A DNA stretch of 64,000 nt from an uncultured Acidobacteriaceae bacterium. GTDB lineage: Bacteria; Acidobacteriota; Terriglobia; Terriglobales; Acidobacteriaceae. The DNA lies in NCBI GenBank assembly GCA_963803095.1, contig CAWDLQ010000010.1:500890-564889 (forward strand). Reading direction: 5' to 3'. Positions within the stretch are counted from its first letter, which is position 1. The number at the start of each line of letters is the position of its first letter. A model generated the notes under the pieces. The model was not told the origin of the DNA. It saw only the letters and a list, made by a program, of their open reading frames with translations, and searched no databases. This document shows positions 1 to 64,000 of the stretch, piece after piece. The position numbers were made by a program, and so were the translations under genes.

Positions 1-209
1 GGGTGCAGATGCCTCCATCCACCTTCCACCATGGTGCGTCCGCTGGCAGGCATCGAAGTCGACCAGGGGATTTTCCAGGCGCAGGTTGCGGCGGCAACGG
101 CTTGCGCGTGACTGCTACAACCTTCGACACCCTGCTGTCGGCGAGCGCCTGGCGCAGCACCGATTGGCCCACCAGACCGGTTGCGCCTACGAGTAACAGA
201 ACTGCCATG
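1..209 (-). CDS. NAD(P)-binding Rossmann-fold protein (NmrA/atypical SDR-like), 5' part only, continues beyond the left edge
   Basis: My own minus-strand translation from the ATG at 207-209 reads MAVLLLVGATGLVGQSVLRQALADSRVSKVVAVTRKP, with a GxxGxxG dinucleotide-binding motif. It is missing from the ORF track because it has no stop inside the window. The + ORF 3..230 is its antisense shadow. After about residue 38 another frame reads NLRLENPLVDFDA, so a local double indel is possible. Confidence 0.6.
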
Positions 210-227
210 GTCTTGCTCCTTGCGGCA

Positions 228-282
228 TAGAGCAGTTTCGCAATTGGTGTAGACCGGCCACAGTAATTGCGAAACTGCTCTA
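228..282. repeat. Perfect inverted repeat: 18-bp arms (TAGAGCAGTTTCGCAATT / AATTGCGAAACTGCTCTA) with a 19-bp spacer, in the divergent promoter region
   Basis: Read directly: arm 228-245 is the exact reverse complement of arm 265-282. It lies between the minus-strand start at 209 and the lysR-type start at 295. Confidence 0.9.
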
Positions 283-294
283 ATAGGTTACGCC

Positions 295-1224
295 ATGGAG
301 AACTTCCGCCTGCGGGTCTTTCGCGCCGTTGCCCATCATCTCAACTTCCGCATAGCGGCGGAGGAGTTGCTGCTGACCCAATCCGCGGTGACGCAGCAGA
401 TCAAGGCGCTGGAGTCTGAACTGGATGTTCCCTTATTTGATCGCGCCGGCGGCCGGATTTCGCTTACCGCGGCCGGCGGTGCGTTGCTGCCCTTTGCAGT
501 CCGGTTGGCCGGGCTTGCGGAAGAAGCTCGAGAAGCCGTCGCCGCGGCCACCGGCGCCAGTGCGGGGCGGCTCGCCCTGGGCGCTTCCCAGACCATTGGG
601 CAATATTTGCTGCCCAAGCTGATTGCGGGTTTCCTGCAGCAAAATCCCAAAGTCGAAATCAGCGTCATGGGAGGCAACACGCAAACCATTCTCGAAGCGC
701 TGGTGGAGCACCGGGTGCAGCTCTGCCTGATCGAGGGTCCGCCCATGCGCAGGGACGTACAGGTGGAATCTTTCATGGAGGATCACATGGTGTGTGTGGT
801 GCCTGCGGGGCATGAATGGGCAGACGAGGAAGTCGAGGTCAAGCAGTTGCAGCAGGCGACGCTGGTCGCCCGGGAGCTGGGGTCAGGCTCGCGGAGGATC
901 GTCGAACAGGCCTTCGAAAAGGCCGGACTGGAAGTGAAGAAGCTGCGGCTGGCGATGACCTTCGATTCGACGGAAGGTCTGCTCAGCGCCGTCGAAGCCG
1001 GATTGGGGATTGCCTTTGTCTCGCGCTGGGCGGTGCGCAACCAGCTTGCCTTGGGAACCCTGAAGCTGGCAAGAGTGCGAGGCCTGAACCTGGCGCGGAT
1101 GTTCTCATTGGCGACCGTAGCCGGCCCTGAGCCCGCCGGGCTTACTCGCACCTTCCACCGCTTTGTGCTCGAGCGGGCAGAGCAATTAACCCCGCGCGCC
1201 ACCGGCCGAAACGCCCCCGCCTGA
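295..1224 (+). CDS. LysR family transcriptional regulator
   Basis: ORF 295..1224 (309 aa). The N-terminal wHTH 'FRIAAEELLLTQSAVTQQIKALESELDVPLFDR' and the overall length and architecture are typical of LysR-type regulators. Confidence 0.9.
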   Translation: MENFRLRVFRAVAHHLNFRIAAEELLLTQSAVTQQIKALESELDVPLFDRAGGRISLTAAGGALLPFAVRLAGLAEEAREAVAAATGASAGRLALGASQTIGQYLLPKLIAGFLQQNPKVEISVMGGNTQTILEALVEHRVQLCLIEGPPMRRDVQVESFMEDHMVCVVPAGHEWADEEVEVKQLQQATLVARELGSGSRRIVEQAFEKAGLEVKKLRLAMTFDSTEGLLSAVEAGLGIAFVSRWAVRNQLALGTLKLARVRGLNLARMFSLATVAGPEPAGLTRTFHRFVLERAEQLTPRATGRNAPA

Positions 1225-1298
1225 TCGGAAGGTTTCTTCAAAGATTGTGGCTTAGAGCCTGGACCTAACCCCAGAACGAGTTTTTCCGCAGCCTGTCC

Positions 1299-2240
1299 TC
1301 AAATGGAAATGTAATTGAAGTAGATCGCGGCCAGAGAAGCGCTGGCGACGATGATCCATAGCGCCACGCCCTGGACGAACGGCCTGACTCCAACTTGCTG
1401 CAGAGTATTTTTTGAGAGACTCGTCCCAATCAGAAATAGCGTGGCGGTGAGGCCGGCCTTGCCGAGATGGTTCAGCGTGCCATACTCGACAGCGAAGCGT
1501 GGGAAGTACGTGGCAGCAGCAGCCGCCAGACAAAATAGAAAAATAAACCACGGAACCTTGACCTTAGCCAGGCGATAGGAGCCTCCTGACCGCGCCATGT
1601 ATGCAGCTGCCAGCAGAGACACCGGAACAATCCACAGCGCGCGTGCCAGCTTCACCGTGGTCCCGACAGCGAGTGCCTGGTTTCCATACTTGGCGGCCGC
1701 TCCAACCACGGAGCTGGTGTCGTGAATGGCCAGCGCGGACCAAAGTCCGAATTGATTCTGGCCCAGGTGCAAAGCATGGCCAATCGCAGGAAAGATAAGC
1801 AATGCCACGGAATTGAGCACGAACACGGTTCCCATGGAGACGCTGATTTCTTCCTCGTCCGCGCCGGTAATCGGAGAAATAGCCGCGATCGCGCTTCCCC
1901 CACAGATAGCGGTGCCCGCAGCAATCAGAAACGACGCCTTTCCCGCCACCTTAAGCAGACTGCCAAAGAGCAAACCGAGCAACATGGCGCAGCTAATGCT
2001 GACCGCGGTGTAAAAAAATCCTGAGCGGCCCGCATGCACCACCTGCTTCAGATTCATACCAAATCCCAGGGCAACGACGGAGGCCTGCAAAAGCAACTTG
2101 GCCAGCGAATGGCTCTCCATGCGGAACGGATGCTCCACCGTCACCCCAAATGCGATGCCACCAGCCAGCGCAATGGCTGGGGAGACAACGCCGCTGGCCG
2201 CAAGAAGAAGGCCCAGGAAAAAGATGGTCTTGCCATGCAT
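1299..2240 (-). CDS. YeiH/UPF0324 family membrane protein (putative sulfate-exporter family transporter)
   Basis: ORF 1299..2324 trimmed to the ATG at 2240, which is preceded by AAGGAG. The protein is polytopic and hydrophobic, with 'GTAICGGSAIAA' and 'AIHDTSSVVGAA' motifs characteristic of the YeiH family. A LysR neighbour (like YeiE) is the classical context. Confidence 0.8.
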   Translation of the reverse strand: MHGKTIFFLGLLLAASGVVSPAIALAGGIAFGVTVEHPFRMESHSLAKLLLQASVVALGFGMNLKQVVHAGRSGFFYTAVSISCAMLLGLLFGSLLKVAGKASFLIAAGTAICGGSAIAAISPITGADEEEISVSMGTVFVLNSVALLIFPAIGHALHLGQNQFGLWSALAIHDTSSVVGAAAKYGNQALAVGTTVKLARALWIVPVSLLAAAYMARSGGSYRLAKVKVPWFIFLFCLAAAAATYFPRFAVEYGTLNHLGKAGLTATLFLIGTSLSKNTLQQVGVRPFVQGVALWIIVASASLAAIYFNYISI

Positions 2241-2377
2241 TGCTGTGAACTCCTTAATACTTAGCTTCCGCGTTTTAGCGGCAGGGGTCCAAGCAGAAAT
2301 ACTGATGAGGAATAAGCCGCGCATGTCGTGGCCGGGGGTAGTGTGACTTTCGCCTATCGTTCGCCTATACTCACGGG

Positions 2378-3205
2378 GTGACGCGAAACCTGTTACGCAT
2401 CGAACTCAGCCATAGAAGCATTGCCAGATCTCCTGAATGGACCGCGGAGATGACCTACGGTCCGGTGCCTAGCATCGTCTACGGCGAGAATGAAGCCGGG
2501 CAACACGGCAACTTCCTGTCTGCCTCGTACCGGCGAATTTTGCGCCATGAGGACTGGAAAGCCCGGCTGGCCAAGGTCTATACCGGCTCGCGCTTTCTCC
2601 CCAGGAAGGCCGATCGCACCCGCCGCGAGCTCGAGTGCGCAAACAGTTCCGACGCGCTGCTGATGAACATCTTCTGCTACCCCGGCATCCTGCGCCGCGC
2701 GGCTATCTGTTCCCTGCTCGCAATCGAGCCTGGCGCTGATCCTACCTTCGGTTTCAGGCCGGGAATTCCGTTGAAGAACGGCGCTGAAGATCGCAGTGAA
2801 CTGGACCTGAGGCTGGGAAATCTGTTCATCGAAGCCAAGTTGACAGAAGGTGATTTTCAAACCGCGAGACACGATCTCGTGCATCGCTATCGCGACCTTG
2901 AATCGGTCTTCGATCTGGATCGTCTACCCACGAGCAAAGATCGATATCGGTCCTGTCAGCTGATTCGAGGCGCCCTGGCTGCCCATGCCCACGCGGCATC
3001 CTTTGCTGTCTTCTGCGACCAGCGTCGTCAGGATCTGATCGAAGATTGCTTCGAGATCATATCGGCAGTCAAGAACGCCGACCTCAGGTGCCGTCTGACT
3101 GTGGTTACCTGGCAGGAAATCGCCTACACACTCCCCACGAAGGTGAGAATTTTTTTGGCAGAAAAATACGGCATCGGCGAAGCTCGTCTGCTTTCTCGAA
3201 TTTGA
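2378..3205 (+). CDS. Hypothetical protein with a PD-(D/E)XK nuclease-like core
   Basis: ORF 2378..3205 (GTG start; alternative ATG at 2450). 'SELDLRLGNLFIEAKLTE' fits a D...(D/E)XK catalytic motif, and the upstream 'SSDALLMNIFCY' resembles restriction-endonuclease-like families. The functional call is tentative. Confidence 0.55.
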   Translation: MTRNLLRIELSHRSIARSPEWTAEMTYGPVPSIVYGENEAGQHGNFLSASYRRILRHEDWKARLAKVYTGSRFLPRKADRTRRELECANSSDALLMNIFCYPGILRRAAICSLLAIEPGADPTFGFRPGIPLKNGAEDRSELDLRLGNLFIEAKLTEGDFQTARHDLVHRYRDLESVFDLDRLPTSKDRYRSCQLIRGALAAHAHAASFAVFCDQRRQDLIEDCFEIISAVKNADLRCRLTVVTWQEIAYTLPTKVRIFLAEKYGIGEARLLSRI

Positions 3206-3265
3206 GGGTAGATCGAACCTGCACACTCCTCTTTATCTGTGAGAACGAATTGCAGGTAAATCAAC

Positions 3266-3937
3266 GTGAGCCATTCGACGTCAGTCGCACTATTGTTGCT
3301 GGTCTGTGCCTCGAGTCCAGCCCAGGTTACCGACCAGGGGCACTCCAACCTGCCAAAGAGCTTCCATGACGATGCTCTGAACATCACTTATTTCTATCCA
3401 CCGCACTTCGAACTGGCGCCAGTCCCTGCGGACACCAACGCGAACTCAATTTCAGCGAAGTGTGTGCAGACCAAGCTGATTGCCAACTCCGGCATCCCCG
3501 CAGGTCCTTCTACCTTTGTTCTTTCCATGATCGACGACACCTGCCCCGACCAACTGCGGGAAGCCTCTTCACTGGGTCCTTTCACGCGCGCGCAAATCCT
3601 GCGCCAGCTCAAGCAGTATGGTGAACCCACCATCAGCCGCGAGCCCTTTCGCTATGTGATCGATGGCCGCTCGGCAGCCATCACCCTGGCCTCGGTCTCA
3701 ACATCTTCTGAATCAGGTCACAATCGAACCATCTACGCTGCCAAGGCCTGCGCCCTGGGCAGCATTTCTGCCCGGCGGCATAAGAAGTCCGACCCGGCAG
3801 ATCTAGTCCATCGGGTTCTGTGCTTTGACTTCACCACCCAAAACCGCGATCTCCTCGATATGATGTTCTCCTTCATCATTCAGTTCGACAACGACCTGCC
3901 AGAGCCGTTGTTTCCGGGAGGCTTTCACGCGAAGTAA
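3266..3937 (+). CDS. Exported hypothetical protein
   Basis: ORF 3266..3937 with an N-terminal signal-like segment 'VALLLLVCASSPAQV'. I recognise no domain. Confidence 0.5.
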   Translation: MSHSTSVALLLLVCASSPAQVTDQGHSNLPKSFHDDALNITYFYPPHFELAPVPADTNANSISAKCVQTKLIANSGIPAGPSTFVLSMIDDTCPDQLREASSLGPFTRAQILRQLKQYGEPTISREPFRYVIDGRSAAITLASVSTSSESGHNRTIYAAKACALGSISARRHKKSDPADLVHRVLCFDFTTQNRDLLDMMFSFIIQFDNDLPEPLFPGGFHAK

Positions 3938-3954
3938 TTGCGAAACTGCTCTAA
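3933..3954. repeat. 22-bp exact direct copy of 262-283 (AGTAATTGCGAAACTGCTCTAA)
   Basis: Read directly. It spans the stop of ORF 3266..3937 (TAA at 3935-3937) and the stop of the convergent gene (3951-3953). Confidence 0.9.
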
Positions 3955-6200
3955 AACTTCAAGCGCAGGCCGGCCTGCATTCCGCTCGGAGTTCCGATGG
4001 CAGCGAAGCGCGCATAAGAAGACAGCATGGTAGCGCCGGACTCACCCAATTCAGAGATCGCCTTGGCGGTGGAGTAGTTGCGATGTTCCATCATGTCGGA
4101 TGTCTGCGCGATTAATTCCAACCGGGTTCGCCTTCCCAACTGAAAGCCCCTGATGAGCTGCGCATTGATATGAATGAAGTCCAATCCGGGAAGCTCATTG
4201 CGCCGGGTAAAGTCACCATAAGCGCCCAGAGTAAAACCGTGGGTGACGTCCTGCCATAAACCCGATCCTGCGCGGAACGGAGTGTGCAGCGTGCCGGAGA
4301 AAGCTATCCGCCGCATCTGATCCCCAACGAATGTATCGTACGTGGATCCCCCTCCGTCGGCGTAGGTATAAGCCACCCGGTAGTCTCCCCACTGCACCGG
4401 GTGCCCGGCCCATGCGGCCGTGAGACCGTCATAGGAAGACCTCGAGCCGGAATTATATTGGCGGATGCTGAAGAACTCGTTACCCGCGGCGCAGCCGGCA
4501 GCAGCTGCGCAGAGAGCGACGTCGCTGGACACGGGGAGAGCGAGTTCGACTCCGCGAATATGCTGGTAACTGGCCGATAAAGTGTTCCTGGATCCAAATT
4601 GCTGTTCAAACTCCAGGTTCGCCGTCTCCACATACGCATTCTGAATCGATGGATTCACCGTCGTGAAGCTGCCCAGGGCGCTCACCGGCAAGCTGTTGCG
4701 GCCAAGCACGAATGTTCCCGCGCGCAGCAGATTGACCGGACTAGCCGATCCCTCGGGAGCGCCCGCAATCGCCGGCAGCGGAAGCTGTTCATACAACATG
4801 CCGTATCCACCGCGAATCACTGTGCTCCTGGAACCTCCCGGAGACCAGGCAAACCCAACCTGGGGGGCGAGATTGTTGGTATCGGTGTGAACATTGCGAA
4901 GGAATTCGAGATCGTAGCGAATGCCCATCGTAAGCACCAGGTCTGAACTCATCTTCCACTGATTTTGCGCATAAAAGCCGGCGGCCCGTGAGGACTGGCT
5001 AAAGCTCGCGCTACCCAAGCTCGCTTCCAAAAACGACACGCTCATCTGGTTAAGAAGAAAATCTCCGCCGGCGCGAAGAGACTGGTTTCCGAACTGGCGA
5101 GACAGATTGTCTGCAGCCTCATACACCTTAAAGCGGCGCGCGGTCGGAAATCCGGAGGCGACTCCCCACGCGGGCTCCCCGCCCGGCACTTGCACCGTCC
5201 CTGCGATGAATTGTCCCCTGGTCTCATTCACCGTGCTGGGCGAAATGGCGATGGTGTTGTCAATGCTTGCGCTTTGCTGGGTTACCTTAAGCCCGCGGCC
5301 GCTAGCTAGCAGGCCGTCACCGGAGACGCTCGAACGGTTGTAACGAATGTTGGTTGTATCGCGTTCGCTGAAGCGATGATCGAGCCGCGCAAGAAACTGG
5401 CTGGAGGTGAGAGGCGTATGGGAGGAATCCACTACAAGTGGCGGTCCCTCCGCTACGATCCTCCCTCCCAAAGACTTCAAGAGCGAGGAGCTGGCAGGTA
5501 CACCCAGTCTCGGCCGGTCAAACCCCAGGAAGTAAGCATTTCGATTGTGGTTGGTGCTGCCACCCAACGCTGCTCCGTATTCTGTGGGCGCAAGCTTCGC
5601 CAGGTCCTGCACTGCGGCCAGTTCGGCCAAGTTATTCCCCGACAGGCCATAGAGATCTCCGTGCAGTAAGCCGAGCCCGCTGGGCGAGCGCCCAAGAGCC
5701 CGTGGAAGCCCATTGCTGATGATGCGGAATTCCTGGATCGTATCCGCTCCCGGCCATCGGTCTTCATGCTGACCAGGTGCATCGGGCAGTAACCCGGCCG
5801 CATGTTCGGCAGGAGCCTGAGGTGACACAAACACCCATTGACCCTTGGGCAACGTCGACAACTCATCGGTCGCCGCTAGCGCCATCGAAAGGCTGGCGCT
5901 ATCCCCGGCGCGAACGGTGACGGTCTTTGCTATGTCGTTGTAGTTCGCGTGGTGCACCGTTACTTCGTACTGCCCATCGGGGAGATGGGCGAAGCGAAAG
6001 TTTCCGCTTTGATCGCTGGTAACCGATTGCGATGTGAGTGTTTCACTCTCCAGCGCAGTGACCGTTGCTCCGGGTACAGCTGCGCCCGTGGAGTCACTGA
6101 CGCTTCCGTTGATGGTCGCATAGATGAGGGATCGCTGCGCTGGAAGGCTGGTTGCCGCAGCACAGAACGATAGAACAAAGGGTACAAGTCTCTTGAACAC
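3951..6200 (-). CDS. Carboxypeptidase-regulatory-like domain outer membrane protein (TonB-dependent receptor-like)
   Basis: 749 aa with a signal peptide and a CarboxypepD_reg-like N-terminus ('GSVSDSTGAAVPGATVTA...SGNFRFAHLPDGQYEVTV'). The remainder is long and beta-rich and ends in an aromatic residue ('GLRLKF'). Confidence 0.8.
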   Translation of the reverse strand: MFKRLVPFVLSFCAAATSLPAQRSLIYATINGSVSDSTGAAVPGATVTALESETLTSQSVTSDQSGNFRFAHLPDGQYEVTVHHANYNDIAKTVTVRAGDSASLSMALAATDELSTLPKGQWVFVSPQAPAEHAAGLLPDAPGQHEDRWPGADTIQEFRIISNGLPRALGRSPSGLGLLHGDLYGLSGNNLAELAAVQDLAKLAPTEYGAALGGSTNHNRNAYFLGFDRPRLGVPASSSLLKSLGGRIVAEGPPLVVDSSHTPLTSSQFLARLDHRFSERDTTNIRYNRSSVSGDGLLASGRGLKVTQQSASIDNTIAISPSTVNETRGQFIAGTVQVPGGEPAWGVASGFPTARRFKVYEAADNLSRQFGNQSLRAGGDFLLNQMSVSFLEASLGSASFSQSSRAAGFYAQNQWKMSSDLVLTMGIRYDLEFLRNVHTDTNNLAPQVGFAWSPGGSRSTVIRGGYGMLYEQLPLPAIAGAPEGSASPVNLLRAGTFVLGRNSLPVSALGSFTTVNPSIQNAYVETANLEFEQQFGSRNTLSASYQHIRGVELALPVSSDVALCAAAAGCAAGNEFFSIRQYNSGSRSSYDGLTAAWAGHPVQWGDYRVAYTYADGGGSTYDTFVGDQMRRIAFSGTLHTPFRAGSGLWQDVTHGFTLGAYGDFTRRNELPGLDFIHINAQLIRGFQLGRRTRLELIAQTSDMMEHRNYSTAKAISELGESGATMLSSYARFAAIGTPSGMQAGLRLKF

Positions 6201-6437
6201 AAACTCCCCCCGATGGCAACGATTTCATCCATAAAGAGAGTTTGGTCTTCTCGACCTACCCCAGAAATCTCGAGAAAATTTTAGCTGCCACTAGCGAAAC
6301 GCAAATTCCAGAGCCTCCTCTCTCGCCCGGGCCGCTATCTTTGAAGAGCAGTGCGGCTGCTGAATTTACCCTGGAGGCTGAAAGATTATTGTTTCCCGCA
6401 AAAAATGAGGCGAAAAAATAATTCGAAGCTGGGGTTA

Positions 6438-6453
6438 GATTTCTTAAGAAATC
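6438..6453. promoter_or_regulatory. Perfect 16-bp palindrome GATTTCTTAAGAAATC in a divergent intergenic region (candidate operator)
   Basis: Read directly. It lies between the minus-strand start at 6200 and the plus-strand start at 6613. Confidence 0.35.
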
Positions 6454-6612
6454 CACTCTTTAGGGGTGAATGGACCCGATTTGCTCTTCGGAGAGCCCAC
6501 CAAGCTTCTCAACCGGAGCTTCGGCTCTACTGGCTCGATCTACCAACGAGGCGGGCCCCGTTCTATGCAAATTCACTTCGACTGGTTTTCTGAGCGGCTC
6601 AGAACTTACGAT

Positions 6613-7611
6613 ATGCGCATTTGTTCATGTGTTGCTCTTCTCATGGTGGCAGGCGCCTGTGCCAGAGGTCAGAATCAGACCTTCCATTCCAGCACCACGT
6701 TGGTGACCGTGCCAACCACGGTAGTCAATTCGAAAGGTCAGCGAGTTTGGGGTTTAACAGCTTCCGATTTTTCCGTTTACGATGACGGGCAGTTGCAAAG
6801 CGCTCGGCTGGACGATGGTTGGGTTCCACCTTCCCGGGCAGTGATCATCCTGATAGAAGCAGACGAGGATGCGCTCATGCTGAAGGATTCCGTAAACCGA
6901 GGCCTGGTGGCCTTTGTGGAAGGCCTACCGGCAGCACCTACTTCCATCGCCATCATGACCGTTGGCTCCGACTGCACGCTTGTCCTCCCGTTTACATCGG
7001 ATAAAGATCAGGTCATTCAACAGCTCCGAAATATTAAACTCTCCGGCGCCGGGTTGCCTTCATCCTTAATCAAGAGAGGCCCTGCGCTGGTGGACGGTTT
7101 ATTCAAAGCTGCGCGGCTGCTTTCAGAAGACGCATCCTATAGTGACAAAAATATCGTCCTCGTATCGACCGCAAGAGATTTCGGCAGTGCGCACAACAGC
7201 GAAGAGACACTCAGTCTGATCGAAGGCAATGACGTCACCGTGCATGCGCTCGAGTATTCCTCGGTAGAAATAGGATTATCGGATTGGTGGTCGGACGTTG
7301 AGCTGGCGCGGATTGGTCTGAACTTGAACGCTTTAGTGGTTCACGCTGCGACCTGGTTAAAGCAAGATGTTCCGAAACACTTCGCCATAGCTTCTGGAGG
7401 AGTGGTCCAGGTGATCGGCAGGAAGGGACAGGCAGGCGCTGCGGCATTAGCTATCGACACGCAGCTTCCGGTGCAGTATCCGATCAGTTTTGTACCCAGC
7501 GGTCAGACGCCCGGTTTGCACTCGCTGCAGCTAACTGTTCCGCAGCGCCCGGACCTGAAAGTGCGCAGCAGGGTTTTTTACTGGATGCAGGCTGACTCGC
7601 TTCCCCATTAA
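6613..7611 (+). CDS. VWA domain-containing protein (VWFA-related Acidobacterial-type, TIGR03436-like)
   Basis: ORF 6466..7611 trimmed to the ATG at 6613, which starts a signal peptide 'MRICSCVALLMVAGACARGQ'. 'FHSSTTLVTVPTTVVNSKGQRVWGLTASDFSVYDDGQLQ' is the typical N-terminal module of this family. Confidence 0.75.
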   Translation: MRICSCVALLMVAGACARGQNQTFHSSTTLVTVPTTVVNSKGQRVWGLTASDFSVYDDGQLQSARLDDGWVPPSRAVIILIEADEDALMLKDSVNRGLVAFVEGLPAAPTSIAIMTVGSDCTLVLPFTSDKDQVIQQLRNIKLSGAGLPSSLIKRGPALVDGLFKAARLLSEDASYSDKNIVLVSTARDFGSAHNSEETLSLIEGNDVTVHALEYSSVEIGLSDWWSDVELARIGLNLNALVVHAATWLKQDVPKHFAIASGGVVQVIGRKGQAGAAALAIDTQLPVQYPISFVPSGQTPGLHSLQLTVPQRPDLKVRSRVFYWMQADSLPH

Positions 7612-7620
7612 GCGATGAGC

Positions 7621-10023
7621 CTAACGCGGTGTCCATTGCGGATGACTGGTGAACAGCCCTCCCAAAAAACCTAGCTGGTAGACGAGAAAGAATCCGAAGC
7701 AAACACTCACTACACCTGATGCAACACTGAAGACGCGGCTGATGCCGGTGAAGCGGCTGCCCGCATAGGCCAGCGGCAGCGCCATCACCGAAGTCATGCA
7801 CATCATGCCCACCATGGTGCCCGCGCCAAAGATCAACAGGTATACGGTCGCCCACACCGGACTGTGGATCGTAGACAGAACCAGCAACGCAACTGCGGCT
7901 GATCCGGCCAGGCCATGAACAATACCAATGACCAGCGGCCGCACACATTGATAGATGCCGAAGCGGCCAACGGTGCGGTCGAGCAGCGTCTCCGCTTTGC
8001 TGCTGATGGTTGCGGGTTTGCGGTTTCGAGTCAGACACGAAGTAATGCGCTGCATCACCCCGGTGAGATTCAGTACTCCCAGCAGGATCAGCATCAGCGC
8101 CACACTGAACTCCATGGAGAGCCCGAGACGCGGCGGGATCACCACCCCGAAGAGGATGATCATGCTTCCGACGGCAAAGATGGTCAGCGTGTGACCGAGT
8201 CCCCATATGGTGCCGATCAAGCTTGCCTGGCGAATACTCCTCTGCTTACTTACGATCGTAGAAACCGCCACCACATGGTCGGGGTCGGTGGAGTGGCGCA
8301 TTCCCAGCAACAGCCCCAGGCCACCCACAAAGAGAAAGGGGCCAAGCTTTTCTTTGCTCAGGTTGTGGACCCCAATGCCGGTGGTGAGAAAGGCGCGCAC
8401 TGCGATGCCGGCCCCAAGAACGGTCATGAACCCCGCGGAGGCTACCGGCAGCCAGCGCGTGGTCAGCGGCCCGTCCACTCGCAGACGAGTCATAAAGCGG
8501 CGCCCATACACCATGAGCATGCCGAAGGTGATCAGCACGGCAGCGAGGCCAAGACTAAACGCAATGATGAGGAAGAAGCCCAGACCGATGCGGTGCAGCG
8601 CGAAGGCGCTCAACAGTACCACCAGCGCCGCCGGGCACGGGATGATGCCGCCGGTAATCCCCAGGGCGAAAAGCTGGTACAGCGAAACGGTCTTGTGCGG
8701 CTCTACGGTTCCAACGGCAGGCTGTTTGCTGGACGAAAACCAGTGGCTATGGGACTGACCCGAAGTATGGGAGTGGTCCAGATCGAGACCGCTCCAGCGG
8801 CGGAGGAACATGTACCCACCAAGCCCGGCAATCGTCAGGCCGGAGAATACGCCCAGCCAGGGGTAGAGCTGCTCGGGCACGATGTATCGCGAGGCATACA
8901 GGGTGATGGCGCCAAGAGCAAACACTCCCGCTGTATGCGAGGCGGTCACGATGAGACCGAGGAGCATGGCATGTCGCGCCGTGCCCCGCGAGCCAACCAG
9001 GTAGGCCGCTACGATCGTCTTGCCGTGGCCAGGTTCAAGCGCGTGCAGCGCGCCCAGCCCGAACGCAATGAAGGCCGCCGTGATGAGGAACCATAGACTC
9101 AGGCTGCGGGTAGTGATCAGTTCGGTGAACGCGCTGCGCGGGGTTGCCTGCTGGTTGGCCTGCAAGTGCAAAGGCGCCACGGCGGGAGCCTGAGTGGGTG
9201 CGGGCGTAGGGCTACTGGAAGCATGGCCGGCTGGTTTTACGACTGGGACAACATGCCTTGCGTGCGAGGAAGCCACCGTGGCGGCAGCAGTTCGCGAAGG
9301 GGGCGCGATCGGATAACGAAACTGAATGGTTGCCGACAAATCCTGGGGCGGGCTGTTAAGCAGGTCGGTGGGATAGTTCCTGAGCCCTGCGCTGCGGTCG
9401 TCTTGCGGTACTGAGCTGCGGACGAAGTTCGCAGCTGGATTAGCAACGGCAACAATCTCTTTCCATCCCGCATGCCCGGGGTAGTTATTGTCGACAAACT
9501 CCAGACTGCCGGAAGCCGCAGCTACGCCTGCGCCCAGCACCCGACTCCCAATGGAAGCACCGCCCTCCCCTTTGTCATCCCGACCGGAGCGTAGCGCAGC
9601 GGAGGGATCTGCAGTTTTCTCAACCGCCGGATAAGCCGCCTGGTAGACAAAACCCATCTTCATCGTAGGCAAACCGCCAGCGCCCGGAGGAAAGATCACC
9701 TGGCTGGATAAAAGCCGCAGCGGCAAGCGCTTCCCATCGATGATCAGGCTAAGGCCGCGTCCCAATTCCACTCCCCGCGATGCAACATAGTGCGTGACCG
9801 CAGGGTCTGTCACATCGGCTGTGACATTGCCCTGCTGCAACTCCTGGTAGGTCGGGATCTCAGCCAGGTCGATGATGTACGAAACCCTGATGCCATCCTG
9901 CTCGAGCGAGATTTTCGAGTAGTGATTCACGCTGAAGTTGCCCATGGGATGAGCAAAGCTGCGCGGCCCAAGCAACAGGGCAGCGGTCATCAAAATAAAA
10001 AGGCAGAGTTGCTTACGGAACAT
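7621..10023 (-). CDS. Tripartite nickel/cobalt-transporter-like permease: exported N-terminal domain + RcnA/NicO-like module + NiCoT/UreH-like module
   Basis: 800 aa. The signal peptide has a predicted cleavage at SFA|HPMGNFSVNHY. The middle module has 'HALEPGHGKT' plus a His-rich loop 'DLDHSHTSGQSHSHW'. The C-terminal module has 'RHSTDPDHV' (NiCoT HX4DH signature) and multiple TM helices. Confidence 0.8.
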   Translation of the reverse strand: MFRKQLCLFILMTAALLLGPRSFAHPMGNFSVNHYSKISLEQDGIRVSYIIDLAEIPTYQELQQGNVTADVTDPAVTHYVASRGVELGRGLSLIIDGKRLPLRLLSSQVIFPPGAGGLPTMKMGFVYQAAYPAVEKTADPSAALRSGRDDKGEGGASIGSRVLGAGVAAASGSLEFVDNNYPGHAGWKEIVAVANPAANFVRSSVPQDDRSAGLRNYPTDLLNSPPQDLSATIQFRYPIAPPSRTAAATVASSHARHVVPVVKPAGHASSSPTPAPTQAPAVAPLHLQANQQATPRSAFTELITTRSLSLWFLITAAFIAFGLGALHALEPGHGKTIVAAYLVGSRGTARHAMLLGLIVTASHTAGVFALGAITLYASRYIVPEQLYPWLGVFSGLTIAGLGGYMFLRRWSGLDLDHSHTSGQSHSHWFSSSKQPAVGTVEPHKTVSLYQLFALGITGGIIPCPAALVVLLSAFALHRIGLGFFLIIAFSLGLAAVLITFGMLMVYGRRFMTRLRVDGPLTTRWLPVASAGFMTVLGAGIAVRAFLTTGIGVHNLSKEKLGPFLFVGGLGLLLGMRHSTDPDHVVAVSTIVSKQRSIRQASLIGTIWGLGHTLTIFAVGSMIILFGVVIPPRLGLSMEFSVALMLILLGVLNLTGVMQRITSCLTRNRKPATISSKAETLLDRTVGRFGIYQCVRPLVIGIVHGLAGSAAVALLVLSTIHSPVWATVYLLIFGAGTMVGMMCMTSVMALPLAYAGSRFTGISRVFSVASGVVSVCFGFFLVYQLGFLGGLFTSHPQWTPR
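9550..9616. repeat. Copy of the GTCATCCCGA...GAGGGATCTGCAG repeat family embedded in-frame inside the permease CDS
   Basis: 'AATGGAAGCACCGCCCTCCCCTTTGTCATCCCGACCGGAGCGTAGCGCAGCGGAGGGATCTGCAGTT' matches the intergenic copies at 48.5-48.9 kb and 56.3-56.4 kb. On the minus strand it is translated as '...ADPSAALRSGRDDKGEGGASIG...'. Confidence 0.8.
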
Positions 10024-11384
10024 GAGTCTGTCCTTGGCTCGCGGTAAGTCCAGCCTGGTCTTCGAGCACCTTCAGCTGTTGCCTGGCTGTGCCCGCATAA
10101 ATCACGTGAAACTGGGGGTTGATGCGGAGCGCCGTCTGCAGCCTCTCTTTAGCCTGGGTCATCTGGCCCAACCGGCTGGCAATCATGCCGGCGTGAAAAA
10201 ACAACAGAGCATCCCGGGCGCCGGGGTGCAGCGCATGGTCGATAGCATCACTCGCTTCCTGGTATTTGCCATTCTTGTATAAGGCCCACGCAAGTGCATC
10301 CCAGGTGTAAATATCGTGGCGAACTTCGAACTCCTTATGGGCCAGCACCAGCGATTCGTCCAGCTTGAGATCGTGATCCGCGTAAAAGAGCGCCAGATCG
10401 CGATTATGCAAAACCTGGTTGATATGACCCAGCAGCCCGATGTATTCGACCAGCTGATACTGCTTCCTGGCTTCCGCGAGGTTGCCGGCCTTGGTGTAGA
10501 TGTCTCCCAATTCCGCCACGTAAATGGGCATGGGCACGACAGCGATGGCGCTCTGGTAAAGCTTGATCGCTTCCGCGTAGCGCCCGTAGTTTCCGCGAAG
10601 CTTTCCCAGCCCGGCCAGAGCACGATAATCGCCAGGATGGATGTTGAGGGCGGCTACATAGGCTGTATCTGCGGAAGCGGAGTCACCAGCCTTCGTATAG
10701 TACTCTCCCAACTCGTAGTACAACCATGCAAGGTTTTCACTCGGAAGTTGAGCTTCGACTCCCTCCGTGACTGCTGTCTTCATGAGGTTGATCGCCCCGG
10801 CACTGTCACCGGCGATGAATTTGAGATAGGAGATCCTGCTGTCTCGCGCATACGCGGCGCGCGGAGAAAGCGTCATGTCACGAGGTGTCAATCGGCCGTA
10901 TGCGACGCCAGCTTTGTCATACTCGCCCATATCCGCGTAGGCGTCGCCGACGATGGCGAAAGACGAGATGTCGCCCGTTCCGAGTGACAGTGCTTTCTGC
11001 GCATAGGTGAGCGCGTCGGCAAACCGGTGCTCGCCCATGCAGACCTCCGCCATCGTTTCTAAGGCTGTGTCTGCTGAAAAGTCCGACTGAAACAAGATCG
11101 AGCGACTTGGTAAGGGATTGCTCGGCGAGTTGAAAGTCACTTACGTCGCCCGTCTCCCGGGCGCGCTGGAAATACGCGGCGCCCAAGCCCGCATATCCTG
11201 CGGCGTCATTCGGATTCCGAGCCACAGTAACCTGGGCGCTACGTATGAGGTGACCGGTGCCGGTCGGGTGAGGCGTGAGCAAAGCCTCCGGAACTGGTGC
11301 GAAGACCAGAGCAGCGGTCGTCGTTCCAACGCCGGCGGACGCCGCACTGTGATTCGGCTGATCCGAAGCGGTGCAAAGACTCAT
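10013..11384 (-). pseudogene. Tetratricopeptide repeat protein (paralogue 1), one apparent frameshift near 11.10 kb
   Basis: ORF 10013..11140 carries the TPR-rich C-terminal 375 aa. The N-terminal part ('...IRSAQVTVARNPNDAAGYAGLGAAYFQRARETGDVSDFQLAEQSLTKSL') lies in the frame of ORF 10917..11702. The start (ATG 11384) is uncertain. The stop overlaps the permease start by 11 nt. Confidence 0.65.
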
Positions 11385-11509
11385 GGGATACAGCGGCCTG
11401 CAACAGCGCCGGAACAGGTACGGTCTGAGGAACCTTCTGCGCGTGGTCATCCGCGACCGCCCCGAGACTTGCAGAGCTGAGAGCATCGGCAGCGTATTCA
11501 GACCCAGGG

Positions 11510-12755
11510 TTAGACTTGGATAGCAAGGTGGAAGTACTTGGTGGCGTCTGCACTGTGGTTCAGTTTCTGCGCGATGTGGCCCGCGTGATCGAAGATCTGG
11601 GCGCTTTGAATTCCAACCGCAAGGGCCCTCTGCACCGCGGCGTCCGCGTCCTGGAACTTCGCATTGGAGTAGAGAGCCCAGGCGTATGCATCCAGCGTCC
11701 ACACATCCTGCCGCGCTGCAATCTCCTGCTTCGCAAGTTTCAGCGCATCAGGCGCGGTGGCAGGGCTTCCGGCATACATCGAAATGAGGTCGAGTCTCGA
11801 CTCGTCGGATGCTCTTCCGGGTTCGCTTGCCAGCTTCTCGAACTCCGCATACGTGGCGCGAGCTCCTTGGACTGTCCTGCCGCCTTTTGCGCTCTTGCCA
11901 ACTCATAGAGAACGTGCGGATCGTTATCGATCGATGTAGCCTGCTTCCAAAGTTGCAGCGCATCATTCGCTCGATTCTGGCCCATGCGAACGCGCGCCAG
12001 ATTTTCAATCGTGTATGGATAGTGCGGAAAGAGTTGCTCGGCCTGTTCCAGAGTCTGCGCGGCGGCATCATTCTGTCCCGATTCGATCTTGAATCGACGC
12101 GATTTGGTTGGCGATCCACGCAAGGTCTTCCACCTCAGTCGGGGAGGTCTCCGAATATGCCAGGTTCAGAAAATCGATTGCGCCATGCGTATCACCGTAC
12201 AACGTCCGCAGCTTGGCTCCGATCAACGAGTCCCGGAATGTTGTTGGGCCGCATATTCAGCATCCACTGCGCATTTCTCTCTGCTTCTGGATAGTTGCCG
12301 AGCGCGATGTCTGCCTCAGCAAGATACCCGTAGGTCATCACATCGTCAGGCGTGCGGTGATTGAGCGCAGTAGCTCGTTCCCTCGCCTGCGCATATTCAT
12401 GTCTGCTCAACATCAGTGCTACCTGAGTTCTCTGCAACTGGAAGTTTGACGGGTCCAGGCCCAGGCCTTGAACAAGAGCGGCGTCTGCGTCCTTCAAGTA
12501 GCTGGGATCGGCGGTCTCGCGGGCCCGTGTCAGGAAAGCAATCGCCAACTCGTTATAGGCCTGAACCTTCTTCGGATCTGCCCTGAGTTGCTGCTTCGCT
12601 GACGCGATGCGCGACTGTGCGGGAGTGGCGCTCTGAATGGCAGCCGCGCTGGACACACCGGGCTGATCCGTCCCAGGCAGTACGGTTTGTTGGGCGAGCC
12701 CCGCAGTGGAGATGAGCGCAGTAAGAATACAAAATGTTGCGTAGGGAGATTTCAT
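11510..12755 (-). pseudogene. Tetratricopeptide repeat protein (paralogue 2) with a signal peptide, at least 2 apparent frameshifts
   Basis: Fragments 12192..12755 (signal peptide 'MKSPYATFCILTALISTAGLAQQ'), 11740..12123 and 11510..11779 read as one TPR protein. It parallels the paralogue downstream (e.g. 'AFLTRARETADPSYL' versus 'AYFQRARETGDVSDF'). Confidence 0.65.
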
Positions 12756-12850
12756 AAAGAACCTATTCGCGAGAGTTCCTGAGAATGGTCCTCGCGCGGA
12801 GATACATTCCGCGCGGAGGACCGGGTTAGTATCGAACGATCGTACGGCCG

Positions 12851-14480
12851 TTAGTCGACCGGACAGGGCGAAGGTCCACCCTGATTTGCTGGTGGCGCAT
12901 CCGAGTTCTGCATGCTGGAGGAGGTTGGCTGATCCCCGCAGCCCGTAGGATCGCCCGGGCTGATATGGCGGCTGTTTCGTCCACTGTATGCAAAGTGAAC
13001 ATACGGGAACGTCTCTTGCGGAGGAACGTCGGGAGCGTTGACGCCATCGCCGAGCAGGTTGTTCGGCGCAACATTGAAGCCGGGATTCAAAATGCCACCA
13101 ACGCCCACCCGCTCGACAATATCAACGACATCATCCGTGAGACGGCGTCCATTTGGGAATCCCGCAGGATCGCCGGCGATCAGACCCAGCCGCTTGCGCT
13201 GCGCCTTCGGAGTAGGAGGCACACCAGTGTTGAGCCGCATTAAGTCAGCAATCGGCCCGGCTGGAGTACCTTTCGGAGCTATCGGTGGGGCATACGTCAC
13301 CAGCGGCAGAAGATCGGTTCGCGGTGGAGTGGGGATGTTGAACCCGTACACGGCGTTGAACACTCTCGCAATGAGGGGATCAAGATCGAACGAAGCGAAC
13401 TGCATGTCTTTCACTGGCTCTGACATGCTCCAGAAGTCCTTGCTTCCTGTACCGATGATCAGTTCGTTGATCAGTGGATTGCCAAAGCGTTGTATCTGAG
13501 CCAGGCGGCCAAAGTTTTGGGCGGGGTTTGGGGATCTGCGAATGGTGATTTCTGTTCTGGAAGTTGTCGCCCAGGTGCCGATCGTTCCTTTCGGATCAGT
13601 GGCGGCGTGGAGGGCTCCGTCGCTGGTCAGAAGTTTAATCGGCACCTCGATCGCGATGGTGTTGACGTTGAATCCGGCAACCGAATTCGGCGCCGAATTG
13701 AGCTGGTCGTCAGCGTCCTGTTCAGGAGTTAGAGCTTCAACGCCGGTGCCGGCGCGGTAGTTGAGACTGTCAAAGGTTGCGCCCAGATCAATGAAGAAAG
13801 GATCTGCGGCTGTGCCTGCGAAAACGCGAATATTGGAAGCGCCATCCCGTCCTTGCAGGCCATAAATGCCCTGCGTCGCCAGGGCATCGTAATCCGGCAT
13901 AGTGCGCGGACCAACGTTGCTTGGTACAGCGATCAGCGGACTGCCGGTTGTGTTCGTCAAAGCGATGTCGCGATCGCCCTTGATCATGTTCACGGTAGAA
14001 CGTCTGCTGCAGGCTCAGGCCTGCAGCCCCGTCGCCGGTCAGAGAAGTGATCGCGGGGGGAACAATCGGCGTACCAGGTTTGATGGGCGCTGGCGAGTTT
14101 GCCGGCGCGTTAACTCCGTTGCCCGCTCCGGCGTAGCCCACTGGGAGCCCGGCATCGAGAATGTGAGTCTGGAAGCGGAACTGAAAGATGACATCTGCCC
14201 GCGCATCATGATCGTTGTCGATTTTGATCTGATACACAATCGATGGGTCGAACGGAAAATAGTTCGGCCCATTGCTGGGTTGAAGAAATGGGTCGACGTT
14301 CAGGATAAAGGTGACGCGATCTGGATGATCGTAGCTGACAAACGCATAGAAATCGGTGATATCAGCGGTGTGATCCAGTGCGGTGATTGGTGCTTCCCGA
14401 TGGCTCGATGCAAACACCCCGGGCGGCATAGCTATCAGCAGACTCAATGCGAGTCCGGCTGCGGACTTCAGTTTTGACAT
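12851..14480 (-). pseudogene. DUF4331 domain-containing exported protein, one apparent 1-nt frameshift near 13.99 kb
   Basis: Fragments 13788..14480 and 12851..13993. The N-terminus 'MSKLKSAAGLALSLLIAMPPGVFA|SSHREAPITALDHTADITDFYAF' is the hallmark start of DUF4331. The frames join at '...QQTF(T)VNMIKGDRDIAL'. Confidence 0.75.
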
Positions 14481-14743
14481 ACGGCTCTCCTTTAATAACT
14501 TTTCTCCGATTAGCGCAAGACTCGATCGGGCGGGTCGGGACTCGTAGAACGATTTGCACCGTCGGTACTGAAGTTACGCGCACGGGATCAAACTGGATGG
14601 CACCAGTTAATGTCTTTTGCCATGCCGTTGTTCCCGGGCGTTCATAAAACACAACCAATTGTTCATGGCACGGTGGGCGGGATTACGTTCATCGTCCCGT
14701 TACAATTGAGGGGTAGGCCGCCCGTTGCCCGCATAAGGAGAAC

Positions 14744-16879
14744 ATGAGGCCAGGAATTCATTACGTCATCACCGCTGCGGCCGGAGCGATCGCGCTGGCA
14801 TCGAGCGCCGCAGCCGCCGCTGCGGCCAGTGTGGGCTTCGGCCCCGGGAATCCGTTTTATGCGCCAAGCACCCTACCGTTTCAGGCTCCCCCTTTCGACA
14901 AGATTCAAGACAGCGACTACCAGCCGGCCATCGAAGCCGGCATGGCGCAACAGCTGACGGAAGTACGGGCGATCGCCGACAACCCCGATCAGCCAACGTT
15001 CGCGAACACCATCGTCGCGCTCGAGAAGAGCGGCCGCCTGCTGGATCGTGTGACGTCGGTCTTCGACGCGGTGACCAGTGCGAACACCGACCCCGATCTA
15101 CAAAAAGTGCAGCAGATCGAAGCTCCCAAACTGGCCGCGCACAACGACGCGATCTATCTGGATACCACGCTCTACCATCGCGTGGAAGCGCTCTATAACC
15201 AACGCGACGCGCTCAAGCTGGATGCCGAATCGTTGCGCCTGGTTGAGTACTATCACCGTGAGTTCGTGCATGCCGGGGCCAACCTCTCCGATGCCGACAA
15301 AACCGAACTCAAAAAGATGAATGAAGAGATATCGACTCTGGAGAACGATTTCAAGACCAAGCTGCTGGCCGCGACCCAGGCCGCTGCTTACTCTACACCG
15401 GACAAGGACAAGCTGGCGGGGTTGAGCGATGCTCAGTTAGCCGCGGCTGGGCAAGCTGCCAGGCAAAGAAAGCAGGAAGGCTGGGTGCTGCCTTTGCAGA
15501 ACACCACCCAGCAGCCCTCCCTTGCCGACCTGAGTGACCGCGCGACACGCCAGGAGTTGTTTGAGGACTCCTGGAATCGCGCCGAACGCGGGGGGCCGAA
15601 TGACACCCGCGCAACCATTTTGCGTTTAGCGCAGCTTCGTGCCAATAAAGCGAAGCTCCTCGGCTACCCGAATTTTGCCGCCTGGAAGCTGGAAGATCAA
15701 ATGGCCAAGACGCCGGAGGCAGCGATCCGGTTCATGGATGACCTGGTCCCGCCGGCCACGGCCAACGCAGCCGCCGAGGCCGGAGACATCCGGCACCTCA
15801 TGAAGGGCGAGGAATTGGAGCCGTGGGATTGGGACTACTACTCCAAGCAGGTGCGCAAGGCAAAGTTCGACATTGAAGATGCGCAGGTAAGGCCCTATTT
15901 CGAACTCAACAATGTACTCGAGAATGGTGTGTTCTATGCCGCCAACCAGCTCTACGGGCTAACCTTTAACGAGCGCAAGGACATTCCCGTTTATCACCCC
16001 GACGTGCGTGCCTTCGAGGTGATGGACGCGGATGGTAAGCCGTTGGCCCTGTTTTACTGCGACTACTTCAAGCGTGACAACAAGAATGGCGGGGCCTGGA
16101 TGAGCAACCTGGTCGGTCAGTCCAAGCTGCTGGGCACTCTTCCTGTGGTCTACAACGTGGGCAATTTCGCCAAACCCGCCGCAGGCCAACCGGCGCTCAT
16201 CAGCTTTTCCGATGCGACGACGATGTTTCATGAATTTGGTCATGCGCTGCACGGCATGTTCTCAGACGCGGAGTATCCGAGCCTCTCCGGCACCTCAGTT
16301 GCGCGCGACTTCGTCGAGTTCCCTTCCCAGTTCAACGAACACTGGGCCACCTATCCTGCGGTCTTCAATCACTATGCGCGGCATTATGAAACCGGCGCGC
16401 CTATGCCCGTCGCGTTGGCGGCCAAGCTGGTAAAGGCAAAAACGTTCAACCAGGGCTACGCGCTGACGGAAATCCTGGCCGCGGCGGAGCTTGATATGCA
16501 ATGGCACACTCTGCCCGCCGGAACCCACATCGAGAGCCCGGATGCATTTGAGAAGGAGGCGTTGACCAGGACGCATCTTTCCATCAGCTATGTGCCGCCG
16601 CGTTACCGCTCCAGTTACTTCTCCCACATCTTTTCCGGTGGTTATGCGGCAGGCTACTACGCGTATCTATGGAGCGAGATGCTCGATGACGATGCCTACC
16701 AGTGGTTCCTGGACCACGGCGGCCTCACGCGAGCCAACGGAGACCGTTTTCGCCGCATGGTCCTTTCGCGAGGCAACACCGAAGACCTGGCTGCGATGTA
16801 CAAGGCGTGGTTGGGAAGCGATCCCAGCATCAAACCGATGCTAAAGGAGCGCGGCCTGAAAGACCCCACAACCAATTGA
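14744..16879 (+). CDS. dcp: M3 family peptidyl-dipeptidase Dcp
   Basis: 711 aa with AAGGAG upstream and a signal-like N-terminus. It has the 'HEFGHALH' zinc motif, and the Dcp-like N-terminus reads 'NPFYAPSTLPFQAPPFDKIQDSDYQPAIEAGM'. Confidence 0.85.
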   Translation: MRPGIHYVITAAAGAIALASSAAAAAAASVGFGPGNPFYAPSTLPFQAPPFDKIQDSDYQPAIEAGMAQQLTEVRAIADNPDQPTFANTIVALEKSGRLLDRVTSVFDAVTSANTDPDLQKVQQIEAPKLAAHNDAIYLDTTLYHRVEALYNQRDALKLDAESLRLVEYYHREFVHAGANLSDADKTELKKMNEEISTLENDFKTKLLAATQAAAYSTPDKDKLAGLSDAQLAAAGQAARQRKQEGWVLPLQNTTQQPSLADLSDRATRQELFEDSWNRAERGGPNDTRATILRLAQLRANKAKLLGYPNFAAWKLEDQMAKTPEAAIRFMDDLVPPATANAAAEAGDIRHLMKGEELEPWDWDYYSKQVRKAKFDIEDAQVRPYFELNNVLENGVFYAANQLYGLTFNERKDIPVYHPDVRAFEVMDADGKPLALFYCDYFKRDNKNGGAWMSNLVGQSKLLGTLPVVYNVGNFAKPAAGQPALISFSDATTMFHEFGHALHGMFSDAEYPSLSGTSVARDFVEFPSQFNEHWATYPAVFNHYARHYETGAPMPVALAAKLVKAKTFNQGYALTEILAAAELDMQWHTLPAGTHIESPDAFEKEALTRTHLSISYVPPRYRSSYFSHIFSGGYAAGYYAYLWSEMLDDDAYQWFLDHGGLTRANGDRFRRMVLSRGNTEDLAAMYKAWLGSDPSIKPMLKERGLKDPTTN

Positions 16880-16924
16880 GCTGCGCCCATGCGCAACTGC
16901 GTGAACAGTAGAGCGCTTTACAAG

Positions 16925-17651
16925 CTGCGGAAAAAGTCGCCTCGGGTAGGTCCGGGCTTTTAGCCCGGACCTGGAGTTTCTACATAACCAGGGCGAAGCG
17001 GTTGATATTTCAACCAGAGAAGCTCCTTTGGATGCCGTGTTTTGGCTTTGTATTAGTTAGGGCACGACTTTAGTCGGGCCCTGATACAAACTGCGTTTTC
17101 GTAGGCTCTTCACCCGCACGCTTCCATGCCGCCGCTCCTGCGCCCTTCTCTTAAGCAAAGGCCGCATGATGGGGTCTGCAGTTCAGCGGGCCTCTCCGGC
17201 AAATGTTTTTCAAAGCGATTTGCTAACGTTCGCAAATAAGTCCTTTGTTTCATCAAGATGCTCAAGATGTTCAAATAAGTCCTTTGTTTCGTCAAGATGC
17301 TCAAGATGCTCAAGCAATTAATTTGATCATCTTGCCCATCATTGTGCTTGTACCGCGACAGCCCGAGTCCGATGCACACGATCATGCAGACGCATGACTG
17401 CGGCCCACTTTGGAGCGATTTGTTGCTTCCTGCTGTCAGGCTACAGGCGACCAGGACTGTCGTCCAGAGGGCTATCAAATAATGATGTGGATAAGCGGGA
17501 GGGGAACTCCGCCATCGGTCGAGGCTGAGGGTGACCGCTTCTGCTGGCCCTGCTTTTCAGACGCTCTCGGCACGCTTCGACTCAGAAAAATGTAGAAACT
17601 CGGTAGGTCCGGGCTAAAGCCCGGACCTACCGAGAGCGACTTTTTCCGCAG
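16925..17651. mobile_element. Non-coding MITE-like composite bounded by ~60-bp inverted repeats, with an internal 39-bp tandem duplication
   Basis: 16925-16984 ('CTGCGGAAAAAGTCGCCTCGGGTAGGTCCGGGCTTTTAGCCCGGACCTGGAGTTTCTACA') is close to the reverse complement of 17591-17651. The interior contains repeat modules shared with 48.9 kb and 25.99 kb. The unit 'CAAATAAGTCCTTTGTTTC.TCAAGATGCTCAAGATG' starts at 17233 and again at 17272. No convincing ORF. Confidence 0.6.
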
Positions 17652-17705
17652 ACTCTGTAGCCCCTGAGGGTCTTGTTTCTTATCAGAGGCCGGGGATGCG
17701 CGCTC

Positions 17706-18449
17706 TCAGCGCACGCCCTGCCGCTCGCTCACTTCGACCTCGGAGCTCTTTGGGTCGCTCATTACCAGAACAAAACTGCTCCGCGAGTCGGAGCGAATCT
17801 CCTTCACGCGCTTTAAGTTAACCAGAGAAGAGCGCCGGGCGCGAAAGAATCCCCTGGAGGTGAGCGCCTCCTCCAACTCTCCCAGTTGGTAGTTCACCCA
17901 GTACGTGTCGTTCTCTACCCGCACGCGCACGATCCCACTTTCCATGTAAAAGAACAGCGCCTCCGTCGGATCCAATAAGAAGACGCGGTTCGCCTTCCTG
18001 GCTACGAGCTGCTCCATCGGGCGCAGATTTTCTCCCAACAGAGAATCCACGTTGCGCTCTTCCTCCTCGCGCGACGGACTGGGAGTAAGCAGCCGTCGAG
18101 CACGTTCGATCATCTCCTGCAGATGGTCTTGCTCAATAGGCTTCAACAGATAAGCGATCGCTCGCTCGCGAAACGCTTCCAATGCATACTCGTGAAAGCC
18201 GGTAATAAATATGGTAAGGGGACGCGGGATATCCTTCGAGAGTCCTTTCAACACCTCAAAGCCATTCAACCCAGGCATTTGAACATCTAGAAAAAGCAAC
18301 TCCGGCCGAAGGCGTTCAATAGCCTCCAACGCTCCCGGACCATCTTCAGCCTCGCCGACAATTCCGATCTGCGGATGGCGCGTGAGCAGCCTGCGCAGGC
18401 GCAGACGCGCCGCGTGTTCGTCATCTGCCAGGAACGCACGAATCTGCAT
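17706..18449 (-). CDS. LytTR family response regulator
   Basis: ORF 17706..18647 trimmed to 'MQIRAFLADDEHAARLRL' (ATG 18449). It has a receiver domain ('LLFLDVQMPGLNGFEV') plus a C-terminal LytTR DNA-binding domain. Confidence 0.85.
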   Translation of the reverse strand: MQIRAFLADDEHAARLRLRRLLTRHPQIGIVGEAEDGPGALEAIERLRPELLFLDVQMPGLNGFEVLKGLSKDIPRPLTIFITGFHEYALEAFRERAIAYLLKPIEQDHLQEMIERARRLLTPSPSREEEERNVDSLLGENLRPMEQLVARKANRVFLLDPTEALFFYMESGIVRVRVENDTYWVNYQLGELEEALTSRGFFRARRSSLVNLKRVKEIRSDSRSSFVLVMSDPKSSEVEVSERQGVR

Positions 18450-20391
18450 CTCGTTCCTCCGCAATAGGAATCTCCAGCGTTGCACGACTACCGCCGCTGT
18501 GTATGTCGACCAGCGAAAGGATGGCATCTCCGCCATACATGGTTTTGAGCCTCTCCCGGATATTCTGCAGGCCAACGCCCGCAGCGGGCTCGGCGCCCAG
18601 CAATGACCGGCTGCCCTGGCGCCGTTTCGCGAACAGGCCGATCCCATCGTCTTCTACGCTGAGCAGGATGGAATCTCCGTGGCGCTTCGCCCCTACCAGA
18701 ATTCGACATTTGCCCACCTTCGGCGCAACGCCGTGTTTAATCGCATTTTCAACCAGCGGCTGCAAAATCAGGGTGGGCACCGCGGTCTGCGTGATCGAAG
18801 ATTCCACATCAAATTCAACCAGCAGGCGCTCTCCAAATCGGATTTGCTCAATGTCCAGATAGGTCCGCAGGAATCCCATCTCCTCATCCAGTGAACTGAG
18901 GGGCCGGTCTGCGTGAAGCAGCACATAGCGGAAGATGCTGGAGAGGCGCATCGTGATCATCTCCGCCTTCTCTGGCTCAGATACGATGAGCGCGGCGATG
19001 GTATTGAGAGAATTGAAAAGAAAGTGCGGGTTGATCTGGGCCCGTAGAGCGCGAAGCTCTGCTTGCGCCAATTGCTGGCTCAATCGGCCTTCAAGACGAA
19101 CGCTCTCGATCCGCTCCTGCTCGCGGTCGAGCTCGTCCAGCCGCCTGCCCGCATGCAGCACGATCTCCTGCAGAAAGTCGAGTTCCACGCTGAGAAGGAT
19201 CTCTCTGTTCTCCGTCAGGGAGACCACCAGTTGCAGCGCGTCACCCTGAAATGGAATGGGAATAGACAGATACTTTTTCTCCTCCAGATACGGAGTTGCA
19301 TGTTGAATCGAAAGTTCCTCCAACTTCATCCCCAGGACCTCAGCAACCAGCGTTTGCATCGCGGTCATGACCTCTGATTTGGAATCCAATAATCCAAGCC
19401 GGTCACGAAATTCACGCACTGCAAGACGGGTATCGGGCTTCCCGAAGATTCTGCGCTCGACCAGAATGTCGGTCCATCGCGCCAGGCGTCCGTAGAGCAT
19501 CACCGCGCAGCCGGCGACCACAGCAGCGATGACGATGCTGGCGGCTCTGCGAGACGCGCCAGTCAACCCTATCGAAGCGATGGGGCCGAAGATGACAACC
19601 GCTGCCATCAGCGCCAGTGCTGCGCCCAGAACCAGGCGAAGCGCCTGTTTGGCAAAAATATCCGCTGCCCTGAAGCGGGAGAAATAGAACAGAGCGCCGA
19701 TCACCACCAACCCGCTGCTCTGAAACTTCGTAACCTCAACCAGCTGCGCAAGGGAGGCCGGCAATGAGAGGCAAGTGCCGAGAATAGCGCTGGCTGAGCT
19801 GAGGGAGAGCCCCGCGATCATCAAAGTCACAGCGACACGATCGAGGGTGTTTCCAAGCGTGCCGGGTAGCAAAACCACACCTCCCAGCACTACCAGTACC
19901 AGTCCATTGTAGAAAGTCAGGTCTGCGATGGAGCGATTCAGGAGCAACGCCGGAGTATGCGACCAATGGGCAGGTCCCCATGCACCCACGATCAGTGCGG
20001 ATGCAATCAGTACTCCGCTCGCCGCGCCATAGTAGACGAGAGCGTCTCCAAACTTGCGTCGCGCCTTGGATACGGCATTGTTCCGCCAGATCTCCATGAT
20101 GCTCAACGGCAGCATCGCAGCTGCGCTGAAACCCACAGATCGTATCTGCTGCAACAGGTCACTCTGGTGAGAAAAGCCCAGCACCAGAGCAATGTTCTTG
20201 GCCAAACCGGAACAGTTCGCAATCAGAATACAAACAGCAAACAGGAAGCGCGGACGGCGATCCTCACCACCCGAGCGGCAAACCAGCACCAGAAGCAGAG
20301 TTGCCAGTGCCGTTCCGATAGCGAACCCGTATATCTGCCCCACCAGGCTTGCTGTTGAGAGTTGTTCCATCGCGCCTGCAGTCCAAACCAC
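18421..20391 (-). CDS. LytS/YehU-type sensor histidine kinase with a polytopic N-terminal domain
   Basis: 656 aa (alternative start at 20370). 'LRAQINPHFLFNSLNTIAALI' is the His_kinase (LytS-type) motif, followed by an HATPase_c region ('LILQPLVENAIKHG'). It overlaps the regulator start. Confidence 0.85.
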   Translation of the reverse strand: MVWTAGAMEQLSTASLVGQIYGFAIGTALATLLLVLVCRSGGEDRRPRFLFAVCILIANCSGLAKNIALVLGFSHQSDLLQQIRSVGFSAAAMLPLSIMEIWRNNAVSKARRKFGDALVYYGAASGVLIASALIVGAWGPAHWSHTPALLLNRSIADLTFYNGLVLVVLGGVVLLPGTLGNTLDRVAVTLMIAGLSLSSASAILGTCLSLPASLAQLVEVTKFQSSGLVVIGALFYFSRFRAADIFAKQALRLVLGAALALMAAVVIFGPIASIGLTGASRRAASIVIAAVVAGCAVMLYGRLARWTDILVERRIFGKPDTRLAVREFRDRLGLLDSKSEVMTAMQTLVAEVLGMKLEELSIQHATPYLEEKKYLSIPIPFQGDALQLVVSLTENREILLSVELDFLQEIVLHAGRRLDELDREQERIESVRLEGRLSQQLAQAELRALRAQINPHFLFNSLNTIAALIVSEPEKAEMITMRLSSIFRYVLLHADRPLSSLDEEMGFLRTYLDIEQIRFGERLLVEFDVESSITQTAVPTLILQPLVENAIKHGVAPKVGKCRILVGAKRHGDSILLSVEDDGIGLFAKRRQGSRSLLGAEPAAGVGLQNIRERLKTMYGGDAILSLVDIHSGGSRATLEIPIAEERDADSCVPGR

Positions 20392-20519
20392 GTCGCTTGC
20401 AGTGTCCTACAGCTCCTATCCTATCAATCCCTAAAAACATCTGAACGCAGCAAATTCAGCCTCGAACGGCCCGGGGAACCTCGCGGCGCAGGCCCGGGAT
20501 CGTTCAGCCCGCAATCGGC

Positions 20520-20615
20520 GCGTTCATGCTGAAACCCTCCGCGTTCACGCGTCGGCGCTGGTACCCACGCGTTCTCACGAGTGACACTGCGACTGTCTCA
20601 CTGCCACTGTCTCAC
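20520..20615. promoter_or_regulatory. Direct-repeat cluster (GCGTTCAYGC x2 spaced 21 bp, a third degenerate copy, and ACTGTCTCAC x2): candidate LytTR operator or promoter
   Basis: Read directly: 20520-20529, 20541-20550, 20569-20578, 20592-20601 and 20606-20615. The cluster lies between the kinase operon and the divergent gene at 20626. Confidence 0.35.
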
Positions 20616-20625
20616 GGAGGCGAGC

Positions 20626-21285
20626 ATGGCTCGAATTCACTTTAGCCGCACCATCGCAATGCTGCTCGTGATGGTCACCGCCAACGCATACACGCAGTCC
20701 GTCGCATCACGGCCCGACGGCCCTGATCCACAACCTGAAGTGGGTGTGCGCCCGCCATCCGCCCCCAGCGCGAGTGCCGCCGGCAACTACAACTTTCCTG
20801 ACGCAAACCAGCAGCTCCATAACTACCTCTACAACACCTTCGGGCCGCCGGGGCTCATTAGTACAGCGATTGGGGCGGGATTGGAACAGAGCAAACCCGC
20901 GCCTCCGGAGTGGGATTCCGGAGTCGAGGGATATGCGGAACGCTACGGCTCGAGATTCGCAATGTCGCTGGTGAGCGAAACAACTAAGTACTCACTCGGC
21001 GCTCTGCTGCATGAAGACGTCTCGTTTCATCGATGCGACTGCACCGGGCTCATCCCGCGCACTGCCCATGCGGTCGCCTCCACTCTAACGGCAAAAACGA
21101 GAACCGGAAAAACCACCTTCTCCATTCCCGCCCTGGTGTCACCGTACGCCGGGTCTTTCACTGTCGTGAATGCCTGGTATCCAAGCCGCTACGAGCCCGC
21201 CGACGCGTTTCGCATCGGAAGCATGTCATTTGTCTACAAGGTCGCAGGCAATCTGGTGGGTGAATTCATCGCTCCCCGCCGCTGA
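20626..21285 (+). CDS. Exported hypothetical protein
   Basis: ORF 20581..21285 trimmed to the ATG at 20626, preceded by GGAGG. Signal peptide 'MARIHFSRTIAMLLVMVTANAYTQS'. No recognised domain. Confidence 0.55.
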   Translation: MARIHFSRTIAMLLVMVTANAYTQSVASRPDGPDPQPEVGVRPPSAPSASAAGNYNFPDANQQLHNYLYNTFGPPGLISTAIGAGLEQSKPAPPEWDSGVEGYAERYGSRFAMSLVSETTKYSLGALLHEDVSFHRCDCTGLIPRTAHAVASTLTAKTRTGKTTFSIPALVSPYAGSFTVVNAWYPSRYEPADAFRIGSMSFVYKVAGNLVGEFIAPRR

Positions 21286-21313
21286 ATCACCGGAACAAAG
21301 AATTGGAGGTCCC

Positions 21314-22225
21314 ATGCCCGAAGAGGTTGATAGACTCGTCAGTCGCCGAACGATGTTGAGTTTAACCGCGGCTGCGGTCGCAGGATCGCTTGCCGCGTGC
21401 TCACAGCCGGCACATCCGGCGGTTTCCGCAACCCCCGCAAGGCGGCGTTTTGAGGGCAAGGTCGTTATCATCACGGGCGCGACTTCCGGAATCGGCCGTG
21501 CCGCTGCCCTTGCCTTCGCGGCGGAGGGGGCGAAGGTTGGATTTTGCGGCCGCCGGGAAGGTCTCGGCCATGCGCTGGAGCAGCAGATCCGCACCGGGGG
21601 CGCCGAAGCCGCCTACACCCGGGCCGATGTACGCGTGGAGAACGATATCAAATCATTTGTCGACCAGGTTGCGGCACGTTATGGCCGTATCGATATCGCG
21701 TTCAACAACGCCGGAATAACGCTGGAGAAGCCCCTGCACGAATACAGTTCCCAGGAATGGGACGACATCGTGCACACCAACCTGCGCGGCGTGTTCCTGG
21801 CAATGAAGTACGAGATACCGCACATGCTCGCCGGCGGCGGCGGAAACATCGTTGTGACTTCATCCTCAAACGCAATCGCGACCACCGCTCACCGCTCTGC
21901 CTATGCTGCGAGCAAGCGTGGCCTTGTCGGCCTCGTTCAGTCCGCCGCTCTCGATTATGCATCCAAAGGAATTCGCGTGAATGCCCTGATACCGGGCACA
22001 ACCGACACTGCCCTGGTAAGACGGGTAGCGCACATGGAAGGCGCCCCCGACGCAGTCTGGGAGCTAGGCGCTCATGAATGGGGAAAACATAATATTCCGA
22101 TAGGGAGGATGGCAACGCCGGAAGAGATTGCCGGCTTCGCTCTAGCGCTGGCCTCGGACGATTTCCCCTTCATGACCGGCGCGCAAATGGTGATTGACGG
22201 AGGAAAGACCGCCCAGGCGGGCTGA
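21314..22225 (+). CDS. SDR family oxidoreductase with a Tat signal and lipobox
   Basis: ORF 21170..22225 trimmed to the ATG at 21314 (GGAGG upstream). 'SRRTMLSLTAAAVAGSLAAC' is twin-arginine-like and carries an L-A-A-C lipobox. It also has 'ITGATSGIGRA' (TGxxxGxG), NNAG and YxxxK ('YAASKRG'). Confidence 0.85.
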   Translation: MPEEVDRLVSRRTMLSLTAAAVAGSLAACSQPAHPAVSATPARRRFEGKVVIITGATSGIGRAAALAFAAEGAKVGFCGRREGLGHALEQQIRTGGAEAAYTRADVRVENDIKSFVDQVAARYGRIDIAFNNAGITLEKPLHEYSSQEWDDIVHTNLRGVFLAMKYEIPHMLAGGGGNIVVTSSSNAIATTAHRSAYAASKRGLVGLVQSAALDYASKGIRVNALIPGTTDTALVRRVAHMEGAPDAVWELGAHEWGKHNIPIGRMATPEEIAGFALALASDDFPFMTGAQMVIDGGKTAQAG

Positions 22226-22257
22226 TGTCAGGCATTTTAAAAAAAAGGAGATGATCG

Positions 22258-22725
22258 ATGAATCGAACCAGGTTTCAAGTAAGCCGGTTTGTTGGAGTTC
22301 TGGTTCTCTCAGCGGCGATGCTGACTTTCCTGCTCCCTGCGCAAACTTCCAGGGCCAATACCTTGACCGTCCGGATTATCCACGCGCGCAATGCCAAAGG
22401 AACGATACGGGTCGCCTTGTTCCGGTCCGCCGAAGGATTTCCCGGAGACTCATCGAAAGCCTACCGCCTGCAAAACGCTCAAATTGATCCGCAAACGTTA
22501 AGTTCCCAAGCGGTTTTTGCCGGCCTCCCGCCAGGAGTGTATGCGGCGGCGGTATTTCACGATGAAAACATGAACGGAAAGCTTGATAAGAATCTCCTGG
22601 GAATCCCGAAAGAAGGCTATGGAGCGTCCAACAATCCAGAAAGGAGGATGAGACCTCCGAGTTTCGAAGAAACAAGCTTCTCCCTAAAGACGGATCAGTC
22701 GTGTGATATCAGGCTTATTTATTGA
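22258..22725 (+). CDS. DUF2141 domain-containing exported protein
   Basis: 155 aa with a signal peptide. 'HDENMNGKLDKNLLGIPKEGYGASNN' is the characteristic DUF2141 motif. Confidence 0.75.
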   Translation: MNRTRFQVSRFVGVLVLSAAMLTFLLPAQTSRANTLTVRIIHARNAKGTIRVALFRSAEGFPGDSSKAYRLQNAQIDPQTLSSQAVFAGLPPGVYAAAVFHDENMNGKLDKNLLGIPKEGYGASNNPERRMRPPSFEETSFSLKTDQSCDIRLIY

Positions 22726-22913
22726 TGCCCTATAAGCGCCACCGCGCTATCGCTCCGCCTACTTCGCCGCCAAGATAAGACCCCCTTCAGCTACGTCACC
22801 TCCTCGCGTTCTGCACTTTGTTCGTGTGTTTGCTATTCCTCGCCAACCCATTCGTCACATTTTGCACCTAATGGGAACTGTGTCGCGCCATCTGGCGTAA
22901 TCCCTGGAATAAA

Positions 22914-25778
22914 ATGCGAACACGATTGGAGGCTATATTGACAAGCTGGCGGCGTTTCGAGATAAAGTGCAGCGCGGCGATGCTGCTCCTGTTGATGGGA
23001 TTTCCGGGCCTGGCGCGGGCGGCGAACCTGCCTCCGGCGAAGCCGCTGGTGGTGCCGGCGCTGCCCTATGAGAAGTACACCTTGCCCAACGGCCTCGACG
23101 TCATCCTCTATGAGAACCACAAACTCCCGCTGGTTGCGGTGGATCTCTGGTATCACGTCGGGCCGGTCAATGAGAAGGTAGGGCGGACGGGCTTCGCCCA
23201 CCTCTTCGAGCACATGATGTTCGAAGGCTCGGAACATGTAGGCGAGAAGGCGCACTTCAAATACCTGGAGGGCGCGGGTGCCTCCGACATCAACGGGACA
23301 ACGAACTTTGACCGGACAAACTATTTCGAGACCCTGCCGAGCAATCAACTGGAGCTGGGACTGTGGCTGGAGAGCGACCGCATGGGGTTCCTGCTGGAGA
23401 CGCTGGACCGGGCGAAGCTGACCAACCAGCGAGACGTGGTGCGTAACGAGCGCCGGCAGGGCGAGGGAACTCCGTATGAGCTGGCCGACGAGGCGGTGGG
23501 ACACCTCTTATTCCCCAAGACCCACCCTTATTACGGAAATGTAATCGGTTCCCATGCCGACATTGAAGCAGCGCGCCTGAACGATGTTCGCGACTTCTTT
23601 CAGCACTACTACACGCCCAACAACGCCAGCGTCGCAATCGCCGGAGACTTTGACCGGGCGAAGGTGAAAGCGCTGGTGGAGAAGTATTTCGGGCCGATAC
23701 CCCGTGGGCCGGAGCCGGAGAAGCCGGTGGTAGTCACTCCGCCGATCGAGACCGAGCGCCGGGCGACAGTGACCGATACCGTGCAGCTGCCGCGCGTTTC
23801 GATAGCGTGGCTGACGCCGGAGGCGTTCAAGCCCGGCGATGCGGAAGCGGATTTCTTCATGCGCGTGCTGGGCGGCGGAAAGACCAGCCGCTTGTACCGC
23901 AAGCTGGTATATGAACAGCAAATCGCGCAGACCGTGAAATGCGAGAACAACTCCCTCACCCTCACCTCGACGGCGCAGTGCGACGTAACCGCGCGCCCGG
24001 GAGTGAAGCCGGAGGACCTCGAGGCGGCCATCGACAAGGAGATTACTTTGCTGCGCGAGAAGGGGCCGACCCAGGCGGAGCTGGATGGCGCGCGCACAGA
24101 CATTCTGACGGCGAAGATCCGGGGACTACAGCGGCTGGGAGGATTTGGCGGCGTCGCGGACATGATGGACCGCTACAACCAATACCTGGGCAACCCCGGA
24201 TATCTGCCCAAGGACATCGCCCGCTTTCAGGCGGTGACCACGGCTTCGGTACGCGCGATCGGGCAAAAGGAGTTCGGCCAGAACCAGCGGGTCGTCGTCT
24301 ATGCCGTGCAGGGGAAAAAGGTCATCGAAGATGTCCCCCGTAGTCCGGCAGATACAGATGCGAACGTGACCGTGACGCCGCCCCATTCAAAGGAGTTCGA
24401 GACCGCGCAGAGCTGGCGCAAAGATCCGCCGAAGCCCGGGCCCGCTCCGGAATTGCATCTGCCGGTGCCAAAGACCTTCGCATTGCAGAACGGGCTGAAG
24501 GTCTACCTGGTGGAGGAGCACACCCTGCCAGTCATCAGCGCAACCTTGGTTGACCTGGCGGGGAGCGAGGAGAACCCTGCTGATAAGCCCGGACTGGCTG
24601 CTTTTGCCGCGCGCATGTTGTCGGAGGGCACCACCAGCCGTAGTTCGGTCGACCTGGCAGATGATGTGGATTCCATTGGCGCACAGCTGGCCACCAATGC
24701 CACCACAGACAGGGCGGGGGCAAGCATTGGGCTGCTAAGCAACAACACAGACGCGGCGTTTACGCTGCTGTCGGATGTAAGCCTGCATCCGGCATTCAAA
24801 GCGGACGAGGTGGAGCGCATCCGCAAGCAGACCCTGGTGGCCATCCAGCAGGAAGCCGATCAGCCTGTGGCCACGGTGCTGCGCGTGGGGCAAAAGACGC
24901 TCTACGGAGACTATCCCTACGGGTACAGGGACATCGGTACGACAGCTTCGGTAAAGGCCATCACAGGTGAGGAACTGCAGCGCTTCTGGAGCGAGCATTA
25001 TGCCCCGGGGAACGCGGCCTTGTTCCTGGCCGGCGACGTAACCGAGGCGGAGGCGCGGCGGCTGGCGGAGAAGAATTTCGGCAGCTGGAAGGCGGCCGAG
25101 GCAAGACCGGCGCAGATCCCGCAGGCTCCGCCCCCTCCTGCGTGCAAGGTCGTAATCGTCGATAAGCCAGGTGCTCCGCAGACGGCGCTGATTGCCTTTG
25201 GGCTGGGACTTCCCCGGTCCGCGCCGGATTACCCGGCAGTGAATGTAATGAACAGCGTGCTGGGGGGACTCTTCTCCAGCCGGATCAACATGAACCTGCG
25301 GGAGAAGAATGGCTTTACTTACGGCGCTTTCTCAGAGTTCCTGTTCCGTCGTGGAGACGGTCCCTTCCTTGCGGGTGCCCTGGTGCGGACGGACGTGACT
25401 GGGCCGGCGGCGCGAGAGCTGTTTGCCGAGCTGAATCGTATGCGCACCGATCCGGCAACGGCGGACGAACTGCGTTTGGCCAAGGAAAATGCGCTGCGTT
25501 CGCTGCCGGGCAACTTTGAAACCGTGAACGAAACCGCCGGGCTGATGTCGGAGATCTTCACCTACGGGCTTGCGCTCGACTACTACCAGAAGTTACCGGC
25601 GCAGTATGCGGCGGTGACAGCGGCGGAGGTGGAGAAGGCGGCACAGGACCACGTGCATCCGGAGAACCTGATCGTGGTCGCGGTCGGAGACCGGGCGAAA
25701 ATCCAACCCGAGCTGGAGAAGCTGAACCTGGGCCCCATCGAGCTAAGAGATGAAAGCGGGAACCTGGTGAAGCAGTAA
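22914..25778 (+). CDS. M16 (pitrilysin/insulinase) family zinc peptidase, double-length
   Basis: 954 aa. The inverted zinc motif HxxEH appears in 'FAHLFEHMMFEGSEH'. A second inactive M16 half follows. The start could be the ATG at 22980. Confidence 0.9.
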   Translation: MRTRLEAILTSWRRFEIKCSAAMLLLLMGFPGLARAANLPPAKPLVVPALPYEKYTLPNGLDVILYENHKLPLVAVDLWYHVGPVNEKVGRTGFAHLFEHMMFEGSEHVGEKAHFKYLEGAGASDINGTTNFDRTNYFETLPSNQLELGLWLESDRMGFLLETLDRAKLTNQRDVVRNERRQGEGTPYELADEAVGHLLFPKTHPYYGNVIGSHADIEAARLNDVRDFFQHYYTPNNASVAIAGDFDRAKVKALVEKYFGPIPRGPEPEKPVVVTPPIETERRATVTDTVQLPRVSIAWLTPEAFKPGDAEADFFMRVLGGGKTSRLYRKLVYEQQIAQTVKCENNSLTLTSTAQCDVTARPGVKPEDLEAAIDKEITLLREKGPTQAELDGARTDILTAKIRGLQRLGGFGGVADMMDRYNQYLGNPGYLPKDIARFQAVTTASVRAIGQKEFGQNQRVVVYAVQGKKVIEDVPRSPADTDANVTVTPPHSKEFETAQSWRKDPPKPGPAPELHLPVPKTFALQNGLKVYLVEEHTLPVISATLVDLAGSEENPADKPGLAAFAARMLSEGTTSRSSVDLADDVDSIGAQLATNATTDRAGASIGLLSNNTDAAFTLLSDVSLHPAFKADEVERIRKQTLVAIQQEADQPVATVLRVGQKTLYGDYPYGYRDIGTTASVKAITGEELQRFWSEHYAPGNAALFLAGDVTEAEARRLAEKNFGSWKAAEARPAQIPQAPPPPACKVVIVDKPGAPQTALIAFGLGLPRSAPDYPAVNVMNSVLGGLFSSRINMNLREKNGFTYGAFSEFLFRRGDGPFLAGALVRTDVTGPAARELFAELNRMRTDPATADELRLAKENALRSLPGNFETVNETAGLMSEIFTYGLALDYYQKLPAQYAAVTAAEVEKAAQDHVHPENLIVVAVGDRAKIQPELEKLNLGPIELRDESGNLVKQ

Positions 25779-25805
25779 TGATCGCCGAACCGCAAAAGGA
25801 ATCAG

Positions 25806-25985
25806 CGGGTTGATGCTCACCATGGTCGAGTTGAGCAATTTACCGCAACGCTGCGATCCGTAATGGTGCGATGGATGGTAACAGCGGACAAAAGGAAACA
25901 AAATCAGGCAGTTCGTCCCATCCATTAATATCCCGCACAGCGCCGTCGTAGACACATTCATTTGCCTCAGATTTTGGGATTTGGC
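25806..25985 (-). pseudogene. Truncated, frameshifted remnant of an RraA-like gene (paralogous to 34961-35136)
   Basis: The minus-strand reading 'YDGAVRDINGWDELPDFVSF' followed by 'RCYHPSHHYGSQRCGKLLNSTMVSIN' parallels 'YDGAVRDINGLDELPNFVAFVRYYDPSHHYGSLRSGKLLNSTMVSIN' of the gene at 34.7-35.6 kb. Both ends are missing. Confidence 0.75.
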
Positions 25986-26058
25986 AAGGTTGCCAAATAA
26001 GTCGTTTGTTTCATGAAGATGCTCAAGGTGCTCAAGTAATTCATTTGAGCATCTTGCC
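25981..26058. repeat. Repeat module shared with 17233-17336 (CAAATAAGTC.TTTGTTTCAT.AAGATGCTCAAG...), preceded by the small palindrome TTGGCAAGGTTGCCAA
   Basis: Direct comparison of the two loci. It contains the hairpin GCTCAAGTAATTCATTTGAGC. Confidence 0.75.
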
Positions 26059-26136
26059 TCGTTGGCCGGCGGGTACTAGAGCATTTTCACTTCTACTCCG
26101 CACAGTCAAGCGCCGCGAAGTGCGGCTTTTCTTCCA

Positions 26137-26160
26137 CCCCAGCAAGCTAGCTTGCTGGGG
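26137..26160. repeat. Perfect 24-bp palindrome CCCCAGCAAGCTAGCTTGCTGGGG (preceded by the small hairpin GCCGCGAAGTGCGGC + TTTTCTT)
   Basis: Read directly. It lies about 70 bp downstream of the ATPase stop (minus strand), at the left border of the accessory segment. Confidence 0.7.
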
Positions 26161-26226
26161 ACCCCGGTACTTGAGGAAAAGCCACGTCGGGAGTGGTTGC
26201 CCTGTATACACCAGAAGCGAAATGCT

Positions 26227-27609
26227 CTAATCCTCCGGAGGGGGCAAAGCCCACCACCAGGCACCTGATTTTCCGTCTTTGGAGCTACGAACGCCGATAT
26301 CGAATTTGGCGCGGCGCAGGGTGGCGATGCAGACACCATCGCGCTCGGCGGCTATCTCGATGGAGGCCTGGGTCTGGCTGCCAGGTTGCAGGCAGTCGCG
26401 CAGCCATTGGGCGGCAAACTTGCGCTTGGGCAGACCGGCGCCGGTGGGACGGGCGGCGAGGAGATCCTGCGGGGTGAGGCTGCTGAGCCCCGTCCAGTGG
26501 AAATTGCCGGCTTCTCCAATCCGGTAATCGAGCGGCGGAGCCAGCGGCCCAAGGTTCGATTTGACGTGCAGCAGAGCGGTTTGCGCGGGTGCGTCGGGGG
26601 AGCTGCCGACGAGAAACTCGGTGCGGAGAGCGGCAGAGCAGTCCATGGATGCCCGACCTCGATGGACAGACCTGCCGACGGTAGGTTTGGCGAGGTGGCG
26701 AATGAGGAGAATGCAGCAGCGGTGAAGCTCCGCCAGGCGGCCAAGACGATCGAGAAGAGGGCGGGTTTGCGAAGCGCGATCGAGGTCAACCTCCCAGAGA
26801 CCGTCCCAGGGATCGAGGATCACGAGGTGGGCCTGGGTTTTTTGGAGCGTGTGCTCGAGGTCGCGGAGGGCGGAGTCAGGCGAGGACATGGAACGCGCAG
26901 AGACGGCTCTACGCAGGATGACCAGGCGCGCGGGATCTCCGTGGAGGCCGGCGAAGCGAGGTTGAATGACTTGCGCGGCAGCGTGTTCCGCCGAGGCGTA
27001 AAGGACGGTAGCTGGTTTGAGCTTTTCGCAGGTGAAGGGATCGCGGCCGCGGGTCAGCGCTGCCGCGATGGCGAGGGCGACCCAAGTTTTCCCTGATCCG
27101 GGCTCCCCGGAAAGCATCGCTAACGTACCGGCGGCGAGCCTGTGCTGCCAAAGCCATTCGATGGGTTGGGGCTGGAGGTCGGCGAGGTAAACGATATCTG
27201 TGCCGGTTACGGTTGCGTCTGCATCCGCGGGCAACGGTGATGGCGTGTGAGGGGAGAGTGTTTCTTTCATTATGGCTTGCTGTGGGATCATCGCTTGCTC
27301 CAGGCTGGAAGGCCCCGCGGCGCTCTCGGTGCAGGAATCGGGCGAGACAAAGGAGAGATGCTCGATCGCCGGCGGGGTTGAGGCCTGGAGCCGGAAGGCT
27401 CGATTGGAGAAACGGTCGTTGGGCCGGTTGATGGCCATCTCGTCACCATTTGTGGAGCAGCCTCCGCTTTCATTGACAGTTATGCCGCGAGTGGCCGGGC
27501 GCAACGCAACAACGGTGCCTCCATGCGACCGGTTTGGCATAAAAATCTGTCTTATGGCCGACAGTAATACGCTCGGGAGCCGCCGTCCATGGCCCTGGGA
27601 AATAATCAT
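26227..27609 (-). CDS. AAA family ATPase, RepA-like/RecA-fold (AAA_25-type) with a C-terminal wHTH-like tail
   Basis: 460 aa. Walker A is in 'LAMLSGEPGSGKTWVALAIAAAL' and Walker B-like in 'HLVILDPW', with 'CCILLIRHLAK' following. This architecture is typical of mobile-element replication or primase-associated ATPases. The true start may be the internal ATG at 27291 or 27270. Confidence 0.75.
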   Translation of the reverse strand: MIISQGHGRRLPSVLLSAIRQIFMPNRSHGGTVVALRPATRGITVNESGGCSTNGDEMAINRPNDRFSNRAFRLQASTPPAIEHLSFVSPDSCTESAAGPSSLEQAMIPQQAIMKETLSPHTPSPLPADADATVTGTDIVYLADLQPQPIEWLWQHRLAAGTLAMLSGEPGSGKTWVALAIAAALTRGRDPFTCEKLKPATVLYASAEHAAAQVIQPRFAGLHGDPARLVILRRAVSARSMSSPDSALRDLEHTLQKTQAHLVILDPWDGLWEVDLDRASQTRPLLDRLGRLAELHRCCILLIRHLAKPTVGRSVHRGRASMDCSAALRTEFLVGSSPDAPAQTALLHVKSNLGPLAPPLDYRIGEAGNFHWTGLSSLTPQDLLAARPTGAGLPKRKFAAQWLRDCLQPGSQTQASIEIAAERDGVCIATLRRAKFDIGVRSSKDGKSGAWWWALPPPED

Positions 27610-27863
27610 GTGGAAGAGGGGGTAGTAAACTCGTGATTACTCGCTACTGTTCAAGAATGACGAAGTAGTTAGCCCCGATTTATCGACGGGCTTATTGGGC
27701 AAGAGGGGTACGTCACTGTCATCGCCTTTTTCGAGGAATCGTTTCGGCCTACTGCACGTTCTGCAAAGTTGAAATGCGTTCATGTTATGCCGGCGATGCG
27801 GAGCGCTAAAACTTCTGAAAAGTGGTGGCCGGTTCACCACTTCGAGCAAAGTTCCATTTCCGT

Positions 27864-27917
27864 CTGACCACAAATCTTGACCACAAATTTTCTGACCACA
27901 AATCTCGCCACAAATCT
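27864..27917. repeat. Four iteron-like direct repeats (TGACCACAAATCT / TGACCACAAATTT / TGACCACAAATCT / TCGCCACAAATCT), spaced 13-15 bp
   Basis: Read directly (cores at 27866, 27879, 27894 and 27907). They sit in a visibly AT-richer intergenic region about 260 bp upstream of the ATPase ORF. Confidence 0.8.
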
Positions 27918-28078
27918 CGAAGCTATTAATATCCAACGAACAACGTACACCCCTACTTACTTTCCATTCCTTCACCTAAACTTACTAAAGCATTCTGTTG
28001 ACGTTCGATATCTTCCGCGATATCTCTAGGTGCGTTCCCCCCGCGCACGACAATACCCAAAATTAGAAAGAGGTAAGT

Positions 28079-28943
28079 ATGCGTCCCGTGTACTATCTAT
28101 CTGCCTTGGGTCTCTCCGGCGCATTGCTGGGGACCCTACCCGCCACTGCGCAAATCTATTCCGTCACGGACCTGGAATACCACCACAAGCCCAGTTCAGC
28201 GGAGCATCGGGCATCAACCAATCGGGCCAGGTAATTGGCAACTACGGAACGAACGTGCCGGCCGGCCCCCTCTCCTCGTTTGTATACAGCGACGGCAAAG
28301 TCACCCTGCTTGATTTCTCTGCGGAAGGCATCGCCGGCGATGACCGCAAAAATGCGTGGGAGGAAGGAGACAAAAGGAAACTTCGCATCGCCGGCGTTCT
28401 CGGCAACTCTGCCGTCCTCTAGCAGGACAACTTTCTGCGCACCCTCGGTACGCTCCCCGGGTCTTCGGACAGCATCGGTTATGCGGTCAACTCCTCCGGA
28501 GAGGTTGCGGGGGTTGCGCTTTACTTAACCGGAACGGACCAAGCTTTCCTTTATAAAAATGGAAGCATGATCAACCTGGGAACGCTTCCCGGGGGGGGGT
28601 GGGAGCGGAGGCGTTTGCCATCAACGACGCCGGCGATGTGACAGGCGTGTCAGCTTTACCCAACGGATTTAACGGGTTTGGCCACGCATTTCTCTACCAC
28701 AAAGACAAGATGATCGATCTCGGCACAGTGCCAGGGGCGAGCGTCAGCTGGGGCCTGGCGATCAACAACTCTCTCCAGGTTGCCGGTTACTCGTTCTCGG
28801 CAGATTTCTCGATCTTTCACGCCTTTATCTGGAGCGACGGCAAAATCAAAGACCTGGGTGTTTTGCCCAACGGCAGCCAGAGCATGGGCAACAGCATTAA
28901 CTCATGGGGACTACTACAGTCCCGTCACCTGTTTTGGAACTAA
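28079..28943 (+). pseudogene. HAF-family extracellular repeat protein, multiply frameshifted
   Basis: Signal peptide 'MRPVYYLSALGLSGALLGTLPATAQ'. HAF-like repeats follow across three frames: 'GINQSGQVIGNYG...SSFVYSDGKVTLL', 'YAVNSSGEVAGVA...QAFLYKNGSMINLGTLPGG' and 'AFAINDAGDVTGV...HAFLYHKDKMIDLGT...HAFIWSDGKIKDLG'. Confidence 0.7.
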
Positions 28944-29134
28944 AGAAATGAGCGTTTCTGCGGAAACCTTGTGTGCAGCGTTCTGCTAAGGCTATGCGGT
29001 GTGCAGCTACAAGGGAATGATGGACAGACGGAAATGACTCTAATGCAACCGTATCTGATCGTATTACTCCGACACCGCTTTCCTTTAGTGTCAGCTGCGG
29101 GATCTCCTGTCTCGCATCTCCCAATGTTTGAGCG

Positions 29135-29524
29135 CTACGCTGCCAGAGGAACCAGACCAGACTTCACGATCATCTTGTCATGCGTCAGAAGGCGAATGCC
29201 CTCAACAATCGCGGTTGCTCCGATGATTCTGTCCTGCGGATCGTTTGGGTAGGTTTTTGGGAACTGGACAGCCCGAACCGCTATCTCCGGAGTGATAGGA
29301 AGAACCTGCACATAGGAAGTACATTTCTTCACAAAGGAATCGACGCTCACATCGATATCGATTCGCTTGTTCACTGCCAGCCATGCAATTTCCCAAAGGC
29401 TGATTGCAGAAAGAGCAAGCGGCCCGGATTTGCGGGCCGCCAGGATTGCCTTCTTTGCTTTTGCGGAAAGGTTTTCAGGAGCGATCAGAAGCCAGACGAG
29501 AATATGAGTATCGAGAAGGATCAT
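29135..29524 (-). CDS. vapC: PIN-domain toxin VapC
   Basis: ORF 29135..29536 trimmed to 'MILLDTHILVWLL' (ATG 29524). It has conserved PIN acidic residues (LLDTH..., 'LWEIAW', 'DPQDRIIGATA'). An ATGA overlap links it to the upstream antitoxin. Confidence 0.85.
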   Translation of the reverse strand: MILLDTHILVWLLIAPENLSAKAKKAILAARKSGPLALSAISLWEIAWLAVNKRIDIDVSVDSFVKKCTSYVQVLPITPEIAVRAVQFPKTYPNDPQDRIIGATAIVEGIRLLTHDKMIVKSGLVPLAA

Positions 29525-29751
29525 TCCACTCCCCAATCGCTGGCCGGGACTGTGTTCTCAATATCGCCCTTGATTCTGGCGATGCCTGACAAGGCTCCGA
29601 AGATCTCATCCTCACCTTCGTACGCAGGAACCAGCTTCACCACAGGTTTGCCATGCTTGGTGATTACAATGGGACGACCACTTTGCGATACCTGATCCAT
29701 CACAGCGAGGCATTGAGCTTTGAACTGCGCTGCGGCCATTTTTTGCATCAC
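29521..29751 (-). CDS. Phd/YefM family antitoxin (VapB-type partner)
   Basis: 76 aa. 'AAQFKAQCLAVMDQVSQSGRPIVITKHGKPVVKLVP' is the Phd/YefM fold signature. Its stop overlaps the vapC start. Confidence 0.85.
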   Translation of the reverse strand: MMQKMAAAQFKAQCLAVMDQVSQSGRPIVITKHGKPVVKLVPAYEGEDEIFGALSGIARIKGDIENTVPASDWGVE

Positions 29752-30275
29752 AATGCCTCTATCGATATGACCAGAATAATATGACCTCTTTTACGGAGTC
29801 AAGCCTGTCGATTTGCGGCTGCGTGCGCGAAATGTCTGTGGCCCGCCCCCCACAGTGTGTGGGGCTTGAGGGATGATCCGGGGGACAAGGATTTACTGAC
29901 TCTCGGCGCGTACAAAGGAACGCGCATTGTCACGCCCCGCTTTCGCAAGGGCGGCGCATTCCAGAAACATATCCATTTTGCTTAGCAGATGGAATTCTTT
30001 GGGAATACGGAAGGTCCATATAATCCTTAGAGTCATTGTGATCACTGACCGGTCGGTAAACATTTCGATCGTGCCGTGGCGTTTTTGATAAGTGGTTTGG
30101 TCTGCTCTCGCCACTGAGAATCGAAGTCATCGATAAGCCGACTTACGGGCAGTTCGACCGCTAAGAGCCTAATCCTAATCAACAGTCTCGCCTAATCGCA
30201 CCCTAAGTCCTGGGTGATATTATTCGGACAAAACAGGCACTGTTGGTAATTCATCCTGACGCTAAAGGAGCCAAC

Positions 30276-31763
30276 GTGAGAAGAACTGTCTGCGCCATCA
30301 GCCTCACTCTCCTTGCCATTGCCGCGCTCGGTGCCGGCGAGCCCAACTTCCGTCCCGACATCCCCAAGGCCTGGGACGACAAAGCAGTGGAGGGGTTCGA
30401 GTTGCCCCTGGCCCAGCGTGACCGCTCGCCGCGCTACATGACCTCCGAGCAATACTACGCACTTCAGGCCAGGCCCATCTATCGCTCCTACCCGGTCTAC
30501 GCCAAGGGCCTCGAGCCCGCAGGGTACATCGAGTCCCTGAAGCAAAAGGAGCCGGAGATAATCTTCGACCCCGCCAAACTGCACACGAAGCAGGACTGGA
30601 TCCAGGCGGGCAAGCTGATCTTCGAATACGACATCCGCTTCCTTCCAATAACTGCCGACCCGCCAACGGCCGACCAGGTTAAACTGCCAGACTCCGTGTC
30701 GAGCGAAGGCGTCCTTCTCCCCTCCTTCGGCCGCTTTCGCTACTACATACGCAAAAAAGGTGTATTGGAGCGCGGGATTAACGCCTGTGCCCAGTGTCAC
30801 ACCACCAGGCTGCCCGACGGCTCGTATCTAGAGGGTGGACAGGGCGACGAAGACGGTCCACTTACTGCCAGCGAGGCCAGCATCCGCGCCGCCACGCCGG
30901 AGGACTTCCAGAAAAGGGTGGATAGGGCTTGGCTCTACTACGGCGCTCCCTGGGTGATGTCAAAAGAAGACTTCTACAAGAAGTACACCAAGGACGAGTA
31001 CATCCGGATATCAACGGCGGCCCATGCGGGAGTGTTTGGGCGGCAGGGGACCAGTGCCACGCATCCTCCGCGCATCCCCTCTCTGATCGGCATTGCCGAC
31101 ATCAAATACCTGGACGCCACCGGCCTCGTTCGCAACCGCGGCATCGGCGACATTATGCGCTACGCCATCGTCAACCAGGGGCTGGATACGCTCGCCTACT
31201 ACGGGGACTTCCAGCCCGCCCCCGGTGCCCAGCCCTTCAGCGGCGAAGAGGGCACCCGCTATAGCGACGAGCAACTCTACGCGCTGGCGCTCTATGTCGA
31301 GTCCCTCAAACCACCGCCCAACCCCAACCCCTTCGACGAGCACGCCCGCCACGGTCAGCAAATCTTCACCGCCCAAGGCTGCCCAGTCTGCCACACCCCG
31401 CCCTTGTATACCAACAACAAGCTCAACCCGGTGCGCGGCTTCAAAGTCCCCGATGACCTGCGCAAGACCGACGACATCATGAGCACCTCCATCGGCACCG
31501 ACCCCACACTGGCGCTCGAGACCCGCCGCGGGACAGGCTTCTACAAAGTCCCCTCCCTGCGCGGCCTGTGGTATCGCCATGCCTTCAGCCACTCCGGCCA
31601 GGCCGGGACTCTGGAAGAATGGTTCGATCCGGCGCGTCTGGAGGAGGGCTACGACCCGAAGGGCTTCCACATCGGCCCAGGGCCAATCGTAGGCCACGAA
31701 AAGGGACTAGGTCTGACGCCAGACGAGAAACGGGATCTCATCGCCTTTCTGAAGACGCTGTAG
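30276..31763 (+). CDS. Exported dihaem c-type cytochrome (cytochrome c peroxidase-like family member)
   Basis: ORF 30243..31763. I prefer the GTG at 30276, which sits 5 nt after AAGGAG. It has a signal peptide 'VRRTVCAISLTLLAIAALGA' and two CXXCH motifs ('CAQCH', 'CPVCH'). Confidence 0.75.
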   Translation: MRRTVCAISLTLLAIAALGAGEPNFRPDIPKAWDDKAVEGFELPLAQRDRSPRYMTSEQYYALQARPIYRSYPVYAKGLEPAGYIESLKQKEPEIIFDPAKLHTKQDWIQAGKLIFEYDIRFLPITADPPTADQVKLPDSVSSEGVLLPSFGRFRYYIRKKGVLERGINACAQCHTTRLPDGSYLEGGQGDEDGPLTASEASIRAATPEDFQKRVDRAWLYYGAPWVMSKEDFYKKYTKDEYIRISTAAHAGVFGRQGTSATHPPRIPSLIGIADIKYLDATGLVRNRGIGDIMRYAIVNQGLDTLAYYGDFQPAPGAQPFSGEEGTRYSDEQLYALALYVESLKPPPNPNPFDEHARHGQQIFTAQGCPVCHTPPLYTNNKLNPVRGFKVPDDLRKTDDIMSTSIGTDPTLALETRRGTGFYKVPSLRGLWYRHAFSHSGQAGTLEEWFDPARLEEGYDPKGFHIGPGPIVGHEKGLGLTPDEKRDLIAFLKTL

Positions 31764-32086
31764 GCAGTCCGATCCTGTCGCCTAACCGTCTCCCGCGCTA
31801 AACCTGCTCGGAAATGGTGTTTTCTGAAACTTGCCCCGGAGATTGCAGTCGATGTGGCCCCAGTTGGTGCCACATCGTTCATCGAGCGATCCGATTTGCC
31901 TGCGAAGTCTTGTTTTCGGTAAGTTCCCGGCCTGGGCGGAAGGTCGGGCAGGGCAAGTTACCGATAACCCCGTTTTTCAGGCACTTCGTTGTGCAGGCCG
32001 GGCTTCTCAACGACCCGATTACTTCCTGTTTGCCGACCAAACGCCAGCGACTCACCAAGCCGTTCAGATTTCCGGCCTCGCTGAGA

Positions 32087-33436
32087 CTACTTGACGGCTC
32101 GCACCGAGGGCGGCATCCAAGACCCATCTAGGATTGAGGGGGCCTTCTCGTTCGGCCAATAGAGTCGCAGCATAAGCCCAAAGTTGCCCTCGGGAGACGG
32201 CAGCCAGTTGGCCTCCTTGACCTTGCCGGGTGAGTCTTTCTGGACATAGATGTCGAGTGACCCATCGTCATTCAAGTTGAATTTGCTTCGCTGGCTCAGG
32301 TTGACGCGGTCCAGTGGGTTGGGCACAAAGAACCCCTCGGGGTCATACATCGTTAGCGACCAAAAGCCCTTGACTGGCGGCTGTTCTCCCTTGGCGAAAT
32401 GAATCACATACTCGTGGGCGCCGCTCAGCGTTTTGCCTTCACCGTCCACTCTGGCGATTGGGTAAACGGCATCCTCTGGGAGGTTCCAGCCGGGGCCTAG
32501 CAAATTAAGGAATGCCCTGCGCGGGTAATCGGTGCCATAAACTCCGGCAGGCAGCGTGATTTGCCAGCCATTCACGACCTTGCCAGCGTTCGGCGCGAAG
32601 GCCATTATCTTTGCGAGAGCAGCCTTGGGAGCCGTCGCCACCTCCTGGGCGATAGCCGGGTCGAGCGTGCTGATATCCCAGTCATTGCCCGGCACAAGCC
32701 CGATCTTCGCCATTTGGGCGACCATCGGAGCATCGGCAGGCGTCGGCGGGTTGTCCTTCATCAGAGTCGCCAGGAGCTTGAAGTAGGCCGCAGCGTCCAT
32801 TCTGATGACTTGATCTTTCGTCGAAGTCTTCATATCAATGTCCGGATCGACCTTGCCGTTGGGTGGGGTGTACTGCTTGCCATATGCGCTCAGGGGAATT
32901 AGGGACAGCTTGTCCTGGAAGGAATGCACCTCCTCGTAGTCCTGCTCCGTGCCGGTGGTGTAGGTACGGCCGACGATCCAGACGATGTTGGTAGCCGATT
33001 TGTAGTGCATGACACCCTTAGGCAATTCACCCTTCCAGTGCGGCCCGGTGATGGCATAAGTCTGGGCCTTGTCTCCGGCCGTGCGAGTGCCTGGGGACTG
33101 AAATACGTCCGTCCAGCCGTCCAACATCGGAATCATGAAGTAGCGGCCCTCGGCGTCTGGAATCTTGAGAACGTAGGGTTCCTTGGCGAGGTCGAGCCAC
33201 GCCGAGGAATATAGCGTGTCGGCATTCGCACCCGGGATGTCTCGGTACGTGATAGGCGGATACTCCCGCGCATGAGCTAATTGGCCCATCGGGGCGCGCA
33301 ACCCAACAGGGGCGGTTGTGTTGGTGGTCACGCGCCGGGTCATTTCCAGGGTAACCAGCGGATAGCCGTAGATGTAGACATCCTCGGCGATAGCGCGGGT
33401 CTCGGCGGGACTGACATTGGTTTGGGTGATTGTCAT
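32087..33436 (-). CDS. DUF1254/DUF1214 domain-containing protein
   Basis: 449 aa. 'EDVYIYGYPLVTLEMTRR' is the DUF1254 start, and 'KGFWSLTMYD' plus 'NWLPSPEGNFGLMLRLYWP' are DUF1214 motifs. Confidence 0.8.
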   Translation of the reverse strand: MTITQTNVSPAETRAIAEDVYIYGYPLVTLEMTRRVTTNTTAPVGLRAPMGQLAHAREYPPITYRDIPGANADTLYSSAWLDLAKEPYVLKIPDAEGRYFMIPMLDGWTDVFQSPGTRTAGDKAQTYAITGPHWKGELPKGVMHYKSATNIVWIVGRTYTTGTEQDYEEVHSFQDKLSLIPLSAYGKQYTPPNGKVDPDIDMKTSTKDQVIRMDAAAYFKLLATLMKDNPPTPADAPMVAQMAKIGLVPGNDWDISTLDPAIAQEVATAPKAALAKIMAFAPNAGKVVNGWQITLPAGVYGTDYPRRAFLNLLGPGWNLPEDAVYPIARVDGEGKTLSGAHEYVIHFAKGEQPPVKGFWSLTMYDPEGFFVPNPLDRVNLSQRSKFNLNDDGSLDIYVQKDSPGKVKEANWLPSPEGNFGLMLRLYWPNEKAPSILDGSWMPPSVRAVK

Positions 33437-33559
33437 GCCGATGAGCTTTCCTTAATTTGTGTCTCATTTTGCCACGCGGGAGATGGCAGGACATATCTGT
33501 ACGTTTTTTTTACGTACCCGTCCTGAGACTTCCTTATTAATCCTTTGGCAGACTATTCA

Positions 33560-34290
33560 AAGCCAAACAGACGCGAATCGTGTTCCCAGTCGAATGTATG
33601 AGCATCTTGGGCTCTTCGCCAACTAGCAAAAATGACAGTCCAAACGGGAGATAGTCAGATCCACGCAGTGACTGCTCCCGGATCACGGGCAATGTGGAAG
33701 TGATCCCGCGAACTGCCTGAAAAGTCGCATTTTCGGTAACTTCCTCGGCCCGGCGCAGCATCCGGCTCGATGCCCAGCTTGTCATTGACTGCGTGAAGGA
33801 TCCGCTGCCGGGGACCTGCTAAGCCAAAGCGCTGGGACATGAGGTCATCGCCATGACTAACTCCGCGGATAAAGTGAATGACGCAAAAACTCTTGGCGCC
33901 GACGAAGTCCTCCTTCTCAAAAACCATGCGGGACAAGAGCTTGCTGGAATAGGTGGAGCGGACATCATCCTCTCCTTCTCTCCGGACATGAAACAGAACA
34001 GTCAGGCGTTGATAGGACTCTGCCCGGACGGCAGATTCGTCACCACGGCGCCGAGTGAAGAACCGATTCAGGTGGATCCCACGTCCACGCTCTTCAAGCA
34101 GATCTCAGTCATCGGCTCCGCGCACAATGACAAGGCCGATCTTGTCGATGTGCTGAAGCTGGCAGCAAACGGTAAAGTAAAACCGATGCTCGAAACATAC
34201 CCAATCGACGACTTGAACAGTGTCCTCCAGCGCCTCGCGGAAGGAAAGGTCCGCCACAGGGCCGTGGTCCTGCATGCCGCCGCCGGGTGA
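33560..34290 (+). pseudogene. Zinc-type/MDR alcohol dehydrogenase remnant (clear C-terminal part 33853-34290, degraded upstream part)
   Basis: ORF 33853..34290 reads 'SADKVNDAKTLGADEV...GGADIIL...KPMLETYPIDDLNSVLQRLAEGKVRHRAVV', an MDR C-terminus. The upstream in-frame reading '...C*AKALGHEVIAMTNSADK' contains a stop and lacks an intact GxGxxG. Confidence 0.6.
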
Positions 34291-34359
34291 TTCCAAAAAC
34301 CTAACAACCGGGACAAGCTCGGCCGAACCGGGACCGCTGGGGCACATTCAACGATGCAA

Positions 34360-34650
34360 TCGGGATTCTTTGAAGAGGTACTTTAGAGCGGGAGGAGACA
34401 AACCATTGCGGCACTCCATGCGCCTTTCCTTAAAGAAAGGCGCACGCGCGGCTTTGTCCGGTGCAGCGTGGAAGGAAATCCGGGTCGGGATGACAAAGGG
34501 GAGGGCGGCGCTTTCCTAGAACAGTGGGCTAGTGGTTGAGCGCAATCCTGGACAGCCTTCAGCCGTCCCTGCGGGACTTAAACCATGCTTGGTGACGATC
34601 TCCAGGACTGTCGTCCTGGGCTGAGTTCAGCCGTCCCTACGGGACTAAGG
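34360..34650. repeat. Cluster of short palindromic repeat modules
   Basis: It contains '...GGAAGGAAATCCGGGTCGGGATGACAAAGGGGAGGGCGGCGCTTTCC' (the same families as at 48.8 and 56.2 kb). It also holds two copies of 'TTCAGCCGTCCCT.CGGGACT' (34556-34578 and 34624-34648). Confidence 0.75.
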
Positions 34651-34655
34651 TCTAT

Positions 34656-35637
34656 TCACTGGTGCTCTCTCAAAATCTCTTCAATCTGTTCCTTAGGCAC
34701 GGACAGGTGATCTTCGTTCTGCTTCAACCATGCCCGGTAATCATCCTCGATAGCCGGTGTCCAGCGGGCGTCGATTTGCCCGGCGGTGTACTTCTTCTCT
34801 TCCAGCCTTTGATGTCCAAACACATCCCGAAGGTGGGTCGACTCCGAGCTCTTGACCACCTGCTCGGCAAGCTGCGGCGGAATGAAAATAACACCGCCAT
34901 TCCGGCCCAAAACGACATCCCCCGGCATCGCCGTTGCATGACCAATGCGGGTGGGACGCATTGATGCTCACCATGGTCGAATTAAGCAACTTACCCGATC
35001 GTAGCGATCCGTAATGATGCGACGGATCGTAATACCGAACAAACGCCACAAAATTCGGCAATTCGTCTAATCCATTGATATCCCGCACCGCGCCGTCGTA
35101 AACAATGCCATTGCCAGATTTGGCATAGATAGCATTGCCCACATTGTCGCCGATCGAAGGACCGTCCACCTTCAACCCAAAGTGATCGGCCACATAAACA
35201 TCGCGCGGCTGCAGCATATCCACGGGCCAGGCATTCATTGCGCCCTGCCGGTGGTCCTGCACGCCCTGTTCTTCGATCAGCTTCTGAATGTCCGGCCGCC
35301 CTGGCATCCAGGTTGCGGTGAGCGCGCGGCCCACCAGCACTTTGTCCGGATGAATCGAGAGCCAGCCGTCCTCATACTGATGCATGAAGCCCGCATTCTC
35401 CACCACCGCCCAAGCTTCTTCGAGCGTCACTGACTTCATCCGGTCGAGGATCGCATCCGGTACCTTGGGCCGTCCATCCGGGAACCGCTCCCCGTGCCAG
35501 TCGGGAGTGTACTTGATCACGTCGTCGCGGGTGAAAAATCCCTGCTGCGCTCGAGCCCCGAGAAACGCACCCCAGATCATCAAGGAACAAACCACCCCCA
35601 CCGCGGCGCGCCTGAATTGCCGAACCAATGCGTCCAT
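34656..35637 (-). pseudogene. RraA-like (RraA/dimethylmenaquinone methyltransferase/HMG-aldolase fold) protein with an N-terminal signal sequence; one frameshift near 34.96 kb
   Basis: Fragments 34741..35637 and 34656..34961. The frames join at '...NSTMVSIN|(x)RPTRIGHATAMPGDVVLGRNGGVIFIP'. The signal-like N-terminus reads 'RRAAVGVVCSLMIWGAFLGARAQQ'. Confidence 0.75.
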
Positions 35638-35642
35638 GTGCC

Positions 35643-36913
35643 CTATCCTTTATTCGGCTCAAACCACGTTGTTCCTGGAATCTGCACCTTCCTGGCCTCT
35701 TCTTCATTCATCTCCACTCCTAAGCCAGGCTTGTCCAGAGGAGTGACGTAACCCTGCTGGATGATTTCGCCCTCCTTGATAAAGTTCTTCCACGTGTCGA
35801 GATGATTGATCCAGTGCCACTCGCACACCAGGTAGTTGGGAATGGTAGCGCAAACGTGGGCCGAAGCCATGGTGCCGATGGGCGAAACCACGCAGTGCGG
35901 CGCAAACGGAACGTAATAGGCCTGCGCCATATTTGCGATCTTGCGCGCCTCCGAAAGCCCGCCTACCTTCTGGATATCCGGCATGATGATATCGGCCGCG
36001 CGCTTCTGCAGCAGTTCGGTGTAACCCCACCGCAGGTACAGATTCTCCCCGCAGCAAATCGGCGTAGTCGTTGAGTGGCGGATATCCGCCATGGCGTCGA
36101 TGTCCTCCGGCGGCACCGGCTCTTCCAGCCACAACAGCCGGTAAGGTTCGAGTGCCACCGCTACCCGCTTGCCGGTGGTGGCATCATAGCGGCCGTGCAT
36201 GTCGCAAGCCAGGTCCATTTCCTTGGGTATCGATTCCCGCACGTGCTTGACCCAACTGACCATGCGATCAATTTCGCCATTGCTCGCCGTCCAGTTCACC
36301 TTGTCGAAGCGTGCCGGATCGGCCGCGTCGTCGAGGTCAATCTTCATTGCGGTGAAACCCTGCTCCTTGATCCAGGGCAGCTTGCGATCCGATTCTGCGC
36401 CAACAGGATTATCCATGTCCGAGTCGCAGTACATGCGAACCTTGTCCCGGAATTTCCCTCCAGCAGTTGATAAACAGGGAGACCTAGAATCTTGCCCGTG
36501 AGATCCCAAAGCGCGATCTCAACCCCCGTCATCGCAGTCACGTACTGTCCGCCCTGGGCGCCGGCGAAGATTCCCGAGACCCGCATTCTCTCCCACAGCG
36601 CGTCGACGTTGAGCGGATCCTGCCCAATCAGCATGCGGCGAAAGCCGCGTACCAGGGAGGCCGTTCCGACGGCTGCATCCGTTGACTCGCCCTGCCCATA
36701 CAGACCGGAGTCGGTGTAAACCCGCACGTGCGTTTGTGGCCCGTGGACCAGCACCTGGGCAGTGCGGATATCCGTGATCTTTACCTTAGGCCGCTGCTGC
36801 GGCGTACTGTTGTCTTCAATCGCCCGCGCCAGGGAGGGAAGCGCGAAGATTCCGGCACTGGGCACAGCTGCAGCCGCGCCCTTCAATATTGACCTTCGTG
36901 TGAACTGACTCAT
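35643..36913 (-). pseudogene. Enolase-superfamily (mandelate racemase/galactonate dehydratase-like) enzyme with a Tat signal; one frameshift near 36.47 kb
   Basis: Fragments 36344..36913 ('MSQFTRRSILKGAAAAVPSAGIFALPSLARA', '...EIALWDLTGKILGLPVYQLL') and 35643..36509 ('GGKFRDKVRMYCD...AMKIDLDD...LWLEEP...'). Confidence 0.8.
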
Positions 36914-37075
36914 GGAATGTCCCTTTCGTCGAGCGATGGCATGAGTGATCGTGATAATGGCGCCGGCGATTTCAGCTCCGGTGGAGTCGTGCCGCGGATC
37001 CTTCGCTCCGTCTGGCCCAAAAGACCGGCCAAACGAAGCTCAGGATCACAGCAGCAAACGTTGGGCGAAACTGCC

Positions 37076-40000
37076 TTAGAACGTGTACCTGGCGCCTAGC
37101 TCCAGTTCCCGCCCACCTCCATTTGCACTTCCCGGAAGTGCATTTGAGCCCGTGATTTGGCCCGCGTTGGACCCATTCACATATTTGGTTGGGTTGCCGA
37201 AGTTGGTGTGGTTGAGGGCGTTGAACGCGTCAAACCGGAATTGTAACTGGTGGTGTTCGTTGTAAGGCATCTTGAAACTCTTGCCGAGGGACATATCGAA
37301 TTGCTGGTAGCCCGGGCCGTATAACATGTTGCGACTCGTGCTTCCGAGGAAACCCGGGGCCGGCTCCGGGAAGGCCGCGAGATTCACCCATTGGCCGTGG
37401 CTTCCGGCCGTTTTGTGGGACTGGAAATAGCTCTGTCCGGCGACGTAATTCGGCCGGGTCGCCGGTGTGCCGCCGGAAATGGTATTGGTACTGGCATTGT
37501 TGTCGTTGTACCCCATGTTGAACGGTACGCCGGTCTGGAGGGTGCCGAGGACGCTGAGTTGCCAGCCGCCAATCACTGCATCCACGATCTTCGACGAAGG
37601 CGCGTACATCAAGCCCGGGCCAATGGGCAGGTTGTAAATGAGCGAGCCAACAACGCGATGCTTAACATCGAAGTCCGAAGGCCCGTATTCGCAGCTGATG
37701 CAGAGGTCGTTCTGCGGGAAGAGCTCCGACGACTGGGTGCGGATTCCGCTGGTATCGTCCAGCGATTTCGCATAGGTGTAGGAGCTGATCAGGTTGAAGC
37801 CGTTGCTGAAGCGCTTGTTCACCTGGAAGGTGAGGGCGTTGTAATTCGCGTTGCCCAGGTCGTGCACTAACTGAATCACGCCATTGTTCGGGTAGGGCGT
37901 ACGCTGCGAGATGCTCAAAGGCGAACCATTCGCATTGTAACCAGCGGCGCCGAGCAACCCGTACGGAACCGAATAATTGGCATTGCGAAAGCCATAGAGA
38001 TGATCGGTTTTCGAACCCAGGTATCCGGCCTGGAGCTGCCAGTTCTGGCCGAGCTGCTTCTGGACATCGAGCAGCCAGACCTCGCTGTACGTAGTTTTGT
38101 GCCTGTACGCATTGGCGTAAGTGTAGGGCGGCGGTATGTTGGCAGTGGAGCCGCTGGCCACAGCGTTGCCCCAGTTGATGGTATTCAGGCCGGGAGTCCC
38201 AGCCCCCGAGGTTGTCGTGACACGCCCGGCCAGGTTACGGGCCACATCGAAGCGGGCGTTGGCGGTGTCATTGTCGTAATACAAGCCAAAGCCCGAGCGG
38301 ATGACCCATGTACTGTTCGGCGTGTAGGCAATGCCCAAACGGGGCGCGAAGTTGTTGTATTGGGTCTGCATGAGCGAGTTAGGGAAATTGCCGTTGGCGC
38401 ACTGCGGCCCCGGATTGACGGGGGCGCCACTGGAGTTGACCCAGCGGATGTTAACTCCCTGATACGGGTCAGTGCAGGTGCCCTCGCGTCTAAAGAAGGG
38501 CCACAGGCTCTGCGGCTCCGGCCCGGAGACAAAGGGGCTAATGGGCGAGTTGTTGGTTTGCAAATCCACGATGAACTCATTGCCCAGGATGTCGTGCCAG
38601 GGCGGAGTCAGCTCATAGCGGAGGCCGGCTGACACGGTGAGTTTGGGCGAGAACTTATAGTTATCGTCGACGTAGGCGGCCTCGACGTTGCGCTTGTAAT
38701 CGGCCTGCGCGATCTGCACCGCATACACCGATGTGTAAAGCTGGCCGAGCAGGAAGTCTGCGAACGCGGAGCCGGTTCCCTTGACCAGTTTCCCAGGGGA
38801 GCTGGCCTCAGCGGTGGCGTTGGCCTGGAAGGTGAATGAGCCGCGGGAGAACTGGTTGCCCAGCTCATTAAAGGTCTGCCGTTCGTACGTGAAGCCGAAG
38901 TCGAAGGAATGCTTGCCATAGACCCAGGTGATGTTGTCGCTGATCGAGATATTGGGGTCTTTGGTCACATAGGGACCGTCGGTGCTGTCGCCAAGCGCTT
39001 GGAAGATATCCCCTGTAAAGCTTACCGAGGGAATACCCCAGGTTGCAGGAATCCCGGGTTGAAGGCCGGGAATCCCGACCTTGGACACGGCGTCATTGAC
39101 GCCCTGCGAGAACAGTCCGAGAGAATTATAGAAATTAGTCCAGCCAAACGCGGCCACGTTGACGATCGTGGGAGAGATGGTCCAGGTGTGGGAGCCCATG
39201 TACTGGTAGTAGCTGGTGATGATATTGCTGCCGGTTGTCCCGCCCGCCGTCTGGAATATCGCGGTGGGGTTCGTTTCCAGGCCATTGCTGAAGCGGAAGC
39301 CGAACTGCTGCTTCGATGACAAGTAGTAATCACCACGCACGTTGAAGCCGTCGTGAGTGTCCCTTACGGATTGGAGGAAGGTGTAATTGTTCTGAAACAG
39401 GTTGTTCTGAGCCGGGGCGTAGAACAACTGGATGAACTTCAGTGAGGTAGGATCGATGCGGCTCGCCGGAATGACGTTGCCCGGGAACTGTGTCCTGCCC
39501 GTGCCGTTGGGGTTCCCGGTGGCGGGATCGTAGATGGGAACGACGGATCCGTTTGCGGTTGTGGTGTACTGGCTGAAATTGCCGCCCAGGACGGCCTGCG
39601 TCGGCAGGGTGTACCCGGTATTCGAGAGACTGATTCGGGAATACCATTCGTCGTTGACCATAAAGAAGAAGCGGTTCTTGCCGTTGAAGACGTGGGGAAT
39701 CGAGATCGGTCCGGTGAGCACGAATCCGTAGTCGTTATATTTATAGGGGAACGCGGCGGGTTGAGGAGTGGGATAGAAATAGTTATACCCGAGAGCATCC
39801 GCGTAGTTGTTGCGAAGGAAGTAGAACCCGGCGCCGTGATAATTGTTGCTGCCGCTCTTGGTGACCACGTTGACCTGGGTCGCGTTATACCCGTATTGGG
39901 CGGGATAGACGCCGGTTTGCACCTTCAATTCCTGGATGGCGTCGATGGAGGGCTGGACCACATAGCTGTTGAAGTCGGGGTCGGAATTGTTGATGCCATC

Positions 40001-40591
40001 GAGCGTGTAGTGGTTGAACATGATGCGCGAGCCGCCCACCGAGATGGTCTCGTTGGCGCGGGCGCCGCCCTCCCGCGCGCCGGCTTGGCCTTGGGTCGGT
40101 GAAACGACGTTCGCGTTTGCCGAGATCGCTGTCAGGTTCAGGTAGTTTCTATTGTTCACCGGCGTCTGGGCGAGGGTCTCAGTAGGAACCACGGTGCCAA
40201 GGGAGGAGTTCTGCGTCTGGAGAAGGGCGGCTGTGGCCGAAACGGATACCGTTTGCGTCACCTCACCGACCTGGAGCGTGAAATTCTGGGTCAACGATTG
40301 CTGCACCTGCAGTTCCACGTTCCGAGCGCTCTCAACCTTGAAGCCCGGATGGGTGGCTTCAACGCTATAGACTCCTGGCGGAACATCCGGGAACGTATAG
40401 TCGCCGGCGCTGGTCGAAACGGTGGTGCGGGTGGTGTTCGTGGCCGTGTCGATCAGGGTGATGGTGACGGCGGGAACCACCGCCCCCGTCGTGTCATTGA
40501 CATGTCCTACGATGGTGCCGCTGGTCTGCGCCAGCAGCGCGGAAGCTGCCAGCAATGAGAAACCGCAAAACAACCCTATGCGCCTTAACAT
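37076..40591 (-). CDS. TonB-dependent receptor with an N-terminal CarboxypepD_reg domain
   Basis: 1171 aa, intact. It has a signal peptide and 'GTIVGHVNDTTGAVVPAVTITLIDTATNTTRTTVSTSAGDYTFPDVPPGVYSVEA', then plug and barrel regions, and a C-terminal 'LELGARYTF'. Confidence 0.9.
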   Translation of the reverse strand: MLRRIGLFCGFSLLAASALLAQTSGTIVGHVNDTTGAVVPAVTITLIDTATNTTRTTVSTSAGDYTFPDVPPGVYSVEATHPGFKVESARNVELQVQQSLTQNFTLQVGEVTQTVSVSATAALLQTQNSSLGTVVPTETLAQTPVNNRNYLNLTAISANANVVSPTQGQAGAREGGARANETISVGGSRIMFNHYTLDGINNSDPDFNSYVVQPSIDAIQELKVQTGVYPAQYGYNATQVNVVTKSGSNNYHGAGFYFLRNNYADALGYNYFYPTPQPAAFPYKYNDYGFVLTGPISIPHVFNGKNRFFFMVNDEWYSRISLSNTGYTLPTQAVLGGNFSQYTTTANGSVVPIYDPATGNPNGTGRTQFPGNVIPASRIDPTSLKFIQLFYAPAQNNLFQNNYTFLQSVRDTHDGFNVRGDYYLSSKQQFGFRFSNGLETNPTAIFQTAGGTTGSNIITSYYQYMGSHTWTISPTIVNVAAFGWTNFYNSLGLFSQGVNDAVSKVGIPGLQPGIPATWGIPSVSFTGDIFQALGDSTDGPYVTKDPNISISDNITWVYGKHSFDFGFTYERQTFNELGNQFSRGSFTFQANATAEASSPGKLVKGTGSAFADFLLGQLYTSVYAVQIAQADYKRNVEAAYVDDNYKFSPKLTVSAGLRYELTPPWHDILGNEFIVDLQTNNSPISPFVSGPEPQSLWPFFRREGTCTDPYQGVNIRWVNSSGAPVNPGPQCANGNFPNSLMQTQYNNFAPRLGIAYTPNSTWVIRSGFGLYYDNDTANARFDVARNLAGRVTTTSGAGTPGLNTINWGNAVASGSTANIPPPYTYANAYRHKTTYSEVWLLDVQKQLGQNWQLQAGYLGSKTDHLYGFRNANYSVPYGLLGAAGYNANGSPLSISQRTPYPNNGVIQLVHDLGNANYNALTFQVNKRFSNGFNLISSYTYAKSLDDTSGIRTQSSELFPQNDLCISCEYGPSDFDVKHRVVGSLIYNLPIGPGLMYAPSSKIVDAVIGGWQLSVLGTLQTGVPFNMGYNDNNASTNTISGGTPATRPNYVAGQSYFQSHKTAGSHGQWVNLAAFPEPAPGFLGSTSRNMLYGPGYQQFDMSLGKSFKMPYNEHHQLQFRFDAFNALNHTNFGNPTKYVNGSNAGQITGSNALPGSANGGGRELELGARYTF

Positions 40592-40984
40592 ATTGAACCG
40601 CCTCCCAGAAGGTCTTTCTGTGACAGCCTTTTACTTTCCCGCTGTCACGTGAGAGGACTGGCCGGCGAGGAGCGTGTTTGCCCCGCCACTTCGCATCGTG
40701 CAACGGCGATTTCAGATAACGGCGGCACGCTATCACGCTGAAAAAACCATAGTCAAGCAAATGTTGCAGGGCCCTCCCATTACCGGAATCCCGGAGCGCA
40801 TTGGCGAGACAGGGGCGCGGGATTGGACGATCCTTTCGAGGTTCAGCTTTGAGCGGCAAAAAATGGCGATCCGAAATGAACAGTATTCGGGACAAAAAAC
40901 TACCCCGCTGGCCAGGTTTGCTGGTTCGGCGGGGTAAGTAGTTACGATCGTTAGCTAGGGGCGGTTTGAAGGTAACGCATCTTC

Positions 40985-43900
40985 TTAGAACACGAGCTTG
41001 GCGGAAATCTGCATGTCCCGGTTATCAAGGTTCGTACCCGAAATTATGCCCGCCTGTGCTGAGCCAATGGCCGCGTTCGGGTTAAGGAAGTTTGGATGAT
41101 TGAACGAGTTAAAAGCGTCTCCACGCAGCGCCAGATTAATCGACTCGTGGATGTGAAATGTCCGTTGCAACGATAGGTCCGCATTGGCCTCGCCGGGTCC
41201 ATAGAGAACGCTTCGCGCCGAATTGCCATAGGTGTTATACGGCGGGGCAACAAAGTCTTTGACATTGAACCAGGCCTGTGGCGTCTTGTTCGGAAGTGTG
41301 CCCGGGCCAATCCGGTTTGGCCAGCTGGGCGCACCAAAATTCACCCCGCTGTTGAGAGTGACGGTGAACGGATTGCCGGTGGCCAAAGTGACGATGCCAT
41401 CGACTTCAAACCCGCCCAGGATCCAGGCGGCAGGCCCGGTTTGCAAAAACGCCTTGCCATGCCCGAAGGGCAATTCGTAGGTTGTGCTGCTTACAAAGCG
41501 GTGCTTCTGGTCAAAGCCCGAAGCCCCGTATCCGCATCGCAGGCAGGTAATTGTCTGCGGGTTACCGGAGCTGCCGCCGCCGCTGGCTGCAGATCCCCCC
41601 ATGTCCAGAGACTTGCTCCACGTATAGCTGACCAATTCCGTCCATCCATGCGCATAACGCCGGGTAAACTTCGCCTGCAGAGCGTTGTAATTCGAGGCAT
41701 TGATCTCGCTCTCCTGTACCCAGGTGGAAATATTGTTGAGCGGCTGGATGAGCCGGCGGCTGGCTTGCGAGGGGGCGCTATCGACGCCCGGCGTTCCCGG
41801 TTCCACCTCGTTGGGGTTAAAGGCGAGCGTGAGATGAGGGCTATGGCTGCCTGCATACGCCAGTTCGAACAATCCGCTGGAGCTGATTTGTTTTTCCACG
41901 CTCAGACTCCACGTCTGCGTAGAGGGAGTGGGATTGTTGACTTGGTGGCTGATGATGGCCGGCGCCGCGGCATTCAGCAGTGTTGTGGTGGTGGTGGTGG
42001 GCGGCCCAATCGTAACCACACCCTGGGGAAACAGATTGTTGATCGTCACCACGCAGCTCGATCCAACATTGGCCGCCGTGCATGGAGTCGCATAAGCAGA
42101 AGCAGCTAGATTGGTGTTGGTGGAGAACGTCTGCGAAACGGTGAAAGGAGGGTTCTGGCCGAGTTCATCGGAAGCCGAATAAGGCAGCGGGAAATAGCTG
42201 ATCCCGAAGCCACCGCGCACCACCAGGGTGCCTTTGCCGTTGGCATCATAGGCAAAACCCAGGCGCGGGCCCACGTCGTTATAGCGAGTCTGCATCCCGG
42301 CATGGCGGTCCACGCCGTTTTGCCCGGCATAGATAAAGGCCAGCGTCGTGTAGTCGAAGTTGGCCAAACGGTTGTGCCGCTCCGCCTCGGGCGTGTACAC
42401 CTCATAGCGCAACCCGGCGTTAATCGTTAACCGCGGACTCGCCTTCCAATCGTCCTGCGCGTAACCGGCCCACTCACCGTCGGTAACGAAGTAAGTCTGC
42501 TGCAGATAGTTCCGGCTGCCGCTATTCGGAAAGCCGAATAACAACGCCGCCAGGCCTGAACCCGTACCGGTGGTGTGCGAGGGGTTATTGGTAAAGTTGT
42601 CGTTGAAGGTGAACCCGCCGCGGGTTGTGGTGTTGGTAAAGGGAGACGCCATTTGCTTGATATAGCGGCCTCCGAACTTCAACTGGTGCTTTCCCCGGGT
42701 CCACGAGATCACGTCTTCAACCTGAATGTTGGTCTGCACCGGATGCGCGGGCAAGAACGCCGTGCCGCCTTGCAGGCAGGTGAATTCCGATCCGCAGGAA
42801 CTGCCGATCGTTATGTTGGGCAGACCCGTCGCATACTTGGTCACGTTCAGGCCTTCGATCCCCAATGAGGTCGAGGAGTTGTGGCCATAGTCAGACTGAA
42901 ACGTAAACGGATTCGTACGCGAGTATCCGGTGCGGAATTCGTTGACCAGGCCGGCGTTGAATACATGCGATTCGTTGAGCGCAAGACCCTGAGCGATGAG
43001 GGTCGTGTTTTGAATGCCTGCCACATACGGCCCCAGGTCAAACTTGGATGCAGCGGAAGGTGGGGTGGGCAGGCAGCACGTGCCCTGCCCGCCTACCAGC
43101 GGGTTGGGCGCAGCCTGGACAAACTTTTCATAGCTGAAGCGCGCAAACATCGAGTCTTTGTCGCCCAAACGATAGTCAAGCCGGCCGTTGCCGCCGTTGT
43201 CGTCGATGATCTGATCAGCCGAGGACTGGAAATTGTTGAAGCTGAGATTCGGGTTCTGGGGTAACGGATAAATACTGGCGACATTCAAGCCAACGGCGTT
43301 GAGTTCGTTGGGCGGAATAACGTTGAGTACTCCGTTATAGGAAGCTTGCTGGCGGGTGGCCACGCCGTTCACGATGGTGGTCGTATAGGGATCGTAAACC
43401 GGGATCAGTTGCCCTGCCGAATTGGTGTAATTGCTGAAGTCCCCCGTGCGCTCCGCTGCCGTGGGCACGCTGTTGAGGTTCACAATCCCCTTCAGAGACC
43501 GCTGCCCGTAATAATCGGCAAAGAAAAACAGCTTGTCCTTGATGATTTTTCCACCCACCGCGCCACCGAACTGATTGCGCCGGTATGCGGGCTGCAACTG
43601 GCTCGTCGGGTTGAAGTAATTGCGCGCGTCCATCCAGCTGTTGCGCAAATAATCGAATGCTTCTCCGTGCAGCGCATTGGAGCCAGACCGCGTGGAGACA
43701 GAAACAACCCCGGCGCCGCGGCCGAAATCCGCCGAATACGTTCCGGTCAGAACCTTGAACTCGGCAATCGATTCCACCGAAGGTTGGATCATGACCGTGT
43801 TGAAGGTCCACTCGTTGTCGTCGATGCCGTCGATCACCCAGCCGTTGGCATTCGCTTGACTGCCCAGTGCATTGAAATCCGACGCCGCGCGCGGATTAAA

Positions 43901-44434
43901 GGAACTCGAGCCGGAGAGGTTTTCACTCGCTTGTCCAGGAGTTACGCCTGGAACCAAGTAGACTAACTGCGCGAAATTTCGCCCGTTAAGCGGCAGATCC
44001 TGCACCTGCGTTTTGCCTACGACTTCGCCCAACTCCGCGCTATCCAAACGCACCAGTGGGGCGGCAGATGTCACTTCCACCGTGTCGTTTACCTGTCCGA
44101 CCTGCATGATGAAGTCGGTGCGCGCATGTTGATCGACGTCCAGGACGACATTGTTGGACACAGTCCGTTTGAACCCGCCCTTCTCGACCGCGACGTCGTA
44201 GGTTCCAGGGATCAGGAAGGGCGCGTTATAGTCGCCATTTGCGTCGGTTGTGTAGTTGGAAACCGTCCCTTTTCCGGTATCGGTGATGGTCACGGTGGCG
44301 CCAGGGACCACAGCACCCGACGAATCGCGGACCGTTCCAAGAATAGTTCCAGTGGTAACTTGGCCGAAGGCGATGGAAGAGAAAGTGAGTAGGACGAGAA
44401 AAGACGAGAATATCCCGGATAGCCTGCTGAACAT
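40985..44434 (-). CDS. TonB-dependent receptor with an N-terminal CarboxypepD_reg domain
   Basis: 1149 aa, intact. 'GTILGTVRDSSGAVVPGATVTITDTGKGTVSNYTTDANGDYNAPFLIPGTYDVAV' at the N-terminus and 'MQISAKLVF' at the C-terminus. Confidence 0.9.
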   Translation of the reverse strand: MFSRLSGIFSSFLVLLTFSSIAFGQVTTGTILGTVRDSSGAVVPGATVTITDTGKGTVSNYTTDANGDYNAPFLIPGTYDVAVEKGGFKRTVSNNVVLDVDQHARTDFIMQVGQVNDTVEVTSAAPLVRLDSAELGEVVGKTQVQDLPLNGRNFAQLVYLVPGVTPGQASENLSGSSSFNPRAASDFNALGSQANANGWVIDGIDDNEWTFNTVMIQPSVESIAEFKVLTGTYSADFGRGAGVVSVSTRSGSNALHGEAFDYLRNSWMDARNYFNPTSQLQPAYRRNQFGGAVGGKIIKDKLFFFADYYGQRSLKGIVNLNSVPTAAERTGDFSNYTNSAGQLIPVYDPYTTTIVNGVATRQQASYNGVLNVIPPNELNAVGLNVASIYPLPQNPNLSFNNFQSSADQIIDDNGGNGRLDYRLGDKDSMFARFSYEKFVQAAPNPLVGGQGTCCLPTPPSAASKFDLGPYVAGIQNTTLIAQGLALNESHVFNAGLVNEFRTGYSRTNPFTFQSDYGHNSSTSLGIEGLNVTKYATGLPNITIGSSCGSEFTCLQGGTAFLPAHPVQTNIQVEDVISWTRGKHQLKFGGRYIKQMASPFTNTTTRGGFTFNDNFTNNPSHTTGTGSGLAALLFGFPNSGSRNYLQQTYFVTDGEWAGYAQDDWKASPRLTINAGLRYEVYTPEAERHNRLANFDYTTLAFIYAGQNGVDRHAGMQTRYNDVGPRLGFAYDANGKGTLVVRGGFGISYFPLPYSASDELGQNPPFTVSQTFSTNTNLAASAYATPCTAANVGSSCVVTINNLFPQGVVTIGPPTTTTTTLLNAAAPAIISHQVNNPTPSTQTWSLSVEKQISSSGLFELAYAGSHSPHLTLAFNPNEVEPGTPGVDSAPSQASRRLIQPLNNISTWVQESEINASNYNALQAKFTRRYAHGWTELVSYTWSKSLDMGGSAASGGGSSGNPQTITCLRCGYGASGFDQKHRFVSSTTYELPFGHGKAFLQTGPAAWILGGFEVDGIVTLATGNPFTVTLNSGVNFGAPSWPNRIGPGTLPNKTPQAWFNVKDFVAPPYNTYGNSARSVLYGPGEANADLSLQRTFHIHESINLALRGDAFNSFNHPNFLNPNAAIGSAQAGIISGTNLDNRDMQISAKLVF

Positions 44435-44794
44435 CAGAACTGCCTCCTAGAAGTCAAACCTGCCTCGGCGGAATCGACCCAGGTTGCCCTGCGCCATCCC
44501 CTTCGGCGTGAACCGTGGAAAGTTTTATTTGTAAAGTCCTGTCGCCTTTCTCGCGGCTGAGCCTCACCACGAAATTGGCTGGTCCTTTACGATCTTTTTT
44601 GGTGGCGTGCAAGCGCCATCTCATTTTCCGCCGACCAAAATATCACGCGCCCCACAGAGTGGTCAATGAACCGGGACACTGCGCAGCAAGCGCGCACTCG
44701 GCGAGACTTCCCTTGTGGCGACCGCATCTACCCCATGAATGGCTGTGGAATTCATCTGCCCAATATGTGAGAGGTGTAGCGTGGAGGTTGGCAG

Positions 44795-46036
44795 GTGAGG
44801 GTGCACGTACTCGTCATCAATAGCGGTTCGTCTTCGATCAAGTTTTCCATTTTCGACGCCGGCGAGGGCTCAGGCGCGAACCTCCCGTGGCCCCGGGCTT
44901 TGTTCGACGGCGAAATCAGCGGCATGGGCGGAGCCAAACTTCGCTTTACGTTTCGCGACGCCGACGGGCGGGAGCTGACCGACGGCCCTCAAGGGGATTA
45001 TTCCAAGGCCAACCCCATGGAACTCCTGGAAGACGCAGTGTGCAAGGCGGGTATGCCGCCGCTCGACGCGGTTGGCTACCGGGTGGTGCACCCCGGGGCG
45101 CTGCTCGACCGGCACCAGAGAATCACCGCGGACGTACTGCAGGATCTGGAACAGGCGGTGGTGTTTGCCCCGCTGCACGATCCCCAGGCCATCGCCCTGA
45201 TTCGGGACATGATGGGGCGATTCCCACAAGCCCGGCATTACGCCTGCTTCGACACCATCTTCCACCAGACCATGCCCGTGGAGGCATCGACCTACCCCAT
45301 ACCTCTCGATTATCGCCGGCGTGGAGTCCGTCGATATGGCTTTCATGGGCTTTCCTGTGAGGCGGTGGTGGACGATATGCGGGCCGCCGCAGGCCGGGGA
45401 CAGACGCAGTTTCCGCGGCGCATGGTGATTGCCCATCTGGGCAGCGGCTGCAGCGTGACTGCTTTGCTGGACGGGCGTTCGGTCGATAACACCATGGGGT
45501 TGACGCCCACCGGTGGGGTGGTCATGGGCACCCGTCCTGGAGATCTCGACCCGGGACTGGTCCTCTACCTGCTCCGGCAGCAGCAAGGTGACCCCAAGGC
45601 CGCCCTGGGCTCAGTCGAGACCATGCTGAATCACCAGGCGGGAATGGTTGCCCTCTCCGGGCAGCCCAATGACATGCGCGCCGTGCGCAAGGCCGCGGCG
45701 GCTGGCAGCGCAGACGCCCGGTTGGCGCTCGACATCTTCACCCGCAGTGTGCGCAAAGCGATCGGCGCTTTCGCCTGGCTGTTGGGCGGTTTGGACGCCG
45801 TGGTCTTCACCGGCGGCATTGGGGAGCACGATGTGCAATCCCGGGCGGAGATTTTGCGCGGCCTCGAAACCTCCGGCATCGTGCTCGATGCCGCCGCCAA
45901 TGAAGCGGGTGGTGACGATCTGAGGCAGGTGAGCAGCCCCAATTCCCAGGTCGCGGTTTGGGTCGTTACCGCCCAGGAAGATCGAATGATCGCAGTGCAC
46001 GTGAGACAGATGGAACAAAACAAGGAGGAATTATGA
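44795..46036 (+). CDS. ackA: Acetate kinase
   Basis: 413 aa (GTG start). '[17 protein letters not shown]' is the signature N-terminus, and 'GFHGLS' and 'VFTGGIGE' are present. The stop overlaps the next start (ATGA). Confidence 0.9.
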
Positions 46037-48470
46037 GCAACGTCGAGACACTTCCCGTGGCGGCTTCCAACTCGTCAAGCAAGCAAGGGCATTTTGAGCC
46101 GCTGACCGCCGATGAAATAAGAAAGATGAATGCCTACTGGCGCGCGTGTAATTATCTCTCCGCCGGCATGCTGTACCTGTGCCACAACCCTCTCTTGCGC
46201 GAGCCCTTAAAGCCAGAACACATCAAGAACCGGCTGCTCGGGCATTGGGGGTCCGACCCGGGTCAAAGCTTTATCTGGGTTCATATGAACCGGCTGATCA
46301 AGAAGTACGACCTGAACATGATCTACCTTTCTGGTCCTGGGCATGGAGCGCCGGCAACCCTGTCCAACTGCTATCTCGAAGGCGTGTACTCGGAGGTTTA
46401 TCCCGAGAAGAGTCAGGATGTGGAGGGACTGCACAAGTTTCTCAAGCAATTCTCCTTTCCCGGAGGGATCGGCAGCCATTGCACGCCGGAAACTCCCGGG
46501 TCGATTCATGAGGGCGGCGAGCTGGGATATAGCATTTCCCATGCGTTTGGAGCGGCCTTCGACAATCCCGACCTGATCGTGACCGTGGCCGTCGGCGATG
46601 GCGAATCGGAAACCGGGCCGCTGGCCACCAGTTGGCACTCCAACAAATTTCTCAACCCGGTGCGCGACGGAGCCGTGCTTCCCATTCTGCATTTGAATGG
46701 ATACAAGATTGCGAACCCCACCATCCTCGCCCGCATCCCGGCTGACGAGCTGGACATGCTCTTCAAGGGCCTGGGATGGACACCCCATGTTGTGGAAGGC
46801 GATGACCCGGAGCGGATGCACGCCAAAATGGCCGAAGTGATGGAAGGCTGCATCCTCGATATCCAGGCGATTCAGGACAAAGCGCGCAAGGCGCCGGCGG
46901 GGCAGATCAGTCGAGCGGCCGAAGTGGCCCATGATCATTCTTCGCACCCCCAAAGGCTGGACCGGTCCCAAGACGGTAGATGGGCATAAGGTCGAGGGCT
47001 TCTGGCGGGCGCACCAGATTCCCATTCTCGATCCGCAGACCAACCCTGAGAACCTGGCCAAGCTGGAAGCCTGGCTACGCAGCTATAAGCCGGAGGAGTT
47101 GTTTGACCAATCGGGGCGGTTGATCGAGGAGCTGCGCGAGATGGCGCCGGTGGGCACGCGCCGCATCACCGCCAACCCCCATGCCAATGGCGGCCTGTTG
47201 CGCCGCCCCTGGATATGCCTGACTTCCGCGACTATGCCGTCAAGGTAGACGCACCGGGCCAGGTGGAAGTACTCATCCACCGACGTCATGGCGCATTTCC
47301 TACGCGATGTGATGCGGCGCAACATGACCAGCTTCCGCGTCTTCGGTCCCGATGAAACCGCCTCCAACAAACTGCAGGCCATCTACGAGGCCAGCGGCAA
47401 GACGTGGTTGGAAGAGATGCTGCCTGAAGATTCAGACGGCGGCTTCCTGGCCAACGACGGGCGGGTGATGGAGATGCTGAGCGAGCACACCCTCGAAGGA
47501 TGGTTTGAGGGTTACGTGCTCACCGGGCGGCATGGCTTCTTCTCTTCCTACGAGGCCTTCGTGCACATCATCGACTCCATGTTCAACCAGCATGCCAAGT
47601 GGCTGGAGAAGAGCAAGCTGGAGATCCGGTGGCGCGCGCCCATCTCCTCCTTAAACCTGCTGATCACCTCGTTGGTGTGGCGGCAGGACCACAACGGCTT
47701 CACCCATCAGGATCCTGGATTTCTGGATGTGGTAACCAACAAGAGCCCGGAGGTGACGCGGATTTATCTTCCCCCGGATGGGAACTGCCTGCTGAGCGTG
47801 GCCGACCACTGCCTGCGCAGCACCAACTACGTGAACGTGATCGTCGCTGATAAGGCGCTCCATCTGCAGTATCTGACCATGGAAGCCGCGGTCGAGCACT
47901 GCACCAAGGGCATCGGCATCTGGGACTGGGCCAGCACCGACGCTGGTGAGGAGCCGGATGCGGTGATCGCGTGTGCGGGCGATATTCCCACCTCCGAGGG
48001 GCTGGCGGCGGTAGCCATTCTGCGCGAGCGCTGCCCGCGACCTGAAGATACGGTTCATCAACGTGGTCGACTTGTTCCGGCTAATGCCGGCCAGCGAACA
48101 CCCTCACGGCATGTCTGATCGCGAGTTCGACGGCCTGTTTACGAAAAGCAAACCGGTAATCTTCAACTTCCACGCCTATGCCTCGCTGATTCACAAGCTG
48201 ACTTACCGCCGCACCAACCACGCGAACTTTCACGTTCGTGGCTATAAGGAGAAGGGCAACATCAACACCCCACTGGAGCTTGCGATTTTGAACCAGACAG
48301 ATCGCTTCAATCTGGCGATTGATGTGATCGAGCGTGTGCCCGCATTGGAGGAGAAGGGTGCTCATACCGTGGACTGGTTGAAGGGCCAGATCATCAAGGC
48401 CGTCAACTACGCGCACGAGAACGGGATCGATCAGAAAGAAATCCGAGAATGGAAGTGGCCGCTGAAGTAG
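46033..48470 (+). pseudogene. xfp: Phosphoketolase (xylulose-5-P/fructose-6-P), at least 4 apparent frameshifts
   Basis: Fragments 45958..46989 (true ATG at 46033), 46931..47248, 47288..48118 and 48063..48470. Motifs include '[11 protein letters not shown]', '[24 protein letters not shown]' and '[11 protein letters not shown]'. The shifts fall near 46.92, 47.21, 47.27 and 48.05 kb. Confidence 0.85.
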
Positions 48471-48479
48471 CTACCGTAT

Positions 48480-49080
48480 AGCCTGTGATTCGGGCGGCTG
48501 CTCGGCTGCGCTCGGGATGACAAAGGGGAGGGCGACGCTTCCATGGGGAGTGGTTGCTGGACAGAAGGCGTTTTTCATCACCTTGGGTGGGCGAAGGCCC
48601 ATGACTCTGTCGAAAAACATTTCCACGAAAGGTCCGCTGAACTGCAGATCCCTCGGCTGCGCTCGGGATGACAAAGGGGAGGGCGACGCTTCCATGGGGA
48701 GTAGTGGCTGAGCAGAAGGGAGCTGAGGTCCCTTTTTATCCCCAAGGTGATGAAAAACGCCTTCTGTCCACCAACCGCTCTCCATGGAAGCGTCGCCCTC
48801 TCCTTTGTCATCCCGAGCGTACCCGGATTTCCTGCCACGCTGCGCCGGACACGATCGCGTGTGCGCCTTTCAGTAAGGAAAGGCGCATGGAGTTCGCCAA
48901 CGCCACCAAGTTTTACAGGAAATCCGGGGCAGCCGAGGGATCTGCAGTTCAGCGGACCTCTCGTGGAAATGTTTTTCGGCAGACCGTAGCGGAGTAGAAA
49001 GGTCTGCGGTTTTCATTTTCAGGCCGTCCCTTTCGGACTTGACCCGGAGACAGTCCAGCCCCGGAACCCCTAAGCTCACC
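48480..49080. repeat. Dense mosaic of palindromic repeat modules (three GGGATGACAAAGGGGAGGGCGACGCTTCC-type copies, one carrying a nested ~112-bp element at 48819-48930)
   Basis: Direct comparison with 56.05-56.49 kb, 34.4-34.65 kb and 9.55 kb. All small ORFs here are repeat translations. Confidence 0.8.
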
Positions 49081-49136
49081 AATGCGAAGCATTTCGTTGA
49101 CTTGCCTTCTTCCCTCCCCTACGCTAACGCCTGAGT

Positions 49137-51764
49137 ATGATCGGCGAAACCGTCTCCCATTATCGAGTGGTCGAAAAACTTGGCGGTGGGGGAATGGGCG
49201 TAGTGTACAAGGCCGAGGACAGCCGCCTGGGCCGCTTCGTCGCGCTCAAATTCTTGCCGGATGAGGTCGCCCGCCAGCTTCCTGTGCTCGACCGGTTCCG
49301 CCGCGAGGCCCGCGCTGCCTCGGCTCTGAACCACCCCAACATCTGCACCATCTATGACGTCGGCGAAGAGCAAGGCCGGGCCTTTCTGGCCATGGAATTT
49401 CTCGAAGGACAGACGCTCAAGCACCGCATCGACGGCAAGCCTCTGCCCATCGACTTCGTCCTCGACCTCGGCATCCAGATCGCGGACGCGCTCGATGCCG
49501 CCCATGCCAAAGGCATCGTTCACCGCGACATCAAGCCGGCGAACATCTTCATCACCAAAACACGGCAGGCCAAGCTGCTCGATTTCGGGTCTGGCGAAGA
49601 TCGACGCCCGCCGCGACTTGAATGCGACCGCAGATGGCGAGACGCTGAAAGACCTGACCAGCCCCGGCAGCGCCCTCGGAACCGTCGCCTACATGTCTCC
49701 CGAGCAGGCGCGGGGAGAAGAACTCGACGGCCGCACGGACCTCTTTTCCCTTGGCGCCACACTCTACGAGATGACCACCGGCAGGCCGGCCTTCGACGGC
49801 AATACGTCGGCGGTCATCTTTGAAAGCATTCTCAACCGGAATCCGGTTCCGCCCCGCCAACTCAATCCTGACCTGCCGCCGCAGTTCGAGCGCATTCTCG
49901 ATCGGGCGCTGGAAAAGGACCGCGACCTGCGCTATCAATCCGCGGCGGAAATGCGCGCCGAGATGAAGATCCTCAAGCGCGACCTTGGATTCCCAACGCA
50001 CGGCGGCCGCCCAACCTTCGTCTTTCTCTGGCACTGCGGTCGCCGCTCCACCAGATCGTGTGATTCCTGCCAGAAAATCAGCCGGTCTGCGACCCTTTGC
50101 CATTCTGGCCGCCGTCTCGGCACTATTCGCCGGCTTGGCGCTCGGCTGGTTTTGGCATGCTGCCCACAGCCGGACGGAACCACCCGTCTATCAACAGATG
50201 ACCTTCCGCAGGGGCACGGTTCGCTCTGCCCGCTTCACACCCAACGGCCAGTCGGTTGTCTACGGCGCAGCCTGGGAGGGCAAACCGACCGAGCTGTTCA
50301 TCACCAGCCCGGAAAGCCCGCAGTCCCGATCGCTGGAACGGCATGGCGAGGAACTAATGAGCATCTCCTCTACCGGCGACATCGCCCTGCTGACCAACGT
50401 AAACGTCACCGGCACCTACACCCAGGCCGGAACCCTTGCCCGGATGCCCATCAACGGTGGCGATCCCCGCGAAATCCTCGACGGAGTTCAGTGGGCGGAC
50501 TGGTCTCCGGACGGCAAGCAACTGGCCATCGTCCGCGACATGGGAGGCAAGAACCGTCTCGAGTTCCCTATCGGCAAGGTGATCCATGAGACTCCCGGTT
50601 GGATCGGCCATCCTCGTGTTTCCCCGGATGGAGAGCGGGTCGCTTTTCTCGAGCACCCCCAGGTTGGCGACGACTCTGGCGGGGTTCACGTGATCGATAG
50701 TCGAGGCTCAGACAAAGTCCTCACCGATAATTTCTTGAGCGTGGAGGGGCTGGCCTGGGCTCCGGACGGCAAGCAAATCTGGTTCACGGGAAGCGTCACC
50801 GGCGGCAACGCCCGGTCCCTAACGCAGTGAGCCTTGGTGGACGCGAGCGGATTGTCGCCCGGGTGCCGGCCGCGCTCCAACTGGAAGACATCTGCGCAGG
50901 ACGGTAAAATCCTTCTCTCCCGGCAAAGCTGGCGGCGGGAGTTGAGCGGACTGATCGCTGGCATGACGAAGGAGCAGGACTTCTCCTGGCTCGACTACTC
51001 TTTCCCCGCCGAATTGTCGACCGATGGCAAGCGGCTTCTTTTCGACGAAGAAGGCAGCGGTGGGGGTGCCGGTTACTCCGTCTACCTGCGCAAGACCGCC
51101 GACGATTCCGCGGTGAGGCTCGGGGACGGCGAATCGGTCACCTTATCGCCCGATGGCCGATCGGTTCTTGCTCTTACCATGTCCTCGCCGGCACAGCTCA
51201 TCCTGCTGCCCAGCGGCGCAGGCGATGCGCAGCAGATCACCCACGACAATCTTTACCATAGCTGGGCGCGCTGGCTGCCTGACAGCCGCGGGATCGTCTT
51301 CACCGCCAAGCAGGAGGGTCACGGTGCGCGCATCTATCTCCAGCAATCCACGTCAGATCAGGCAAAGCCAATTTCTCCCGAGGGCATCGACCCTTTGGTA
51401 CTGGCCCTTGCCCCCGACGGAACCCAGGTCGCTGGCATCGGACCGGATGGAAAGGCGTATCTCTACTCCCTCACCGGTGGTGAGACCAAATCCGTTCCCA
51501 GGTCTACTGCCCAGTGAGCAGCCGATTGAATGGTCAGCCGATGGTAAGTCCCTCTATGTCTATCGCCCCGGTGAGTTCCCCGCAAAGGTTTCTCAACTGG
51601 ATTTGGTCACCGGCAAACGTACCCTCTGGCGGAGCCTGGCGCCCGCAGACCCAGCCGGAGTAAGCCAGATCGGGCCCATCGTCATGACACCCGACGGCGC
51701 CTCCTATATCTACGGCTACCATCGCACGCTTTCAGATCTCTACCTGGTGGAAGGATTGAAGTAA
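49137..51764 (+). pseudogene. Ser/Thr protein kinase fused to a TM segment and a TolB/WD40-like beta-propeller domain, at least 5 apparent frameshifts
   Basis: The kinase subdomains read '[12 protein letters not shown]', '[10 protein letters not shown]', 'DFG(L)AK' (a 1-nt insertion at about 49.59 kb) and '[10 protein letters not shown]'. Propeller-like repeats follow ('WSPDGKQLA', 'VSPDGERVAF', 'LSPDGRSVL'), spread over ORFs 49137.., 49354.., 49985.., 50834.. and 51153..51764. Confidence 0.8.
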
Positions 51765-51775
51765 GAAACCCACCC

Positions 51776-52593
51776 ATGGCGGAGATATCAAGACTCTCCT
51801 TAAACCAGATCACCATTGCCAACTGGAGCGTACCCCAGGCGGTCGAGGGCTGCGTGCGCCACGGCATCCCTTCCATCGCGCTCTGGCGGCACAAGATCGA
51901 GGAGGCCGGCCTTGCCTCCTGCGTGCGCCTGGTGCAGGATGCAGGGCTGCATGTCTCCAGCGTTTGCCGCGGAGGCATGTTCCCCAGCCCTACCGCGGCC
52001 GGCCGGCAAAAAAGTCTGGAGGACAACTACCGCGGCGGTCGATGAGGCAGCCGCGCTCCAGGCCGATTCGCTGGTGCTGGTGGTGGGCGGCGTCCCCGGA
52101 AGTGGGCCTCGCCGATGCCAGAAAGATGGTTGCGGACGGAGTCGCTGCCCTGGTTCCCTACGCGCGCCAGCACGGCGTTAAGCTCGGCCTGGAGCCGCTT
52201 CATCCCATGTACGCGGCCGAGCGCTCGGTGCTGGTCACCATCGGCCAGGCGCTCGAACTGGCGTCCGCTTATACTCCGCAGGAAGTCGGGCTGGTCCTGG
52301 ATGTTTTTCACATCTGGTGGGATCCGCAGGTGCTGGCTTTGATTGCCCAATCCAGCGGGCAGAATCTACGGCTTCCATGTCAACGACTGGCTGGTTCCCC
52401 TGCCCGACCTGCTCATGGGCAGGGGAATGATGGGCGACGGAGTGATCGATAACCGCGATGCTGCGGCTGGCGGTTGACCAGGCAGGGTACGACGGGCCAA
52501 TCGAAGTGGAGATTTTTAACCGCGTCATCTGGGATAGCGATCCGGACCAGGTGCTTGCAGCAAATGATCGACCGGTTTATCGCATTTGTCTGA
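51776..52593 (+). pseudogene. Sugar phosphate isomerase/epimerase (xylose isomerase-like TIM barrel), at least 4 apparent frameshifts
   Basis: 'LSLNQITIANWSVPQAVEGCVRHGIPSIALWRHK' starts the gene. It continues in other frames through 'HGVKLGLEPLHPMY', 'GFHVNDW' and 'YDGPIEVEIFN' to the stop at 52591-52593. Confidence 0.7.
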
Positions 52594-52604
52594 AAGGAGA
52601 AAGG

Positions 52605-53978
52605 TTGGAATCGAATCAAACCTTGAACGCAAAGGATTTATTGCCGGCTGTCGCATCGCGCGCTGGAGCTGGCGTCAAAGAAAACTCTCACCCTCGACCG
52701 GCGTTGGAAGGCCAGCGACGGCGCCCCCGTCATCACCATTGCCGGCCGCTACTACAGCCCGCAGCTGGACCCAGTGGACCCAGGGATTTCAATACGGCAA
52801 TGCCCTGCTGTGCTTCGATCTGACCGGGGACCGCGGATCTACTGGCCATGGCGCAGCGGCACGTGGTGGCCGACATGGCGGAGCATCTTGACCCACACCG
52901 GGGTGCACGATCACGGCTTCAACAACATCTCCACCTACGGCAACCTGCGCCGTCTGATGCTCGAGGGCCGCATTCCCGCGAACCAAGGGGAGATGAATTT
53001 TTATGAGCTCGCCCTCAAAGTAAGTGGTGCGGTGCAAGCCGCGCGTTGGACTCAGCCTTCTGGATGGCCTCGGCTACATCTACTCGTTCAATGGCAGCCA
53101 GTCCCTCTTTATCGATACCATTCGCACCCTGCGCATCTGTTGTGTGGCGCACATGCTGGGCCACGCCTGCAGGGGGAGCAGGACCAGCGAGTCGAATCTG
53201 CTGGATCGGGCGTTGATCCACGCAAAAACCTCGGCCCGCTACAACATCTATTACGGCGAGGGACGCGATCACTACGATGTGCCTGAGCTGCGCGGCCGAA
53301 CCGTGCATGAAGCGCTCTTCAATCCGGCCAGCGGCGTCTTCCGCGCACCTGGCGTCGCAACAGGGCTATTCGCCGTTCACTACCTGGACCCGAGGCCTGG
53401 CGTGGGGAATGCTTGGCTTCCCCGAGCTGATGGAGTTCGTCCAGATCTTCTGCCGGACCAGCATGGGCATAGCATGGCTTTTTGGAAGGAGGCCGCTCGA
53501 CGCGGCCTGCTGTGACTTCTACATCCAGCAAGCGAGCGCACTCGATGGCATCTGCTATTGGGATACGGGGGCGCCCCAGTTGCACCGGCTCGGCGACTGG
53601 CAGGCCAAACCGGCCGATCCATACAACGACTACGAGCCAGTCGACGCCTCTGCCAGCGCCATCGCAGCCCAGGGATTGATTCGTCTCGGGCATCTACTTG
53701 GAACAGCGGGCGAAGCCTACACCCAGGCCGGGCTGACCATCGCCGCGCGATTGCTGCAGGAGCCTTATCTCTCCCTCCAAGCCGATCACGAAGGCCTGCT
53801 GTTGCACAGCATCTACCATCGCCCGAACGGATGGGACTATATCCCTCCCGGAGCCAAGGTTCCATGCGGTGAGTCCAGCATGTGGGGCGACTACCATCTG
53901 CTGGAGCTCTGCCTGCTGATCACCAGGATCGCGAACTCCGGTTACTACACTTTCTTCGGAGCAGACAATGCGGGTTGA
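52605..53978 (+). pseudogene. Glycoside hydrolase family 88-like (unsaturated glucuronyl hydrolase-like) protein, multiple apparent frameshifts
   Basis: Pieces across three frames read 'WTQWTQGFQYGNALLCFD', 'HTGVHDHGFNNISTYGNL', 'GRDHYDV...GRTVHEALFN' and 'QQGYSPFTTWTRGLAWGMLGF...SSMWGDYHLLEL'. The TTG start at 52605 is tentative. Confidence 0.6.
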
Positions 53979-54737
53979 AAATAAGGTGGCGCTGGTTACC
54001 GGCGGCACCCGGGGAATCGGTCTGGGCATCGCACGCAAGCTGGCAGAGGCCGGCTTCACCCTTGCGATTACCGGCAGGCGGGCGGCCGATCAAGTGCAGC
54101 CGGTACTGGAACAGTTAAAAAAACACAGCCAGCATTCCATCTATGTGCAGGCCGATGTTGCGTCGGCTTCAGACCGGCATGCGACTCTTGCAGACCGTGG
54201 AAGCGCAGCTTGGCAGGTTGGATGTTCTGGTCAACAACGCCGGTATCGCGCCCCGCGTCCGGCGCCGACGTGCTCGAAGCCAGCGAAGAAAGCTTCGACG
54301 AGCTGATCGCGACCAATCTGCGCGGACCTTATTTCCTCACCCAGAGCGTTGCCTCCTGGATGATTCGCCAGCGCACGCGGGGAGGTTCGATCATCAACAT
54401 CAGTTCTGTGTCGGCCACCGTCGCCAGCGTGAACCGGGGCGACTACTGCATCTCCAAGGCAGGCATCGCCATGGCTACAAAGCTGTGGGCGGTGCGGCTG
54501 GCGGAGTACGGCATCGGTGTGTACGAGGTGCGTCCCGGCATCATCGAAACCGACATGACCGAGGGGGTTAAGGGTAAGTACGACGCTCTGATCGAAGGCG
54601 GTATTCTGCTCGAGAAGCGATGGGGAACCCCGGAGGATGTGGGTACAGCGGTCAGCGTGCTGGCGCGCGGGGAAGTTCCTTATGCAACCGGAGCCGTTCT
54701 GGTTCTGGATGGCGGTCTAACCTTAGCGAGACTATAG
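53968..54737 (+). pseudogene. SDR family oxidoreductase (KduD/FabG-like), at least 2 apparent frameshifts
   Basis: '[16 protein letters not shown]' opens the gene (53968..). The C-terminal part in ORF 54210..54737 carries 'NISSVSA' and 'YCISKAG' (YxxxK). The start overlaps the preceding gene's end. Confidence 0.75.
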
Positions 54738-54771
54738 ATGAAATGGATGAAGGAGTCCCGGACGGTCTCGG

Positions 54772-55986
54772 GTGCGGCCACGCATCGAGAGCCCGACGGA
54801 AACTGTATCGCCCCGGTGGGGGTTCGCCGTCTGTTCCGGGATCCTGGGCTGGATCCTCGATGCGTTCGACTTTTTCGTGCTCGTCTTCCTGGTGGATGTT
54901 CTCGCCAACAACTTTCACGTAGGCAAAGGCGACGTCGTCTGGACGATTACCATCACCTTGGCGATGCGGCCCGTTGGCGCGGTGGTCCTGGGTTCCCTGG
55001 CCGATCGCTATGGCCGCCGCCGCCCCTTGATCGCGTGCGTCCTGTACTTCTCCATCATCACGGCGTTCACTCCGTTCGCGCCCAGCTACGCCGTGTTCGT
55101 TTTCCTGCGCGCTCTTTATGGTATCGGCATGGGCGGATACTGGGGCATCGGCGCCTCCCTGGTTATGGAGAGCTCCCCGAAACGATGGCGCGGGCTTTTC
55201 TCCGGAATCATGCAGGCCGGCTACTCCGTGGGATACCTCCTGGCCGCGGTTGCTCTGCGTGTGATCGAACCCCGCTTCGGATGGAGGTGGATGTTTCTTT
55301 GCGGTCTGGGGCTCGCCGCCCTGATCGCGGTCCTCACCTTGCTCTCTCCCGAGTCTTCGTCCTGGCAGAAGCACCGCCTGGCCAGCATTGGTGAAGTGGC
55401 CCGGGTGCTCTGGCAGCACAAGAAGGATTTCGTATACCTGGTGCTGATGATGACCGCCATCACCTGCCTTTCGCACGGCACGCAGGACCTCTATCCAGAT
55501 TTTCTCAAGACTGTGCATCGCTTTTCGAACGCCGTGATCTCGAACCTCGCCATCCTGTACAACATCGGAGCCATCCTCGGTGCGCTGGTGATCGGCCATT
55601 ATTCGGACCGTCTTGGCCGGCGTTACGCCATCATTCTGGCTTTGATCCTCTGTGCGCTTTCCATTCCGCTATGGGCTTTCGGGTCGACGATCGTTATGCT
55701 TGCCATTGGATCGTTCATCATGCAGTTCGGTGTGCAGGGAGCCTTTGGCGTGATTCCTGCGCACCTGAACGAACTTTCCCCCAGCAGTGTGCGCAGCTTG
55801 TTTCCCGGCGTCGTCTACCAGCTTGGCGTATTGTGCGCGGCGCCGTCGGTGGTTGTGGAGTTCGCGCTACGCAAGCATCTCGGCTATCAATGGGCTCTGA
55901 CCGTCTTCGAAGTGTGTGTAATTCTCTGTCTCTTCCTGATTTTCGGCTTCGGTCCGGAGCGGAAAGGCCACGATTTCCATGCCTAG
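54772..55986 (+). CDS. MFS transporter
   Basis: 404 aa, about 12 TM. It has the 'GSLADRYGRRRPL' MFS loop 2-3 motif and a second 'SDRLGRRYA' motif. Confidence 0.85.
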   Translation: MRPRIESPTETVSPRWGFAVCSGILGWILDAFDFFVLVFLVDVLANNFHVGKGDVVWTITITLAMRPVGAVVLGSLADRYGRRRPLIACVLYFSIITAFTPFAPSYAVFVFLRALYGIGMGGYWGIGASLVMESSPKRWRGLFSGIMQAGYSVGYLLAAVALRVIEPRFGWRWMFLCGLGLAALIAVLTLLSPESSSWQKHRLASIGEVARVLWQHKKDFVYLVLMMTAITCLSHGTQDLYPDFLKTVHRFSNAVISNLAILYNIGAILGALVIGHYSDRLGRRYAIILALILCALSIPLWAFGSTIVMLAIGSFIMQFGVQGAFGVIPAHLNELSPSSVRSLFPGVVYQLGVLCAAPSVVVEFALRKHLGYQWALTVFEVCVILCLFLIFGFGPERKGHDFHA

Positions 55987-56049
55987 CTGCAAAAAGGGGC
56001 GGGTGGCCCATTCAAGCCTTGTTTTGGCTTGAGTGGGCAAGGGCCTTAC

Positions 56050-56490
56050 AGGTGCGGAAAAATCACTCTTGGGCAGGTCCGGGCTAAAGAGCGTGAGTGA
56101 GAACCCGAAGCTTTGGGGAGCCATCCGGGGCGCACTGCAGATCCCTCGGCTGCCCCGGATTTCCTGTAAAACTCGGTGGCGTTGGCGAACTTCATGCGCC
56201 TTTCCTTACTGGAAGGCGCACACGCGACCGTGTCCGGCGCAGCGTGGCAGGAAATCCGGGTACGCTCGGGATGACAAAGGAGAGGGGAGGGCTTCCATTG
56301 ACAGAGGCGAGGGGATGGCAGAGTGCGTGGTGCTGCTTCCGTCGCGAGGCATCTTCCATCCGTATCACGAACCCCAATGGAAGCGCTCCCCTCTCCTTTG
56401 TCATCCCGAGCGAAGCCGAGGGATCTGCAGTGCGCCCCGGATGGCTCCCCAAAGCTTCGGGTTCTCACTCACGCTCTTTAGCCCGGACGT
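56050..56490. repeat. ~415-bp nested palindrome (75-76 bp perfect outer arms 56076-56151 / 56414-56488) with a ~111-bp element (56152-56262) inserted in one arm
   Basis: I verified the arms by eye as reverse complements. An inner inverted pair 'GCTCGGGATGACAAAGGAGAGGGGAGGGCTTCCATTG' / 'CAATGGAAGCGCTCCCCTCTCCTTTGTCATCCCGAGC' is also present. The ORFs 56033..56569, 56046..56468 and 56097..56558 are mirror-image artefacts. Confidence 0.85.
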
Positions 56491-56562
56491 ACCCAATGGG
56501 CCACCCGCCATCTGCTTCCACTACAAAGTTGCCATCCCACACCGGCAACCTAATATAAAGCG

Positions 56563-57301
56563 ATGCTGAGCGAAGACCAGCGCGAGCGCTTGACTGTAGT
56601 GCTGGTGCGGGCGCGCAACCCCAACAATATCGGCGCCGTAGCGAGGGCCATGCACGGTTTCGGCTTTACCGATCTGCGCCTGGTAAACGAATACTCAGTA
56701 GCCCTCGAGAAAGCGCGATCAGCCGTAGATGCGTCCTCCATCCTTGCGGAAGCCCGGGAGTTCGCAACCGTCGCAGATGCGGTGGCCGACTGCAGCCTGG
56801 TGGTGGGCACGACAGCGGTGGGGGAACGAAAACGGGAACATCCGTTGCACACCCTGGCCGAAGCGGGCACTCTATTGCACCGTGCGACGGAGACCGCGCG
56901 TATAGCCCTGCTCTTTGGATCGGAGAAGACGGGGCTGAGCAACGACGCCCTGAGCCACTGCCACTGGCTCCTGACCATCCCCATGCACCCCAGCCCGGGT
57001 CAGCGGCATGCGTCGATGAATCTCGGCCAGGCCGCAGCCGTATGCCTCTACGAATTGATCCGGCACGCGGAAATGCCGCCACAGCCCAAACCACAGCCGA
57101 TGGCGAACGCGGAGGATCTGGAACGCGTAACCTGCCTTGCTAGGCGAAATGCTGTCACACATCGGATACGCCCACCGTCGCCCTGCCAGCGCCGATCCCG
57201 TTGCAGTGCGGCGGATGGTGCGGCGCTTGAACCTGAGCCAGTCCGATGCCCGGCGATGGATCGGCATCCTTCGTCAACTCTTGTGGAAGCTTAGCGAGTG
57301 A
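56563..57301 (+). pseudogene. SpoU-class tRNA/rRNA 2'-O-methyltransferase (TrmJ-like), one apparent frameshift near 57.14 kb
   Basis: 'LTVVLVRARNPNNIGAVARAMHGFGFTDLRLV', 'ALLFGSEKTGLSND' and 'IPMHPSPGQRHASMNLGQAAAVCLYE' are present. The C-terminus continues in another frame ('...RRMVRRLNLSQSDARRWIGILRQLLWKLSE*'). Confidence 0.75.
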
Positions 57302-58008
57302 TGATCACTTCGTAGAGATTGTCCTTAGCCAGGTAGAACTTGGTGTTGGCGTAGGTCTCGAAGAGTTTCTCGATGGTGCGATTGGTATATACCCGCTGCA
57401 CTGCATAGCCAGTCGTTTCCTGGGTCTCAATGGTGTCGTTGTCGGTCACGTGGTAGCGGCAGAAGCCGGTATCAGGTCCGGTGTTACGGGTATGAAAGAA
57501 GGTGAGCACCCGGCCCCCTGGACGCATCGACGACCGGAAGCCGCTTAATGAGTGGCCCAACCAAATCCTGGGGAACATAATCCAGCGTCGTCCACAGCAG
57601 AATCACGTCGAATTCCCTGCCCGCAAAGTCCAGGTTGTTATCGAGAAAGCCTTCCACGTCAAAGTGGGTTACGCCATTCTCATCCGGAGCACTCATCCAG
57701 TTGCCGTGCAGGGACTCATTCACCACGTCCGCCATGTACACTCCGTGGCCCAGGGTGGTGAGGAAATTGATGTTGGTCGGAGAGGTTGGGCCAATATCAA
57801 GAATGCGCAATCCTTGCTCGGCCTTAAGAAACTTGAGCAGGTCCTTCCACGCACTGGAGTGTCTCGGCACCCGTGGACCGGTCAGGACCGTGGGACTGCC
57901 GGGAGCCTGAGAGTCGTGTTGTGCCCTGCCGAATAGGTTGCGCATCACGTCATCAGTTTTTGACCGCAGGCCAGTGCTGCCTGCGGGAAATATGTTCATC
58001 ATGTTCAA
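57291..58008 (-). pseudogene. Class I SAM-dependent methyltransferase, one apparent frameshift near 57.53 kb
   Basis: Fragments 57484..58008 ('LRILDIGPTSPTNINFL', 'FDVILLWTTLDY') and 57291..57578 ('GGRVLTFFHT...'). Confidence 0.7.
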
Positions 58009-58023
58009 GCCCTCCAGCGTTCG

Positions 58024-58428
58024 TTAGTGTTTTGCTGGAGAGGTTGCGACCGGAATTTCGGCGCCCTTCGCCGGTGCAACGCCAGCTGTCTTTTCGGGGT
58101 GTAGCGGTTCTACCTTGCCGCGAAAGACAGCGCTCTCCTCAATCGATAGGCGTGCGGCGGAGATGTCTCCGACTAAATCGCAGCCGTCACGTAACTCCAC
58201 TCGCCCGGTAGCGGAGACATTGCCACTCAGCTGGCCCAGCAGGATCACGTCTTTCGCCGAAACATTGGCCGACACATGTGCATTTGGGCCGATGGTAAGG
58301 CGGCTGTCGATCAGGGTGATTGTGCCCTCGACATGGCCGTCGACCATCAGGTCTTCGCTTCCCTTTACCTCGCCGCGGATCTGCACCGACTTCCCGATCA
58401 CGGCGACGGCGCTGTCTCCTGCATTCAT
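58024..58428 (-). CDS. Bactofilin family cytoskeletal protein
   Basis: ORF 58024..58494 trimmed to the ATG at 58428 (GGGAGG upstream). The beta-helical repeat pattern 'VIGKSVQIRGEVKGSEDLMVDGHVEGTI...IGPNAHVSANVSAKDVILLGQLSGNV' is typical of DUF583/bactofilin. Confidence 0.85.
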   Translation of the reverse strand: MNAGDSAVAVIGKSVQIRGEVKGSEDLMVDGHVEGTITLIDSRLTIGPNAHVSANVSAKDVILLGQLSGNVSATGRVELRDGCDLVGDISAARLSIEESAVFRGKVEPLHPEKTAGVAPAKGAEIPVATSPAKH

Positions 58429-58574
58429 CGGGTGCCTCCCTGCAGTTGCAGGCTCTCTGCCCGAACTATACGCAAGGAGCGAAGCCAACCGCAACCGGCA
58501 AAACGGGTTAAGCGGCCTGCAGGCCCACAGATGTAAACTGGAAGGTATTGCCTTGCGTCTTACTAGGTAACGTT

Positions 58575-59466
58575 ATGCGATTTCTGCTTCATTCCGGTCA
58601 GTTACGGGGCCGTTTCGGGCGTGGATGCTCGGTCGCAGCCTTGCTGGCTGGGAGCGGTGCGGCAACAGCCCAAACTGCCCCAAAGCGGGAACCCAGCCGG
58701 TTGACCCGCAAAAAATCGTGCGGGACGCCAGCTGGAACGAGCTCCATGCCCAAGTCTCCGGGGCGTTCTTTCCGCTATCGGCAGCACAAAGTGGACCCCA
58801 AGGGCAGCCACGTTAAGGAGATCGTTCGAGACCAAAGACGGGGACGTCGCCCGGCTGATGGAGAAGGACGGCAAGCCGCTGCCCCCGGAGGAGGAGCAGG
58901 CCGAGATCGATCGCCTGAACCACCTGCTGGCCCACCCCGAGGTCCAGGAACATCGCCACAAGAAGGAGCAGGAAGACAGCGCCCGGGGCGACGAGATGGT
59001 GAGAATGCTGCCCGACGCCTTTCTTTTCACCTTCGACGGCATGGTGGAGGGTCCCAACGGGCCCTGCTACCGCCTGGAATTCAAGCCGAATCCCGCCTTT
59101 ACCCCGCCCGACCGGGAGGGTGAGGTTTACCACGGCATGGTGGGTGAGCTATGGGTGGACCAGGCGCAGCTGCGGCTGGTCAAGATCGATGCTCACCTGA
59201 TCTCCGATGTGAACTTCGGTTGGGGAGTGTTGGGCAGGCTGTACAAGGGTGGCAGCATCCTGGTGCAAAATGCCGATGTCGGCTTGCATCACTGGGAGAC
59301 CGTCCACATGAAGCTGCAGCTGCAAGGCAAACTGCTGATGATGAAGAGCGTGGACTACTCGACCACGGAAGATTCCAGCGATTTTCAGGTGCAGCCCCAG
59401 GAGCTGAGCTACCAGGAAGCGATCCGCCTGCTGCAGCAGACCTCAGCCCAGGTAGCTGCCAGGTAG
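58575..59466 (+). pseudogene. Exported hypothetical protein, one apparent frameshift near 58.8 kb
   Basis: The signal-like N-terminus lies in the ORF 58548.. frame. The main body is ORF 58858..59466 ('MEKDGKPLPPEEEQAEIDRLNHLLAHPEVQEH...'). Confidence 0.5.
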
Positions 59467-59499
59467 AACCACGGGTCACCAGCGCTAAAGCGCATGATC

Positions 59500-59690
59500 G
59501 AGGCGAGACTATTCCCGGAGCGCTGAAGCGCTCCTTTCCCGCATAAATGCGGGGGCTCCCGCCATGAATCCCTGGGTTTCCCTGTTCGCACGCAGACTCT
59601 GAAGGCCGTGGCGTGAGAAGATTTCAGCCGTCCCCGTTCGACAAGCTCAGGGCAGGCTCTTCGGGACTATTGGCACGTAACCTGCAGATA
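59500..59690. repeat. Short hairpins and a repeat-family copy (GGAGCGCTGAAGCGCTCC; CCCGCATAAATGCGGG; 'TTCAGCCGTCCCC...TTCGACAAGCTCAGGGCAGGCTCTTCGGGACT')
   Basis: Read directly. The last unit is an expanded version of the TTCAGCCGTCCC...GGGACT family seen at 34.56, 34.63 and 49.02 kb. Confidence 0.65.
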
Positions 59691-60463
59691 TTACACTGAA
59701 TCGTCGTTGCTCGAATCGTCGAAGGACGAGTCGTCGTACGACGCGTCATCCAGGCTCGAATCGTCCTGATCCCCGTCGTCTCTCAAGTCGTCGCTGGCCT
59801 GCCTGCAGGTCGGCGGCATCGTTGCCGCTATTGCCAAAGCCGCTATTCTCGATGCGCTCCTGCTGCCCTTCCCGGCATCATCGTAGTAGTTGTTGATGAT
59901 GGTCTCCTCCGGCGCACCACCCCCGCCAAAGAATCCACCGCCGCCGAAACCGGCCGGGTTGCCACCAAAACCGTGCAATCAACGATTCCACCCCCTGAAA
60001 GGCGAGCGCCCCCGCAGCGACCCCGGCCGCAGTGGTGGCGGCGGTGCGCAGAAAGCTCGACCCACCCCCGGCTGTGGTGGCGGACGGGCCCGTACGCGGG
60101 AGCCTGCTTCCAGGGCTGGCCATAGGGCGGTGCGCCATAGCCCGGCGGGAGGCGGAGGCGGGGAGGCGGAGGCGGCGCAGGATCTTGGTGGCCCAACAGG
60201 CTGCCCAGGAAGCTGGTGGTGCGCGCCGGCTGCTGCTGTAGGTTGGTTGGCTGCTGCTGCCGTAACTGGGTCAGCTGCGCCTTGGCTTGCTCCAAGGCAT
60301 ACTTCTGTACCAGAACAGTCTGCGCCAGGACATAAAGCGCGTTAGGGTTCCGGCCAAGCCTCTGGTTCAGCAGCTGCTCCGCTTCCGGATCTTTCTCGGT
60401 GAGTTGGGTTTGCTCGACACGACCGATGAGGTCGTTCAACATTGATTCTTCCTGGGGAGTCAT
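59691..60463 (-). pseudogene. DUF2076 domain-containing protein, apparent frameshifts
   Basis: The N-terminus 'MTPQEESMLNDLIGRVEQTQLTEKDPEAEQLLNQRLGRNPNALYVLAQTVLVQKYALEQAK' is typical of DUF2076. The Gly/Pro-rich middle and the acidic C-terminus ('DDSSFDDSSNDDSV') are in other frames. Confidence 0.65.
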
Positions 60464-60485
60464 CTCGTCATCTCCGAATGTGCGA

Positions 60486-61610
60486 TCAGGAGACCAGCGC
60501 CATGGCCTTGATCTCCTCTTTGCGGACGGTGAGCCGTTCGATCAGGTCGGTGCGCACTTCAAAGCCGCGCCCGGGAGTATTGGGCACACGGATCTCGCCG
60601 GCGGCAGAAACGGTAACCTCGGGCTCGATGATGTCGTCGGCCCAGTAGCGCCTGGAGGCAGAGACGTCTCCCGGCAGAGAAAAATTCTCCAGCGTCGACA
60701 TGGCGATGTTGTGAGAGCGGCCGATACCGCTTTCCAGCATGCCGCCACACCACACCGGGATACCGCGTTCCTGGGTCGCATTGTGGATGGCGATGGCCTC
60801 GCTGAAGCCCCCTACCCGTCCCAGCTTGACATTGATGATGCGGCAGGATTCCATCTCGATCGCGGCCAGGGCATCGCGGCGATTGCGGATGCGATTCGTC
60901 CAGGCAGATGGCGGTATCCAGACGCTGCTGCAGCATGGCGTGAAAGTAGAAGTCGTCCGCCCACAACGGTTGCTCGATCATGAGCAGCTTGAATTGATCG
61001 AAGCTGGCCAGATGGTCGGCGTCCCGCAGGCGGTAGGCGGAGTTGGCATCGCAGCTCAGCAGAATATCCGGCCAGCGCTCGCGAACTGCTTCGAACATCT
61101 GCACGTCCCAACCCGGCTTGCACTTCAGCTTGATTCGCTGATAACCCTCGGAGAACGCCGACTCTACTTTTTCCATCAGCTTTTCGAGCGAAGGCTGGAT
61201 GCCGATGGAAACGCCGCAGACAATCGTCTCCCGGGTGCCGCCCAATAGCTCGTACAAAGGGATCCGCCGCATCTGCGCTTCCAGATCCCACACGGCATTC
61301 TCGAGCGCAGCCTTGGCCATGCGGTGGCCGCGCACCTCGCGAAAGATCCCGGGACACTTGCCGCCGCTCTGCTCTTCGGCTGCCGTGAGCAGGGGCGCAG
61401 TTCCTGCAGAATCGTAACCCAGGCTGTATCCGTTGACTCTTCGCTGAAGTAGGGATGTTCCCCGGCGGTGCATTCGCCCCAGCCCGAAAGCCCCTCGGCG
61501 CGGACTTCCGCCAGCAGCACGCGCCGCTCCCGGGTTTCGCCGAAGCTGGTGGCGAAGGGGTGGACCAAGGACATGCTGAGCTCACGCAGGACAATCGATT
61601 CAATCTTCAT
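60486..61610 (-). pseudogene. Enolase-superfamily o-succinylbenzoate synthase / N-succinylamino-acid racemase-type enzyme, 2 apparent frameshifts
   Basis: 'MKIESIVLRELSMSLVHPFATSFGE', the KxK motif in 'RIKLKCKPGWD', 'LSCDANSAY', 'LMIEQPL', 'ICLDES' and 'NVKLGRVGG' are spread over ORFs 61176..62300 (tail), 60559..61473 and 60486..60854. Confidence 0.75.
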
Positions 61611-62416
61611 GAAAACCTGCCGATATCGGTTGTGAGATGGTGTAGTGGGGCGAGCCGAGAATTCGGGCTCCTGCCATCGCCCGAGCTGAAAGACTCCCAT
61701 TGCCCTCTGCATCGATCTTAAAGCCAACGACGGTAAGCTTGCGCGCGAAGGCCTGTTCAAAATGTTCGCGATTCCTGGTCTGGATTTCAAGAACACGGTC
61801 CTGATCCACGGCGAGTGCCTCCAATGAGCTATCTGGTGCGGTACTGCGATTTCCTGCTCCACAGCGGGAAGAGCGACCGGTTTGCCGCCCAGGGCGGAGC
61901 AAACCCAATCACTATCCAGCCACCATTCCGCGTAGAGCCGGTCGGTAGGAACCTCGCCGTGCAGCCGAGATGAGGATACACCATAGAAATTCGGCGCGTA
62001 GCGGCGCACGATGGCGCCCAGCTTGGCGACATTGAGAAAGCTGTTCTTGATTTCCAGCGGATCGAAGGTCCATTCCATGCGGCTAATACCCGCGCGCCAG
62101 GGCCTCGTCCCGCTGAAAAAGCTTGAGCCGCCGGCCGATACCCTGGTTGCGGTATGCAGGGTTGACCGCCAGCATATGGGAATGCAGATAAGGCTGGCCC
62201 TGGGAGATGCCCGGCAAAGCCATGGCAAAGCCGACCAGGCTGGCTCGCCATCGAATGCTCCCATCACCTGGCCGCCGATCTTCTGCGCTACGACAAACAC
62301 CCGCCGCGGAATCTACATCGCGGTCTCCATACCCCACACATCCATCTGCAGCTGCACGCAGGCGCTGAGCTCCTCAAGCCCTGGCACGGCCGGATCAGGA
62401 CGGGCTCAGAGTTCAT
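61600..62416 (-). pseudogene. GNAT-like acyltransferase, apparent frameshifts
   Basis: The gene starts 'MNSEPVLIRPCQGLEELSACVQLQMDVWG'. The acyl-CoA motif is 'HMLAVNPAYRNQGIGRRLKLFQRDEALARG', followed by 'MEWTFDPLEIKNSFLNVAKLGAIVRRY'. The end is tentative (stop at 61600 overlapping the next start). Confidence 0.6.
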
Positions 62417-63230
62417 CGTGATGGCGAGACTGGGGGCTTTCGGCAAGTTTGGCCTGGCTCCAGAGCGACTCCAGCTGCGCGGCAGACAGGGCCTCGAGGG
62501 GCTGCGGCGAAGCGGCTTCCATGGCGGCAAAACGGCCGGCGAAATTTGGCGTTGGTGTGGCGCAGGGCGAACTCCGGTTCCACGTGCAGGCGCCGGGCCA
62601 GGTTGACCATGGTAAAGAGCATGTCGCCGACTTCGGAAACGATATCCTCATGGGCAGCCGAGTAGGAGAAGCCGATGGCTTGGCGCAGCTCTTCCGTTTC
62701 TTCCTCCAGCTTGGCGAAGATGCCTTCGACATCGGGCCAGTCGAAGCCGCTCTTATGTGCCCGCCCGCCCAATTTGGCGGCTTCCAGCAGCGCAGGAAGC
62801 GCATCGCGGAATACCATCGAGCGCGGAGGTGACCGGCTGCCCTTCTCTGCCCGCTTGATGGCGTCCCAGTTCCGCAGCACCTGCGACGAGTCGATATCCT
62901 CGGTTTGCAAGGGGGACTCACCGCGTTGCCGGCGGCCACCGACGCCTGGTCTCCGAAAACGTGAGGGTGGCGGCGGATCAGCTTGCGGTTAAGCCCGGTG
63001 ATCACATCCGCGATGGTGAAGTGGCCCGACTCGCTCGCCATCTGCGCATAAAAGAGCACCTGCAGCAGCAGATCGCCCAGCTCCTCGCAAAGGTCGGCCC
63101 AATTCCGCCGCTCGATGGCGTCGAAGACCTCGTAGCTTTCCTCCAGCGTATATTTCCGGATAGTGTCGAAGGTTTGCTCGCGATCCCAGGGGCAGCCGTC
63201 GGGACCGCGCAGCCGGGCCATGATGCTCAC
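62406..63230 (-). pseudogene. mazG: Nucleoside triphosphate pyrophosphohydrolase MazG, two compensating frameshifts
   Basis: The first part 'MARLRGPDGCPWDREQTFDTIRKYTLEESYEVFDAIE...RRHPHVFG' and the last part '...AMEAASPQPLEALSAAQLESLWSQAK' share the frame of ORF 62406..63230. The middle ('VLRNWDAIKRAEK...WPDVEGIFAKLEEETEEL...EVGDMLFTMVNLARRLHVEPE') lies in the frame of ORF 62413..62910. Confidence 0.8.
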
Positions 63231-63384
63231 TGCTTCGGCAAAAAGCGCAGCCGAATCGCACTGCTGGTCATGTCAACAATGTAAACGATGCCCATGAGGG
63301 AAAGACCACTCCTCAAGGCTGTAACGATAGTGGGTGCCCATATCCCCGATTTCTTCAGGCGGCTGTTACTGTGGTCTTCACGCA

Positions 63385-64000
63385 ATGACAGCTTGTATCT
63401 TTTTCGGATTACTCGGCTTGCTGCTGGGGAGTTTCCTCAACGTCTGCATCGTGCGGCTGCCCGCGGGCGAATCCATGGTGTGGCCACGGTCGCACTGCCG
63501 CCAGTGCAACCAGCCGATCGCCAAATGGGACAACATTCCCATCCTGAGCTGGCTGTTGCTGGGGGCTGCTTGCCGGGCCTGCGGGGGCCGCATTTCGTGG
63601 CGCTATCCGGTCATCGAACTAGCAACTTGCATCCTTTTTGTCATGTGCTGCCTGTACTTTTCGTTCAGCTTGCTGGCAGGCTGCTGGGCGCTGCTTTGCT
63701 TCCTGCTGCTGGGGCTGGCGGTGATGGATGCCGAGACTCTGCTGCTGCCTGACCGGTTCACCTTACCCGGGTTGGCGGCAGGAATCGTGTTTGCCGGTCT
63801 GCGTCCCGGCCTCGAAAGCGCGGTCTGGACCTGGAGTGCCGGTTTACGCGCGGCGGGGGTGTCACTGCTGGCCGCGCTAGCCGCGGCAGCCGCGCTGCTG
63901 TTGATCGCCGGAGCCTATTGGCTGGCCCGGCGCCGGATGGGAATGGGAATGGGCGACGTAAAGCTCTTCGCTATGCTGGCAGCGTGGCTGGGCTTGCGGC
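63385..64000 (+). CDS. pilD: Prepilin peptidase (A24 family), 5' part, continues beyond the right edge
   Basis: My own translation from the ATG at 63385 is open to the window end: 'MTACIFFGLLGLLLGSFLNVCIVRLP...SHCRQCNQPIAKWDNIPILSWLLLGAACRACGGRISWRYP...GMGMGDVKLFAMLAAWLG'. It carries the two Cys pairs and the GDVKL active-site motif. It is not in the ORF track, which instead lists a different frame (63288..63752). Confidence 0.85.
   Translation, partial: MTACIFFGLLGLLLGSFLNVCIVRLPAGESMVWPRSHCRQCNQPIAKWDNIPILSWLLLGAACRACGGRISWRYPVIELATCILFVMCCLYFSFSLLAGCWALLCFLLLGLAVMDAETLLLPDRFTLPGLAAGIVFAGLRPGLESAVWTWSAGLRAAGVSLLAALAAAAALLLIAGAYWLARRRMGMGMGDVKLFAMLAAWLGLR

Follow-up and report, generated by a model that had tools for sequence, protein, structure and literature searches.

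At positions 14480-7621 of the window (the whole 64,000-nt stretch of Acidobacteriaceae DNA analysed), co-directional genes on the minus strand run in the order DUF4331, TPR, permease, raising the question of whether they form a unit and what that unit would handle. The region is one copy of a widespread bacterial cassette, in a version that carries seven single-base frame errors. Features are listed in Table 1.

Gene content, linkage and distribution of the cassette

A sequence-only reading had described a four-gene operon including two exported TPR scaffolds. The TPR stop and the permease start share an 11-nt overlap (10013-10023), which is also found in the relatives L001 and L002. The cassette of the closest relatives, however, has three genes, namely DUF4331, one TPR protein of ~913 aa and the permease. 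Pfam TPR families match pieces of the TPR gene, and the signal peptide of its product is MKSPYATFCILTALISTAGLA, followed by QQ. The gene is a single fused ORF in L001 (912 aa) and also in L002/L013, L021, L024 and L042, and the stop that appears to separate two TPR genes (TAA, 11510-11512) is produced by one extra nucleotide near 11515. In more distant relatives the TPR part is indeed split into two genes, both with a signal peptide of their own, and signal peptides are present on the TPR partner proteins inspected in relatives. In this lineage the supposed pair of scaffolds is a single fused gene.

Table 1. Positions of cassette features in the window
Feature	Position	Strand	Description
TTCAT-N16-TTCAT repeat	14641..14666	.	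three ATGAAC copies on coding strand; window and L001 only
ECF-sigma-type promoter motif, ATCCAGTTTGATCCCGTGCGCGTA	14575..14598	-	-35 ccATCC, 16-nt spacer, -10 CGTAac
DUF4331 gene	12851..14480	-	~542 aa when corrected; Pfam PF14224
DUF4331 signal peptide, aa 1-24	14409-14480	-	predicted from sequence pattern
DUF4331 predicted mature N-terminus, S-S-H	14400-14408	-	conserved motif
TPR protein gene	10013..12755	-	two paralogous ~430-aa TPR units; N-terminal Sec signal peptide
Permease signal peptide, aa 1-24	9952..10023	-	ends ...PRSFA, before H; start codon in overlap with TPR stop
Permease ectodomain, aa 25-243	9295..9951	-	beta-sandwich, 'anglerase-like' (AF2 model, Foldseek); predicted mature start HPMGNFSVNHY
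In-frame ectodomain-loop insertion, ~102 nt	9514..9627 (approximate)	-	...TADPSAALRSGRDDKGEGGASIG...; copy of interspersed short repeat
NicO module A, aa ~301-555	8359..9123	-	RcnA-like six-helix; Pfam NicO 49.7 bits, DsbD_2 31.8 bits
NicO module B, aa 556-800	7624..8358	-	distant NiCoT-like; Pfam NicO 29.4 bits, cut-off 27.7

A family-specific HMM placed a dedicated signal-peptide-bearing TPR gene next in line behind DUF4331 in 63 of the 72 loci that could be evaluated, and in 2 further loci it is displaced. This linkage spans Acidobacteriota, Pseudomonadota, Chloroflexota, Actinomycetota, Binatia and others, and the synteny therefore extends well beyond close relatives. The third gene varies. 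Among 66 loci, 41 have a permease gene, which is of the NicO type in 24 and of the HupE_UreJ_2 type in 17; the remaining 25 have the DUF4331-TPR pair with no such permease nearby, suggesting that the pair can function without one. Conversely, a DUF4331-TPR pair is immediately upstream of all five ectodomain-NicO permeases that were looked up. Members of Anaerolineae, Pyrinomonadaceae and Thermomicrobiales are represented among those five proteins.

Where three frameshifts had been counted previously, seven window-specific single-base indels are present within coding sequence. In DUF4331 a single inserted nucleotide, placed at about 13996-13998 by comparison with L001 and L086, disrupts the frame, and the TPR gene has six 1-nt indels (12227, 12088, 11864, 11515, 11373 and 11084). 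L086, a second independent relative, confirms the three that its sequence covers. These are most likely assembly errors. There is perhaps one chance in five that they are real and that this genome holds the cassette as a pseudogene operon in decay. All seven are confined to ~2.9 kb of DUF4331 and TPR sequence between intact permease and M3 peptidase genes, none is in a homopolymer run, and the public record for this genome includes a truncated product of 349 aa with 100% identity. However, removal of the indels leaves no in-frame stops, and dN/dS against L001 is 0.09 for DUF4331 and 0.18 for the TPR gene, akin to the 0.14 of the intact permease gene. Intact 542-aa DUF4331 homologues with 96-97% identity also exist. 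L001 has a similarly dense cluster of single-base indels in its M3 peptidase gene, and L002 and many related loci are from long-read 'MFD' MAG assemblies, a pattern consistent with local consensus errors.

Exported proteins and permease modules

Two pieces of the DUF4331 protein match PF14224 with scores of 252 and 108.8 bits. The cleavage motif noted earlier, VFA/SSHREAP (slash marks the predicted site), is present, and an A-x-A/S-S-H-R-E-A-P-type N-terminal motif was found, with positional variants, in 66/66 sequences. Counting back from the His, -1 is S or N and -2 is S or A; A occupies -3 in 57 sequences and G in 6, -4 varies, and -5 is A, V, L, T, S or G. R-E-A-P follows the His. Variants such as ANA/ANH and LLA/SNH argue against cleavage immediately before the His, though the sites in both DUF4331 and the permease ectodomain are predictions from sequence patterns alone. 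The motif predicts that the S-S-H end would bind Cu(II)/Ni(II) as an ATCUN-type site. Apart from His31, DUF4331 has no conserved His, no conserved Cys was found in the alignment, and many Asp, Asn and Arg residues outside the N-terminal motif are invariant (e.g. FPNGRRxxDDVxD). The structure model is confident overall with moderate pLDDT around H-R-E-A-P, which, together with the strict conservation of H-R-E-A-P, suggests that the His may belong to the fold rather than to a floppy ATCUN arm. Comparison of the model with the PDB found no structural relative, and a literature search for 'DUF4331' and 'PF14224' gave no match. No published experiment was found on DUF4331, the cassette TPR family or ectodomain-NicO proteins.

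The permease is intact (800 aa) and matched twice by Pfam NicO. Its SFA/HPMGNF site is present as previously read; across 72 homologues A24 is ≥90% conserved and H25 is invariant, as are P26, G28, F30, D52, A54, E55, I56, W187, Y217 and D220 of the ectodomain. The predicted mature N-terminus is His on the ectodomain of every NicO-type permease inspected and of most HupE_UreJ_2-type permeases, which start A/HKPSDSYL, A/HEIGKTQV or similar. The ectodomain has no match in Pfam or NCBIfam, but is modelled by AF2 with pLDDT >90 across most of aa 30-240, and the top PDB match of the model in Foldseek is Cu-bound Ang-1 [PDB 9GCE] (probability 1.00, E 7.7e-3), with moderate similarity (TM 0.43, rmsd 8.5 Å). 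Support at the level of sequence is weak: alignment with the ectodomains of HupE_UreJ_2 partners by hhalign gave 35% probability (E 4e-4), and profile searches with the NicO-type and HupE_UreJ_2-type ectodomains did not recover 9GCE. The ectodomain-loop insertion (Table 1) is not in L001, DNA resembling it also occurs at 48505-48949, 56134-56431 and 34483-34513, and pLDDT falls below 50 in a section of the modelled loop (aa 152-164).

RbAng-1a binds Cu2+ (Kd 74 nM) and Ni2+ (220 nM) in vitro via a mono-histidine brace, and the captured metal has been proposed to feed a fused permease (Franco Cairo et al. 2025, PMC12537917). The proposed link to metal handling is strengthened by the match of the modelled ectodomain to this Cu-bound domain. 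Ang-1 genes often adjoin DUF4198, which encodes a secreted Ni-binding protein (PMC12537917); DUF4331 would be the analogous soluble partner here.

All of the permease motifs reported earlier are present. Module A includes HALEPGHGKT, THT, PCP and the His-rich loop DHSHTSGQSHSHW, which comes after helix three, has a predicted cytoplasmic location and in many homologues is much longer. H327, H333, H351, H363, H427 and C463 are invariant in 72 homologues. The NCBIfam nickel/cobalt efflux transporter family PRK10019 matches module A with 118 bits (cut-off 195). Module B includes RHSTDPDHV (HX4DH) and GLGHTLT and has no NCBIfam match. Fusion is limited to Acidobacteriaceae, Pyrinomonadaceae and Blastocatellia-type proteins; L010, L059 and L074 encode the module as a gene of its own, which in L010 weakly matches NicT and TIGR00802, and elsewhere it is missing. 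The description as an RcnA/NiCoT-type fusion is apt as to HX4DH and the RcnA-like features, but both modules score below the curated cut-offs of those families and were rejected as bona fide members. Likewise, the 'tripartite' form exists here but is a lineage-specific fusion, and the conserved core is the ectodomain plus module A.

A conserved ECF-type promoter motif

No sigma-70-like promoter was found in 14481-14743. The ECF-type motif precedes the DUF4331 ATG by ~95-118 nt. Its conserved form, ATCC-N16-CGTA, is present upstream of the cassette in 15/16 relatives, where shuffled sequences gave an expectation of 0.5, and with strict spacing in 27/74 loci across phyla. In L086 the sole match is ~100 nt upstream of DUF4331. 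It agrees with the published RpoE/ChrR-type ECF consensus, TGATCC-N16-CGTA. In ~19/82 loci an ECF sigma gene is no more than ~3 kb from the cluster, with anti-sigma partners that are ChrR-like or RskA-like, and the motif also precedes 6 of 18 cassette-adjacent ECF genes. None was found within the window; L086, whose DUF4331 is 96% identical, has genes for an ECF sigma factor and a Cupin_7 protein ~4 kb upstream. A promoter of the RpoE/ChrR (or RskA-partnered) type suggests induction by oxidative or envelope/metal stress rather than by a classical metalloregulator. The TTCAT-N16-TTCAT repeat that had been read as a possible operator exists but is kept only in L001. L002 and 13 further relatives lack it, and it was rejected as part of the conserved system.

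Possible roles in metal trafficking

From the gene content, conserved linkage and N-termini, fold match, promoter motif and neighbouring ECF/anti-sigma genes, we infer the metal binding, metal identity, relay, direction and TPR role set out here. The explanation given slightly better than even chances is that the three components form an envelope module under ECF-sigma control that traffics a transition metal, with Cu(II) or Ni(II) the likeliest candidates. Transcription would start at the ATCC-N16-CGTA promoter. Sec-exported DUF4331 would capture metal in the periplasm, its S-S-H N-terminus serving as ATCUN-type site, and the periplasmic TPR protein, which in this lineage consists of two fused paralogous units, may bridge or chaperone DUF4331 and the permease, aiding relay of the metal to His1 of the ectodomain. 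The ectodomain would then swing across the opening of the NicO module to let the metal pass through the inner membrane. Import is considered the more likely direction, but the likeness of module A to the exporter RcnA and the predicted cytoplasmic His-rich loop fit efflux at least as well. RpoE/ChrR-type regulons respond to oxidative stress and not metal starvation, which also counts against this explanation.

It is unlikely, though not negligibly so, that the cassette serves efflux or detoxification, the RcnA-like module ridding the cytoplasm of surplus Ni/Co (or Cu) while the His1 ectodomain, DUF4331 and TPR protein take it over and sequester it in the periplasm, so that Cu(II)/Ni(II) stays redox-silent under stress. 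An ATCUN site binds Cu(II) tightly and as a redox-inert sink, which would suit this role, as would the exporter-like, often expanded loop, the stress-type promoter and anti-sigma factors, and PRK10019 as best curated match of module A. However, that match is below its cut-off, module B bears the NiCoT importer signature, and the same slot can hold HupE_UreJ_2, whose HupE/UreJ relatives are importers; the Ang-HupE/UreJ-2 architecture was likewise taken as uptake (PMC12537917). More doubtful is that DUF4331 is a metalloenzyme or redox protein of an oxidative-stress ECF regulon, supplied with cytoplasmic metal by the permease via its ectodomain and assembled with TPR as chaperone. Antioxidant enzymes of the periplasm, for instance PgpD of Shewanella, do belong to RpoE/ChrR-type regulons, and DUF4331, which is large (~520 aa), confidently folded and rich in invariant residues, exceeds the needs of a simple metal carrier and is found with TPR but no permease in over a third of loci (25/66). 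Yet no catalytic motif was found in DUF4331, its lack of structural relatives and of conserved Cys and its single conserved His are unhelpful to an enzyme, and the published ectodomain relatives have weak oxidase activity only and were interpreted as metal carriers (PMC12537917).

A role unrelated to metals, with DUF4331 and TPR as envelope, structural or other-substrate proteins and NicO/HupE_UreJ_2 domains carrying another substrate, is improbable. The NicO region also matches DsbD_2, some homologues are named 'sulfite exporter TauE/SafE family protein' by NCBI, and cassette neighbourhoods are not enriched in metalloregulator, riboswitch or metal-enzyme genes. Against this, NicO and HupE_UreJ_2 are unrelated permease families sharing one genomic slot and both come from Ni/Co transporter superfamilies, an N-terminal His or X-X-His is conserved across all three exported parts, the ectodomain matches a Cu-bound domain, and the invariant His/Cys motifs and His-rich loop are conserved in the permease. 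The cassette is read as a variant of the anglerase-permease metal system that adds two partner proteins not described before and in which Cu or Ni is probably caught outside the cytoplasm and handed to a transporter that has its own metal-catching domain.

Gene content and reading frames of the cassette

The sequence-only reading had described four genes, and the DUF4331, TPR and permease assignments were borne out; however, the loci of the closest relatives, L001 (permease 90% identical to that of the window) and L002/L013 (80%), carry three genes, which encode a DUF4331 protein of 542 or 516 aa, a single TPR protein of 912 or 708 aa, and the permease. The apparent stop separating 'TPR1' from 'TPR2' in the window is created by an insertion at about 11515. 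Because more distant relatives keep the two TPR proteins as distinct genes, both of them with a signal peptide, the fused TPR form is, judged from these sequences, a lineage feature. The 11-nt overlap between the TPR stop and the permease start that had been pointed out earlier is present in the window and is the same in L001 and L002.

The two DUF4331 pieces match PF14224 over profile positions 126-419 (252 bits) and 1-84 (108.8 bits), both above the gathering score of 27 bits. A continuous DUF4331 ORF of about 450-600 aa is absent from the window, the gene being split by a 1-nt insertion at about 13996-13998. A truncated 349-aa database product is 100% identical to the window DUF4331, and intact 542-aa homologues are known at 96-97% identity.

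Three frameshifts had been claimed for the cassette, but DNA alignment with L001 gives seven single-base coding indels in the window, and the three that are covered by L086 (an independent relative on a JGI contig, 92% nucleotide identity) were confirmed there. With the indels removed, the number of in-frame stops is 0, and dN/dS against L001 is 0.09 for DUF4331, 0.18 for TPR and 0.14 for the intact permease. In L001, about nine single-base indels break the M3 peptidase gene (L001:18-2162, the counterpart of window 14744-16879) into three ORFs; the window has this gene intact (711 aa). Dense indel clusters hit different genes in different assemblies, which indicates assembly artefacts, and long-read 'MFD' MAG assemblies are the source of L002 and many related loci. 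Because of the lack of stops after correction, the low dN/dS, the intact homologues, the indel cluster in the L001 peptidase gene and the long-read MAGs, the window frameshifts are probably local consensus errors. Single-base indel clusters in long-read MAGs can give intact operons the look of pseudogenes.

At L086:11957-14350, the TPR and permease genes share only about 70% nucleotide identity with the window, whereas DUF4331 shares 92% (nucleotide; 96% identity), and the permease is called as two genes (319 and 476 aa). As TPR and permease are far more divergent than DUF4331 and the permease is in two genes, this pattern suggests either that the cassette has recombined internally or that ectodomain and transporter are truly separate in L086.

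Features of the DUF4331 cassette and other elements in the window
Feature	Position	Strand or context	Basis or detail
DUF4331 gene, split into two ORF pieces	within 14480-7621	minus	Pfam PF14224
TPR region, several ORF pieces	12755-10013	minus	Pfam
Permease gene, 800 aa, intact	10023-7621	minus	ORF
DUF4331 indel	about 13998	minus-strand gene	insertion, 1 nt, vs L001
TPR gene insertions, five	12227, 12088, 11515, 11373, 11084	minus-strand gene	1 nt each, vs L001
TPR gene deletion, one	11864	minus-strand gene	1 nt, vs L001
Candidate ECF-type promoter, ccATCC-N16-CGTAac	14575-14598	upstream of DUF4331	motif search
Interspersed short repeat, in-frame in ectodomain loop	9514-9627	minus-strand gene	peptide ...TADPSAALRSGRDDKGEGGASIG...
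Other copies of the interspersed repeat	48505-48949, 56134-56431, 34483-34513		similar DNA
Outer-membrane proteins, CarboxypepD_reg / TonB-dependent-receptor type	3951-6200, 37076-40591, 40985-44434	minus	749, 1171, 1149 aa

Linkage across phyla and the DUF4331 N-terminus

An exhaustive search for DUF4331 gave 2,684 cluster representatives, and the family comprises about 2,700 clusters at 50% identity. Loci from species-representative genomes (80 in all) were fetched with an alignment of 58 diverse DUF4331 proteins, and represent Acidobacteriota, Pseudomonadota, Chloroflexota, Actinomycetota, Binatia, Ignavibacteriales, Planctomycetota and others; the Pseudomonadota carriers include Thiobacillus, Methylomonas, Methylobacter, Nitrosomonas, Accumulibacter and Competibacter. 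A lack of synteny outside close relatives had been named as a point that would tell against the system, and the linkage was found to span many phyla. A TPR partner lies directly 3' of DUF4331 in 63 of the 72 loci evaluable with a TPR-family-specific HMM, and is displaced in two more. The TPR partner proteins inspected have signal peptides, and by eye most contain an R-E-[ST]-[AG]-D motif.

The third gene is more variable. It is of the type with an ectodomain linked to NicO in 24/66 loci and HupE_UreJ_2 (PF13795) in 17/66, with E about 1e-45 in the two proteins scanned with Pfam. The remaining 25/66 loci have no such third gene and DUF4331-TPR is followed by unrelated genes, including those for a PEP-CTERM protein, an amidase, TonB-type outer-membrane proteins, a phosphodiesterase and a histidine kinase. 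In the reverse direction, DUF4331-TPR was found immediately upstream of all five ectodomain-NicO proteins looked up, three of which are from Anaerolineae, Pyrinomonadaceae and Thermomicrobiales; permeases of this type have thousands of homologues.

One of the large outer-membrane protein genes of the window is two genes downstream of the permease. An outer-membrane component may, from gene order, sometimes be associated with the cassette, because similar genes adjoin DUF4331-TPR in three other loci (L032, L065 and L086).

The DUF4331 protein of the window has ...GVFA|SSHREAP at its predicted cleavage site. The same pattern, with [SA]-S-H-R-E-A-P after the signal peptide, recurs in 66/66 representatives having an N-terminus and predicts an X-X-His mature N-terminus. 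Counted back from the His over these 66 sequences, S or N occurs at -1, S or A at -2, and mostly A at -3 (57 sequences, against 6 with G), while -4 varies and -5 may be A, V, L, T, S or G. Read from the alignment, this pattern is of the classical -3/-1 signal-peptidase type with the cut predicted two residues before the His, and variants such as ANA|ANH and LLA|SNH tell against a cut immediately before the His.

ATCUN, as found in serum albumin, is an amino-terminal motif for high-affinity, square-planar binding of Cu(II)/Ni(II). It requires that the amine of the mature N-terminus be free, that the second residue not be Pro and that the third be His. The S-S-H of the window protein resembles it in the predicted X-X-His start with non-Pro at position 2, and fits the sequence rule if the cut follows A-x-A, the site favoured by the conserved -3/-1 pattern. 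This His is the only conserved His in the 58-sequence alignment, which includes no conserved Cys. Unlike the albumin motif, however, the DUF4331 His is trailed by R-E-A-P; because these residues are equally invariant and partly ordered in the model, the His may be embedded in the fold and have a structural role. The model itself (pLDDT 88, pTM 0.88) found no structural relative in the PDB with Foldseek (best TM about 0.15), and neither the single query nor the 58-sequence profile gave a meaningful match to PDB sequences. The terms 'DUF4331' and 'PF14224' yield nothing in the searchable literature.

Permease architecture

The window permease is made up of a signal peptide, a region of ~275 aa that includes the ectodomain and a linker, and two NicO modules, A and B. 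The ~275-aa region has no Pfam or NCBIfam match. The His placed by the sequence-only reading at the predicted mature start (SFA|HPMGNF) proved to be a constant feature, as H25 is invariant and A24 at least 90% conserved among 72 homologues from several phyla, which share the motif A|H-P-[ML]-G-N-F. The HupE_UreJ_2 partners start with A|HKPSDSYL, A|HEIGKTQV and similar sequences, and a His1 ectodomain is found on nearly all of them (17 related loci).

An AF2 model of the permease has a pLDDT of 77.9, with most of the ectodomain >90. The best PDB match of the ectodomain model in Foldseek is 9GCE (probability 1.00, E 7.7e-3, TM 0.43, rmsd 8.5 A), the Cu-bound Ang-1 domain of the anglerase RbAng-1a. 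No sequence match to 9GCE was obtained with the whole window permease or with either ectodomain profile, nor did these queries match any other PDB sequence meaningfully. The NicO-linked and HupE-linked ectodomains align with each other in register in hhalign, weakly (35% probability, E 4e-4).

Anglerases are metal-binding His1 domains fused to a permease; RbAng-1a binds Cu2+ with a Kd of 74 nM and Ni2+ with 220 nM (Franco Cairo et al. 2025, Nat Commun; PMC12537917). Binding is by a mono-histidine brace, published only for RbAng-1a and MmAng-2a, and the domains have been proposed to fish metal ions for the fused permease (PMC12537917). The window permease shares with Ang-1 and Ang-2 a signal peptide followed at once by an invariant His, and its modelled non-cytoplasmic domain may correspond to their immunoglobulin-like beta-sandwich, with helices between strands 2 and 3 and a linker to a multi-helix metal permease. 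A conserved acidic residue about 28-31 residues past His1 of the window ectodomain further resembles Ang-2 (His1/Asp33). In contrast to both, the window ectodomain starts with H-P-[ML]-G-N-F and has no detectable sequence similarity to 9GCE, and the membrane part is NicO (PF03824) twice, RcnA-like and NiCoT-like, instead of HupE/UreJ-2 (PF13795). The permease would be a variant of the anglerase architecture in which the ectodomain is carried on NicO rather than on HupE/UreJ-2.

Ang-1 genes often adjoin a gene for DUF4198, a secreted Ni-binding protein that is also found in Ni/Co ABC transporter operons (PMC12537917). A soluble exported partner beside an anglerase-permease is the role that would, by analogy, fall to DUF4331. 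However, DUF4331 is unrelated to DUF4198 in family and fold, and DUF4198 uses His1 and His18 rather than X-X-His and has no TPR partner. NicO, TPR partners, ATCUN and an ECF promoter go unmentioned in the anglerase paper, whose sole reference to DUF4331 is a count of 2 in a supplementary table of neighbouring genes (PMC12537917).

An EF-hand-like loop, D-x-D-x-D-G-x-(I/V)-x-x-x-E, links strands 2 and 3 in many ectodomains of both the NicO and the HupE_UreJ_2 type, where its position coincides (alignments A5 and A6), and this loop produces weak matches to calcium-binding proteins. It has been lost in the Acidobacteriaceae clade of the window (QQGNVTADVTDPAV). An ectodomain loop of the window permease contains an in-frame copy of an interspersed short repeat, and similar peptides ('GPSTALRSGRDDK / LSSRPERSAVEGPAV') occur in other homologues at varying positions in the ectodomain or linker. 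Because of these varying positions, the mobile repeat appears, from the sequences compared, to have been tolerated repeatedly inside the permease coding region. Another copy (34483-34513) lies about 90 nt upstream of an Acido-Lenti-1 RNA (RF01687) at 34601-34646 on the plus strand, which scored 49.4 bits in Rfam (gathering score 37; E 3.9e-8).

Module A matches Pfam NicO with 49.7 bits, and its best curated match is NCBIfam PRK10019 (E 4e-34), though below the cut-off of 195 bits (118 for module A alone, 104.6 for the whole protein). The RcnA-like features reported earlier, HALEPGHGKT and the His-rich loop DHSHTSGQSHSHW, are present; HAL-x-PGHGK and the loop recur in homologues from different phyla, many of which have a much longer loop. 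Module A resembles RcnA, the E. coli Ni/Co efflux pump, in its six-helix NicO module, HAL-x-PGHGK and central His-rich loop. The window permease differs from RcnA in its predicted cleaved signal peptide, its ~275-aa periplasmic region and its fused second module, and such permeases are preceded by DUF4331-TPR (5/5 looked up) rather than paired with rcnR/rcnB.

Module B, of about 245 aa, scores 29.4 bits against Pfam NicO, just above the gathering score, and that of the window has no TIGR00802 or NicT match; a separate module B homologue in the related locus L010 reached 22.5 and 23.1 bits against the respective cut-offs of 333 and 450. The HX4DH signature already noted is present as RHSTDPDHV in the second modelled helix (H581-591) and is followed by GLGHT, which resembles the GHSSVV box of NiCoT transporters (HoxN/NixA/NicT; TC 2.A.52; TIGR00802). 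However, hydropathy peaks and the model suggest about 6-7 helices, fewer than the eight of NiCoT, and module B is optional, most homologous cassettes lacking it. The tripartite permease of the sequence-only reading holds for Acidobacteriaceae, Pyrinomonadaceae and Blastocatellia-type proteins, where module B is fused; in L010, L059 and L074 module B has an adjoining gene of its own, and elsewhere it is missing.

Candidate ECF promoter and proposed role

The TTCAT-N16-TTCAT operator proposed for the upstream region is conserved only in L001 and was not upheld. A different motif, ATCC-N16-CGTA, is found 95-160 nt upstream of the start codon in 15/16 relatives, against 0.5 expected by chance, and with strict spacing in 27/74 loci across phyla; in L086, the only match is just upstream of DUF4331. 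The passages on RpoE/ChrR regulons in two sources (PMC5507510, PMC4336711) give the ECF promoter consensus of this type as TGATCC-N16-CGTA, and DUF4331 cassettes do not figure in those passages. The window motif agrees with this consensus at 4/6 positions of the -35 and 4/4 of the -10 element, with exact spacing. The candidate promoter, ATCC-N16-CGTA(A/C), resembles those of the R. sphaeroides RpoE, Shewanella RpoE2 and P. syringae PSPTO_1043 regulons and has their spacing, and ECF sigma genes adjoining the cassette come with a ChrR-like (zf-HC2 and Cupin_7) anti-sigma in Pseudomonadota and L086. The differences are that Acidobacteria have CAATCC or CCATCC at -35 where the consensus has TGATCC, and that Acidobacteriota and Chloroflexota encode an RskA-like anti-sigma beside the sigma gene.

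An ECF sigma gene is encoded no more than about 3 kb from the cassette in about 19/82 loci, and the same motif is present 5' of 6/18 cassette-adjacent ECF sigma genes. ECF sigma (6 members) is also the sole recurring domain in a Pfam scan of 109 upstream neighbours, which gave no metal-enzyme or metalloregulator signal. In L086, an ECF sigma gene and a Cupin_7 protein gene are about 4 kb upstream. No ECF sigma or ChrR homologues were found within the 64-kb window. The intergenic region upstream of DUF4331 contains no sigma-70 promoter, and terminator matches are at chance level. A riboswitch or leader RNA was rejected, as Rfam is empty upstream (whole window at gathering threshold; 14300-14900 at E ≤ 5).

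The window contains three ATCC-N16-CGTA matches, not significantly more than the 1.1 expected. One (43026-43049) falls inside a large outer-membrane protein gene. Another (58603-58626, minus strand) is intergenic, just upstream of a 156-aa ORF (58024-58494) that is bactofilin-like by eye, and may mark either a further member of this ECF regulon or a chance match. In two Methylomonas loci (L022:9131-9850 and L023:9131-9850), a gene for a DVUA0089-family (NCBIfam FDP_fam) protein with a weak PEP-CTERM family match lies directly upstream of DUF4331, has its own ATCC-N16-CGTA and is divergent from an ECF sigma / ChrR-like pair. On this arrangement, the regulon in Pseudomonadota may extend to this gene as well.

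The best-supported interpretation is that the cassette is an ECF-controlled envelope metal-trafficking module, in which DUF4331, with its putative ATCUN site, and its TPR partner would act with the anglerase-type permease. By analogy, the metal would most likely be Cu(II) or Ni(II), because ATCUN and mono-histidine-brace chemistry fit both, while the transporter superfamilies point to Ni/Co. Import is somewhat favoured as the direction of transport, because the alternative permease family, HupE/UreJ, consists of importers, module B bears the signature of NiCoT importers and the published anglerase model is one of uptake. Efflux or sequestration remains a serious rival to import, given the likeness of module A to RcnA and the stress-type candidate promoter. 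Alternatively, DUF4331 could itself be a stress-defence protein that receives its metal through the permease.

Stated in full, metal trafficking by the cassette would be a relay from DUF4331, a periplasmic ATCUN protein whose fold lacks solved relatives, and a dedicated TPR adaptor to anglerase-type NicO or HupE_UreJ_2 permeases, constituting an unrecognised, phylum-spanning system for Cu/Ni acquisition or sequestration under ChrR- or RskA-partnered ECF control; this is put forward tentatively, as possible rather than probable. As far as the searchable literature shows, the DUF4331-TPR partnership, the conserved, predicted ATCUN-type N-terminus on a fold lacking solved relatives and the candidate ECF promoter are undescribed. 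Literature searches for HupE/UreJ with TPR returned nothing, and those for methanotroph, copper and HupE nothing relevant.

Current names for such permeases, 'RcnA', 'nickel/cobalt exporter' and 'sulfite exporter TauE/SafE', are unsupported. If the model holds, the 2025 'anglerase' idea reaches beyond HupE/UreJ-2 into the NicO/RcnA superfamily, and the uncharacterised DUF4331 and its TPR partner gain a role and a testable metal site. The carriers belong to dominant soil phyla and to Cu- or Ni-dependent guilds (Methylomonas, Methylobacter, Nitrosomonas, Accumulibacter). If true, an ECF-sigma route for the control of trace metals would be identified, and the relay would link oxidative or envelope stress signalling with trace-metal handling in Acidobacteriota, Chloroflexota, Actinomycetota, methanotrophs and nitrifiers.

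Follow-up and report, generated by a model that had tools for sequence, protein, structure and literature searches.

An 8.9-kb segment of the 64,000-nucleotide stretch of Acidobacteriaceae DNA that we analyzed (the window) is a strain-specific insertion that takes the place of the entire spacer between an M16 peptidase gene and an RraA-like gene without interrupting the resident RraA-like gene. Judged from sequence comparisons, the segment is a mosaic, not one coherent element. The history that we favor, with a probability of roughly 0.6, is that its left end is an imported selfish module bearing a scar of an RraA-like gene (RraA'), which would have entered by homology-guided insertion and then been trimmed by deletion. 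As a whole this is an ordinary decayed islet; the module family within it is undescribed and moderately interesting. Coordinates are collected in Table 1.

Table 1. Features of the islet and its surroundings, in window coordinates
Feature	Position	Strand	Description
Module-terminus fossil	17217..17336	-	Degenerate palindrome, 39-bp internal tandem duplication; downstream of M3 peptidase gene
M16 peptidase gene	22914..25778	+	954 aa; conserved left flank; Pfam Peptidase_M16 and M16_C
Mosaic islet (strain-specific insertion)	25780-34657		8.9 kb; one soil Acidobacteriaceae strain, between conserved M16 peptidase and RraA-like genes
RraA' stub	25810..25977	-	Equivalent to codons ~173-226; two frameshifts; 80.6% identity to 34961-35121
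Structured 3' terminus of AAA_25 module	25978..26077	-	Near-palindrome and hairpin; sharp homology end
MITE	26078..26227	.	150 bp; 16-bp terminal inverted repeats GAGCATTTTCACTTCT, TA target duplication, internal 24-bp palindrome
AAA_25 ("RepA-like") P-loop ATPase	26227..27438	-	~403 aa; Pfam PF13481, 96.7 bits
Module upstream (promoter/leader) region	27439..27730	-	Conserved; matches to other copies of the module stop at 27671-27729
Iteron-like region	27788..27920	.	Four 13-14-bp direct repeats TGACCACAAATCT at 27863-27920 (TRF)
HAF-repeat gene remnant	28030..28943	+	Frameshifted; TIGR02913 HAF_rpt, E 1.4e-17 and 0.015, separate ORFs
PIN toxin	29135-29536	-	Pfam PIN, 72.7 bits; type II toxin-antitoxin pair 29135..29751
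Phd/YefM-type antitoxin	29521-29751	-	Pfam PhdYeFM_antitox, 37.4 bits; TIGR01552
Dihaem cytochrome c cassette	30071..31885	+	Gene 30243-31763, 506 aa; Pfam Cytochrom_C
DUF1254/DUF1214 gene	31945..33752	-	Gene 32087-33436; Pfam 152.9 and 120.7 bits
Zinc alcohol dehydrogenase (ADH) remnant	33853..34290	+	C-terminal ~140 residues (~197-335); Pfam ADH_zinc_N
REP-like element pair	34546..34646	+	Directly 3' of resident RraA-like gene; direct repeat D5
Resident RraA-like gene	34656..35637	-	326 codons; Pfam RraA-like, 35.6 bits (cut-off 24.5 bits); copy B = 34961-35121

The case for a strain-specific insertion comes from four relatives (L003, about 96% identical to the window in nucleotide sequence, L004, L009 and L002), in all of which an intact RraA-like gene of 326 aa comes next after the M16 gene, in convergent orientation, and none of which carries the islet's content. 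The initial annotation had proposed this very comparison, and its view of the segment as accessory is borne out. The two genes are separated by 1.9 kb in L003, a gap that holds an IS110 transposase, and by 352 bp, 800 bp and about 45 bp in L004, L009 and L002, respectively. Homology to the relatives ends about 5 bp past the M16 stop codon, with megablast and blastn alignments to all four terminating at 25776-25779. L003 and L004 have both spacer ends in common (82 bp downstream of the M16 stop codon, and 49 bp leading up to the TAG stop of the RraA-like gene), and the window has neither. Its RraA-like gene stops at TGA and is followed by a REP of the kind found after RraA' in L085-87, at a position where the spacer comparison finds other sequence in L003 and L004; the second REP-like element of the pair (34601-34646) matches Acido-Lenti-1 (Rfam RF01687, 49.4 bits). 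A chimeric contig joined via repeats is an extremely improbable source of this arrangement. The closest relatives found are metagenome-assembled genomes, as the window probably is too, and sporadic 1-bp indels between the window and L003 break conserved genes in both assemblies. However, no long or nearly identical repeat covers the junctions (the RraA repeat spans 165 bp with 81% identity), both flanks run collinear with L003 and L004, and the structure of module plus stub is identical in independent assemblies.

The direct repeat described at the outset (about 175 bp, 25810-25985 against 34961-35136) is recovered by BLASTN within the window as 25810-25974 against 34961-35121 (80.6% identity over 165 columns, 4 of them gaps; E = 2e-36) and reported by the repeat finder as D2 and D3. 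Both copies, A on the left and B on the right, lie on the minus strand in direct orientation, and copy A reads ...NECVYDGAVRDINGWDELPDFVSF / YHPSHHYGSQRCGKLLNSTMVSIN, spread over two frames. Copy B belongs to a resident gene that is native and uninterrupted, being 98.6-100% identical to L003 along its whole length (tblastn gives 98.7% protein identity for residues 1-227 and 100% for 228-326); its last 178 bp contain 2 mismatches to L003 and no detectable module-type tract. The single +1 insertion in this gene at 34957 (GGGACGCATT, against GGGA-GCATT in L003 and L004) is probably an assembly-type indel. The initial annotation had read a signal in the start of homology at this frameshift, but the coincidence is weak evidence because one-base gene-breaking indels occur in both the window and L003 assemblies, and the stubs in L091 and L110 run past that point, to codon ~262.

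These observations bear directly on a model in which a site-specific integrative element entered the local RraA-like gene, duplicated part of it as attL and attR, and later lost its integrase. Targets of att recombination are usually highly conserved, and the RraA-like protein is 80-92% conserved across genera at the amino acid level and encoded by a single copy in relatives. The direct orientation of the repeat also fits, as does a topology (resident gene, island, ATPase end, displaced 3' fragment) like that of elements that replace the 3' end of their target. Nevertheless, nothing breaks the resident gene, whose 3' part is native (aa identity of 100% and nt identity of 98.6% to L003, which has no island). 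Copy A has diverged from it by 19%, with replacements at residues that do not vary among 114 functional homologues, and groups with module-attached stubs elsewhere. Moreover, copy B sits 305 bp inside the resident gene, past the point where the inserted DNA ends on the right (34657), so that the repeats are not at the borders, unlike att sites, and do not bracket the segment as had been supposed. The scanned ORFs include no integrase, in agreement with the initial annotation, and for lack of a recombinase the islet is now immobile. The model is thus highly improbable and largely refuted. What stands of the earlier proposal, that an element integrated into or recombined between RraA-like copies, is that the segment contains the decayed remnant of a mobile element; the local gene itself was neither hit nor duplicated.

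Comparison among loci shows instead that the RraA' stub travels with the AAA_25 module and was not generated at the window locus. The stubs of the window, L094, L107, L127 and L085 have NECV or NESV in place of the invariant NGIV, plus common indels, and derived characters link the window stub to those of L085-87, L094, L107, L127, L091 and L110. In many unrelated settings, stubs with the same derived changes stand at this same sharp, near-palindromic end of the module, beside other genes in genomes only ~74% identical. Because these indels and substitutions are common to module-attached stubs elsewhere, copy A arrived with the module. The derivation of a stub from the host gene at each insertion is excluded by just a few tens of shared derived positions. 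The L085 stub retains the natural stop codon and the downstream REP, and the left end of the window stub (25810) is a secondary deletion endpoint. We infer that the stub is an old scar, formed when an ancestral module became linked to an RraA orthologue near codon 171-173 (TAT GCC AAA TCT), so that the supposed link to RraA holds for the history of the element family and not for the window genome. Since the stub was inherited with the module, the "direct duplication" is an intact resident gene beside an imported pseudogene fragment and not a local target duplication.

The same comparisons show the module (iteron-like repeats, an AAA_25/RepA-like ATPase gene whose product is fused to a winged helix, a ~100-bp terminus and the decayed stub) to be a widespread, horizontally mobile, selfish helicase-like module of Acidobacteriaceae, ~1.7 kb in length. 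It is 90-97% identical at the nucleotide level in more than 40 loci with differing flanks, many copies being internally deleted, and third-codon identity between the window and L085, L083 and L091 is 0.88-0.92 in the module as against 0.57-0.58 in the adjacent M3 peptidase gene. The ATPase, whose mechanical ORF extends to 27609, recurs in Acidobacteriaceae metagenomes as more than 100 homologues with 76-93% identity; an AlphaFold2 model predicts a RecA-like core and, with confidence, a winged helix at the C terminus, and Foldseek matches to RSF1010 RepA and KaiC are weak. The terminus consists of a 20-bp near-palindrome (ATTTGGCAAGGTTGCCAAAT, 25979-25998) and a hairpin with an 11-bp stem (26016-26055; DNA fold z = -3.6). 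It is 92-98% identical in more than 35 loci, beyond which at least four unrelated junction sequences follow, and its pattern occurs nowhere else in the window (0.01 chance matches expected). The fossil terminus matches 25978-26058 and the termini of L081-L088 at 81-91% identity and is oriented like the live copy; in L083, L085-87 and L091 the whole module occupies its position downstream of the M3 peptidase gene. Iteron-like regions recur near other module copies at varying distance and orientation: 80-86% matches stand at a distance of 7.6 kb in L083/L088 and of 2.4 kb in L094, in inverted orientation in L091, and also in L126. The MITE interrupts the ATPase stop codon (TAA to TAG) and is missing there in all other module copies; a second MITE copy lies in L003 (8137-8356), inserted at window position ~21283. 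Elsewhere the module adjoins strain-variable regions, and in L133-L139, which represent one species at 99.8% identity, divergence into Rhs/ParE cassettes begins ~435 bp upstream of the module gene. In no locus was an integrase found within 10 kb, though none of the loci shows the far end of an intact module-bearing island, and no free plasmid copy was found in PLSDB (at most 34% aa identity).

The cargo (HAF pseudogene, Phd/PIN pair, cytochrome, DUF1254/DUF1214 gene and ADH remnant) is shown to be a patchwork of unrelated cassettes. The 9 kb are not one coherent element, because none of the other module loci carries any of these genes and because the flanks of the cytochrome cassette differ in a 97%-identical contig: the match to L131 (96.9%) covers 30071-31830 only, and the one to L132 (79.6%) has the same left boundary. 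The toxin and antitoxin genes overlap by 16 bp, the cytochrome has two CXXCH motifs, a 44-nt inverted repeat (I1) lies on both sides of the DUF1254/DUF1214 gene, and the ADH remnant covers NCBIfam profile positions 196-335. All the contents listed in the initial annotation (RepA-like ATPase, iterons, HAF gene, vapBC, cytochrome, DUF1254/DUF1214, ADH remnant and repeats) were confirmed, as was an AT-richer stretch at 27.6-30.2 kb: GC at 27731-30200 is 52.4%, against 58.3% and 59.9% in the flanks, with a tetranucleotide z-score of 2-3, and the rest of the segment is indistinguishable from the flanks in composition.

How might the module have come to lie here? In the route that we favor, an ancestor of the module would have joined an RraA orthologue and passed on the scar ever since. 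The incoming DNA would have borne RraA' (codons ~173-326) and the downstream REP, and may have recombined with the resident gene, at its 3' end or in the region downstream, in a Campbell-like manner or by homology-facilitated illegitimate recombination. The island would thereby have come to lie immediately 3' of the resident gene, its stub distal and in direct orientation. A single later deletion, reaching to 5 bp past the M16 stop, could then have taken away the native spacer together with codons 227-326 of the stub. The MITE landed later in the ATPase stop codon. That recombination involved the resident gene is inferred. Given that its 3' end has no detectable module-type tract, any crossover would have fallen in the REP or no more than a few bases from the stop codon. 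The homology available for it is thin, and REPs on both sides are weak evidence, elements of this type being common.

Alternatively, the stub and the resident gene could lie together by chance, aided by how the finding was selected, the closeness of the two copies being why it was noticed. The module and cassettes would then have entered a hypervariable spacer by unrelated events, through the module's own transposition or REP- or IS-mediated recombination, with the RraA homology irrelevant. This fits a spacer that differs in every relative, a module that also stands beside many non-RraA genes, and a patchwork cargo with REP-like repeats at cassette borders. We consider it unlikely, as landing within ~10 kb of the resident orthologue has an estimated chance of ~0.4% per insertion (~5-Mb genome), loss of both native spacer ends needs extra events, and the M3, M16 and RraA neighborhood hosts the module repeatedly. 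Another possibility, to which we give still less credence, is that the island was built in another M16-RraA lineage and imported by homologous recombination with crossovers inside the two coding regions. Homology to L003 and L004 breaks exactly at both stop codons with the whole spacer replaced, and window-specific patches of synonymous change (for example 34904-34914 and 36030-36087) show that recombination tracts are common here. Yet neither gene has a donor-like tract at its 3' end, mismatch density to L003 is flat, and the question of origin merely shifts to the donor. Such an import is compatible with homology-guided insertion, not opposed to it.

Among known systems, islands and integrative elements whose target is the 3' portion of a conserved gene (tRNA/tmRNA-, guaA- and dusA-type) likewise combine a single-copy gene fragment as a direct repeat with a strain-specific segment, a toxin-antitoxin pair, pseudogenes and an empty site in relatives. 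Unlike them, the islet has no integrase, its repeats are 81% identical and not at the borders, its resident gene was never split, and its fragment was inherited with the module across hosts and not made on site. The IncQ/RSF1010 replication module (RepA hexameric helicase, PF13481 superfamily, iterons) resembles ours in its P-loop RecA-like ATPase matching AAA_25, in a weak fold match to RSF1010 RepA (1g8y, 1nlf, 1olo) and in an array of four short direct repeats near the ATPase gene. In contrast, our module has neither RepB primase nor RepC initiator, its ATPase is fused to a C-terminal winged helix, and all copies seen are chromosomal, many internally deleted. Integrase-less IMEX (such as CTX-phi or the gonococcal genetic island at dif, which rely on host recombinases) also have no recombinase in or near the element, and the module's sharp end at a palindromic site is similar; its copies, however, occupy many chromosomal positions, its terminal palindrome is at most a candidate dif/Xer site, and no circular form or paired second end of the module was identified. 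Finally, the islet is like intergenic hot spots seeded by REP, MITE and IS elements in its ever-varying spacer (IS110 in L003), its REP-like (Acido-Lenti-1) repeats, its MITE and its unrelated cassettes, but differs from them in having at one border more than short repeats: a specific protein-coding module that spreads horizontally and has a conserved terminus.

The islet between the M16 peptidase gene and the resident RraA-like gene (window 25780-34657) is a strain-specific replacement of the spacer separating these genes in related genomes. A scan for the M16 peptidase with one genome per species yielded 80 loci, of which four (L002, L003, L004 and L009) have an RraA-like gene beside M16. 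All four show the arrangement that the initial annotation had suggested looking for in relatives, with one intact convergent 326-aa RraA-like gene directly after M16 and no islet. Nucleotide identity to the window is ~96% for L003 (from the uncultured Acidobacteriaceae MAG MFD01248.bin.1.32), ~89-95% for L004 and ~82% for both L009 and L002, and the gap between the two genes measures ~1.9 kb, 352 bp, 800 bp and ~45 bp in the same order. The spacer is an insertion hot spot, and that of L003 contains an IS110-family transposase (Transposase_20 and DEDD_Tnp_IS110, L003 13109-14188). The accessory DNA of the window might therefore simply have landed there by chance, an explanation that we consider unlikely. 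Homology between the window and its relatives ends ~5 bp past the M16 stop codon and restarts exactly at the RraA stop codon (34658), and no part of 25780-34657 is present in any of the 80 M16 loci, that is, the islet is missing from close relatives at a conserved locus, as is asked of a genomic island. L003 and L004 have in common the 82 bp that follow M16 and the 49 bp that precede the TAG stop codon of the RraA-like gene; the window has neither, and its own RraA stop codon is TGA, followed by a REP pair of the Acido-Lenti-1 type. Because both spacer ends are missing, the entire spacer must have been exchanged for the 8.9 kb, leaving the resident gene uninterrupted. None of the 80 loci offers a second RraA paralogue beside M16 in another species, no tRNA or tmRNA target was found in the window, and no donor tract was found at the ends of M16 or RraA.

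The direct repeat reported in the initial annotation is real. In a self-BLASTN of the window, copy A, at the left end of the islet, aligns with copy B, inside the resident RraA-like gene, over 165 columns with 80.6% identity and 4 gap columns (E = 2e-36), and copy A encodes NECVYDGAVRDINGWDELPDFVSF and YHPSHHYGSQRCGKLLNSTMVSIN, split over two frames. The resident gene product matches PF03737 (RraA-like / HMG aldolase family) with 35.6 bits against a cut-off of 24.5; its orthologues in L003 and L004 are intact, and other homologues are 80-92% identical. The homology border had also been placed right at the single frameshift of the full-length gene, and the extra base indeed lies only 4 bp from the end of the copy A homology. 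However, other stub copies run past that point, so that 25810 is a secondary deletion endpoint. Moreover, sporadic 1-bp indels separate the window from L003 and break conserved genes in both assemblies, namely the RraA-like (34957), galactonate-dehydratase-like (36460) and DUF4331 (13998) genes of the window and the M16 gene of L003 (L003 10569). The nearest relatives to turn up are metagenome-assembled genomes, which makes an error of assembly a real possibility, and these single-base indels are probably consensus errors rather than marks of pseudogenes. The frameshift is thus weak evidence, and until the reads have been checked the resident gene is best regarded as intact.

Two patches of dense, mostly synonymous differences specific to the window relative to both L003 and L004 were observed at 34904-34914 and 36030-36087, and suggest short recombination tracts from diverged alleles. 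Gene conversion of copy B by copy A was considered and rejected: of nine window-specific sites, five are of the module type where ~3 were expected, which is not significant, and the neighboring dehydratase gene has an equally dense patch of such changes. The conserved cluster to which the resident gene belongs combines a CarboxypepD_reg/OMP beta-barrel receptor and a galactonate-dehydratase-like enolase-superfamily enzyme with the RraA-like protein. The dehydratase-like enzyme has a predicted twin-arginine-type leader (RRSILKGAAAA) and the RraA-like protein an N-terminal signal-like segment; both enzyme families are normally cytoplasmic, and exported forms would be unusual.

Features of the window and extent of the RraA' stubs that follow the module terminus (window coordinates; L-numbers are comparison loci)
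Feature	Position	Strand	Details
Stretch around fossil terminus	16925-17651		727 bp, bounded by a 36-nt inverted repeat, 89% complementary
Fossil of module terminus	17217-17336	same orientation as live copy	81-91% identical to module terminus
Copy A (left RraA' stub)	25810-25974	-	codons ~173-226
AAA_25 ATPase module	25978-27730 minus inserted MITE		unit of ~1.7 kb
MITE	26078-26227		150 bp; 16-bp terminal inverted repeats (GAGCATTTTCACTTCT), TA duplication, internal 24-bp perfect palindrome
Iteron-like repeats	27863-27920		four direct repeats of 13-14 bp
REP-like direct repeats	29948-29969 / 34502-34523		22 bp, 82% identical (AGGGCGGCGC-type)
REP-like pair	34546-34646		
Acido-Lenti-1 match	34601-34646		only Rfam match
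Resident RraA-like gene	34656-35637	-	326 codons; two ORFs through a single extra base at 34957
Receptor/dehydratase/RraA-like cluster	34656-40591		
Copy B	34961-35121	-	inside resident RraA-like gene
RraA' stub, L092 and L133 types			~22 nt
RraA' stub, L094 and L107			as far as 'DING'
RraA' stub, L085-87			to 'VRD', then last 11 codons, stop codon and downstream Acido-Lenti-1-type REP
RraA' stub, L091			codons ~211-262
RraA' stub, L110			from the same junction as L091 to contig end

The nature of copy A is revealed by the AAA_25 (RepA-like) ATPase module to which it is joined. At its 3' end the module stops sharply. This terminus (ATTTGGCAAC/GTTGCCAAAT) reads, in gene orientation, ...ATTTGGCAAC(G/C)TTGCCAAATC, a 20-22-bp (near-)palindrome that is preceded by a hairpin with an 11-bp stem. 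Beyond it lie at least four unrelated sequences across loci, including CACCCCAC (L081/L082), AGGTTCGG (L083, L084, L088, L111 and L117) and TTCGTGG (L123); another of them, seen in most copies, is an RraA-like stub of variable length. Judged against five functional genes, the stubs have in common derived states that these genes lack: two small insertions, GAGGCAAATGAATGTGTC versus G-GCAA-TGGCATTGTT, NECV or NESV instead of NGIV, and further shared third-position states. Copy A itself is changed at residues invariant in 114 functional homologues (G to E, I to C, L to W, D to H and L to Q), which rules out a functional donor allele as the cause of its divergence, and it differs from the resident gene by 19%, as against ~4% between the window and L003. 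The shared derived states and the changes at invariant residues together make copy A an old pseudogene of the module-associated lineage rather than a recent copy of the resident gene, and on these alignments the stub can confidently be taken to have been imported together with the module. Thus, the initial annotation recognized correctly an accessory segment with a decayed element, yet its view that the element had integrated into, or duplicated, this genome's RraA-like gene has to be given up, since that gene is uninterrupted and copy A groups with the module-borne stubs. All stubs would most simply go back to a single ancient event in which the module became joined to an RraA orthologue at codon ~171-173. 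L085 and L091 plausibly lie near the original site, because their stubs keep the natural 3' end and are turned toward the M3 peptidase gene; in L146, another genome, an RraA orthologue is found ~5.7 kb from an M3 peptidase gene.

The same evidence bears on classical att-site integration. The empty site with a single RraA-like gene in all four relatives is what such an event predicts, but the repeat copies are too dissimilar at 80.6% identity, and the right one is found 305 bp outside the right border set by L003 and L004; copy A groups with module-borne stubs of other hosts, and copy B is native in its 3' part. A recombinase gene is also lacking: Pfam scans of all sizeable and leftover ORFs in 25.8-34.7 kb bear out the earlier remark that no integrase is left, detecting neither a tyrosine nor a serine recombinase, and at least 20 other module loci likewise showed none within 10 kb. 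We therefore regard att-site integration as very improbable, and much less likely than either a chance landing or the import of an allele.

Instead, we favor recombination followed by deletion. Incoming DNA carrying RraA' to its natural end together with the downstream REP, as in L085, would have recombined with the 3' end or downstream region of the resident RraA-like gene, and a single deletion between stub codon 226 and a point 5 bp beyond M16 would have followed as a second event. These two steps would account for the direct orientation of the copies, for the start of the islet at the resident stop codon, and for the changed RraA stop codon with a REP behind it. The native spacer would have passed to the distal copy, which would explain its absence next to the resident gene. 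The weak point is that the resident gene shows no module-type tract, so that any crossover must have fallen at its very end or in REP sequence. Alternatively, a ready-made allele with the whole arrangement may have been imported from a related lineage, which seems distinctly improbable to us.

The gene content listed in the initial annotation was confirmed in every item by Pfam, HAF, direct-repeat and REP evidence. Pfam identified the C-terminal remnant of an ADH, the DUF1254 and DUF1214 domains and a cytochrome c with two CXXCH motifs; HAF repeats are present, and the type II toxin-antitoxin pair scores above the cut-offs for both PIN (72.7 bits) and PhdYeFM (Phd/YefM, 37.4 bits), with a 16-bp overlap of the genes. 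The stretch singled out earlier as AT-richer (27.6-30.2 kb) does stand apart, with 52.4% GC at 27731-30200 versus 58-60% in its flanks and a tetranucleotide z of 2-3, but the composition of the rest, including the ATPase, cytochrome and DUF1254 genes, looks host-like. The HAF, Phd/PIN, cytochrome, DUF1254 and ADH sequences are all absent from the other module loci. The cytochrome has one homologue at 98%, all others being at most 75% identical; the contig of that homologue, L131, shares only 30071-31830 with the window (96.9%) and has different flanks, with DUF1761 on its side, and the cytochrome region of L132 is 79.6% identical with the same left boundary as in the window and L131. The non-module cargo is thus a patchwork. 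A 44-nt inverted repeat brackets the DUF1254 gene, and the REP-like direct repeats of 22 bp bracket the part with the cytochrome, DUF1254 and ADH remnant. Acido-Lenti-1-type elements form a tandem immediately behind the resident RraA stop codon, and they recur both at other places in the loci and downstream of the RraA' stub of L085-87 (L085 11226-11367), so that the Acido-Lenti-1 RNA match behaves here like a dispersed REP-type repeat. The MITE sits precisely within the ATPase stop codon, which it turned from TAA into TAG; in every other module copy this site is empty. A sister copy of 220 bp (L003 8137-8356) interrupts the equivalent of window ~21283, where the window site is empty; judging from the TA duplication, from which alone the family is assigned, the MITE would be Tc1/IS630-like.

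The module contexts gathered by exact look-up and a metagenome scan show the module to be mobile. Its unit is 90-97% identical in nucleotide sequence across loci, and its neighbors differ, being a beta-lactamase and MacB in L081 and L082, the M3 peptidase in L083/L088, L085-87 and L091, a 3-keto-disaccharide hydrolase/PQQ cluster in L133-139, and others elsewhere. Third-codon identity between the window and L085, L083 and L091 is 0.88-0.92 for the ATPase gene versus 0.57-0.58 for the M3 peptidase gene, a contrast which means that the module moved horizontally long after these hosts diverged. In the ATPase gene, 4.6% of first, 2.9% of second and 8% of third codon positions are substituted, a pattern that indicates only weak constraint. 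Many metagenomic copies have lost internal parts of the ATPase gene, not the same ones in each, with both module ends kept, for example L110-L112, L115-L118, L120, L122-L124 and L126-L129, as is typical of decaying or non-autonomous derivatives. A direct repeat, TTGCCAAA, was examined as a candidate at both module ends and rejected, being present in only about one third of full-length copies and absent in the window.

The module also recurs at the edge of variable DNA. The seven contigs L133-L139 belong to one species, are 99.6-99.9% identical and agree completely downstream of the module, whereas L136 departs from L133 ~435 bp upstream of the ATPase gene into unrelated genes; the other contigs vary further upstream, with Rhs/YD-repeat cassettes near a ParE gene (positions ~1-9566; six contigs). 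By this upstream variation the module marks an island edge there too. The window also has a fossil of the terminus immediately downstream of the M3 peptidase gene, its palindrome degenerate and 39 bp duplicated internally. L003 has this fossil too, and in L083, L085-87 and L091 a full module occupies its exact position. M3 and M16 are adjacent in L001 and L002, without the ~6 kb that separate the two genes in the window (LytTR regulator, histidine kinase, SDR and DUF2141), and together with the fossil edge this adjacency makes the ~6-kb stretch look like an island of earlier date, edged in the same way.

The islet itself is an ordinary decayed islet in a hypervariable spacer, and one caution to be drawn from it is that a gene fragment beside its full-length homologue is not necessarily a local duplication. 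The broader interest lies in the module. Little is known of the mobile elements of Acidobacteria, although these bacteria abound in soil, and the AAA_25 module, very abundant and spreading horizontally in soil Acidobacteriaceae, merits specialist follow-up for its hallmarks: a sharp palindromic terminus, a core-gene fragment that travels along with it, numerous deletion derivatives and a place at the edge of strain-variable DNA. It would be useful to pangenome and MAG analyses as a marker of island borders and, possibly, as a case of a new mobility mechanism. One possibility, tentative and on present evidence rather unlikely, is that the module, palindromic terminus and iteron block included, is a not-yet-described autonomous element lacking an integrase, which would move by helicase/replication-driven transposition or a host recombinase, use RraA-like genes as its primary target and nucleate variable islands across the Acidobacteriaceae; the window copy would then have been caught beside an unoccupied RraA-like target. 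A plasmid database, as the initial annotation had proposed to search, and a phage collection gave distant matches or none: PLSDB contained no close match to an autonomous plasmid copy, with ATPase relatives at no more than 34% amino acid identity, the DNA block matched plasmids only in DUF1254 genes (65-68%), and the phage collection matched neither the ATPase nor the block. A full-text literature search returned no description of an AAA_25 element from Acidobacteria and nothing relevant on the biology of Acido-Lenti-1.

The ATPase is itself a clear family member, matching PF13481 with 96.7 bits against a cut-off of 27 and having a P-loop (GxxGxGKT) invariant in 30 homologues, and over 100 homologues, 76-93% identical, come from metagenomes of soil and peat and from MAGs of Acidobacteriaceae. 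An exact-sequence look-up had neither the 460-aa ATPase ORF nor the DUF1254 protein on record, and a PDB sequence search and NCBIfam added nothing useful on the ATPase. Its AlphaFold2 model (mean pLDDT 57) has a RecA-like core and a confident C-terminal winged helix. Foldseek relates this model weakly to RSF1010 RepA, KaiC and Twinkle (E ~5e-3), and against the RepA structures 1g8y, 1nlf and 1olo it reaches a target-normalised TM-score of 0.38-0.43, with KaiC matching equally well.
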